From: Saccostrea echinata
Lineage: Eukaryota
Length of the DNA stretch: 64,000 nt
NCBI RefSeq assembly: GCF_033153115.1
Contig: NW_026889779.1
Location: 3,472,001 to 3,536,000, forward strand
Direction: 5' to 3'
A program made the position numbers and the translations under genes. Shown one piece after another: positions 1-64,000 of the stretch. The notes beneath the pieces are model-generated. The model did no database searches. It was given only the letters and a program-made list of their open reading frames with translations, and had not been told where the DNA came from. Each line of letters starts with the position of its first letter. Positions within the stretch are counted from its first letter, which is position 1.

Positions 1-54
1 TTCAGACTAGCGAGGTACAGATCTGCAGCTAATTCCATACCACAGTATACTTAC

Positions 55-213
55 AACATCTGGATTGCTTTCCTTCAGCAGTGTAGCGTGATTTGCGAGG
101 TCTTCGTATTCCTGTTTAGCTTTCTTTATTAGCTGTTGATGAACACCTTTTTTATTATGAAGCCTCTCTGCTTCCTCGAGGACGGATTTTATCGTTTTTC
201 TACTCCTTGGCAT
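55..213 (-). CDS. Probable first coding exon of an unidentified gene continuing left of the window
   Basis: On the minus strand: ttgttttcaAG acceptor (220-219), ATG at 213, 53 open codons (MPRSRKTIKSVLEEAERLHNKKG...NPDV), then a GTAAGT donor at 54 in phase 0. No family recognised. Confidence 0.4.
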
Positions 214-1256
214 ATTCACTTGAAAACAAAAGTACATGCACCTTTTTACCAATAAGCAATTCACGTATGCATTTTAGAAAATACTTTGCTTGTGCATAAC
301 TGTATATGTATATATACGCATGAAGCATTCTATGGCATATAATGATTTCACAAAAAATTTAATAAAATAAACTGATTGATTCTCGATTGCTTAATGCTTA
401 ATACCGTTGAAAACAGAAGTCAAATAGATTGAATAGCTTAATAAATTCGTAAATCTGTATTCAGTAGAGAAAGATAATGGGCATTTTGTAAAATTTGCAA
501 CTAACAGTGACTAAAGCTTAATACTTTACATCTAGTTATATAATAGAAGTTAGTGAAATGCTTTGCCATTGACGACTTTATATTCATTTACAATAAAAAA
601 GAACATGGATATAAGGACCTTAGGTAAAATATCGTTATTTTGTTTACCTTCAAATAATGATAGGTATACTGTGCGAAATTCCAGCTAGGACGCCATTTGT
701 AAACAAAAATCAAACCGAAAGTAGATAACCATACTGTACTATAAAAATCTGCGTAGCTGAAAATAAGGTTAAGATTGAAAGATGCATATTTGAAGCTTTT
801 TTAAAAAAAAGTAAGATTTTAATTAATTTCATACTTGCTTGCATTTGGATATTAAATGTTATTTCTCTCATATATATTCCACATCAACTGTTTCAAACTT
901 GACTTAAACATTTTTTGGACAAGAAAAAAAAACAAAGAAGAAAACCTAAACAACTTGCCCAAACCTGGAAATCCTATTTCGGGGAGGGGGAGGGTAGTAA
1001 GAGACATTTTCTTCTAAAACGTGACTCTCCCCCGACCCCTCTGTATAGATCCGCCAATATAATTGGTAAAAGCATAGACCTAAAGCATTGCTTTAGGTCT
1101 ATGGTAAAATTGATTAAGTTATAGCCAAGTGACATTGAAATCAGAAAAGTTTTATTTTGATTCGTATTATGTCTAAATGTATTTGATAGAGTTCCATGAC
1201 TTCCAAGTTGAATTGTTCTCTATGCTTGTTGAATTGTTCTTTATATCTCTTGTAGA

Positions 1257-4200
1257 ATGGCGGACAAACAAAAACTAGGTATTAAAGTCCTTGTAGCTGC
1301 AATTGACTTTGGTACAACGTACTCGGGCTATGCCTTCTCTTTCAAAGATGAATACGAAAAGGATCCCACGAAAATCATGGCCAATACAACATGGGTGGCT
1401 GGACACAAGAATTTATTTTCTCAGAAAACCCCTACGTGTCTTTTGCTGAAATCTGACCAAAGTTTTCATTCGTTTGGATACGAGGCTGAAGATACATACA
1501 CTGATCTTGCCAATAAAGAAAAACATCATTCATGGTACTTCTTTCGGAGGTTCAAAATGATGTTACATAATAATATGGTGAGGAAATTATAATATTAGGA
1601 ATATATATTCTAGTTGTTTTTTTAAATTTATAACATGTATAAGACAAATTTTACATAATACGAGGGTTGTCCCAAAATTCCGTAGACAAGCGTCGTTTTG
1701 TAGTAACCCAGTGTCATAAACTAATGAAACTTTCAAAATAACTAAAACTACTAACAACTAATATTTTTAGTGTAAAACATTGCGTAATTACACACATTTA
1801 TCCTTTTTAAATGAAATAATTCAATGTCTGATGTAAAGAGGCGGCGCAATCTCAAAACTTGCTACTAAAAATCGGTATATAAAATGTGAAATCTTGCAAA
1901 AAAGAAATTTCTTGTCCAAATTTCGTGGGATAAAAATGATAGTTTCTCAAATTACATAAATAACTATCTTTATTCCAATTTTAACGCATATGCCTTCATT
2001 AATAAGAATGTTTTAACGTTTATTTGCACTGGCTAGACGCTTGACTGTGTAAAAAAAATGACGCCGCATTGACACAGGCGGCGCAATGGAATAGGATAAA
2101 TTGTAGATCGGAACTTTAATAGAGGTGCATGAGAAGAAACAAATGTTTGGAACACATAGATATACTCAAGTATGTATTATTTGAATGACATAAGAAGTTT
2201 TTCAAGGTATATATGGAAAACGAAGCAAATAAAGAGACCAGCCGAAAGAAATAGACAAAGAAATCGTCGTCAAAGCTACACAGTGCAGAAAGACGAACAA
2301 AAAGTCCCTCGGAGATAATGAGATTTTTATAAATTATTAATAGATGCATGCAATTTAAACTTTTTGGGCGTATATTTTAATGTTAAGTACATCATAACAA
2401 TTATAATATTTCATATTTATTTCACAAATCTTTATGTTAAAGTAGAAAATGTGATTCTGATAAGTAATGCATTTTCCCAAAAAATTCGTACCGGTGACGT
2501 TTACGTACTTTTTGACGTCGAAGATTGCGCCGGGTGGTAGGACACGGTAACATTAAAATTCCAATTAAACGTACGTTTTTCAAGTAATGATGTTAAAATT
2601 TCGTAATTTATCAGCTAAAAACGCACTTTATACACCCACAAAATTATGTAAAGATACCATGATTTCTGCAATAGATATGAACTCAGTTTACGGAATTTGG
2701 GGACAACCCTCGTAATGATTTTTTTACAGGATGAAAAAAAACAGCCTAAATTTTAATAATCATGTACAGGTCAAACGAAATTATTTTTTGCATTTAGAGA
2801 TGTTTCTTTGTAATTACGAATTAGACTTTGAACCGCGAAACAGTAATAGCAGACGACAGCGGCCAAAAAAAGCTCCCCGCCATGACAGTCTTTGCCCACA
2901 GCATACGGTATCTGAAAGATCACCTTCTAACCCATCTTAAAGTCAAAGGATTGGACGCCTTGGTCGAAGAAGATGATTGCATTCACTGGGTTTTGACAAT
3001 ACCCGCAATATGGAACGATAAATCTAAACAGTTTATGAGGGAGGCGGCAAAAGAGGTATGCTTGAAATTGTTTATTGTCAGATCATATTTCTTATAAAAC
3101 GCATGAAAATAAATGATATATCTATTCTGTACCAAAATATAAGTTCAAATTAAAGAAATTGTTAATGAATATATCGTCTCTAAAACACCAGGCAGGTATT
3201 GAGAGCGAGAATTTAAGCCTCGCACTGGAGCCGGAAGCGGCAGCTTTATATTGCAGAATGCTACCACTAGAGAGACTCTCCACAGCAAGTTCTACAAATC
3301 TCTCCATGTTTCAACCCGGAACTCGCTATATGGTGTTGGATTTGGGAGGTAAGACTTACCAAGATATGTAAAATACACCATTTTTACAAGTTAAATTTAT
3401 GATTCACAATTTGTTTGCAATGTTCTTGAAAAATTCTTTGTTCTGTTCATTTAACTGATAATTTTTTTATACACATCGAAACGTACAATATTAACAAACT
3501 GACGAAACACAAGTTTGTGTGTGTTTAAGGGATTAAGTGATGGAATCCGGGGAAAGGGGGGGGGGGGGCAGACTCATCAGCGCATGTCACGTTGTGTAAC
3601 AAATTAAAGAAAAGGAAATAAACTTTCCAACAATGACACGTGTCATTACCAAAACCATAACTTCGGAAGGAACTGTAATACAAAATAATGATGTATTGCC
3701 TGGAAAAAAGACCCTAATTAATCTGATTTTCTTTGTGACGTCATATTTCTTAAAAAAAATACGCATGAAAGTAAACCTCACATTAGCAAGTTTGGTCATC
3801 TATGGTATAATATTTTGTAAGAATCTCATTTTATTTAAAAAGATCCATAACTGGATCCAAAATCTTATGCCCAGTCACATTTATCAAGCTATTTTTCTAC
3901 GTTTTCAGTTATACGATATCAAGGTAAGAGGAATTGAAAGTGGTAAATCTTTAATTAAACATAAGTTTATATTAGAGAAGCTATGATGGCATATTTATGC
4001 AATCCACATAATTTTTGTAATGATAACATCAGATAAATCTTCACATCAAAAGTGATTATGATCAAGACCCTGAATTACAGTAAATTAGTAAATTGTATAA
4101 AAAAAAAAAAATGTTTATTATCTGTAGGTCACAGAGATGATCTTTCTGTTAACCATCGTTCGTTGGTCGCTTACTTTTGAACATTTTTAGCTTCTTTGGA

Positions 4201-7200
4201 ACCACTGAACCATTTTCATAAAATGTTGCTATATACCATCTAATGGGGAACAAAAACAGTAAATTTCATGATCTCTTCTTTGTGCCTAAGAGGTGGAGCC
4301 AAATGCAATACACGTATTTAAAATCTTCTTTGCTCTTGGAATCAAGTGTGAAGCATGATTATAATTTACAAGAAGTAAGCACTACCAAAATTATGAAAAT
4401 CATGAAGGGTCAATGATTGAGGGTTCAACATGCAGGGTGGAGTTAACTTGATCACATATTAAAAATACATTATTTATTAGAAAATCTTAATTATAATAAG
4501 TGCTCAACCTCTACCATACATGTAATTGTAAAATTCTTGGCCACGGGGTCAATTCTTCAGACTGTGGGGTGGGGCTTAATTGGTTGAATATTAAAAATCA
4601 TTACATCTTTGTTCTCTACGCGCTCATGCTCATTAAGCAGGCAAACTGTTTCCAAGATTATAATAATACTAAGCCCTCGGCCAAAATTGGAAAAAACATG
4701 GTTCATAGTCCCTAGTTTAAGCATCAGGGTGGGGCTTAATTGGTCATGCATTTGAAATACACTACAATTTATTTTCTCGTGTTTGCATGTTATCCATAGC
4801 CAGAATTGTAAATTCATAGCTCTTTGGTTCAGTGTTCAGACTCCTGGGATGAGTTTTCAATATATTTGGTTATATACTGAAAAGAAAAAGAAGCGCAGGG
4901 TTACATAATATGCGAAAATTGATCATGTCCATTCTATCAAAGAAACACACTCAGCTAGTGTCAGACTTGAATTATCGTTTACTCTCAATATTACAAAAAG
5001 CTATGTCCATTAATGACCATTATATTTTCCTCAGTTTGGGTGTCCGATGCTCTACCGGCCACATCCAACTCGGTTAAGACCTAATTTTGACTTATTAAAG
5101 CTATATATGGCGTATCTGAGCCAAAAAATAAAAATACGAGATTGAGTGAAGATAACCATGATATTTGTTTTAAATTGTGTCTGTTATTTAAATGCAGAGT
5201 CGGTAAATAAATCGGTTATTGTTTAAAATTCTAATATCTTTGAAACGTGATTGATTTAAATTGTGTAATTTACAGTAAAGTCCTATCTTTATATAAAGTA
5301 ATAAAACAACTAGAAATATCTTTTTTAATTTTAGTTAGTCCGAACTTATAAAAAATACGCCATATATGACTTTAAGCTATTGTTGAAATTCATGTTGATT
5401 GTTATTATAAATTAGAAAACTGATTTTACCAGTTCTTAGACTTTGTATTGGAAGACCATATGGAATACGGCACCTTTCTCGTTTACGTTGCATTAAGGCC
5501 CCACGGCGCCGCTTCTTTATTACCTGACAACATTCCCTTTTCCCCGTTTGCGTTAAAACAGCGCAAAATAAAACAGTTGGGTTACTTTTTTACGTATGAC
5601 CAAAATCTAACTGGTTATGATATAATGAAACTCTTGACATCTTTTAAAATCTTCATCATTACTCATGGACAATTTAGCAGGCAAACGTTTTGCATCAATC
5701 TGCAGCTAGCCCTGTAAAATATTGGGAAAAAAGTTTATGTTCCCCTGTACAGGGATTAGTCCAAGGGAGGGGCTAAGCTTGTCTTAAATGCAATATGAAG
5801 TTACAGTGTACCCTATCTTCATTATACTCGTGAACCTTTAGAAGACAAGGAGCATGACTAAAGATTATAGAGTCCTCATCAAACTATATAATTTTTGTCA
5901 CTTGAGACCAGTGTTTCAGTTCCAGGTGGGGCTAATGTGGTCATAAGAAACTTATGATATTCATGAACTGTCATTGCTAAGGACTATTGTTAAGTAAACT
6001 TGACAAGAAAGTTTTGATTGATCGAAAAAAAGCACATACACAACTGTGTCTTTTTACACAAGCTGTGTAAACAAGCACTCTGAGAGTATTGCATTAGCAA
6101 TACTAGTCTCCTACCGGCAAAAGTAATATATTAATGTGGCTCCCATTAAAAATTGAAAATGCCATAATTCTTTCAGAAATCATTGAAGCTGACATGAAAT
6201 GCAAACGTATTGCGTAACTCATCAAGGTAGACTTATATACCAAAAATCATCTCAATATCTGCAAGTGTGTAGAAAAAAAAGGGCGGAAACCAAGTGGGAC
6301 AGACTGACAGACAGAGGTCAGACAGACAGCTAGACGGACGGACAGACGAGGAGAAAACTTATAGTTCCCTCCGGTTTCACCGGTAGGGGATTTATAAAAA
6401 GGAACTTTAAAATTAAAAAAAAGAAAAAGTAAAGCTAACTGGATCAAAATTGTCTAGTGCTAAAGCTAACATTCACATTGGATGATGGCACAACGAAATA
6501 ACTAGATCAGAAAATTAAGGAATTAGAAAATGCAAACATGCACACAAGATTTAAATACAAATTCATCAAAGTTTTTTTTTTTAATTTTTAACCATATATT
6601 CATTTATATCATCATTTTATAAGCATAAGCACGCGGGGCAAGGCGGTTTGACCCCCTTTTCTGAGTTTTATACATGTATATATATGAAAATTACATACTT
6701 AGGCCAACTGCCCCTCCTATTTTTGTACCATAATATTTTTTGCCGAAATAAGTTTTTCCCACTACCCCCTACCCTATCTTTAAAAAAGTGGTCCCTTCCC
6801 CTTTTTTTTTGTCAAACTATTTTAGGTCTCTTTTTTCTTGTCATTTTTTTTTAATTTTCCCCCTCCACTCTAATAAAAAATACGATGCTATGGCCGATGC
6901 CAAAAGTTATTTTTAAAGTTTGATGACTTAAATTTTATTTTTCACCCCATACACAGCTGTAATTTATTTACAGGAGGGACTGTTGATGTAACTGTTCAAG
7001 AGGTACTGTCCGATTATACCCTTAAGGAACTCCACAAAGCCAGCGGAGGGGCATGGGGAGGAACCAAAATCGACGAAGCATTTATCCAAATGATTATGGG
7101 AATTGTTGGGAGTCCGGTGATGTTGAATTTCAAGAAAAATCATCCTGCCGATAACCTTGAACTTGTTCGGGAATTCGAAACTAAAAAGCGATCAGTGTCC

Positions 7201-8043
7201 ACTAATGTGAAAGAAAAAATCACTTTTCGAATTCCGGTATCCTTGGTAGACATTTTTGAGGATGAATATGATGAAGACTTAAAATCAACGATTTCGCAGA
7301 CGAGACATAAGGACAAGCTAATGTGGAAAGGAGACAAACTTCGCATGAACGGAGAAATTGTTCATGAACTATTTAAACATTGTTGTGAAAGTATTGTTAA
7401 TCACGTCAAGGAACTCCTTGTGCATCCGTTTTGCGATGGGGTAGAAAACATTTTAATGGTTGGTGGATTTTCTGAATGCAAACTTATTCAAGAAGCAATT
7501 AAAAACAATTTCAAGAATAACAGAGTCATCATACCAGAAGAAGCGGGCTTGGCTATTGTGAAGGGCGCCGTGCTCTTTGGACATAATCCTAAAACGATTG
7601 TTTCCAGGAAGACAAAATGGACGTACGGTGTCCAGTCCAATAGAAATTTTGAATCAGGTGATCCTCCAGAGAAAAGATTTAAAGTTGGTGGCATTGATAA
7701 ATGCAGAGATATCTTCAGCGTCCATGTGGGTGTCAACGAAACAGTTGAAGTGGGAACGCCCCTTGAACCCCGTTATTACTCACCTTTACACAAAGACTCT
7801 GATACTGTGGACATTCCAATTTACGTTTCATCTGAGAGATATCCTAAATATACTACCGATTGCACGTGCTCCTATGTAGGAAAAATGTCGGTAGATTTGG
7901 AGAAATCAAACAATGATAGGGAAATCGAAGTCAAAATGACTTTTGGTGGAACAGAGCTGATAGTTGAAGCTAAGGACATGGCGTCAGGGAATCCACGTAA
8001 GGCCAAGTTTAACTTCCTGGAAACCGATAACTTAACGAAATAA
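1257..8043 (+). CDS. HSPA12: Heat shock 70 kDa protein 12-like (HSPA12A/B family), 592 aa, 4 coding exons
   Basis: Exons 1257-1577, 2825-3055, 3192-3348 and 6974-8043, all GT-AG, phases 0/0/1, 1779 nt in total. Motifs: AAIDFGTTYSGYAF, WVLTIPAIW, LALEPEAAALYC, VLDLGGGTVDVTV (spans a junction), LMVGGFSEC, MTFGGTEL. An acceptor just before the ATG (1255) implies a 5'UTR exon upstream. Confidence 0.93.
1661..2712. mobile_element. Non-autonomous mariner-type element (1052 bp) in HSPA12 intron 1
   Basis: 27-bp TIRs, CGAGGGTTGTCCCAAAATTCCGTAGAC versus reverse-complemented CGAGGGTTGTCCCCAAATTCCGTAAAC (2 mismatches). TA on both flanks (1659-1660, 2713-2714). No transposase ORF. Confidence 0.85.
4120..4860. 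repeat. Degenerate satellite-like / Helitron-associated repeat
   Basis: Recurring motifs (aattgtaaattc, cagggtggggcttaattggt, aaaatcttctt) with roughly 160-170 bp spacing, reminiscent of oyster Cg170-like arrays. Boundaries approximate. Confidence 0.45.
5099..5371. mobile_element. Kolobok-type MITE, copy 1
   Basis: TTAA on both flanks (5095-5098, 5372-5375). TIR AGCTATATATGGCGTAT / AGTCATATATGGCGTAT. An inverted copy lies at 60944-61257. Confidence 0.75.
6070..6396. mobile_element. Helitron/Helentron-associated short element (HINE-like)
   Basis: Starts aacaag, has subterminal inverted motifs (tagtctcctaccgg / ccggtaggggatt), a (GACA/GACG)n microsatellite at about 6298-6347 and a terminal hairpin ccggtttcaccgg. 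Confidence 0.55.
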
Positions 8044-8359
8044 CTCACATCAGGGCTAAATTATTTCAAATTGTTTATATAATTCAAACATATTTCCACT
8101 GCTAACCCTCTACATTAATTGTTTTTAAATTTGTGTAACATAGAGGTATCACATAGTGTGATGTGAAGGAGAAATCTCAGGCAAGACTATAGCTTTGGTA
8201 TATTGAATTGAACTTAATACATTGTACATTAGGGAAAACAGCCCTCTAATAACTTTAATTTTTTAAAAATATTCATTTTAATCACGCAGAAACAATCAAC
8301 ATTTTAAAATAATTTCATTTCATGTAGAAATGAATGATTGAAGAATATTAAATGATTGA

Positions 8360-8685
8360 TTGATTGTGTGTTGTTTTATGTACCATTCGAGAATTGTTCA
8401 CTCATATAGAGACGTCACCATATACCGGTAAGGGCTTCAAATTTAGACTAGGGCCATTGAGCAGTGAGGGTTCTTTATCGTACCAACGTCTACCGTGACA
8501 CGGGGTCTCGGTTTTTAAGGTCTCATCCAAAGGACCCGCATCTTTCACTTTAAAGTGCCGAGCGCTTGGCGAAGAAACAGTTGCTACCTATATTTTTTAG
8601 ACTTGGGTCACTCGCGGCCGTGATTCGTACACACGACCTTCTGATCAAGGAGAGAGCGCTCTACCAACTGAGCTACCGTGACAGC
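8360..8685 (-). mobile_element. tRNA-derived SINE, full length, with TSD
   Basis: Minus-strand head GCTGTCACGGTAGCTCAGTTGGTAGAGC (box A) and a box-B-like GTACGAATC; (CAAT)n tail; flanking direct repeat TTAAATGATTGA at 8348-8359 and 8686-8697. Related copies at 20855-21145 and 35243-35573. Confidence 0.8.
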
Positions 8686-9169
8686 TTAAATGATTGAAGA
8701 ATCCTTGTTATTATTGTGTGTGTGAGGGTGGGTTTGTGTGTGTGTCACCTGAGCCACTGTAAAAGGTGACCTATTGCTAAAACTGGTGGCTAGTGTCGCA
8801 CGTTAATTTTTGAAGATTTACAACTTCTGCTTAATGATTGATTACATGTAATCTTCTTTACTAGCAAGCATCTACATGACATACTGAGTGAACAGTTCTA
8901 ACAAGCAAATGTGTCTCAGAGAAAATTGTGAAATTCATTACCCTGTCCAAGGGGTTTTGGCTCCAGGGCAGGGCTGTATGCAAAGAACAAAAAAATTCAA
9001 GAATTGTGTCCCCCTCTTTCGGTGTCCCTGTGGTTGGAATGCTATTTTTTATTATAATTAGAATAGCATATTGTATCTGGGTTTTTTTCTCTGTGTCCTG
9101 TCTAACCTTTTCTGTCCATCATACGATAATAGATTTTAAACTTTTGAATTAAAGTTACGGCGAAGATTA

Positions 9170-9680
9170 AAGTTTCTTAAAACTGCATCAAACTTCAAGG
9201 TCAAGGTCACGAGGTCAAATATCACAATACAATCCGAAAGGTTTTATTACAAGTAATGCACATGTGGCGAAAATATGAAAACTTTTCTGAAGTTATGGCC
9301 AAACTTGAAATTTTGATAAGTAGGTCAAACTTCTAGGTCAAGGTTATGAAATCAAAAATTATAGTTCTTTCTGAAAGGTGTTGTCAAAGGTAATGTACCA
9401 TGACAAATATGAAGCCCTATTTTCTCTTATTCAAAAGTATCATTGTATGTTTAACTTTAAGGTCACGAGGTCAAAAACCATAGTATATTCAGAAAAGTCT
9501 TGTAACAGGTAATGCAAATGTCAAAATGAATGCCCTATGTTTTCTTATCTAAAAGTTATCACCACTGTTTAAATTTTGAATAGTAGGTTAAACTTCAAGG
9601 TCACGTGGTCACAAATCATACTTTATTTGGAAAAGTCATGTCACGGGAAATGCACCTATCAAATACAAAGGCCCAATATT
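9170..9680. repeat. Tandem array of about 130-140 bp units (aaacttcaaggtcaaggtcacgaggtc motif), Helitron-associated satellite-like
   Basis: The motif recurs at about 9190, 9328, 9453 and 9590. Confidence 0.65.
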
Positions 9681-11814
9681 CTCAGTATACATTATAATGC
9701 ATTTAATCTTTTTTAATCTTCTTTACAATGATATAAGAGACATACAGACAAAATGGTTACTGTTATAACGAGCAAATAAAGTATAAAAAATAGCCCCAAA
9801 ATATTCATTGAACATTTCTTCAAGAACGGGCTACTAAATGTAGCCTATCGTGAAAATGCATTTTATTTCAAAAATCTTCTTTATTAATAAGTATATTATG
9901 ATATAGTAATAGAATAAAGTTCATATCATAACAATGCATTTTAATGTATTAAAGAAGTTGAATTAAACTGAAATTACTTACATGTACATGTATTGTATAC
10001 AAAACTATAAGTATGGTATGAGAAATCTATGGATAGCAATGTTTATCGAAATTTAAGAATTGTGTCATTGATAAGAAATGTGTAAAATGTATGCTCAAAT
10101 CACTTTCAATGTACATTCAATTCTAAACAATTTGTTTAGATCCTCCAAATCTTTCTTGCCATATTTTTTGCCCAGCTGTCAATTTTAATATTTGATAAAA
10201 TACCAATTTCTTTCACATGTTCCTTGTTAATAGAGGACCGGAATTAATCTGCTAGTTTTATTATTTTTTTAATTGTCTTTAATTTATGTTATCCAAATTA
10301 GATAAATCGGCATTCTTTTTTTAATTCTTCATGCCAGATCTTTGAAGGCTTTCTAACATAAAAACGTATCATTATCGGAAATAGAAATACTGGTCACAAC
10401 TAAACATCAATACCAATAAGATCTGTCTTAAATCAAACGGTCAGTTAACGCTCTGTAAATGAAAAAAATGCGTGCAAAAACCATTAACTAGGGAAAAAAA
10501 CAAAAATTCAATTTCTGGCACTGAATGAAGCATGGGCAGAAAATCTGAATCCTCAGAGGAATACACGCTGACAATTGACAGGAACTGGTGGAGAAGAATG
10601 CTTTATTAATGATTACAATCTATAGTAAAGAAAATGTATATTATCATGGGTAATTTTAGAAATAAATCCTAAATTCTACAACTTGAGGCAGATACGAGAA
10701 GGCTTGATATGAAATGTCGTTGATAATCTAATTGGACAGGCTGAAAACCATCAATACTAGATCCAAATTTTGTGAATTACTGCTTCAAGATCAATCTTAG
10801 GATGACAGCTATTGTAAACGAATTCCAGTCCTAACTATATCATTAAATGTGTTAAGCTGCAGAGCCGAAATTCATCAGATTTTTTTCTGACCGGTGAAGA
10901 AACATCGCAAAGGTTTTTCTTTTTTTTTTTTCATATTGTGGAGTTAGTTTTCAATGGGATGTATAACCTGTCATTTACCTACGAATTCATTTGGGTATTC
11001 ATCAAAAATTGAATTCACATTTAGCTTTAATTAATTTAAAAGTATTTCTGTCCTACCTTGCTATTAATTAACGATTCTCTAATGATGATTGGTATTGGAT
11101 AGGTTATTGAGTAGGAAGCTTAAACTATTGGGTAGATGTTAAAAGTCATTTGCTAGACCATGCCCAACTCATTAATCTTTCGGGAATTGCTCGCTAAATC
11201 AGATTTATGCTGCTATCTAATTAACTAGACATAGAAATCAATTGCAAGATAATAACTCCCTCTTTTGTGAGAGGTACGATATAAATTTCCTATTTAAGTT
11301 TAAACAAACAATAATTAAAAATCAACGTGCTTTATCTTTTCTCTCTCTTTTTTCAAATAAGAGAATATGATCGTTACAAACTAAATTGGGTCTTGTAGCT
11401 TTAATACGTAGAGGAAAGAAACACACTTAGTATAAGCAATACAATTAAATGAACAGACATTATTATTATTAAAATAAGATGAAATCTTTTATCCCCACTT
11501 TTATAAAACCGTCAAGATAAGAAACAGACACCAGAGGTATATCAGTTTGCATCATTCCTTTGCACGTCTAGTTAAACAAGCAAAAACAAAAATAAAAGGC
11601 TGAAAGTTCAGGATACACATCGTTGCCCTTTTTACGAAAAAAAAACTTTAAGACCAATGGTATATTATTTCCTATCAAATCAATTTACTGCATTTGCATA
11701 AAGCATAGCTCGACTAGCGATCAATAGAGAGTGAGTGCTATATATTTAAATCTATTACTCGCACATTGTGGATTTCCCGAAGCTCCGAAGTTGCAAACCC
11801 GATAAACTTCTAAA

Positions 11815-14800
11815 ATGTCTATAAGTATTGGAATAAGACAATTGTTTTTGTCCTTTGTTTTGGTTATCTGGGTTTCCTTTTCGTCGTCTTGGAGTTCTTC
11901 TGATGTTCAGACAATAAGGAAGAATGGGGTCCTCGGCACCAGCTATGACAGACTGGTCCGTCCGTCTCAGACTACAAATGTCAGTGTGGCTCTGAACCTT
12001 ATCACCATCAACTTTATGGTATGGAACATTTTTATATCACGAGTTTATAAGAATATTGTCTGTTAGCTCTCATTCTTATTTTTAAATACTTGTTTCTACT
12101 TTTTTTCTATATGATTTTCTACAAGATAAAATAAGATTATTTAATATTCAAATAAAGCCCCATAATTTCAACAATACATACATAGTATCCTTTAAACAAG
12201 GTATTAATTGTATTATTTTTCTTTAATTTGCCTGACATTCTGTAATTTATTATACTTGTTGTGGAATGAAATGAAAGACGTCTTGATCGTATAGTGGTTT
12301 ATTTGAGACTTGTTATTATCTATAGAAACAAATGAAAGTATTATGACGTCACAACAAAGTTAACGTTACATGAACTCGCGGATAATCCATGACACTCCGG
12401 GCACCAAAATGAATAGTAAAATTTTAAAAAGCTCATATTAAATTAACAGTTCCATTGAAATAAAAAGCAAGTTCATAATCATTAAATTAAGAAGTCCATT
12501 CATGGATTCTTTCTTTGGCTTTTGTTTTTGATACTCGATCCTCTTCTGTTCAGACACTTTATATTTCAGGTTTTGTATCAGAGTCTCAGTTTCCGAGTCT
12601 TTGTGACGTATTTCTGTGTTAGCTTTCTCCAGCTCCATGTTCCGAGTCTGTAGGTTGTTGTTTTGTTTCTTTATCTCTGCCATGTCCCTGAGATTCTTTT
12701 TCTGTGACTTATCTTTTTCCTTCTCCTCGGCCACTTTAAGTTTTTCTATCAGCTGAGTTTTCTCCCTTAGTTCCTCATCACGAGTCTTTACGGCGAACGT
12801 GTAATCTCTCTCCCTGCTATCTATGGAGCCCTGTAAAGTTTGCAGCTGATTTTCCAATCTTTGTACGTTGATCTTTAGATCACTTATTTCCCTTCGAGTG
12901 TAATCACATCGTGATTGAAGACTGTTGTTTTTAGCCTTGAGATGCTCCGAGTCAGAGGTGGCGGTTTTCAGTATGTCAACTTGGCCCCTTAATTCCTGAA
13001 TCTCCTTATGCAGACGTCCGTTTTCGTACGCCAGTTTATTTTTCTGTTCCATCATTTCCTTCATCACATTCTCTACACGAGTCTGAAAATCCTTTTGTTG
13101 GTCGAATTGTGACACTCTCTCTATCAGGGTGGCATTCTCATGCTCCAACGCGTTCCTCCTTTGTGTCTGTGTCTTCAGCTCTGATTTTAATTTTTGTATC
13201 TCGTTAGTCAACTTGTTACGTTCTTCTAGCATGGAGTCCATGGTCCGACTTATCGAAGAGATAGGCCTAGCTGTATTCAGTAAAACACTTGTAGGTCGAT
13301 GTTCAACGTTCAGTACTGTGGTTTCTGGCTTCTTACTCGTTTCTACGATATTGACACTTGTTGATTTGGTGGGCTCGTCTCTGTCCCTCGTTAGTTTCAT
13401 GTTGCATATACTTGTGTGGTGTTTTTTCTGACACTTTTTACACCTGTTGCGGGATTTACAATCTGAGGCGCGGTGGTTTCCCAAGCAGTTGAAACATAAT
13501 TTCTTCCGTTTTAAGATGTCAAATCTTGCACTTACGTCTGTAACTTTCTTACAATCCCCTGGAAAATGATTCTCTGTGCAACAATAAATGCATGGGCGGC
13601 TCTTCATCTCTGTTGTTTCAACATGAGGAGTTGACTCTCTCGTTTTCTGGTTATGTGAATAATGAACGTTGCGTTGTTTCTTTGAGGCTCCGGTAAGAAA
13701 CATTGCTGTTGCGTGAAATCCATCGCCGTTTTCAATCTGGCCTGATTCAAGGATTTTGACTTCTTTGCTGATAGCTTTACGAAGATTTTGTAGTGAAATG
13801 TTGTCACCATCGTACTCACGTGCAATGTTTTTCCTAATTTCAGTTGGTAGCTTGTTGATTATGACTGGAATAAGTAATGCTCCAAACATCTCTTGTCTTT
13901 GTCCTAGACACTCTAAACTCCTGACATGAGATTCCAAGAAGTCTCCATAATTTCTTAAACTAATGGCGTCATTTATGGGGGCAGGAAGTTCGATGAGTGC
14001 TCTCATATGAGCGTTAATAATTTTCTGTGGCTGACCAAATCGTTCTTTGAGCAAGTCTATTGCCGTTTCGTAATTAGCATTTGTAAGCGCAAATCCTGCT
14101 ATTGTTTGTGCTGCTGTGTCGCGTAATTGAGCTTTGAGATAGCTAAACTTTTGAATTGGCGTCAAAGTATGATTGCAATGAATCGTTGATTCGTAAGAAT
14201 CCCAAAATGTATTCCATTCTAATACATCTCCGTAAAAATGCGGAAGATCTAACTTTGGTAATCGGTGATTATTACTGGCGTGTTGGGATGTTAATGACAA
14301 AACATTTTCCTGGCTACTTTGTGCATTGAGATCAGTGGCAGGAACATTGTTCAAAATATTCTCACAAGCCGTTTCACTTGAGTTAATTGTAGCTGACGTG
14401 TTAACGTTATTATCATAAATTTCTGTGGCGGGTGTAAAACACTCAGCATTGGCATTCAAAGTTTTACATGGAATTTTTTCTGTAAATTTTTCAGTTTGCC
14501 TAATTTTACAGTCTAATTCATACATGTACTCATCTGTATTTGCGATTTCTGTTTCGATGTCTTCTTCAGATAGGGTATCCAATATGATGTCATTCAATTC
14601 TTGTAGGGTCTGCCTTTTCAGCGCGAGAGACTTTCTAATTATGTTGATTTCGTCGGTAATTTCTTCACTGGCTGAATTTTCCTTCAAGTCCAAAAACCGT
14701 CCAAATAGCTTTGTAACTGCTGATCTGTTGCCGGCTCGTATAGCTTTTAGTCTTCCTTCCATTGTATGTACTACCTAGAATTCCGTCGGTCACGGCACCA

Positions 14801-17800
14801 AAATGTTGTGGAATGAAATGAAAGACGTCTTGATCGTATAGTGGTTTATTTGAGACTTGTTATTATCTATAGAAACAAACGAAAGTATTATGACGTCACA
14901 ACAAAGTTAACGTTACATGAACTCGCGGATAATCCATGACAATACTTATGTTAAAACATTTCCTATATAAAGTTAAGAGGGTAAAATAATTTTTTTTATA
15001 ATCTGAAATTTTCTCGTCTAGCAAAGATATACCTCGGGGTTTATTATACATTTATTGACTGGGTTCGAGGGCAACATGGTTTTGTCGGACCCAAGAACCA
15101 AACTGTTTGCCTGAGGCCGTTAGGCCTCGGTCATAACTTTTGAAGAGTTGGTGCTAGGGCTTTCATATTTCAAATTTGTATTTCTTGTGATAAGTCCTTC
15201 CCCAAGATACCAATAGTTGTGACCTTTTATTCTTGACCTTGGAGTTTAACCTAATTTTGAAAAACTTCAACCTCGCCATAGCTTTTAAATGGTTGGTGCT
15301 AGGGCTTTTATATTTCACATGTATATTCCTTGTGACAAGACCTTCCCGTTTGCACTATTAATTTTGACCTTGGAGATCAACCTATTTTGAAAAACTTTAA
15401 CCTTGGTCATAACCTTTGAATGGCTGGTACTAAGGCTTTCATCTTTCAGAGGTGTATTCCTCTGAAAGGAACGTACGGGCTGCCATACGGGGGCATCAGT
15501 GTTTCACGAACACATCTTGTGTTCGTACAGAATTAAATAAGAACCAATTTTCAAAGGTATAACAATATGTGTTATTATACTTCTGTTAAAACATTTCCTA
15601 TGTAAAGTTAAGAAAGTGAAATAACTATTTTTCTATTTATAGTCTGAAAATTTTACGTCTTGCAAAGCTATTTTCATGTTTTGCCTATGAATTTGTAGCA
15701 TCATGTAACCCAACCCTCAGAAATTATGATATACATCAGCATAAAAAAACGATCACTTGTGGTGAGTGGGATAGCTCTTTCTTCAAAGAAACATTACAAA
15801 TTACCTGCTTCATTTCTAAGATAAAAATTTTCAAAAAAATATTTTTAATATTCCCAACAATCAAAATGAATTTGAATTACCATACCTTTACTGGATTCCG
15901 AAACTCCATAAAACTCCTTACAAACAAAGATATATAGCGGGTTCCAGTAAATGTTCTATATCCAGCCCCTTTCTTTACTCCTCACTAAAATATTTACAGC
16001 AGTGAAGGGGAAACTTCACGAGTACTTTACAACAGTATGTTTGAGAATTGGTGTAAATCAGATGTTGATACTTAAAAACTCCAAGGAACTTTAAAAAAAT
16101 TTGAAATCACAAAATTTTAACAAAATCAATAATATCAAAATGTACGACTTTTCCCCGATCATGACAAGAAGCACACGTACGGCGGATGTGACCAGTCGGC
16201 AGGGAATGCTCACTCCTCCATGGCACCTGATCCCACTTCTGATGTTTTTGGAGGTCCGTCTTTGCTCTGCTTCCGATTTGTATTGTCTAAATGGACTTTG
16301 AGCTTGAATACTCTTCATTATCTTCGTATTTCATGCAAGCCCTCGAGAATTTGTTCACGATGTGGGTTTGATAAAAGAGCTATCCCACTCTCAACCAGTG
16401 GATAAGTGTATATAATACAGCAAAGCATCAAATCGGCCGCAAACAAAATTCAAAAGTACATTCACAACTCAGCATCCAAGGAGAGCGCAAGATATTCAAA
16501 ACTGAGTGATCATTTTTATTTCAGACTGTCTTCAAAGCAAATAAATAAATATATAAATAATAAAATAAAATAAATAAATGGAAATTTGTTCATCAAACTG
16601 ATTCATCGATGTAATAAAGTCAGTGATTAATGATAAGAATTCATTGTCATCGAAAGGAAGATGTAGTTCTATTATTTTCAGCATTCGCATCTTCTCGAGT
16701 CTTCCCGGTAAGCTCAGAAAAACACAATTTTCCGCTTGCCGGAAAGACCTAAAAGTTGTGATTGTATATTCAGGGAGGACCTATTGTAAACTCTTTTTAT
16801 ATCATCATAAATTAAGAAATGAAAATGCAATTGAAACATAATAACAACAATTAAAATTTTGTTTAAAGCAAGGTTTTAAACATATTTTATTCATGATTTT
16901 ATACATGTTATCATTAAAAAATTATTTTACTGAACTTATATAGAAATAGAGGAGTAACGTCTCATTTCCCCATGTGCACACAATTAGATCGGCCTCTGCT
17001 GCGGCCGATAATAAGGAGAGGCATTATTTAGTTATAAGAACTTGTTTCCAGTCCTTTTGATGTTGTCAATAAAATATATGTCAAAGCAACAAGGAACTAA
17101 ATCTACTTAATAACCAATGAATTGAAATTAAATTATTTTAATTACGAACTTACTTAATTACCACTGAAATGATTCGTGGAAAGTAAGTTTATTATATTAT
17201 GTTGTAGAAAAGATAAGTTAAAAGGACCTTTAGATTACATGACAAAGCAGAAAAAATATAAAATTCCACATGTATAATAATTTGAAAAGTCTTAATTTTT
17301 AGGATATAAAGAACCAGGTTTTATCAACGACAGGCTGGATAGAGGCGGTAGGTCTGTTTTGAGAAAATATCTGCACAGAATAATTTTACTCTTTCCAAAA
17401 TAGCTTAAAATTTACTCCGAATACTTTCACTAAAAGTAACACTGTGTTACATTCAGAGTTGGGAAGATCACAGGTTGGCCTGGAATGTTTCTAAATACCC
17501 AAACATAACAGATATCTTCGCAGACGAGAGTGAGGTGTGGCGGCCTGTTTTCTTCATAGATAACTCGTTAGTTTCAACTTTATTTTCCTTTCTAATTTTC
17601 CTATCTTTCAAAACGTCAAAAGATATTTTTGATCAGCATGCATACATTTAAAAATTCCGAAAAACATGGTAATATTTCTGATAAACATGAATTTCCAATG
17701 CCATTTTGTACAATTTTGTAATCTAAAAAAAAGGTTCAAGTATTTTCATCATATCTTGAAATGAAGGAAGATCTTTTTTTTTTTACATGTATTTGAATTT

Positions 17801-20120
17801 TATATGCGATTTCTCTTAAATACAGGGTTTCTGACCTAAACATTATCTCGGATTCTAATCTTTTGTACCGAGTCACTTATACTCCCAGTTAGCACAACAA
17901 CGTTATTAAAACGTTATAAAAACGTTATGAAAATGTTATGAAAACATTTTTAAAAACGTTATTACAACGTTATTTTGTGTGGTTTTTTAAACGTTATTAT
18001 AACGTTTTGCAAAAACGTTGTATTGTAATGTTTTAAAAACATTTTTAAAAACGTTTGGAAAACATTTTTAAAAACGTTTTGAGAACATTTCTTAGAATGT
18101 TTTTAAAACATTTAAAAAAATCAATTTTACAACATAATAAACAATATATTTCTTATAATTTAATAAATTTAAATCCATTCATTAATGTTGCCTAAACACT
18201 GTTTTTTTAACACCTGCACAATAAAATTACAGTCTTCCTTCAAATGAAATTTGTACTGTTTGAAATACGTAAAGATCACAGCATCCTTATTCCATTAGAA
18301 ATTAATCTGTTGTACACTTGGACTTCTCTATTTTCATCTGAAAAACAAAAATTTGGACATAAAACTTTGACTAAATGATTACCCATTCATACTCGTACAT
18401 TTCTTTTTAGTTAAACATATCCATGTATTAGGGCATCTAACAAACTACACATACTAGTATATAAAAATCAGATAATCACAGAAAAAGTATGTTTTGGTAT
18501 ACAGTTGTATTAATAAACAAAAATTTACATGTGTAAATATATCTATATATTTCTGATAACCAACGTCAAACATACCTTATCATATTTAATAAATTCCTAC
18601 AGGAAGGTATAAATCAAACCTCTTCGTCCCACATCTCATTAAATCGTAAGAGATTGTCTTTGATGCTTTGTAAGCCTTGTAAGCAGCAGCTATTAAAATG
18701 TAATGTGAAATTCATTATAAGTGAATGTATAAGCATATTGAACGAAGGCGTCGAAAGCAAATTAAAAGTGGGGGGGGGGGGGGGTAAACCAACAAAAACG
18801 GGGTAAGCCCGAATTTTCACTAACTCTATTATGTCTATATTTGCAAAAAAAGTGGGGGGGGGGCTAAGCCCCTCCCTAGACTCCCCGGTTCCGACGCCTA
18901 TGTTTAATAGTTAAATGAAAACAACACAGCATTACTGGTATTTAGATCATTTTCCTTTTGCTCTATACATTTTCCAATGATTTATAAGTTGATATGTTAA
19001 CTGAATCTTCATGCATTTTCTTAGCATTAATGGTGAAAAACTTACTTTTAATAATTCTTTAAAAGAGTGCACTTTTCAACCCTCTCTCCAGTCTCAGTGA
19101 ACTGACCCGTGCCATTTGTTTGTATCATTGTCCTCCTTATATCTCCAACCTGCATGGAAACAATTACATTCACTAAAATGAGTGTTATATTTTATCATGA
19201 AGAATGTGGATTTCGAAATCTTTGATTGCTAGCAAATATATAATCAAGCCTGAGATTGATTAATTAATTCCTCTCCTTTCCCTTCCAAAAGAAAATAGGT
19301 TTAACATGTTTAACGTGGCATTGTATTCTGTAATACATAAACAAATCTAACAAATCATTTTACATCTCTTAAGGATTATCTAACCCTGTCTTGTTAAGAC
19401 CCCCTCCCACACCCATTCCTATTCCCAACTATGTTTTAATTATGTTTTAAACCTCGTCACACATTTTTAATATATGTAAATAAACTCAAGTTTTCAAACA
19501 ATAAATCGCCCGCCTAATTCAAATGCAAATGAACTTAAATCCAACTCAACAAACATATATACACCTAAGTCTATGAGAATGAAAGATCTAAGATTCTAAA
19601 TACATATGTATTTACAGCTACAATATGATTGCTAAATATACAATATGAATACTATTTAAAATTTAACATACCATACGTTGACATTTGTAAGATATTCCCC
19701 TATTCCTTTTCTTTGTCTTACAAGAATGCCGCCGGGTTTTTCAAAACTGTGATTCTGTTGACCTATATAGATCACATGGACATAGTTTGCAACAAGGATC
19801 GGCTGCATCAGTCCTGGCCATGGCATCCCGCTGTGTCACTCAATTAACTCTCGATAAACACATTATCGAAGGGGGAACTTAACTCCCATAGCACAAATAA
19901 ATGACTCCACTGAATTATTTAATTCAGGAACTTTGTTGAACAAATAATTTTTCAGAATTTTTTTTAACTCTCCTTGTTATATATATAAATACTTTTTACA
20001 ATGGTATAAGAGATAAATATGAACACATTCGTGTTGTTGTTGTTGTTTTAATTTTATTACCACGACTCAAAATCAATCATAACTCACACTTTGGAGCTAT
20101 TTATAAGAGAATAGAAGTTT

Positions 20121-20153
<33 letters not shown>

Positions 20154-22673
20154 CGTCTTACACTTAATAATTAAAAAAACTTCTGATGCTTGGAGTTGGT
20201 ATTTCTGTAACGTTTTTACAATGTTTTGCAAACATTTTAAGACAATCTTGTATTCATGTTGTCTGGTCACATTTGTATTTCATGAAATTTATAATAATTA
20301 TTACACAAGGTATGATTTTTTTTCAATCATGTATTTAATGTATAGCTAAATGATATTTTATCATTATAGAGATTTATGTTAAATGCTAAATGTTTTCTGA
20401 AAACCTCCTTGCAACACTAACAAAATGTTATGAAAAACATTTTTAAAATGATTGTTAAGAACGTTTTCTGATAACGTCTTTACAACCAAAATTAAACGTT
20501 TTAAAAACATTTTATAAACGTTTTATTAAAAATGTTTTCAGATAACATCATTACAACGGGAATAAAATGTTATGAAAACGTTTTGTGCTACCTGGGCTGG
20601 AGAGGTAGAGTGGGAACAACCCCGGATGTTCACCACCCATTGCAATGTCGATATCACGTTCTACCCTTTTGATACTCAGCTATGTGAAATCAAGCTAACA
20701 AGCTGGGGTTATACAACCGACGAAATTGAACTTCAACCAGCAAATTCAGAAATTATCACGGAGGGTTTGGAGTATGTAATATCAACATTTTGTGGCAACA
20801 TGTTCATCATAAAATTGACCAATGCATGGCTTAAACCTCAAAAATCATTTATCAGTTTTGTTTGTTTGTTGTTAAACGTCCCTCTCGATAATTTTTTATT
20901 CATATGGAGACGCCACCCCTTGCTGGTGGAGGGCTGCAAAATTTGTCCTATACTCGGCACTTAGGGCCATTGAGCAGTGAAAGATATTTTTCGTGGCAGC
21001 ACCTACTGCGACACGTGACCTCGGTTAATACGGTCTCATCCAAAGGACGGTCTCAACGTCCCGCAGTGGATTCGAACACGCGACGTAAGGATCAACTCCT
21101 TACATCGCGACTCTAAAACAAACGCTCTAATCACTGCGCCACGCTTAACACATTTGGTATCAATTACATAGATACTATTTTTGGCCTCAATTCTTATATC
21201 CTTGAATGTCATTTTTTCTTACTGTAGTTATAAAAATTCACCAGATCTTTACACTATTATATTAAGGTTGAATGTGTACATGTCTATCTCCAACGATAAC
21301 CTCAAAATACACTGTATATGAAACATGTTTTTTAATTTAATTAACAAAAAATGCTTAAAAAATTTGCTTCTTTTCCTGTTTTATAATAACGAATAATTTC
21401 TGATATAAAATGCGTGAGAGATAAAAAGTTGTTATCCATTTTTACAGTATTTGACGTGAGAAATATGTCGCATATTTAAAAATATTGTTCTCCAAAGTTT
21501 TATTCTTTGCACTTTTACCATTAAATTACTCACAAAAATCAAGAACAAGAAATCAATCGACATGCAGTGTTCCAATCTTAAACAAATATTATTCTATGTT
21601 TCACAGACCTAACGGTGAGTGGCATTTGCTGCACACAAACGTCAAGAAAAACCAATTGACGGAATTGCGAGCAGACGGCGTGATGACGAAACACTGGGAA
21701 ATTGTGTTCACATTAGTGGTGCAGAGAAGGACGGCATACTACGTCACAGGCATTTTGTTACCAGTGTTCCTATTGTCCTATCTCAATACAATTGTTTTTC
21801 TCCTGCCAGTGGAATCTGGAGAAAAAGTATATTTGGGTGAAATTAATCTGATTTATAACTAATTTAAAAGTGTTCATTTAATCCATAAGATACGCTTTAA
21901 AAACTTTCCAAATTCATGTTAACATCTTGATACCCATGTGTTCCACATACCTGCTAACTCCTATTTGTGTCATTTTATTGTTGCAGATTGGATTTATCCT
22001 TACGGTACTTTTATCTTTAGCCGTGTTACTAACAATCATAACGGATAAAATTCCATCAACTTCTATCGATGTTTCAATTATATGTAAGTATATTTTAAAA
22101 CTTTTTTACGAAAAATCAAGCACAAGATTTCTTTCCAACTACGGTTTTTGAAATACATATCTGAACAAGCTTCACATTAGTGATCATAATAAGCTGGTAT
22201 TTAGATTACCTGACTATCGTTTTTTTTCAGCTGTGTACCTGGCCATCACCTTATGCTTCAGTGTTGTGTCCTGCATTCTGTCTGTCTTAGTCATGTCTGT
22301 CAATTTCCAGGACGATTCAAAGCCTCTACCAAAATGGGTCAAAAAACTTATAAGGAACGATCTGTTTCCATTCGACTGTTTGAAAAAATGTAGCTACTGC
22401 TTAAAACCGAGCAGGAACAAGACCTCGTGTAATAATGATGCGGGGATTCCAGAGGTTAATATGACCGTTGAAGATGTTGACGTAACAGGGAAAGAGGATT
22501 CGGGTTCCATCAAAAAGCCTGGGAGGTTTTCCTGGAATGATGCCGCTAGAAAACTGGATGTTCTCTTTTTCTATGTGACATTTATTTTAATCACCATGGA
22601 AACCATAGTTTTTATTGTGGTTCTAATGATAGGTGGAACGGCTAATGCACAGAGACTTATAAATCAACTTTAA
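11815..22673 (+). CDS. Nicotinic acetylcholine receptor-like (Cys-loop) subunit, non-alpha type, 449 aa if the exonic transposon is removed; possibly a disrupted allele
   Basis: Exons 11815-12018, 17303-17347, 17457-17566, 17826-17883 joined to 20599-20771 (split by an insertion), 21607-21826, 21987-22083 and 22231-22673; 1350 nt. Signal peptide, YDRLVRP, WEDHRLAW, VWRP, Cys-loop CNVDITFYPFDTQLC, NGEW, M1, ESGEK-M2, M3, M4. No vicinal CC in loop C. Confidence 0.9.
12257..12394 (-). repeat. 3' LTR of the BEL/Pao element
   Basis: 138 bp, direct repeat of 14804-14941, 137/138 identical. Confidence 0.95.
12438..14762 (-). CDS. gag: 774-aa BEL/Pao Gag (DUF1759 plus 3 CCHC knuckles) fused to a CCDC150-like coiled coil
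   Basis: RLPKLDLPHFYGDVLEWNTFWDSY...NYETAIDLLKERFG (DUF1759, from about aa 167). Knuckles CIYCCTENHFPGDC, CFNCLGNHRASDC and CKKCQKKHHTSIC. VLLNTA ends at aa 498, followed by about 250 aa of heptad-rich coiled coil (KNKLAYENGRL) and a hydrophobic tail. Confidence 0.9.
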   Translation of the reverse strand: MEGRLKAIRAGNRSAVTKLFGRFLDLKENSASEEITDEINIIRKSLALKRQTLQELNDIILDTLSEEDIETEIANTDEYMYELDCKIRQTEKFTEKIPCKTLNANAECFTPATEIYDNNVNTSATINSSETACENILNNVPATDLNAQSSQENVLSLTSQHASNNHRLPKLDLPHFYGDVLEWNTFWDSYESTIHCNHTLTPIQKFSYLKAQLRDTAAQTIAGFALTNANYETAIDLLKERFGQPQKIINAHMRALIELPAPINDAISLRNYGDFLESHVRSLECLGQRQEMFGALLIPVIINKLPTEIRKNIAREYDGDNISLQNLRKAISKEVKILESGQIENGDGFHATAMFLTGASKKQRNVHYSHNQKTRESTPHVETTEMKSRPCIYCCTENHFPGDCKKVTDVSARFDILKRKKLCFNCLGNHRASDCKSRNRCKKCQKKHHTSICNMKLTRDRDEPTKSTSVNIVETSKKPETTVLNVEHRPTSVLLNTARPISSISRTMDSMLEERNKLTNEIQKLKSELKTQTQRRNALEHENATLIERVSQFDQQKDFQTRVENVMKEMMEQKNKLAYENGRLHKEIQELRGQVDILKTATSDSEHLKAKNNSLQSRCDYTRREISDLKINVQRLENQLQTLQGSIDSRERDYTFAVKTRDEELREKTQLIEKLKVAEEKEKDKSQKKNLRDMAEIKKQNNNLQTRNMELEKANTEIRHKDSETETLIQNLKYKVSEQKRIEYQKQKPKKESMNGLLNLMIMNLLFISMELLI
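14804..14941 (-). repeat. 5' LTR of the BEL/Pao element
   Basis: 138 bp, followed on the minus strand by TTT and the PBS TGGTGCCGTGAC. Confidence 0.95.
15050..15520. repeat. Composite repeat: Crypton-like hairpin fragment plus Helitron-associated tandem units
   Basis: 15052-15130 matches 53600-53670 and 46050-46100 (gagggcaacatg...tgtttgcccgagg). 15131-15460 has three units of about 140 bp (cataactttg...agggctttcatatttca...ccttgtgacaagacc), ending ggggcatcagtgtttcacgaacacatcttgt. Confidence 0.55.
16150..16335 (+). mobile_element. Penelope-like element 3' fragment
   Basis: ggatgtgaccagtcggcagggaatgct matches the reverse complement of 54528-54560, which adjoins an RT-like fragment. Confidence 0.55.
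17884..20596. mobile_element. Non-autonomous CMC/EnSpm(CACTA)-like DNA transposon (2713 bp) inserted in nAChR exon 4
   Basis: TIRs CCCAGTTAGCACAACAACGTT / CCCAGGTAGCACAAAACGTT; 2-bp TSD CT (17882-17883, 20597-20598); dense AAAACGTT/AAAACATT subterminal repeats at both ends. Removing the element and one CT restores ...YRVTYT-GEVEWEQP. Confidence 0.9.
18746..18902. mobile_element. Small poly-G-containing MITE nested in the CACTA-like element
   Basis: Inverted ends aggcgtcgaaagc ... ggttccgacgcct; a related end (cataggcgttggaacc) occurs at 54415. Confidence 0.55.
20855..21145 (-). mobile_element. tRNA-derived SINE copy
   Basis: Shares tagggccattgagcagtga and ggtctcatccaaaggac with 8360-8685; box B GTTCGAATCC on the minus strand; (TTTG)n tail. 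Confidence 0.7.
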
Positions 22674-23196
22674 GTGATATACACGTGTATTCATCTCCAC
22701 ATACTAAATACCAACAGAAGATACACTTATAAATCTAATCGTCCATCTATTTGTGTGTCTATTCGAGTAATTGTCTCTTATAATAAGATATTTCATTTTA
22801 ATATGAATCTTCATCATTGTAATAATGTAAAGCGTTGGACAGCTGTTGAACGGGTTAAGCAGAGAAACTCTTATCGAGTTAAATTATTCCATTTGTGAAA
22901 ACTGCTTCAAATGTAGAAACATCTTTTTTAACAAAAGGTGTTGGAACTGTTGATAAGAATGAAATACATACATGTAGTCTACATATTTTCCTCTGACAGT
23001 TTTTGTCTGGTTTGAAGGTCAAACAAACAATATGAAAAACAAGTGATAGGTGATTTCTCAGGTTCAATAAACGATGTTGCCACTTTAGGACGCGTCTCTC
23101 TATTTATTGTTTTGCAATTTCGACGCTAGTAATGCATGCTGTAAATAAAATAGATCTACCAGTCCTATGGCATGTCAAACGTTGTAATATTAGATC

Positions 23197-23472
23197 TTTT
23201 CCATTTGTATAGTATAATTTTCCATTTATATTCTATAATTTTCCATTTCCATTGTATAATTTTCCATTTGTATTGTATAATGTTTATTTGTATTTTATAA
23301 TTTTCCATTTGTATTCTATAATTTTTCATTTGTATTGTATAATTTTCCATTGAATTGCATAATTTTGTATTGTATAATTTCTCATTTATATTGTATAATT
23401 TTACAATACATATGGAAAAGTATACAATACAAAAGGAAAATTATACAATACAAATGAGAAATTATGCAATAC
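23197..23472. repeat. 21-bp minisatellite that switches orientation
   Basis: About 10 units of ATTTGTATTGTATAATTTTCC-like sequence to about 23402, then about 3.5 reverse-complement units (aaaattatacaatacaaat). Confidence 0.85.
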
Positions 23473-26217
23473 TTATTTGTAAGAATTCGTCAGCTTCCGG
23501 GACCCTCACCAGGGCTTTGCCCTGTTCCCAGACGCCCTGCCTTCTACTGCCCCCCCCCCCCCCCTCCGTTATTGAATTCCTGGAGAGATATATATATATA
23601 TATATAAAAATATATTGCGAAATAAAAATTCGCCACATCAGACTAACCATTCAAGATAAAAGAATGAGGATGCACTCCGTATCTTCCAGTGTATATGACT
23701 GCTTAATTATTAAATTGTTAGTTTTGAATAAATATTTACATTGCTGAACTTCATGGATTAGATTCGATATGTTACTATATTAATTCTACATCCTTAATGA
23801 AAAGTTTTTGATATTAATTGAGAATTGGAAGATACATTGACCTCCTTTAAGTGGTATCCCTTGTGATTTGTACATGAACACTGCATTCTATTGGCAAAGA
23901 TATTGGTTTTGGAATTAAATGCAACACATTCCATTCAAACCTTTAAATTATTTCTGCTTAATAATTAATTATTAAATCTACCATTCCGGAACGTTAAATA
24001 TCCATTTCTAGTTTATAATAGACTGTAGAATCATTTTTAAGCAATCAAAGCTTTTATACAAATTATTTTAATCTCATTCGGATAAGTACGAAGAATTCAA
24101 AAATTATGTAATTTGTTCTTTTGTTATTTTCTAAAAGTCCACGCATGTTAATCAGGGTAACTTATCGATTGGACCATTTATATTTACGACTTTAAATATA
24201 AAGAAGTCCGGAATCTTTCGAAATAATTAATTGTTGAGATAAAAAAGCAAATAATTGTTGGTTAAAAAATACCCGAGTCTTTTGAATTAGCCTAATCTGT
24301 CAAAGATAGCTTCTCGTCCTTTGTAAGTGTCGCTTATGCGATCTTGATAGTTTAATTTTTCAAACACAGCGGTGGCAAAGTGTCTAATTTGTATTTACAC
24401 GACACAAAACATATACAAAGTGCGTCAGTGGCCTCGGAAAACTAGGTTTAATGAAATTCTTATGTATTCAATAAAGTTTACAAATGCATAAAGGTTTTTG
24501 CATGTGCATTAACTGGCGAAGACATCAAAAACAAAATTACATACTTGGTTACTAAGCACGCCGACCCGGTTGCACGTTCGTGTAACAGACTAAGCAATAA
24601 TCCGCTTTCCTTTTCAAATATTAATCCAGTGATTGAAAACATACATGTTTTTAAGACATTGGATTGTTGGGATTGTGTATTGGAGTGAACACATAAGATT
24701 AAATCTGTTATGATATAGATATTTTTACACGAAAACGTAAGTAAGTTTTCTGTTCTATATTAGTTTTTGTTATTTTTATCAAATTTTATAGACATAAAAA
24801 AGAAAGGGCATCTTTTCGACAAAAACGTAGTCTATGTAATATTTAGAAAGTTCTTTTCCAGGTAAAAGAGCATTTTTTCTTCATTTTCATGTTAGAACAT
24901 CTATATTCTTCTTTACATGTACAATTCATATGCATGTTGTAAATAATTCTTGCGGTATATCAAATATCTAAGATGAATAAAGTTAAACTAATTACATAAC
25001 CATAGTCTAACATGAAAAAAAAACAACAACAGAAAATGGCAAACAAGAGGGAGTTTGATGAAAAAATCAAAACTTAAAACACAGCGTTGTGTTAAGGTTA
25101 CAAACACCTTAGAAGCCTAGACATCGACCTACATTGTATAGTTGATAAAAACAATGCTTGATTATATGTGTCGATTGTGAACCATTTAAAACTGTCAAAC
25201 ACACTTTATATATGCCTGTCATGCTTCGTAGACGACAGCAAATGACACAATATATACTCCCAAAGATTATCTGGCAAGTTTGTGTAATAAAAACCAAATG
25301 AGAGGTGATCCATTTCTAAGATTAACATTCATTGTTTGCTTCTATCGAAGAAAGGCGTCTTTTTCAGTATAAATTCATTTTTAAAGTACTTTCATTTGAT
25401 AGCTTGATTAAAGACTAAATCTAATATGATTTGGGTTACAAAACACAAGAAGCAGTTCTTTTTAGTTTTACAATACAGGTCTGGATGCAAGCAAAATTAT
25501 CACTCTGGTCTCAGTGTTTCGATACTGCAATCAGCATATATTGTATGCAGTGCAATCAATGCGTTATGTCTGCAATGGTCCTTAAATTCCCCAGTATTTA
25601 GACGGTCTTCAATTCAGCGATTTAACATGGTCTTTGAAACACTTAACCTGTATGGCTTTCCATCTGATCAACGCTAAATTGAGATGTAGGTGAGATAGAA
25701 CCTATGTTCCCAACAAAAATTGGAACTGCTAGGTCATGCCAATTACCTAGTGCAAACACATGGAAACGAGCAGTTTGAAATTGAGAAAATTCATTTCATG
25801 GACAATTTTCATTTACCCCGCCTCTCCTTAAGTGATTTTAAAAGAATTTATACTGGAAGGTATGTAGTTGCAAACGCTAAGAAAGAAAGGACTTTTATTT
25901 CCTTGCCAAGTAAATAATGGAAAGTGTTTATGTCCTTAATGTACATGGCTGTATGTACCAGTATCTTTTTTACAAATTTATAAATGCCGTCTCTTACCTG
26001 AGACGAAAAGTTAAGGTGTAAAACTCATATGCATATATGATGTATATTAATACGTTTCGAACATTTCACCTAGGTATCTCTTGAGAGTGTATACTTATTG
26101 CTCATTTATAATCTCATTACACCTGTACGTCTACACCCGCAAATCAACATTTTTTCACAATACATCAATAGTGACTTACTGACAAACTATCTGTATTTCA
26201 GAGACGCAAAATTCAGA

Positions 26218-26589
26218 ATGGCAGCCACAGTAGCAAAAGCGCCATCTATTCCGAATGTGCAAACCACGCCCCCTCAGGTAGCTCAGAACAAAGTTGTCAC
26301 GTCAAACGGAGGTGCAAAAATCATCTTTAATGGTAGACAAGATACTTCCGGTGGATACCCATCTCAGTTTGTCATTCACCAGAAACTGTCGTTCACAAAG
26401 CTTCCTAGCATCGTCAATCGAATGAGAGCAGAGACTCTATCTAGTAGAGCAAAGCGAGGCCGCTTCTATAAAAGTGACTCGTACGTGGATTACCGATTTT
26501 ACAGTTGGAAAAATCTGGCTCTCTGGAGTGATTACCAGTCCCATCTATGGAATAGGGACGGAAGTGTCAAAACCTCTTTCAGAAAATAA
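26218..26589 (+). CDS. Uncharacterised small basic protein, 123 aa, single coding exon
   Basis: ctgtatttcAG acceptor at 26201; ATG at 26218 in good context (agaATGG); composition more GC-rich than the flanks; AATAAA at 26705; candidate 5'UTR donor GTAAGT at 24737. Confidence 0.65.
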   Translation: MAATVAKAPSIPNVQTTPPQVAQNKVVTSNGGAKIIFNGRQDTSGGYPSQFVIHQKLSFTKLPSIVNRMRAETLSSRAKRGRFYKSDSYVDYRFYSWKNLALWSDYQSHLWNRDGSVKTSFRK

Positions 26590-26750
26590 ACTTACCTACG
26601 TATATTACGTGACAACGAGTGTTTTTTTTCTCCTTTATAATGACTGTGTCTTTCACTACATGGAACAGTATTAAAGTTTATTCATATGAAAATACCCTGT
26701 ATATAATAAATGATTAAAGGATTCACAAATGTAGATTTATTCTGCATGTA

Positions 26751-26853
26751 CAGTAGAAGGCCATTCCAAGTTTTTTTCTGATATGGGGTGTCAAACACCA
26801 AGGCGCACGCGGACGCTAAACATAGAAAAAAAACTAGGAATGGCCTTTTTACT
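26751..26853. mobile_element. About 100-bp hairpin MITE (Tc1/pogo-like end)
   Basis: TA|CAGTAGAAGGCCATTCCAAGTTTTTTTCT ... AGAAAAAAAACTAGGAATGGCCTTTTTACT inverted repeat. Confidence 0.6.
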
Positions 26854-29800
26854 AAATATAAACAGAAAAAAACGCGGATAGACCTACTTTATAATAAAAT
26901 AGATTAGATCGAGAAGTAATAGGCATAATTACGACTGCGTATAGGCCTACATGTAAGTGCCAATTCAAAAGGCGTACAAGGCGAGGACAATCCCCCGATC
27001 CGAGAAAAGACATCTCTCAATTCCGAAACTTTATGAAAAGTTATATTTTTCAAAAAAAATTGTATTGTCCATATAATCTTTTACACATTTGCTTCCTTTA
27101 TTTTATCAAAAAAATTATTGATAGAAAATTATTTTTCACTTATGATATTTTAAGGTATGTGGAAAGAAAGAAAAATTAAAAAGAGCCTCGCGCATGAATC
27201 GAACTATCTCGTGCTTTAAATAAACAATTTTGTTGACATATTTTCTCAGAAATAGAAATATTTTATTTTCATATAGAATGAGCTTTTCTTTTTTGTTTTT
27301 AGAAATATAAATGAGATTTTATATTTACATTTTACTTTTCCGTCATTTAACCCTTAATGTAGAATGGATACTTGACCCATTCATATTAAAAAATAATTTA
27401 TTCAGGGCTCTAATATGCCCATTTTCCACTAAATATGCTTAACTGTCAACTTAAAAAAAAACAACAATTATCAATCAAGAAGTAATTCAATAAAATAAAT
27501 GAATCAAATGTGTTGAAGATGACAACATAATTCTGAATAAATATAACATTTCCAGGAACTTTGAAAATTGAGAAATATGTTGTCTCAGAGCGGGGGATTG
27601 TGAACGCCCCCTTTCTAAGCAGAAAAAAAACTCCTTTTCACGACTTCTTAAGTCGTTTAAACGATTTTTTTTTCCGATCATGCAGCATGACTGTAGATGT
27701 GCAACAATAACATTTTTTTGGCGTTGTAGATACTGTTTGTTCCCATTTCGCCTCTACTGTAAAATTTGTTATTCCCACTTTCTAAGGTTTATGAAGGCGA
27801 AATTGGAATTTGTGCAAACATATACATGTAATTATGCGTATAAGTATTGTTTGCATTGCATAACAAAATGTCAAAGATTTCAGAGATTTCAAATTATTTG
27901 CTTACAGTGAAAATGAGTGATTTTGTACAAATTATGCAAAAATGATACAAAACCTAGCTGAAAATAAAAATAGATGAAAAAAGTGAAGTCAATAGACTCT
28001 AAGCATAAAAAAATGTAGAATACTGACTTAATACACTCAAGATTTACATGAAACGTTTAAGATAGTCCGATCCTCAGATTCTGAAAATCAGCTCTTAAGT
28101 AACTGAAAATGCTCACAAAAATGTCTCTGATTTCACATAGTAACGTGAATTTACCCATGGAATTTCTTCAAAGTTCATCATTATAGTTAATTATATTATA
28201 CAGGGAAAATTATCAAATCTCAAACATATTTTCAAGAAATGCGAATAAAAACACCAGCTAAGCATTTTTCTAATTGATAATTGGTCAACAAATAAAATTT
28301 AGGATAGGAAAATAAAGGTATATAGGCATTTGGAGAAAATTGCATCTTTTTTATGCGTATAAAGTATTTTAGTTCTTTTTACTTCAATCGTCATATGATA
28401 CATAGTGTGAAAAGCTTGGGCTATCATTGCTAGACATCACATATCACATCTTACATGATATGAAATAAGTTATTTCATATCATGCTAATAAGCAGTCGTA
28501 TCTAATGCTAGACTAAACGAAATTCGATTTCTCTAACAATGAATTCATTTTTTTTTCTTTTACGGGGTATAAATGTACAAATACAAGACCGTTTCTAAGA
28601 CTTCAAAGAACCTTGAATCATATTAAGATGCATAAAATGAAAATTGTTGCACGAAAAGATCTCAATTTTAAGCTTCATTTTTGAGACTTTTTTTAAAATA
28701 ATAAAGATGGGCGAACAAGGCAGGCGAAGTGCCTACAGTGCTACAAACATGAAGATGAAAGATTAAATCTCGATTATAACTAAATTTTCTTTGTTATTTA
28801 ATCTAACATTGAAGTATACGTTATGTAAAATCTCCACAATCTGCAAAAATCTCACATAGATAGAATTGTCTATGAAATAGCATACACACACTAAAGAGGG
28901 CAAAAAGGATCATTTTCTCATACTATAACACAATTTTTCGATATGAGTGGGTCTTTGCTCCATATTTTTGAAAGTTTATCCTCAAAGTTTGCGTACAAAT
29001 ATACATTTATACATTTATTGGTTAACAAAAACATGGACCCACTATACCTTAAAAATACTTTTATGACACAACATTCGCATATTTCAGAGAAATACTTGAA
29101 GTCCATTTAGTCAAGGGTCATATCACAAACATGATTTCATCAGGAGCGTAGTGGTTAGCGCGTTAGTCTCGATCAAAGGAAAAAGATACTCAGGATTTTT
29201 ATTGCTAGGGTTTGAATCCCACGAATACCACAGCAGTTTTTAATAAAAAAATAATTTTTGCCGAAAAAAATTTCCTCAAAAAACTTTTGTTTATCATAAT
29301 TTCATAAATTTCAATAATGAGAACTTTACTCTAAATGCTAAATTCACGAATTTAATAAGATTTTTACATATCTAAAGCTAAAGGCATTCTGCACGCCTTC
29401 TTCACCCATCTCCTTTAAGAGTTATCCATCCTGGCTGAGAATCGGATCTTAGTATTTTCTGAGACACTACATCCATAAAATAATTCACATTTTCATGAAT
29501 AATTTTTGCAATTTTCTTATTTTTTAATTGTACAATGACTCTAAAGGCCAATGATAATATTTACATATTACTATTTTTTTTCATTTTACATCCATCATAT
29601 TTCTTTTTTAACTGTGTAATTAACTTATCGGTAAAACAAACATCTAATTAATTTACAGTTATTGCTTTTACAAAGGAATAATCAAATTCCCACTTCACCT
29701 TAGAAGTTTTTCATATTTTCTTACCTATATTTCACAGTTAAGACGAAATAGAAATACACTGATACTTCTGGTCGTTACAGGAAGTAAATTTTTAAAAAAT

Positions 29801-29893
29801 CGTTTTTTCCCCCAACTTTTTTGTCCTCCTTTATTTTCCTGTAATATTCAAAGGGTAAGTAGGGGTCCTTCTAACAAGACTTAAATGTATTAC

Positions 29894-31007
29894 AGGCCCG
29901 TAGGAAGCAATTTCAGTTGGGGGGGGGGGGGTACAGCCATACATTTTCAGTTGTGAGGGGGGGGGGGCACTATCAAATACCAAAAATTCCTTGACAAAAT
30001 CAAAAGCCTGAAAGGCTTCAATGACGTCGAAGAAGAAAAACAATTTCAAAAGATCATTTTGAATTTGAAGATAGCAATAAGTCAAGTGAGTGACTCAGGA
30101 AACGTAATAAAAAAATAGTTTAAACAAAATATCAAAATTACAGTCTGGGGCCTTATGTCATGGTCCGAATGGAGCAGGGTTCGAATTGACCAGACACCGT
30201 CGAATATGTTCATGTCTTTTCAGTCAGTTGAAGAACTATGAAGGATTTCATGAATTTATATAATATTTTTTTCTAATTGCCAATGTCAATATTAGTGATT
30301 GCATCTAAACTACAACCAAGACTCTGTTCTGTTACAATTACGATCGAGTTACGATCGGGCGTGGTATACGGTATACCGGGAAATTGAGGAAATGGAGAAA
30401 TACAGCAATACTGGTCAATATCATCGGTTTTCAGGATAGAGTTGGTTAGAAGATTGTATAAGTAAAGCTAAGATTTAGAAATTCAATCTTTTCCGTCTTG
30501 TAGTATGCGTGTTTATGTAATTTTGTAATTATTTTACCTCCTGTTGTGTTGTCTATGTTACACGGTTATCGTTCCGAAATGTTATTCATGTCATTCAACG
30601 CACCCTTTCTGTAGAAATTCATCCGCAACAACCATCACGTTTTTCTTGTGTGAGAATAAAACATAATATTGTTGTTTTGCAATAGAATTAATTGCAGATA
30701 TAATTGATGCAGTTTTATTTTCAAGCTATTATTCATTTTGAGCGTTTTCAAAGAAATTGGTTTATAGCTATTGCTACTTTCTATTGCGGATGCATCGACT
30801 GACACATTCGGTCGCGTACATATCCGGTCACGATTTCAACTGGGCGCTTGCTAGATGACGTTCGAGCTCCAAGAGCTCGACGTCATAAAAAGGTCATCAG
30901 ACGTTTTTATTGAGGGGGCACAAGCATAAAGTAGCTATGTTTTCTATAGTAATCTATATGTCGGCAAAATTATTGCGCCCCCCCCCCCCGTGGTTCCTAC
31001 GACCATG
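29894..31007. mobile_element. Poly-G MITE split by an insertion of about 0.88 kb
   Basis: 29894-30000 and 30887-31007 match the two halves of the contiguous copy at 37113-37347. Confidence 0.65.
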
Positions 31008-31162
31008 TAATACCAGATTGTTGATATGATTAAAACGGAATTAAAATTTCTACTTCGAATTTCCGAAAACGTTGGACCCAAGTTTGCATCTAATCTCTTA
31101 AACACTACAAAGTATTCATTTTATTTTCATCAATTTACGCCAGTTACAGAACTGCACTGCTG

Positions 31163-31240
31163 TAATACACGTAGTAATACAAGTAGCTATACAAGTAGTA
31201 ATACAAGTAGTTATACACGTACATGTAGTAATACACGTAG
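31163..31240. repeat. 12-bp tandem repeat (taatacaagtag)n
   Basis: About 6 imperfect units, directly visible. Confidence 0.8.
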
Positions 31241-33130
31241 AAGCAAAACTTCTCTGGTGACTGAGAAAGGACGGAAAACTTTCATGTTGCCATAGCATGT
31301 TGTTTTTATTAAATAATATCCAATATAGGTCTTATATTATATGTATCTTTTGGGTGCATTTTATTTCCCCTTCTTTTTCAACTGTAGATGCCATTTTTTT
31401 TATTTAATCAATTTCAATTCGTGGGGAAGTTTTTAACGCTTTCAATAATAAAATTCAGTTCCCCTGATGTGATTTTATATTTTGCCGCCATGCATCCTTC
31501 TGTCTTGTCTGTAGAATCAGGAACGTAAATTATTCATTTACCTTGAAAAGAAGCGATTGACGGCATTCGTGTTTATAGTTACGATCGACTTGAAATTGTA
31601 CAGACAATTTTTAAAATTACACACATAATTTTCAAAATCGTGTAAACGACTTTCTAAATCGTACAAACGAATTTAAAAAATGGACTCATGGTTAAAAAAC
31701 TTAAACATGGTCACTTAAAACAAATATGAGTCAGATGCAACATCTGAAGCAGGTCTGGTCTGATAGTGTGTATCCATAGAAACCTCATCCATGCCAGTCT
31801 GGTTAAGGCAAGTCTTCAATATCTTGGGAATGGATCAGCTCAATAAACTTTGAGCTATTCTCTATCTAACCTGGAAAATTGCTAGGTCAGATGCAGCATC
31901 TAGGCAATATGGCAGAGAGCATCCCTATATGTATCATCAATGGAAGTTTGGTCAGAACAGGACCTTTAGTTAGTTGGGTATGCACTTGCTCCAAAAACTT
32001 TTAATAATTCATTCACTCATCCAGAAAATTTGGCAGATGCAGCATTGGGAGCATGACTTGTAAATTGATGTATATCCTTAGATGCAAAATTCATCGTCTG
32101 AACCAGGTGAGACAGAATTATGTTCAAATGAATCTGCTTTGAGAACTTTTACAAGTTCAAAAATCTGAAAAATGCGTACGTAGATCAGATCCTGCATCTG
32201 ATGATCTGAAACCATGTCCATGTAAGGTCCAGGTAGATACTTTACTTACTAAGGAATGGACCCCTTCCAAAAGCATAAACCTGAAACTCAGGCCCGGAGG
32301 TCCTGCATATAAAAATTTTTATTTAAAAGCTGGTTACTCCCCCCCCCCCCTTCCCCCATTTTTTTTTTATTGCTGTAAGGTCAAACACTGGCAAATTATA
32401 GTATTTGGAAAGAAAATGTACCGAAAAGTTAGAGAGAAGTCCTAACACCCCACCACCACCTAAAAAGGGGGAGAGAGTTCTGAGAGTTTTCGGGGTTTTT
32501 TGTCAATTTTTTTGGAGCCCCCCCCCCTTTTTCAAATTTTTGCAATGGGCCTGCAACTTTCTTTAGAATAGCATAGAATTGGGTTGTGTGATGTGAAAAA
32601 GTTAATAGGTGAACAGATGAACAGATGCCATCTTATGTGCAGAAATGCATGAAGAGAATTAAGTATTTTAAAGATGGACACACAATATGCATTTCATGAA
32701 TGGATTAGGAAATTCCCCATGGGTATTTTACATCAGATGAGATAAATATAACACACTAAGTGTTACAAGTCCAGTAGTATAGACTTCTGAATGCAGAACA
32801 TGTCCATCTTTTAGCATCAGATCTCAATACAAAAATTGTTTTACTACTATAACAATTGACACATTTATACCACAATAAACAACATGGTTTTTTTTTTTTT
32901 TTTTTACAGGAATTCCATTATTACAGCCGTTGAATAGAATGTTTAAAGAAAAAACGTTCATTTTGTATTTTTAGCTTTTCTAAGGGAGTTTACTCTCATT
33001 TATTTTCCAAAAGCTTAATAGAATGGATACTTTAAATACTTACACATAATAACTTTACAGATTTGTTCACAGGTACTTCAAATACTTACATATGACAAGT
33101 TTACAGATTTATACACAAAAATGTACCTTA

Positions 33131-33562
33131 GGCCAAAAAAAATAATAGTCTTGTTTCCTGCTACCTGACCTACCCTATTTTTTTGCACCCGACCCTAAAG
33201 GGTTTTTTTTAAGTTTAGGAAGAAAAAAAATCGGGAATTTCCAGAATTTCATCTTTCTATCACTGTAATTGGTTTTCGTGTAAACACAAAACAAGCATTT
33301 CATGAAATTCTTGTTTTAAATGTGAACTTTCATAAAATACCACTTGAGTTTTGCATAAAAAGACATGAAATTTAATTTTAAAAGACAATAATGACCTGCG
33401 ACATGTTTTATTTTATCTTGTATTAGTTCATACCCAAAAAATGTGGTCGGAAAAAAATAAAATAAAAATATAAAATAAAATAATTTTCCTTCAAAAAACT
33501 ACCTACCTACCCTATTTTTTTCGGGCTGGTAGCAGGAATCAAGACTATTATTTTTTTTGGCC
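33131..33562. mobile_element. PIF/Harbinger-type MITE (432 bp) just downstream of the MRPS2 stop codon
   Basis: About 35-bp TIR GGCCAAAAAAAATAATAGTCTTG(T/A)TTCCTGCTACC; TTA on both flanks (33128-33130, 33563-33565). Confidence 0.85.
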
Positions 33563-33590
33563 TTACATTATACAGTTCTTTTACTTAGCA

Positions 33591-36500
33591 CTATTTTTGA
33601 ACGTCCCTTTTTCTGTGTTCTTTTGCACGTAAAATAGTCTGTTCAAACAGTTTACAGTAGAGTTTCACAGCGTCTGGGGAATCATCATTCCCAGGAATGG
33701 GATATGTAATAAAGGTAGGGTTACAATTAGAGTCCACAACACCTACAGTGGGTATAAGCATTTTGGCACATTCTGTGACAGCTATATGATCACTTCCAAT
33801 ACTATTCTGTGTATGAAGAAAGATAACAACATCAGGGTGCCTGGTTAGATTACTGAAAAGTCTGTCAATATTGGTCAGAAGACCTGATTTCCAGAAGCGG
33901 CAGTGGGAATATTCACCAGCATTGCGAGCTGTTTTTTCCACAAGAGGCATGTGCTGAGCATTTCTGGAAACAAATAATACAATGCCTCCTCTGTACACCA
34001 CATGAGCTATAAAATTTAAGGCCAAGTGTAAACGTGGTAAAGTTCTGTCCAGATCAAATATATCTGTATTGTGCCGGAGTCCATAGAGAAAGGACACCAT
34101 ATATGGATGTCTACATCCGAAGTGATGACCATAATGCACCCTGTTTCTGTAAAGTGTTTGCATGTCTACCATTTCTTTGACTTGAAAAAAATCTGGATGC
34201 TGCAAAGCATTATCTTCAAATGTATCCCCTAGGAGACCTGCAAAATAGTCATTAACTGCAATTTAATGTACAGTAACAGTTAAATATTATTATACCTCTG
34301 TGAATTTTTTCTATATAAAAATTTGATGAATAAACATGCTATTTTTTCCAAACAGCTCCTACTGTCGAATAGTTTTTGTGCTATTTGCCCATGGTGAAAT
34401 AGTCATTAAACTATTCACCGACAGCATTCTGTTTTCCTCGCTTTTCATCTCGGAACTCTTCTGGTTTTATCAAGATTGTGACGTAACACAAGTAAAAACT
34501 GCTTCAGTATAATAAAACACCTATTTACTGACTATTCGGACAATAGCAAGTTTATCGTCCCCCTCAACAGCAACTATTTCCCTCAGCTGCGCCTCGGGAA
34601 ATAGTTGCTGTCTTGGGGAACGATAAACTTGCTATTGTCCTCATAGCCAGGTGTATAATATAACATAGTTAATTAAAAACAAAACTTTGTCAAAAGCCCT
34701 TTTTTCTTTCTAATAACTGCATTTTTGTCATCATTGGTTTTTTTTTGGGGGGGGTGGGGGGGTGGTTACTCTCACTCACCACATGTAGTGTTGATAATAT
34801 AAAAGATTAATGGCTTCACTACAAGTTACTAGGTGGCTGGCTCATGAAAGTCTTACAAGTAAACATCAGGAAATGTAAGAGTCTTCACACTAAAGTCTTA
34901 ACAATAATAAATGTATTTGTAGTGCATTGCTTTGCAAATGATAACAGTTTCTTCATATTATGAGTCATTACTCATTAGACTTTATATACTGTATGTGTAC
35001 TTGAAAAAGCAGGCTTCATATTTCAGCTGCTTTGGTGCAGACAGCAATGTGCTAATTCATGAATCCCATTAATAAATCATAAATAAATACAATACATAGC
35101 GAGGACATGTGTAATGCTAATTCATGATTACGCCAATCACTCAATACCAAGTGATTGCGCTTAATTTTGAATATGTCAATTTTTGTACACGGACAGTATT
35201 TGCACAGGGGTTCAAAATACTTCAAGCCCAACCCAATTCACTGGTCACAGTAGCCTAGTGGTAGGACACTCACTTCATAATTGGGAAGCCCAAGTTTGAT
35301 TCTCATTCACCACACCACATCAAATCTAAGATGTATACATATGTAGTGACTGTTCCTTCATCACGCCCCCGGAATTAGAAGTGAGAGTCTTTTGAATATG
35401 AGACCTTAAAAACCAAGGTCCTGTCAAGGTAGGCATTGGCATGCTAAAGAACCCACAGTGGCCCTGAGTGCCCAGAAAAGTTCTTAATTTGAAGCTTTAA
35501 CTGGTATATGGTGATATCTCTATAGGAGTGAAAAATTCTCAAATGGTACATAAAACAACATACAATCAATCAATGAAGCCCAATGCCCCTAGACTTTTTT
35601 TCTGGATTTAGACTTGCCACATAGAAAAGCCATATATGTGATCCTGGTCAGATATTGTAAATATCAATAATAAACAGAATATTCAATATTGTAAAATTTA
35701 GAACTTGATAACAAATTATTTAGCAATTCATTTTACACCATCAAAATCTTGTGTTTTGTTGCAAGCCATTTTCACAATACATCACTGAACATGCAAATCT
35801 TTATTTCAGTTTTTTAATTTAAAATATTCATATTTTTTCTTAAGCCTAAAAAGAATTTTTGATACATTTAGATTTGACCAAAATAACAGAAAACTTAGAA
35901 ATATATCAAAATCAAGAGGAATGATATATTTTAAGGACCCTAGTGTGAAAAACATCTGACTTGTTTGTGAAGAGAACACAATATTGTATGTATATCAATT
36001 TTAAGAATTATTTTTGTGATTTGTAAACTTTGTTTTTTTGAATATAATATGTTCAATCAAAAACAAATGTCTTCTAATTAAGGAATAAATTTAATAGCTA
36101 CCCAATTTATACAGTATAAAGTGGGTTGAGACAGTTTACGCTTTATAAACCGCAAAGCAGGAATCTGAAATACTTACATACACAATATTTCATTTCTGAA
36201 ATATTAAAGATCCCAGAACTTTATGATACCCATAAAGCTTGAAAATATACCCACGTTTATACTCATTTTCCATTGGTTTGTAATCAACCAGCTCCACTTC
36301 TTTTGCCAAAGGCTTCTCTGTTTGGTTTTTAAATACTTTTTCCTCATATATCCTCTCAATTCGGAGTGGTCGGGGGAGAACTACCTTAGCCTTTGTATCT
36401 GTCTTGTACTTTCTCTGGGGACACAGATGAGGGATGTAGGCTCCTAAAAATAATTAGCATGCCGTAACAGAGTTATCTTTCTTTCAGTGCGATAGGCACA

Positions 36501-36844
36501 GGACAGGTTTCGAGATAATTCATTATTACTGTTTACTCATCTCTGTCTACCTTGTTTTTACAAAGTCCATTTTTTTATCGAATAAATCCAATTAAACCAA
36601 AAGAAATAAATAAAAGTCAAATTTCTTCACTTTTCTTCGGGTTTATTATTTTTTTAACGATATTGCAATAGAGAAAATTCTGGCTAAGTAAAAAAAACAG
36701 TGAATTAATTAATTTAGTTATGATAGAGTTATATATTGTTTCTTGTAATATTGTTTGTGACTTACCTGCCAGAGACTTGGCCTTTTTAATTCTATTAAAC
36801 ATTACTAGAATGGTATCGACCTTCTTAGTGCAACCGGAAGCCAT
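33591..36844 (-). CDS. MRPS2: 28S ribosomal protein S2, mitochondrial (uS2m), about 304 aa, 3 exons
   Basis: Exons 36844-36766, 36443-36255 and 34237-33591; phases 1/1; 915 nt. uS2 motifs: RVHYGH, DIFDLDRT, GEYSHCRFWKSGLLTN, IPTVGVVDSNCNP, ITYPIPGNDDS. The last exon is secure; the first two are inferred from splice sites and phase. Confidence 0.9.
34287..34662. mobile_element. Crypton-like non-autonomous element with a long internal hairpin
   Basis: gacaatagcaagtttatcgt...cagcaactatttccc | gggaaatagttgctg...acgataaacttgctattgtc palindrome at about 34538-34640; the ends tattatacc / ggtgtataata are inverted. Superfamily assignment tentative. Confidence 0.5.
35243..35573 (+). mobile_element. 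tRNA-derived SINE copy in an MRPS2 intron
   Basis: Head ggtcacagtagcctagtggtagg (box A), body complementary to 8360-8685, (CAAT)n tail. Confidence 0.7.
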
Positions 36845-36983
36845 GCTCCTCAACCTTTAATTAATTCGGACGTAAAAACTTTCGATTAACATGTCAATTT
36901 TTTCCCCATGCTGCAATGTGTAAAAATAAATGCATATGTAGAAAACACCCAATTTGTTCTTATCTATTTCATTATTCATTTAT

Positions 36984-37531
36984 CAGGCACGTAGCATCGT
37001 TTTTGAAAGTGGGGAGGGGGGATTTTAACTTTTCTGAAAGACTTGACAAGCCAAAAAAAAAAAAAGGAAAATTTCCAAACTCGAAAATCCCTTTGCGTTT
37101 GGGGTGGGGGTAGACCCGTAGGGAGCAAGTTTAGTTTGGGGGGGGAGGGGGCACAGCCATACATTTTCAGTTGGGGGGCACTATCAACTACCAAATATTC
37201 CTTGACAAGCAAAAAAAAGGTCATCACACGTTTTATTGAGGGGACACAAGCTAGTAGTACAGCTATATTTTCTATAGTAGTCTATATATCGGCAAAATTA
37301 TTGGGGGGGGGGCGCCCCCCCCCCGTGCCCCCGGTTCCTACGGCCATGGGGGTGAGGGTGGTTAGGTTCCAACTTCTTTCAGTACTAAATTTTATCCATA
37401 CATTACTACATTCCCCTTATTCATCAAATAGTGAGGGGCCAACTGGTCTTCAATGAACATTTTCAATAGTAGAAAGTTATGTTTGGAAAAAAAGTGGGCG
37501 GGGGGGGGGGCTGCCCGATGCTACGTGCCTA
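36984..37531. mobile_element. MITE (AGGCACGTAGCATCG TIR) with a nested second MITE (37113-37347), upstream of MRPS2
   Basis: aggcacgtagcatcg at 36985 and cgatgctacgtgcct ending at 37530 form a perfect 15-bp inverted repeat. Confidence 0.7.
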
Positions 37532-38324
37532 TTTAGTGACAAAATATACTCTTTCTTTTCTGGAAGACTTTTGTAATAGTCCCCAGGGCACAATGACACT
37601 CTGTATTGATCAAACAGCTGTCAAAGAGCAAACCCAGAATATCCGGCATAGAGATAAAATGATGAAAATGGGAGACGACTGCTAATAAGGAACATTATAC
37701 CAAACACGTGGAATAGAGATAAATATGACACAGACTTTTCATCCCCCTTCCCTCCATTTAGGACAACAACCTTCTACCACAACTTCACTCCTACACTCCC
37801 AGTCGCTCTTCGTAATCTAGTATCTGATAAACTGACAATGGTTTTTGTTTTAATTTTTCGAAAAATATAATTTTATTTGAAATAAAGTAACTGAGAAATT
37901 AGGATGCACTGTAAATTTTATTCAAAAATCTTTTTTTCTTGAAGCCACTTCATGTAAATTACCGCCACGTCATACATGTTACAGATAACGAGACACATAT
38001 CGAACAATGTATAGTGTTTCTAGAATACTATATGAGACGCCTCAAATACATGTCCGCATGGAATAATATTGGACGTGTGTCTAATCATTTAAGAGATTTT
38101 ATCTTTAATTTCGAGTTAACATGCAAACTGATAATTGTGAATTGAATATTATTTAAAACTGGTTAATTGGATTTTATGTCTTTTTATAAATGAAATAAAG
38201 ACAGGTTGCACCTAGTCTTGCAAGGTCAAGTCGAGGTCAAATCGCACCTACACAATGTCTGTTAAGTTATCAAAGTGATTGGAGTGCCTAAGGTTTGGTA
38301 AAAGCAAATCTGAGAAAAGAGACA

Positions 38325-41300
38325 ATGAATAACGCATTACGGTTATGTGCAGTGTGTATCCTCTGGACACTTTCTGCAAAAGCTCAGACTGATTTAACCA
38401 GAGTCGCAGATAGTTATGGACCTTTGGTTGTTGAAACAACAGTCAAACTACTCCGTGATGCATGTTTAATTAATGACCACTTATTTCTTCGACGAATTGC
38501 CTCTTTTGAGACTAATGATGGCCTTGCTATTCTGCCGGGGGACCACGGTGGTATCTGGAAGGTAAACCATACGAAAAACCTTTCGCATCACACTGAATGA
38601 TTGACAGTCATTTTTTTTTTAAGAAATTGAATTTAAATTTTGAGAGCAAAATACCATGCTGGAAAATAAAAGCGGTCGGTAATTTATTTTACATGTACTC
38701 TGGATTATGAGATTTAAAGTACATGTATGTTAGAAATGTTTTCCAAAAGAATTTTGATTTAAATTTTGACACTAATACCGAAAAATTACGCATCGCACAA
38801 ACAAAATACGTAAACACAGTTTTCATGAATATTTATTATCGTACGAACTCGAATTATCACACTTGCAAACCTACCGACGAATATGTGAAACATGTTGGAA
38901 AAACATGTTTTTATTCGTGTCTCTTGTAACATTTTTAATTTTCTTTCACAACTGAAATTTATTTCTGTGAACAATATTCCGTTCAAGCGTATATATATGG
39001 TTTTGATGCTTTTTAAAGCTAGAAAATTCTATTTAATTCATTTGATTTCTCCTTTTCCAATGATTCATTGAGATCTGAGGTTCTAAATTCCGTAACCATC
39101 AGGAATCGAAATAAATTTGGCTTACATGAAAAAAGAAATGCATTTGTGTGAGCTATTTGGTTCTATCAGTAGTTTCGGACCACATCACTTTAAGGTCATA
39201 GGATATTCAAAATCGGGAGAAAGTAGTATTTTACTATAGCTACTTATAACTTGTTGTGTTTAGACTCAAACTGATTTGTTTCAAAATAAAAGTAAGGCTA
39301 AATTTTATGTGTTTTTAGGGGAAATAAATTTTTCTCATGATTTTAAATTTCAATATACGCGTAGATATAGAAGTATAGATTTGGGGAGAGTGCAAAAATA
39401 AGTGTGGCTTGACAGGAAAACTTCGTTATAAATACTAGTATGTGTTTTAGCAATAATAAAGCCTTCGTGTACTAACTATTTTATATATTTCTTAGTAGAA
39501 ATATATGTCTTTGAGTATTTTTGTACATAACGAGGTGTCAATATAGCTCTGATTTATATATAGGTGGATGAGGAAATGTTTAACTATACCCAGTCGGGAA
39601 CGCCCAATTTGCAAAACATTTACAAAGAGGTGTTCAGAACCCTGTTTGTGGTATGGAAAGGAATAACATGGAAAGAATTGAATAAACCCTTATATTCCGG
39701 ACTTGCTGCTGCAATTTATCTCAGAGCAAAAACCAACGAAACTATGCCCCTTTCAAAACCAGACCAAGCAAAATTTTGGAAGAAGTACTTTCGAACAAAT
39801 GGAAACGAACAAGCTTTTCTAACAGCAATGCAGGCAATGCCTGAAGGTAATTATAACTATTTTTATTTCTAATGCGTATTTTCAAAGATTACACAGTCTG
39901 ATTAACTTCCGGCGAATACCGGGGGTGACTACAGTTTTGTACTCGGTCAGTCGGTCAGTTAGTTGAACATTTTTTTTTTTTTTGAGATGCTTGCAGATGT
40001 TGAACTAATTTTTGGTACATGTATGTGGGTTACCTTAACTCACGACCTTCTGTAGATATCCATAATGATATTTTTTCNNNNNNNNNNNNNNNNNNNNNNN
40101 NNNNNNNNNNNNNNNNNNNNNNNNNNNNNNNNNNNNNNNNNNNNNNNNNNNNNNNNNNNNNNNNNNNNNNNNNNNNNNNNNNNNNNNNNNNNNNNNNNNN
40201 NNNNNCTCGGTATTGCATTTTCAGTACTCTCAAATTGCTAGTTTGATTGTTGATATTACATGTACAATATAATTTTCTGAGATATATTTTTTTCCGCAGG
40301 TTGCAGCGTCCCTACACAAGTAGATCTTACCTTCATTGTTGAGACGTCTACTAATGTTAAATCCGCAGAGCTGAGACAGACAAAAGACTTCATCAACAGG
40401 ATCGTAAACGGTTTAGTTGTTTCTAGTTCGAAGGTTCAACTTGCTATGGTTACATATGGAAGTCAGGCAAACATTTTATTTCATTTGAATGCCTACTCAA
40501 ACAAAATAGACGTGGTTTCTAACATTGATTCCATGCCTTTGAGCGGGGGATTGGTTGCTACAAATAAAGCCTTAAAACTAACGAGAGAAGAAGTATTCGT
40601 GGCCAAAAATGGTGCCAGAGCTGGTGCTGCACAAGTAGCGATCCTCATTACCAAAAGTCCGCCAGACAACAAGACGGAAACCGAAATCGAGTCCTCTATC
40701 CTAACCGGAAGTGATGTAACGCTATTCACCATCGCAATTGGTTCAGCCCTTAATTCAAATGATCTGGTTAACATCAGCAGCCAACCTAACTGTGTTCATT
40801 ATACTCACATAGACAATTTCTTGGATTTGCAAGACTTTGCTGCTGAAATGGATGAAGTTATATGTCGAGGTAATTATTTGACAAATATATATTTAGAAAA
40901 TTTCGAAAACCGTACTACTTGTAGAAAGTAAACATTTATAGATCAACAAGAAAACTTTTCTTAAACTGTTTTAATTCTTAACCAAATTACTCTCCATGAT
41001 TAAGTTATTTGTTCATTATCCAGCTATTATAAAGACCAAATCTTCATAAGTTTGGTATGCATTTAGCGCCAGTCAAATTGTCAAATGGAAGATTTACCCA
41101 TCCATGCAATGTGGATGCCTTACTTTCCATACCTGACAATCCTTACGGTACCACGATTAAGGTAAGAGCTCAAGATTAATACGCAATTCAAAAATGTAGG
41201 AAACTTGCACGTAATAACTTTACAAGGCCAATCCAAAATACAGTCGTTCAAGACTCTTAGTAAAGAATGATACAAACATGTCCATGACTTTTTATCAGAT

Positions 41301-44152
41301 AAGCCTGGTTCAAGTACCAAGGAATATGCTTACCCTTTAACATTTTGCACAGTGTCTCTACAATGTTACATAACATTTGGTTTGTTTTCTTACAACTTGT
41401 TTTCAAGACTCTGAAGTACATGTTAACTTTTGAATGATTGTGTCACCTAGTAATACAGTCTAATTCGTACTTCAAAAACAACACTGCACCAAAATTTTTG
41501 AAGTATGACTTAAAGTTAAATTGCATGTTGTTATAATTTCAATGAAGAGCCGCATGTAAGGGGTAATGTTACATGTATTGAAAAAAAAAAACAGCGCATG
41601 GTTAACATAGTAAACACTTCATGTTAATAAATGTAACGATGATGTGTAGTGTATGAATACTGACCTACCTCGTGTTGCTAATATAAGATTTTTAAACTGA
41701 AAGAATGGATCTTGTATATCACAGGAGTTGGGAGTACCTATTATTTTTATCAGCATTTTCAGTAAATTAAAAAAAAGTAATACATGTTCAATTGTAAAAT
41801 ATTTAATGTTTTTAATCATAGGTATTACGTATTATTTTCTTTTCTGAAAACTTCGATAAATTTGATAGGTACCCACACTTCTTTGTTTTATATACAGATT
41901 TCAGTTGGCTCTGGATCAAGGACAGTTTATACTTCGTACATGTTTGGACTACCGAACACGGCTAAGAATGACCTAGCCTCCACAGTAGATAACCTCAGTC
42001 CTCTGACCTTGTATCTCCATGACAACAACCCCAGTTACTACATCAGTCTGAAAAGTGTTCTAGGATTGAATTGTATGGATAACTATACAGTTGATGTTCA
42101 TGTGGGACCACCGAGCTCAGTATGTAGGTACCACCTTAAAACAATTTGAACAGTAGATATTGCAATTTACAAATATTAGATAAATTCTGCCCTGCTGTTG
42201 AATATAAAGATGGCATACTGCACAAATTCTCAACAGTTCATTTAATATATGTATATCATTGATTTAAATTTGACAAAATACATGAAGTAAATTTTGATTA
42301 TGCATAATTCTAACTAATTTCAACCTTTATTGTAGCGCCTGGAACTTTTTGCGTAGAGCGAGGGATCAAAACAGATTGTTCTAATGTAACAATGAACTCA
42401 ACACCAGCGACATCCGCAACCCCAGCTACCTCTGCAACCCCAGCAACCTCCACAATATCAGTACCTGCAACAGCAGCAGTACCTTCCACACCTGTTGTAA
42501 CCACAGCAAGTACATGTAAGTATGAAAAAAGATAAAGAATCAAAGTACCAAACCTGTATTCTTATTTTTTATGTGATTATTTTTCTCCATCTTGCCAGCA
42601 TCTGCACCGTTTTGCCACCTTGTCTCATAAAAAAGAGACCATATTTAGAGGTATTTTAAAAATCTATGATTTTGCACATAAAAACCCCCAGAAAAAAAAC
42701 AGTCTTTTAAGCATAAAAACGATCAAGTTCAAAAATGATCTCGTGTACCATAATTTAAAAAAACCTCAAAATTATTAGGTGACCACTTTGTCTTCCACTG
42801 AGAGTCTTGGATACAAACATGTACGTGTAATTCATAGTTACATCATTTTTTCCAAGATGGTTTTCAATGAGATATTGCATATCAATATCATATTGAGGAT
42901 TTCTGACAAACAATTGTTCATTTTGGGACAAATCTTATATCATGCAAGAGGTCACTTGTATAACAGGATATCAGTATAACAGGATATCTGTCAGGGAAAA
43001 GTATGTGTTTGAGAATTTAAAATGATGTAGCGACTTATTATTTCCATACATTGCATATGAATAGATCTACTCTCTTAGAATTTATAATCAACGTTTTGCG
43101 AACTTTCGACTATAGAACATGTACTATTGGAACGGACATAATCACTTGAATCTAACACTTAAAACAACTTTAGTTATTCTGGACTGGGCATAACAAACCA
43201 AAATTTGCGTTTTGACTTTTTTCACTAAGTGATTCTAGCAAGGTTTCAGACTCCTATTTTTCTTGTTATCGTGTCATTTGTAGATCAGACGACCCCGAAT
43301 ATTTGTGTCGGGAACATAAAAGTCGCCCAACACCCCAATGACCCAACCAAATTCCTGATGTGTGATATTAAAGGCCAGCTTCTTACAGTTCAGTGTCCAC
43401 ATAAGGAGATATTTTGCGCTGCCACAAATCTCTGCGAGGCACATTGCCCTACGACAACTACAATCAGCCAATCAGCAACAACTCCTATTGTGCCGTCTAC
43501 GTCATTGGTACCAGCTACAAACTCCACAACGCCCAGGAAACCTATCATCATAATAGTTTTTACCACTGGTCCCCCGGTGATCGTGGGTTCGAGAACAGCA
43601 CCCGCAGCCTCCGCGACAACCACTATTCCCGCCCCAAAGACGACTTTTACGAGTACACCTGTTGGAACAACACAACGCATTCCCACTACCACAACATTAC
43701 AAAAGGTTATATCAACGAATACTGCATCAACAACAACTCATCGAGCAACAACAAATCAAAACTGTCACCAAAACCCATGCACAGTACATGCTTTCATGAA
43801 TAGCATTTTGTATTTCCCCGCATGTGATGAACACGAATATTATCAATGTTTGGGAATAAATTCTAAGAAAACAGTACGATGTCCATCAGACAAAATTTTC
43901 AATCCTGATATATTGAATTGTGTGAATGAATTCGTTTTTAACGAAGAAACTCAAACTTTTGATAAAACTATTCCAAATCCATGCAAAAATACACGAGGAG
44001 ATAGATATTTTGTTCATCCTACTGACAAGTCCAAATTCATTCACTGTGACGGGTTTTGGAATGGCTTTATGAGAACATGCCCATCTGGTGAAATATTTCA
44101 TGAAATGGCACAGTCCTGTATAATGATTATTAGCTCAGCTTTTGGAAAATAA
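38325..44152 (+). CDS. Secreted multidomain protein A: lysozyme-like N-domain, VWA, unknown beta domain, Thr-rich mucin stretches, 3 chitin-binding (CBM14-like) domains; about 819 aa
   Basis: Exons 38325-38561, 39564-39846, 40300-40869, 41067-41161, 41898-42123, 42336-42515 and 43284-44152 (2460 nt, phases consistent). Signal peptide; VWA DLTFIVETSTN...GARAGAAQVAILIT...LFTIAIG; C-terminal HPxD..F..C...CP...F...C repeats. Confidence 0.85.
40078..40205. other. Assembly gap (128 N) in intron 2 of gene A
   Basis: Run of N. Confidence 1.
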
Positions 44153-44949
44153 AAGATTCCATTGAGGGGATTTTTGCAGCAAAACGTGAACACTTTCATG
44201 AAGACTTTCATTAATATATACAGTATACATGTTTTGAGATGTAAGCTATTAAATTAAATAAATGATCTACAAAAGTTGACATCGAAATTATTTTTGTTTG
44301 TTTTTTTCTTGTTTCTGTTTTTTTTTTTTTTTTTTTTTTTCTCGAAGAGTTCTTTTTCTGAAAGAAAATGACGGGCCACACATCTATGATTCGAAGCATT
44401 GACACCCACGCAATATCCTTGTGATAATTCCTGTATTCATTTATCATGATACTATTTACTACAAAATTACTAATGCACAGTCTTAATTGGTTATATGTTA
44501 CAACTAAGTGAGTGTTTTCTAAGTAGATGGACTGCAAACATTAAGTTTTGAATTTATTATGTCATTTAAGTTTAACGTAAGCTGAACAAGGATTATCAAA
44601 GACTTTTTGGAGTCATTTTTGAAACAATATTTATTTAAACAAGATTAGATAAATACACATTTATATAGATACGATAGTGAACTGCCGAATGAGAATACCA
44701 TAAACTAAGGTGGTTGCAGTGGATTTCTCTGGCGCACACCAAGGTGTTGTTATTTACTTTTGGGCTGTGCCTAGTGAAAATGAAATTATCAATTTTTGTA
44801 ATAGATCTTTGTTTGACAATTGATAACGTATTAATACCCTCCTTCAAGAGTATTTAATGCTGAGTTGTTCGTATCTAACAGCTTTGGCTCAGTTTCCCAT
44901 GGTGAAAACTTATTCCACTACGCTGTGCATGAAATAAAAACTAAACAAA

Positions 44950-47900
44950 ATGAGGACTCTAGTTATATTATTGAGTGTGTCAGTTTTAGGTATTTTTGGA
45001 CAATTCACCGACAAAACGCGTACTCCTGGCGCAAAAGGTTCAGATGTTGTTGAGGCAGTAGTTAATTTAATAAAAAATTCTTGCATTTTCCCAAATGATC
45101 GAATGTATTTGAGAAGACTCGCCTATGTGGAGACACAAGACGGACTCAATCCAAATACTTATAGAATAGGATACAATGGAGGAATCTGGCAGGTAATGTT
45201 GTGTTATATTATCTCTCACAAAGTAGCTTAAAGAACTGTAAATTCATTTGAAACATTAAGCTTTAAAACAATAACTTTGTAAAATCTATTTAGATTTTAA
45301 ACCAATATATGTTCAGTTAAACAGATTTGAATCTGGAGATTGAACCAATGACAAAGTTGACAACGACTCGATACCGTTATCAAAATTTTAAACTCTGCAC
45401 AAAGATCCGTATTTCAAACTTCCATCATCCGAGAGATCGGAGATAGAAATTAATATGACGGAGAGGATACTTTGCTTAAATTAATAATTTACTGTTCATA
45501 TTTTGATTACAAAATAGAAATAATACAATAAAAACAGCGAATTGATAAGATATAGAACTATTTTAATCTTTTTTAATAAACTGTTCATAAAAAGCTGCGA
45601 ATTTCATGAGAAACAAAATTTTACACAAAAGAGTAAATGATACTGTAGCATGGTTTTTGTATTTTTTACTTGAGGTTGACGAGGCTCAGTTCAGACTCAC
45701 ACAAATATCAAGTACACTCAACAATGAAAAGCAAATGCTGAAAAAACTAGGCATCGACTGGTCCAATGTTTCATGGGCGGATCTAAGAAAACCACTGTTC
45801 TCAGGATTGGCAGCTGCCATGTATGCAACGATTCAGGCTGGAACCGGAGGAATTCCTGTTGGTATAGAGTACCAGTCCGTCTTCTGGAAGAATACAACCA
45901 GACCCACAAAAGAAGTCAATGTGTTCTACAAAGGAGCCCAAGATTTGAAGACGGGTGAGATACTAGTATTATATGCACTGTTTTTAAAGAAGTTGAAAAT
46001 AAGACACTATGTTATACTTAAAAGTGAACATTAGACAGTAATTGAAGGAGTATGAGGGCAACATGGACCTAATAACACAAACATGTTGCCCGAAGCCAAA
46101 ATCCAACAAATGATATTTTGCCCTTAATCACAGCCACTAATTTTTTTATGCAATAATTGCTCGTGTAGTGAATTTATAACGAAAGGATACCTCGCGCGCA
46201 TGTTCTTCGAATACTGTAAACCAACTTTTATTCGCGACATCTTTTATTCGCGATTCTTCAGTTAAGAATCCAGCCGCGACTACTAATTTTCGCGACTGAG
46301 CCAACATTCTACATAGATACAAAGGTGTATAATTGGTTAGCGACGATAATACTCGCGAGTAAAAGAAGATCGCGAAACTCGCGAATTTTTCTCGTTCGCT
46401 AATACAAGTTCGTTTACAGTATTTTGTAAACGCCAGAAATTAAGAAAGAAAGCGGTGCAATACTTTAAATGTTGGATCGTTGTAAGTTGTAGTACCTGTC
46501 AAATATCAATATTTTGGATCACTCTCCTCAACATCTGGTTTATTGGAGTTATTGTCTTAAGTATTCGTAAATCGAAATATTTATAAGGGAATAACAATGA
46601 AAGGTGTATAGAGAACACGTTTTTTTAAAATTACGATATCGGATATAGTGCTGTTTCAATCTCGGTTACCTTTCTTTTGCCCCATGCTAAATGATTTGGT
46701 CGACTTGCAGGTTGCTCACAGAAGGATAATCTGGACTTAGCTTTTATTGTCGATGCCTCCTCATCTTTATCATCACTTGACTTTACAAACACTACAATGT
46801 TTGTAAGAAATGTTATCAATAAGTTCAACATTGGTTTCAACGAAACTAGGGTTTCCCTCATTAAATACAGGTAATTACTTGAAATTTGATAAAAGCTATA
46901 TGCCGTTCAGGAATATCTTCCATTTCATTCTTAATGACTTATTGTTTTTTATCATTATCTCAGCACTTCGGTTACAGAAGAGTTCAAACTGAATACGTAC
47001 GATTCGAACGCCGCCGTAGATAAGGCAGTGTCGGGAGTTCGTTTCAATGGCGGCGGTACCAAGACAGACGCAGCAATCCAGTATGCAGTGGACAACATTT
47101 TCCCGGTGGCAGATGGTGGACGTTTGGGGTCAGTAAAGGTATGACTTCCCATAACTCCCTATATCAACATTGAATACAAATCCTTCAGGTTTCGACATGT
47201 ACATCAAGTCTTTAACTTCAATTTACCGGTGATTTATTTTTTTCTTTCTTGGAAATTACTAATTGAAAGTACAATGAAATATATATATCATAAACAAGTC
47301 CATATAATTATATTTGTTACCATCATATAATGCGATTTAACTATATTTTAACTATATATAAAGATTTAACCTTTATATTTTATGTTGTTTCTATAGGTTA
47401 TTGTATTGATCACAGATGGACGATCAGAGAACAAAATTAAAACATTGACGGCTGCAGAAAATGCCAAAAAGAACGGCATTACTATTTTCACTATTGGAGT
47501 TACACCACAAGTGGATTCGGTTTGTACAAAATAGAGTGAAACATCTTCTCGCTCACTTTAACCCAATTTTTTACTCTTTAAATTTTGTTTGGTTAATGAT
47601 GCTACAAATGTAGTACATCTGAATAAGTGCAAAAATTTATCATACCTTCCACCTACAGACAGAACTTAATGGTATTGCAAGTCAGCCGACCTGTACCCAC
47701 GTAGAACTCCTCAACAATTTCAATGATTTAGACTCTCTGACAGCAGAAATTGAACAAGTTTCATGTACAGGTATATCACATATATAAATTTCTCATATAT
47801 GGTGGCAATTTTACCTTGATTTTATCTGTAAAAAACGTTTTTTTAAACAAATATCCTTTTCATTAAAAAAAAAATCAGTATTGAACAAATTGTTAATGTT

Positions 47901-61257: not shown

Positions 61258-62328
61258 TTAAAGAATATAAACACCAAAAATTGTGATATCAGCAGTAAAA
61301 GTGATATCCAATAGGACTATACATTGTACATCCTCAGGTACCTTGCACAAATGCCTGGTCTTTTATGAGAAAACTTGTTAAAGTAGCAATACTTTAATCA
61401 CAAGTTCTTGGGGAAAAATTACATATTATTGAGGAACGTGTTCTCTGACCCTAAAAAACATATTAAACACATTTGAGTTGAAAGTCAACGTACAAGTATA
61501 TCAGAAGATTATAAAAGGTAGGGCACCTCAGTGCAAATGATACCAACTCATTAAGAAAACTTCATACATATTTTAAAATCGATAAAAAAAATCGCAATCA
61601 AATTTTCTTCCCAAAAATTAACTGCATTTCGTAAAAGCACACGTCATTGAAAATGATTCCTAAGCTTATCAAATATTTAAGTATTTGGCGCTTATTCCAA
61701 TTCGCTGCTTTTATTAAGATATTAGCATAAATTCATTTCTAGCGATTTCTTTCATATATGATACTGAAACACGCGTTTCTATTTACACAGAGAGCATTTT
61801 GGTTTACAACGAGTTTTAAATACTCCTTTATCTTCAATCAAAGTTGATATTTCATCTGTTTCTTATATAGTAATTACATGTCATTTTTAAATTTCAAAAT
61901 AAATAATGTTCTTTGCAAAAAATCCCATACAAAGAAAAAAATAATTGCAGGCATAATTTCCAAGTTTCACAATGAATAAAGCATGCATGTCATTTTGTAG
62001 CACTGTGCAATTTTATTATATATGCATAAAATTTTTATGGCGTGTTGAGACATATTGATATTTATTAGCACTGAAAGACTAAAAGGTTAATCATAACAAT
62101 AGTCGAATAATCCCCTACCAAAAATATAACTGTCATTAAATGATAAAATGTTAAAGATTCAAATAGGATTTGTAATTAAGAAGAATTACATAAATATGTA
62201 CAATATATGTCGATTTGTATAATCGACAAAACTCACACCAAGGTATAAAGCTAATACTGAACATTCACAACATTAAAATAAATAACATCTTAAATTTGAG
62301 CAAAAACAGACAAGCGTAAAAATGGGTT

Positions 62329-64000
<1,672 letters not shown>

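What the first reader, a model, noticed from the sequence alone, without database searches (positions are those of the whole stretch)
12257..14941. Pol-less BEL/Pao LTR element whose Gag is fused in frame to a captured CCDC150-like coiled coil
Seen: near-identical 138-bp LTRs, a 5-bp TSD, a tRNA-His-like PBS, and one unbroken 774-aa ORF that fills almost the whole internal region (41 nt before it, 43 nt after). The Gag similarity stops at VLLNTA (aa 498, about position 13269). Established: in BEL/Pao polyproteins this VLLxTA motif leads into protease, RT, RNase H and integrase; none is present here. Instead there are about 250 aa of intronless coiled coil. Inference from memory: EMMEQKNKLAYENGRL, HLKAKNNSLQSRC and AVKTRDEELREKTQL resemble, in order, segments of animal CCDC150 (e.g. 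KNKLAYENGKL). This suggests a spliced host mRNA was captured by template switching, kept in frame, and is still mobilised in trans. An intact chimeric ORF in a young insertion hints at selection on a Gag-coiled-coil protein, for example for capsid targeting or parasitism of an autonomous helper.
Basis: partly seen in the sequence, partly recalled or inferred. Interest (0 to 1): 0.92.

Follow-up and report, generated by a model that had tools for sequence, protein, structure and literature searches.

The report
Pol-less oyster retrotransposon with captured CCDC150
A young, 2.7-kb jumping gene in a Saccostrea oyster genome has lost all its enzymes and instead carries, fused in frame to its capsid (Gag) gene, a piece of the spliced host gene CCDC150. 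It is a clear new example of a known way that retrotransposons pick up host genes, and I found no good sign that the fused protein is useful.

Summary
There are 138-bp LTRs (137/138 identical, TGT…ACA), a 5-bp target-site duplication (TSD) ATACT, a tRNA-His primer-binding site (PBS), and one 774-aa minus-strand ORF filling the internal region. Residues 1-498 are a BEL/Pao Gag (DUF1759, three zinc knuckles). No protease, RT, RNase H or integrase is present.

Residues 506-744 are CCDC150. They are 82-91% identical to Saccostrea CCDC150 and about 72% to Crassostrea. They join three host exon-exon borders with no intron sequence, and about 90 host codons are missing internally.

The same fusion (same 5' joint, same deletion) occurs in at least 4 annotated S. 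cucullata genes and 1 S. echinata gene, so this is a multi-copy family from a single capture.

Gag groups by host species together with Gag-PR-RT relatives (AU test p=1e-5), whereas the cargo groups all chimeras together. This points to recombination with autonomous-type partners.

The cargo evolves more than 10 times faster than the host gene. Changes hit host-invariant and hydrophobic sites as often as other sites. In the S. cucullata copies the last exon is frameshifted. Selection on the fusion protein is therefore not shown.

This is a known kind of element (LTR-mediated retroposition, maize Bs1, gag-onc). Host DNA could not be fetched, so dN/dS and junction microhomology remain untested.

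The parts
12252..12256 (.). Target-site duplication ATACT (left copy)
   Evidence: Same 5 nt at 14942-14946 directly outside both LTRs
12257..12394 (-). 3' LTR (element runs on the minus strand), 138 nt, TGT...ACA
   Evidence: 137/138 identical to 14804-14941. On the sense strand it carries the TGACGTCA palindrome, a TATA-like TATAGATAA and AATAAA
12395..12437 (-). 43-nt 3' untranslated spacer. It holds a second copy of the 12-mer GGCACCAAAATG (12400-12411) and ends ...CGGAG at the LTR, where a polypurine tract (PPT) would be expected, although it is poor in purines
12438..14762 (-). Single 774-aa ORF: Gag fused in frame to a CCDC150 fragment (stop codon 12438-12440)
13269..14762 (-). Gag, aa 1-498. 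N-terminal helical hairpin, DUF1759 core (aa 176-314 = 13821-14237), three CCHC-type knuckles (13404-13592), ends VLLNTA
   Evidence: Pfam E=8e-37. 93-95% identical to S. echinata relatives P0148 and P0106. Knuckles. Fold:
13248..13268 (-). Junction zone, aa 499-505 (RPISSIS). It contains the remnant of the first residues of the protease region of autonomous-type relatives (IAPVS) and a 3-aa tandem duplication specific to the S. echinata-like copies
   Evidence: alignments
12723..13247 (-). Cargo segment 1, aa 506-680 = host CCDC150 aa 464-640 (S. cucullata numbering). It covers host exons E1, E2 and E3 minus its last 4-5 codons. Joints with no intron sequence lie at 13092|13091 (E1|E2) and 12900|12899 (E2|E3)
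   Evidence: 82-83% identical to Saccostrea CCDC150. Exon borders:
12531..12722 (-). Cargo segment 2, aa 681-744 = host aa 727-791, i.e. the end of the exon before E5 plus part of E5, with no intron sequence at the joint 12675|12674. The internal deletion joint with segment 1 is at 12723|12722, inside the element's only long polypurine run (12712-12728)
   Evidence: 89-91% identical to Saccostrea CCDC150. Polypurine run:
12441..12530 (-). ORF tail, aa 745-774, of unproven origin (degenerate cargo or element 3' sequence). Predicted hydrophobic terminal helix. Its first 15 residues are shared with the S. cucullata protein P0067
14789..14800 (-). Primer-binding site, 12 nt complementary to the 3' end of tRNA-His, 3 nt from the LTR
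14804..14941 (-). 5' LTR. Its U5 part holds 16 nt (14831-14846) complementary to tRNA-His nt 5-20
14942..14946 (.). Target-site duplication ATACT (right copy)

Best explanation
This is a non-autonomous member of a Saccostrea-specific BEL/Pao LTR-retrotransposon family. Once, in the Saccostrea lineage after its split from Crassostrea/Ostrea, the whole pol region (protease, RT, RNase H, integrase) was replaced by about 0.7 kb of spliced CCDC150 mRNA. The 3' joint, and the internal 90-codon deletion, were made by reverse-transcriptase template jumps. The 5' joint was made either by such a jump at a short overlap (VS) or by splicing of a read-through transcript into the host exon. The product keeps LTRs, PBS and an intact Gag, and is transcribed as a pseudo-retrotransposon. 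It is copied and integrated by the enzymes of autonomous relatives. It also recombines with them, presumably through co-packaged RNAs, which keeps its 5' half like the local helper. The CCDC150 helix is mostly a passenger that drifts at close to the neutral rate. In the window copy it is still in frame, so a Gag-plus-190-residue-helix protein would be made if the copy is expressed. Shown: the anatomy, the origin and spliced state of the cargo, the single capture, the multi-copy and two-species distribution, the Gag/cargo tree conflict, and the fast relaxed evolution. Inferred: trans-mobilisation, co-packaging, and the mechanism of each joint.
For: Anatomy. Cargo is CCDC150: E=3.5e-100 and 80-88% identity in two colinear blocks. 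An all-against-all HMMER search with the cargo finds only CCDC150 orthologues and exon-sized fragments, and no BEL polyprotein. Spliced origin: host exon ends, defined by ORF fragments that read from exon into intron (next residue V=GT; preceding codon ending AG) in several bivalves, fall at WIN K557|D558, Y621|T622 and E696|I697, where the cargo is continuous. Single capture: the window copy, S. echinata P0106 and the four S. cucullata chimeras share the 5' joint. The copies that extend that far (all but the truncated P0106) also share the deletion and several derived residues, and form one clade (93/91) at the Saccostrea CCDC150 node. Family: P0039, P0142, P0143, P0144 (S. cucullata) and P0106 (S. 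echinata, 94% identical to the window Gag). Autonomous-type relatives continue from VLLKTA into DUF1758 protease and RT (P0067, P0148, P0149). Recombination: Gag aa 1-465 is 93-95% identical within a species between chimeras and Gag-PR-RT relatives, but 84-87% between species. The Gag tree groups by species, and chimera monophyly is rejected (delta lnL 105, p-AU 1.3e-5). P0067 joins Gag-PR-partial RT to the cargo tail. Passenger status: cargo branch lengths are 0.15 (window) and 0.34 (S. cucullata copies) against 0.005 for the host genes. Changes are spread evenly over host-invariant, variable and hydrophobic sites. S. cucullata replacements look like simulated neutral ones, and their last exon is read in another frame. 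Mechanism precedent, including Pao/BEL elements: PMC5131818.
Against: Microhomology at the joints, dN/dS, the LTR/PBS identity of a helper and true copy number are therefore untested. No full-length Gag-Pol of this family was seen, partly because the search tool has a length ceiling. The comparison proteins are automatic gene models that may hide stops or frameshifts behind predicted introns. In the window lineage, replacements are more conservative than simulated neutral ones (59% BLOSUM-positive against a mean of 39%, about the 98th percentile), and the cargo has no stop (P=0.08 if neutral). Some constraint therefore cannot be excluded. The Gag grouping was named after seeing the alignment.
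Confidence: 0.8

Rival explanations
1. The Gag-CCDC150 coiled-coil fusion is itself selected. The added 190-residue helix would change Gag multimerisation or targeting, so that the element parasitises its helper better, or so that the host gains a dominant-negative Gag that restrains the family.
For: An unbroken 774-codon ORF in a young insertion. The fusion has persisted in two species. In the window lineage, replacements are more conservative than neutral simulations (about the 98th percentile), with no stop (P=0.08). AF2 predicts that the helix runs unbroken across the deletion joint (aa 507-697, pLDDT about 80-90).
Against: The cargo evolves >10x faster than host CCDC150. There is no sparing of host-invariant or hydrophobic heptad-type positions. 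S. cucullata copies show neutral-like replacements and read the last exon out of frame, and the S. echinata model P0106 breaks off after about 30 cargo residues. This copy was picked because it is intact, which is an ascertainment bias.
Confidence: 0.12
2. Two independent captures of CCDC150 occurred, one in each Saccostrea species, by each species' own BEL/Pao element. This would explain why Gag groups by species without any recombination.
For: The Gag tree groups chimeras with same-species Gag-PR-RT relatives.
Against: Both lineages share the same 5' joint residue, the same 90-codon internal deletion that starts 4-5 codons before an exon end, and several derived substitutions (for example Q->R at the joint, S->F, Q->H, R->Q). 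They form one clade (93/91).
Confidence: 0.04
3. There was no capture. Either an LTR element or two solo LTRs landed by chance around a host CCDC150-like retrogene, or the arrangement is an assembly chimera.
For: Only one copy lies in the window.
Against: The two LTRs share one 5-bp TSD. Gag and cargo form one ORF with no stop. The same fusion is annotated at five other loci in two independently assembled genomes.
Confidence: 0.02

Closest known systems
LTR-mediated retroposition chimeras of animals (Tan et al. 2016, PMC5131818), including captures by the Pao element BATUMI in Drosophila and BEL18_AG in mosquito
   Same: A partial, intronless host mRNA copy replaces part of the internal ORFs of an LTR element. 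The result is flanked by the element's own ends, co-transcribed, and able to go through further retroposition rounds as a non-autonomous element.
   Different: Here all of pol is replaced. The cargo is fused in frame to a complete Gag. The chimera is old (about 15-30% protein divergence from its source), multi-copy and present in two species. Junction microsimilarity could only be seen at protein level (a 2-residue overlap).
Maize Bs1 (Elrouby and Bureau, as cited in PMC5131818)
   Same: An LTR retrotransposon without its own enzymes that carries captured host gene fragments, forms a chimeric reading frame with element sequence, and is mobilised in trans.
   Different: Bs1 is a plant element with pieces of three genes. 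Here an animal BEL/Pao element carries one gene fragment with an internal deletion.
Replication-defective, acutely transforming retroviruses with gag-onc fusions (own knowledge)
   Same: Gag is fused in frame to spliced host coding sequence. Pol is lost, a helper is needed, and recombination with the helper occurs. The classical model has a splice- or deletion-made 5' joint and an RT-made 3' joint, which fits a 5' joint at an exon start.
   Different: There is no env and no evidence of infectivity or of any cellular effect. The cargo is a structural coiled coil of unknown function. The family is germ-line resident.
Gag-bearing non-autonomous LTR elements such as LARD/TRIM-like derivatives and helper-dependent partners (own knowledge)
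   Same: LTRs, PBS and packaging functions are kept, enzymes are supplied in trans, and sequence is exchanged with the autonomous partner.
   Different: Those usually arise by plain deletion. Here the deleted part is replaced by host coding sequence that is read through from Gag.
Domesticated Gag genes (Arc, PEG10/SIRH, Fv1-type restriction genes; PMC10516033 listed)
   Same: A Gag-derived protein without pol that could act on capsids.
   Different: Domesticated genes have lost their LTRs, are single-copy and syntenic, and are under purifying selection. This copy has fresh LTRs and a TSD, and its family is multi-copy.

Membership tests
BEL/Pao LTR retrotransposon | Paired LTRs ending TG...CA with a 4-6 bp target-site duplication | tested here: met
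   138-nt LTRs, 137/138 identical, TGT...ACA, TSD ATACT
BEL/Pao LTR retrotransposon | tRNA primer-binding site next to the 5' LTR | tested here: met
   12 nt complementary to the tRNA-His 3' end, 3 nt from the LTR. The oyster's own tRNA-His was not available.
BEL/Pao LTR retrotransposon | Gag of the DUF1759 type with CCHC knuckles | tested here: met
   PF03564 E=8e-37; three knuckles
BEL/Pao LTR retrotransposon | Pol with protease (DUF1758/Peptidase_A17), RT, RNase H and integrase (an autonomous element) | tested here: not met
   No pol domain in the ORF or in any frame of the element. Relatives P0067, P0148 and P0149 have protease and RT after the same Gag. It is therefore a non-autonomous derivative, not an autonomous member.
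LTR-mediated retroposition chimera (Tan et al. 2016) | Host-derived internal segment that replaces element ORF sequence between the element's own ends | tested here: met
LTR-mediated retroposition chimera (Tan et al. 2016) | The host segment is intronless, i.e. derived from spliced mRNA | tested here: met
   Three exon borders are joined with no intron sequence. The borders were inferred from intron read-through fragments of other bivalves, not from the Saccostrea locus itself.
LTR-mediated retroposition chimera (Tan et al. 2016) | Short microsimilarity between element and mRNA at the switch points | tested here: inconclusive
   Protein level only. There is a 2-residue overlap (VS) at the 5' joint and an EEREK/KKEK-type similarity at the internal deletion. 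The 3' joint was not located. DNA of host and helper was not obtainable.
LTR-mediated retroposition chimera (Tan et al. 2016) | Further rounds of retroposition as a non-autonomous element | tested here: met
   Copies at at least six loci in two species, and a young insertion with a TSD here
CCDC150 orthologue (host gene) | Full-length protein of about 1000-1100 aa encoded by a multi-exon gene | tested here: not met
   Only host aa 464-640 and 727-791 are present, intronless and inside an LTR element
Domesticated Gag gene | Loss of LTRs, single syntenic copy, purifying selection | tested here: not met
   Intact LTRs and TSD, and several copies. Synteny and dN/dS could not be tested.
gag-onc type defective retrovirus (works-like comparison) | Helper-dependent replication and a cellular effect of the fusion protein | not testable with these tools
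   Only inferred from the absence of pol and the mosaic relation to Gag-PR-RT relatives

The most novel reading that the evidence does not exclude
In the S. echinata-like lineage, the Gag-CCDC150 helix fusion is kept open by selection. It would act on capsid assembly either as a better parasite of its helper or as a host-beneficial dominant-negative Gag. That would make it a natural 'Gag plus host oligomerisation domain' effector caught while it is still mobile.
Probability: 0.12. Interest if true: 0.75.

Novelty: new member of a known kind. Interest (0 to 1): 0.45.

Why it matters
This is a clean animal example, outside insects and vertebrates, of an LTR retrotransposon that swapped its whole pol for spliced host coding sequence and then lived on as a multi-copy, two-species family. 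The conflict between the Gag tree and the cargo tree gives sequence-level evidence that such a chimera keeps exchanging its 5' half with helper-type elements. That process is usually only assumed. The family offers a natural system for three questions: how BEL/Pao Gag-only parasites are packaged, whether captured exons can become new genes (exon shuffling), and how fast captured host sequence decays. For annotation, it warns that the 'uncharacterized protein' models with DUF1759 plus a CCDC150-like tail in Saccostrea are transposon chimeras, not host genes.

Tried and rejected
I therefore have no dN/dS, no nucleotide microhomology and no LTR comparison.

2. No second copy, solo LTR or empty-site paralogue lies in the window. 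The right flank is repeated at 15577, but the left flank is not.

3. I tried to extend the cargo homology beyond KRIEY (aa 744) by three-frame comparison of the tail with host aa 777-866. Nothing convincing came out.

4. Rfam found no RNA family in the element, and ARAGORN found no tRNA gene in the window.

5. P0050 looked like a possible further chimera but is a plain C-terminal CCDC150 fragment of another bivalve.

6. I rejected exon skipping as the cause of the internal gap. The gap starts 4-5 codons before the exon end and ends 14-15 codons before the next mapped border.

7. I rejected 'the coiled coil is native to BEL Gag-Pol'.

8. The BEL/Pao review PMC3118150 had nothing on PBS or TSD.


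Full report
**1. What is there**

On the minus strand of the window lies a 2685-bp LTR element (12257-14941). Its two 138-nt LTRs differ at one position and end in TGT...ACA. The pentamer ATACT flanks both ends.

Three nucleotides inside the 5' LTR (14804-14941) sits TGGTGCCGTGAC (14789-14800). This 12-mer contains the first seven bases of tRNA-His-GTG as printed in a tRNA-fragment table (PMC6935952). It is therefore complementary to the tRNA's 3' acceptor strand plus CCA.

One ORF of 774 codons (14762->12438) fills the interior, leaving 41 and 43 nt. The window is about 33% G+C. It holds no other copy of the element or of its LTR.

**2. The protein**

Pfam finds only DUF1759, the BEL/Pao Gag core (aa 176-314, E=8e-37). 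It finds no protease, RT, RNase H or integrase. Three CCHC-type knuckles follow at aa 391-453.

An AlphaFold2 model built on a 29-row alignment has modest confidence overall (mean pLDDT 63). Its confident parts are:
- an N-terminal helical hairpin;
- the helical Gag core;
- one unbroken helix from aa 507 to 697 (pLDDT about 80-90), reached after a disordered linker.

**3. The cargo is CCDC150**

I searched aa 499-774 against 5.8 billion proteins. The best hits were CCDC150 of oysters:
- S. cucullata, E=3.5e-100, 80% identity;
- Crassostrea/Magallana and Ostrea, 66-71% identity.

Weaker hits were CCDC150 of other bivalves, an abalone and turtles.

A full HMMER scan of 1.84 billion cluster representatives, which has no length limit, again found only CCDC150 orthologues and exon-sized fragments. 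It found no BEL polyprotein.

The match to S. cucullata CCDC150 is colinear in two blocks:
- aa 501-672 with host aa 459-630;
- aa 689-744 with host aa 735-791.

The multiple alignment extends both blocks up to the deletion joint, which gives the segment limits (host aa 464-640 and 727-791) used under parts. About 90 host residues (REKKK...RGDLK) are missing between the blocks. The gap lies between two similar lysine/glutamate-rich stretches.

On a tree of the homologous 238 columns, the cargo sequences attach at the Saccostrea CCDC150 node, apart from the Crassostrea/Ostrea clade. The direction is therefore host to element, and the capture happened within the Saccostrea lineage.

**4. The cargo came from spliced mRNA**

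The representative library contains many short ORFs called on unspliced bivalve DNA. They run from a CCDC150 exon into the neighbouring intron. Homology stops where the next residue is V (GT), or starts just after a codon ending in AG. These ends cluster tightly in several species.

In S. cucullata numbering the mapped exons are:

| Exon | Host residues |
|---|---|
| E1 | V462-R515 |
| E2 | D516-Y578 |
| E3 | A579-K644 |
| E5 | I740-K807 |

The window ORF runs straight through three of these borders:
- E1|E2 at K557|D558;
- E2|E3 at Y621|T622;
- the border before E5 at E696|I697.

The internal gap starts 4-5 codons before the end of E3 and ends 14-15 codons before E5. It is therefore a deletion and not exon skipping.

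One caveat applies. The borders come from other bivalves, because the Saccostrea locus could not be fetched.

**5. A family from one capture**

The same Gag-cargo fusion is annotated elsewhere:
- four 'uncharacterized' S. cucullata proteins (P0039, P0142, P0143, P0144), 77% identical to the window protein;
- one S. echinata protein (P0106), 94% identical over 415 residues.

All share the 5' joint (…P-x-S then R-T-V/M-D-S). Every copy that extends that far, which is all but the truncated P0106, also shares the internal deletion and several derived residues. The cargo sequences that could be placed on the tree (the window copy and the four S. cucullata chimeras) form one clade with support 93/91.

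The window therefore most likely comes from S. echinata or a close relative. The exact window protein is not in the collection.

**6. Partners and recombination**

Three proteins of the same Gag family continue after VLLKTA into a DUF1758 protease and RT. They are P0067 and P0149 from S. cucullata and P0148 from S. echinata. The coiled coil is therefore not a normal part of this family's Gag-Pol.

Gag identities over aa 1-465 are as follows:

| Comparison | Identity |
|---|---|
| Window copy vs S. echinata Gag-PR-RT relative | 93% |
| Window copy vs S. cucullata chimeras | 85% |
| S. cucullata chimeras vs S. cucullata Gag-PR-RT relatives | 92-95% |
| S. cucullata chimeras vs S. echinata Gag-PR-RT relative | 84% |

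The Gag tree groups sequences by species. Forcing the chimeras into one clade costs 105 log-likelihood units (p-AU 1.3e-5).

Since the cargo shows a single origin, the 5' half of the chimeras must have been exchanged with autonomous-type elements after the two species separated. Two further observations fit this:
- In the S. cucullata chimeras the last 33 Gag residues are only 56% identical to their local relatives, while the rest is about 95% identical. This marks a breakpoint.
- P0067 joins Gag-protease-partial RT directly to the cargo tail, partly in another frame.

These are gene models, so DNA confirmation is needed.

**7. Is the fusion protein selected?**

Most of the evidence says no.
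- **Rate.** Cargo branches are 0.15 (window) and 0.34 (S. cucullata copies) changes per site, against 0.005 for the two host genes, which are 98% identical to each other.
- **Placement of changes, window copy.** Changes hit 11% of sites invariant in ten bivalve orthologues and 16% of other sites (p=0.5). They hit 14% of hydrophobic positions and 15% of the rest.
- **Placement of changes, S. cucullata copies.** The trend is similar and not significant.
- **Type of replacement, S. cucullata copies.** Replacements are as radical as simulated random mutations.
- **Reading frame.** All four S. cucullata models read the last cargo exon in a different frame.

Two weak signals point the other way for the window lineage:
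- 59% of its 34 replacements are BLOSUM-positive, against 39% simulated (about the 98th percentile).
- A stop-free cargo has P=0.08 under the simulation.

The simulation starts from the window DNA and ignores indels. This copy was also chosen because it is intact. I therefore treat the cargo as a largely neutral passenger and the functional-fusion idea as unrefuted but unlikely.

**8. Mechanism**

The general route is established for animals, including Pao/BEL elements. RT switches between element RNA and a co-packaged mRNA at short similarities, and the chimera then behaves as a non-autonomous element (PMC5131818).

The joints behave as follows:
- **3' joint.** It lies inside or beyond exon E5. 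The internal deletion also does not respect exon borders. Both fit RT jumps.
- **5' joint.** The host part begins at the first codons of exon E1. Its first two residues (VS) are also present at that place in the autonomous relatives (IAPVS).

Two readings of the 5' joint are equally possible. One is a template switch at a 5-6-nt overlap that happens to lie at an exon start. The other is splicing of a read-through transcript from a cryptic donor (the V codon starts with GT) into the acceptor of E1, as in the classical oncogene-capture model. Only nucleotide sequences of host and helper can decide.

**9. Comparison and novelty**

The element works like the LTR-mediated retrocopies of Tan et al., like maize Bs1, and like defective gag-onc retroviruses. 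It is a member of the BEL/Pao superfamily only as a non-autonomous derivative, because the pol criterion is tested and not met.

Literature searches found no description of this family or of CCDC150 capture. I rate it a new member of a known kind. The unusually clear evidence for long persistence and for exchange with helpers is what makes it useful.

**10. Limits**

- All three word-index protein searches and the single representative search were used.
- No full-length helper could be seen, because candidates above 1634 residues were out of range.
- No human contig was met, and the N run was not touched.

Noticed in passing
window 14831-14846 and 12284-12299 (both LTRs): The U5 part of the LTR carries, on the element's sense strand, 16 nt complementary to tRNA-His nt 5-20 (the plus strand reads TGATCGTATAGTGGTT). 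It occurs only in the two LTRs, with 0 expected by chance. It lies 30 nt from the PBS, which pairs with the other strand of the same acceptor stem. It looks like an extended primer-template contact, as known for Ty1, Ty3 and HIV-1.
   Followed up: partly
window 12400-12411 and 14794-14805: The 12-mer GGCACCAAAATG occurs exactly twice in 64 kb. One copy spans the PBS/5'-LTR border. The other lies 5 nt inside the 3' LTR. So a copy of 'LTR end + spacer + first 7 nt of the PBS' sits where a polypurine tract is expected. Unexplained.
   Followed up: partly
window 12712-12728: The only polypurine run of 12 nt or more on the element's sense strand (17 nt) lies exactly on the cargo's internal deletion joint. 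It is also where the RT-to-cargo joint of the S. cucullata protein P0067 maps. It may be a hot spot for RT template jumps.
   Followed up: partly
window 12441-12503 (ORF aa 754-774): The ORF ends in a hydrophobic, predicted helical segment of about 20 residues with unproven origin. Its upstream part (QKQKPKKES...) is shared with P0067.
   Followed up: partly
window 12344-12351 / 14891-14898 and neighbours: The very short LTR packs a perfect TGACGTCA (CRE-like) palindrome, a TATA-like TATAGATAA 20 nt downstream, and an AATAAA that overlaps the tRNA-His-complementary motif.
   Followed up: no
window 33594-34205 (-): A 204-aa single ORF matches Ribosomal_S2 (40S protein SA type), E=6e-40. It may be an exon or a processed retrocopy.
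   Followed up: no
window 43229-44152 and 49303-50115 (+): Two ORFs contain chitin-binding peritrophin-A (CBM_14) domains. They are probably exons of neighbouring paralogous host genes.
   Followed up: no
window 14942-15000 vs 15577-15635; 15132-15461: The sequence just right of the insertion is repeated 635 nt downstream (86% identity). Between the two copies lie 95-107-nt direct repeats (76-78% identity). The element sits in or beside another repeat.
   Followed up: no
window 40078-40205: A run of 128 N (gap or masked). It was left untouched.
   Followed up: no
proteins P0039, P0142-P0144, P0067, P0106, P0148, P0149 (S. cucullata and S. echinata RefSeq models): These 'uncharacterized protein' gene models are transposon-derived. 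Several seem to bridge frameshifts or deletions. For example, P0067 and P0148 lack about 60 Gag residues, and P0144 and P0039 read the cargo tail in different frames.
   Followed up: partly

Follow-up and report, generated by a model that had tools for sequence, protein, structure and literature searches.

A transposon with CACTA/EnSpm-type ends in exon 4 of an oyster nicotinic acetylcholine receptor gene: a probable null allele, probably fitted as an intron by annotation

The window analyzed here is a stretch of 64,000 nucleotides from the oyster Saccostrea echinata. Its plus strand carries, at positions 11815–22673, a Cys-loop receptor gene of the nicotinic acetylcholine receptor (nAChR) type. 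The gene counts as 8 exons, which we number 1–7 because exon 4 is given in two parts, one on either side of a transposon. Exon 1 (11815–12018) contains the ATG and encodes an N-terminal hydrophobic segment. Exon 2 (17303–17347), exon 3 (17457–17566) and the 5′ part of exon 4 (17826–17883) were placed by the gene model, exon 5 (21607–21826) and exon 6 (21987–22083) by the gene model and RNA contigs from run X1, and exon 7, which extends to the stop codon (22231–22673), by both of these and Pfam. The 3′ part of exon 4 (20599–20771) encodes G140 and the Cys-loop (C154–C168), and its splice from 20771 to 21607 is found in X1. The earlier note had regarded the remaining exons as intact and, indeed, deleting the transposon and one CT in silico leaves an uninterrupted ORF of 449 aa. 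The element-free protein is 89.7% identical to S. cucullata XP_062602771.1 and about 70–72% identical to the Crassostrea/Magallana orthologs.

Pfam matched Neur_chan_LBD (PF02931) in the receptor, both cysteines of the Cys-x13-Cys loop (C154 and C168) are invariant in the homolog alignment, and four membrane helices are seen in the predicted structure. The top PDB match is alpha-7 (E 7e-56). An nAChR alpha subunit is defined by an adjacent Cys-Cys pair in loop C. No such pair was found opposite the alpha-7 loop C in the alignment (residues about 210–225), and the oyster orthologs likewise have no adjacent cysteines there. Judged by its sequence, the receptor is not an alpha subunit, and the name “alpha-7-like” used in RefSeq is a similarity label.

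Other features of the window are an HSP70-like gene (2840–8043), a ribosomal S2-domain gene (33591–34262), VWA and chitin-binding (CBM_14) exons (40281–50115) and a run of 128 N (40078–40205). Intron 1 of the nAChR gene contains a young LTR element (12257–14941), which together with the transposon makes two recent insertions in this gene. Its 138-bp LTRs are 99.3% identical, and its 5-bp target site duplication (TSD) is ATACT. It has one minus-strand open frame of 778 codons with DUF1759, which we take by association to be a Bel/Pao-type gag, and no pol. A very high-copy SINE-like repeat lies in intron 4 (20850–21150), with a related copy at 8360–8535. Spliced antisense RNA covers nAChR exons 5–7 on the minus strand (21460–22385) in X1 and X3, two runs from different studies. 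Its GT-AG introns are 21816–21950 and 22029–22209, together with a skip from 21816 to 22209; depth and record lengths point to a middle exon of 78 nt (21951–22028).

The transposon in exon 4 occupies 17884–20596 (2713 bp). Its 14-bp terminal inverted repeats (TIRs), at 17884–17897 on the plus strand and 20583–20596 on the minus strand, are identical at 13/14 positions, and the left one carries a GT at 17888. A CT is duplicated on both sides (17882–17883 and 20597–20598) and is present as a single CT in the element-free contig described below. These data agree with the earlier description of a 2713-bp TIR element splitting exon 4; the end coordinate then given, 20608, is that of the second candidate acceptor, and the element itself ends at 20596. 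Motif counts revealed subterminal repeats at both ends, made of 11–12-bp AACGTT-type units on the left (17899–18129) and of the same motif with a 71-bp period on the right (20388–20584). AACGTT occurs 15 times in the element, always close to either end, whereas the remaining window averages 0.28 per kb. The TIR pattern allowing 2 mismatches gave 9 matches versus 5.6 expected, which is no enrichment by itself.

The longest ORF of the element does not exceed 98 aa. When 12 of the 36 element open frames were scanned, Pfam returned only one match, which was sub-threshold, one homolog search came back blank and Rfam gave 0 matches; across these 12 open frames and this homolog search, no Transposase_21-type DDE transposase was found in this copy. 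Animal CACTA-related elements are marked by CCC termini and a 2-bp duplication in the sections of PMC1636069 available to us, and subterminal repeats are a feature of Spm (PMC2613891). The oyster element has TIRs starting with CCC, subterminal repeats and, at this one locus, a 2-bp TSD. Since this copy has no Transposase_21 ORF, the element is assigned by its ends alone, and we file it as non-autonomous with CMC-EnSpm-type ends. As far as the same sections go, it shares CCC-starting TIRs, a 2-bp target duplication, tandem repeats and spliced transcripts with the animal CMC-EnSpm or “TRC” group, which comprises SmTRC1 of Schistosoma and elements of Tribolium and Aedes (DeMarco et al. 2006, PMC1636069). 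The start of its TIR is similar to the TIR sequences that this paper prints for Tribolium and Aedes. Unlike these elements, the oyster copy has no ORF above 98 aa and thus no Transposase_21 ORF.

Family copies were found in four runs (X1, X2, X3 and X12) and at two further loci. Contigs from X3 cover the element interior at about 90–97% identity, and X12, which is DNA of a relative about 93% alike in the exons, shows raised depth over the element ends. Scans with TIR patterns returned 9 loci. Two of them, unrelated public metagenome contigs (L002 and L006), carry the right end of this family, identical over 36 bases, next to other flanks and with a break exactly at the terminus. Together with the AACGTT clusters, they show that the element is not a product of chance. 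Four others (L003, L005, L007 and L008) have related TIRs and the same subterminal repeats. The remaining three (L001, L004 and L009) have no similarity outside the pattern and were judged to be chance matches. None of the 9 loci has both element ends on one contig, and no second full copy was obtained from them. The copies in X3, X12, L002 and L006 make this a dispersed multi-copy family, and the metagenome loci, presumably host animal DNA, suggest that it is a wider one. Across the 6 related ends, base 6 of the TIR varies (G in 3, C in 2, A in 1), so that the GT is not a fixed TIR feature.

The family also has a minus-strand transcript of its own (18200–19900), made of small exons and encoding no recognizable protein, which is possibly a decayed accessory gene. 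Two minus-strand GT-AG introns were located in it, at 18338–18575 (joint 18337–18576 in X1) and at 18690–19045 (joint 18689–19046 in X1 and X2). The second one harbors a nested high-copy repeat (about 18750–18925), with a related copy at 54392–54515 (73%) and a depth of about 1000 in X12.

Contigs from four of the 15 matching runs (X1, X2, X3 and X12) were compared with the window. None of the 15 contained half of the sequence words searched for, a result that carries no weight as to expression. In X1, record 3 (501 nt, depth 12.9) corresponds from base 115 onward to 20597–20771 with 0 differences and is then spliced to 21607. This record does not continue into the element and contains positions 20597–20602 (CT-GGA-GAG, encoding T-G-E), which a transcript spliced at 20602 lacks; it is therefore the element-free form. 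By depth arithmetic, the 114 bases at its start probably consist of 58 of exon 3 and 56 of the 5′ part of exon 4: this arrangement predicts depths of 4.00, 3.86 and 10.76 in the three bins, where 3.99, 3.85 and 10.7 were observed, whereas the spliced form would predict 4.28 and 10.35. Taken together, four X1 pieces totaling 860 nt show 0 differences from the window. X2 has zero cover over exons 3–4, and the depth of X3 in both junction bins is not assignable. Neither these two runs nor X12 are informative on the junction. The joints 17887–20603 and 17887–20609 are absent among the 15 joints listed, which is no evidence of absence given that contigs drop rare forms and that X1 may come from a non-carrier. 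An intact allele whose exon sequence equals that of the window is thus expressed, as observed in one run, X1. Because this mRNA is element-free and its exons are identical, the insertion is likely recent, as had been supposed from the intact exons, and likely still polymorphic; this, too, relies on that one run.

Reading through the left junction gives Y-T-P-S-stop, the immediate stop reported previously. Potential frame-restoring splice sites nevertheless exist at the element ends, and splice arithmetic reproduced each of the products that the earlier note had derived. The AG dinucleotides downstream end at 20541, 20602, 20604, 20608 and 20610. Joining the donor at 17888 to 20602 would remove a candidate GT-AG intron of 2715 nt (17888–20602, plus strand), exactly the element plus one TSD, and yield TPKVEW with 0 aa change. 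Joining it to 20608 would yield TPKW and a loss of 2 aa. The TTTTCAG acceptor within the element (20535–20541) leads out of frame, with a stop at codon 184. We also considered a route from 17872 to 20604, which costs 6 aa, uses a poor donor and removes G140, and the in-frame skipping of all of exon 4, which costs 77 aa including the Cys-loop; both were rejected as giving implausible receptors. When insertion sites were simulated along this CDS, 65 of 1230 (5%) yielded a length-neutral GT-AG pair and 288 of 1230 (23%) at least one in-frame pair no more than roughly 15 nt away. Given this baseline, the length-neutral, in-frame geometry needs no special cause. Both TIR orientations offer a GT.

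The 17888 donor scores 4.3 bits, near the exon 3 donor that it had been said to resemble and within the benchmark range (1.1–10.6). Acceptors were benchmarked on 10 introns of this locus, six from the nAChR gene and four minus-strand ones from contigs. All 10 carry a pyrimidine (C or T) at −3, and their tracts contain 0–3 G. By comparison, position −3 of the GAG acceptor at 20602 is a G and its tract contains 5 G, and the one at 20608 has 6 G and two AGs just upstream. A per-position matrix, based on these ten sites, failed to distinguish between the candidates (20541, −4.1; 20602, −2.8; 20608, −3.8). A pooled model, built after this matrix and trained on only the same 10 introns, gave +2.8 for 20541, which lies in the top 4% of 3166 AGs and within the benchmark range (−0.5 to 7.4), versus −7.6 for 20602 and −7.4 for 20608. 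The 20602 site, already called weak in the earlier note, scores under 80% of all AGs in this model, and five further AGs within the element outscore 20541.

Insertion-allele transcripts would for the most part either be truncated within the element, whose sense strand bears nine AATAAA poly(A) signals, or have 17888 joined to the 20541 site or to some other acceptor inside the element, with a frameshift and likely decay, or skip exon 4 in frame. The 17888–20541 product has its stop at nucleotide 552, well before its last junction (968), and is for this reason a likely decay target.

A rare 17888–20602 product would carry G140P. The glycine had been described as usually conserved in these receptors, and the alignment bears this out: among the 148 distant homologs spanning the site (of 150 examined), 145 have G at position 140, 3 have S and none has P, which puts this column among the best conserved. 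Position 141 is variable, with K in 13/148. HTGEVEW stands in each of the 9 other full-length oyster proteins of the alignment. In the predicted structure, G140 lies within a 3-residue turn between strands 134–137 and 141–153. The form shorter by 2 aa carries the proline too. AlphaFold, run on the proline form only, gave a pLDDT of 97 over residues 131–140. Models of this type are insensitive to single substitutions, and since the predictions follow the alignment, a confident fold of the proline form says little. With a proline in this tight beta-hairpin turn, the product likely would not make a normal subunit, and a working receptor subunit from it is unlikely.

The candidate intron already exists in RefSeq. 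XP_061188035.1 (S. echinata, “neuronal acetylcholine receptor subunit alpha-7-like”) is the window gene spliced at 17888–20602 and reads YTPKVEW. It is 99.6% identical to the element-free model and differs only at residues 140–141, where it has P-K. The intron is the deletion that restores the empty site, slid by 4 nt to the nearest GT-AG, and the RefSeq model is for this reason not independent evidence of splicing. Likely, a spliced aligner carried an element-free transcript or an ortholog across the insertion and its gap was pulled to the nearest GT-AG, giving TPKVEW. The RefSeq intron would then probably be a forced annotation fit and the P-K an artefact. XP_061188035.1 is a predicted model whose own support may include junction reads, and we count it neither for nor against splicing.

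We then weighed the readings in which the insertion allele would be spliced. In the first, a minority of its transcripts would leave through 17888–20602 or 17888–20608 and encode a full-length but probably defective protein. The donor is usable and the next AG beyond 20541 lies at 20602; the in-frame product would escape decay and might therefore be over-represented among stable mRNAs, and XP_061188035.1 matches it. Such leakage would parallel the imperfect splicing of dSpm and worm Tc1 insertions in exons. A single-locus intron gain by insertion of maize Ds is also said to have been described by Giroux et al. in 1994. As with maize Ds, dSpm and Tc1, splice sites near the element ends and latent host sites would make near-precise removal possible; those cases rest on cDNA, whereas the oyster splice is a candidate read from the sequence. 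Set against the rank of the GAG acceptor in the pooled model and the absence of proline at position 140 in all 148 homologs, we regard this leaky rescue as unlikely.

Transposon-derived introns are well known from the accessible parts of the literature (PMC11282704, Mikina et al. 2024; PMC3443670). A published introner pattern, in which the element carries the 5′ site and co-opts the 3′ site, appears in the parts of PMC12130899 at hand. That screen (Gozashti et al. 2025) covered 8,716 genomes, required at least four introns in different paralogy groups or unrelated genes, and described five CMC-EnSpm families, in grasses, clover and dinoflagellates. The portions of its supplement consulted show no animal among 22 “CMC” rows and a count of zero in the rows of C. 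gigas, C. angulata and O. edulis, and “Saccostrea” is absent from the supplement files searched, which exclude files 13 and 14. A literature search retrieved no report of this locus and none of any bivalve introner. As in introners, to the extent that these sources describe them (PMC12130899; bioRxiv 2022.06.06.494994, Gozashti et al. 2022; PMC11282704), a non-autonomous TIR element sits in an exon, its TIR carries a potential donor and the host exon provides a potential acceptor. Unlike them, the oyster case is a single locus with a candidate splice, a very weak acceptor and a near-invariant residue altered. Should the insertion allele be spliced at 17888–20602 at an appreciable rate in carriers, it would represent a transposon-born intron observed while it still segregates in a mollusc that also expresses the empty allele. 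Its source would be a CCC-type EnSpm family with a donor in either TIR orientation, and this family could be the first bivalve introner; we hold this to be quite improbable.

Another explanation is that the insertion is not germ-line but stems from mis-assembly or arose somatically in the animal that was sequenced; it is left some room by the fact that none of the listed DNA runs matched at least half of the stretch searched. However, the exact 2-bp TSD and two intact termini at the family boundary are typical of transposition and rarely arise from assembly error, so that we give this explanation very little credence. True intron birth, with efficient splicing, a functional P-K protein and an introner family in Saccostrea, would fit the carried donor and co-opted acceptor, the GT in both TIR orientations and the CMC-EnSpm introners of plants and dinoflagellates, but it is scarcely believable in view of the near-invariant G140, the weak acceptors, the 5% and 23% chance baseline, the unfixed GT, the lack of a clearly coding flank at the 6 related ends (a rough ORF check only) and the zero families listed for the three other oysters.

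The earlier note had left the choice between a null allele and an introner-like intron gain. The first branch is supported by the element-free mRNA, the GAG acceptor, the competing site at 20541 and G140, while the second is geometrically possible and is otherwise only modeled in RefSeq. We therefore favor, with a probability of about three in four, a null or near-null insertion allele and, in RefSeq, an intron that was probably forced by annotation; the gene family concerned is a hugely expanded one. A CACTA/EnSpm-type element has entered exon 4 with a 2-bp duplication and most likely produced a recent, still polymorphic null allele, not a functional new intron. Bivalve nAChR genes number 99–217 across five species, according to the part of PMC6896357 available. 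Because bivalves carry about 100–200 such genes and an intact allele exists, a null allele is likely tolerated.

The locus carries a warning for annotation: a polymorphic exon insertion can pass as a clean GT-AG intron through a gap slide of a few bases. False residues, here P-K, then enter protein databases, and introner screens that work from annotation could take such introns up. As a null allele, the insertion would be ordinary, one of numerous transposon insertions into an oyster gene family that has expanded. If carriers do splice it, it would offer a rare case of a segregating intron gain in an animal, in which both alleles could be compared in one individual.
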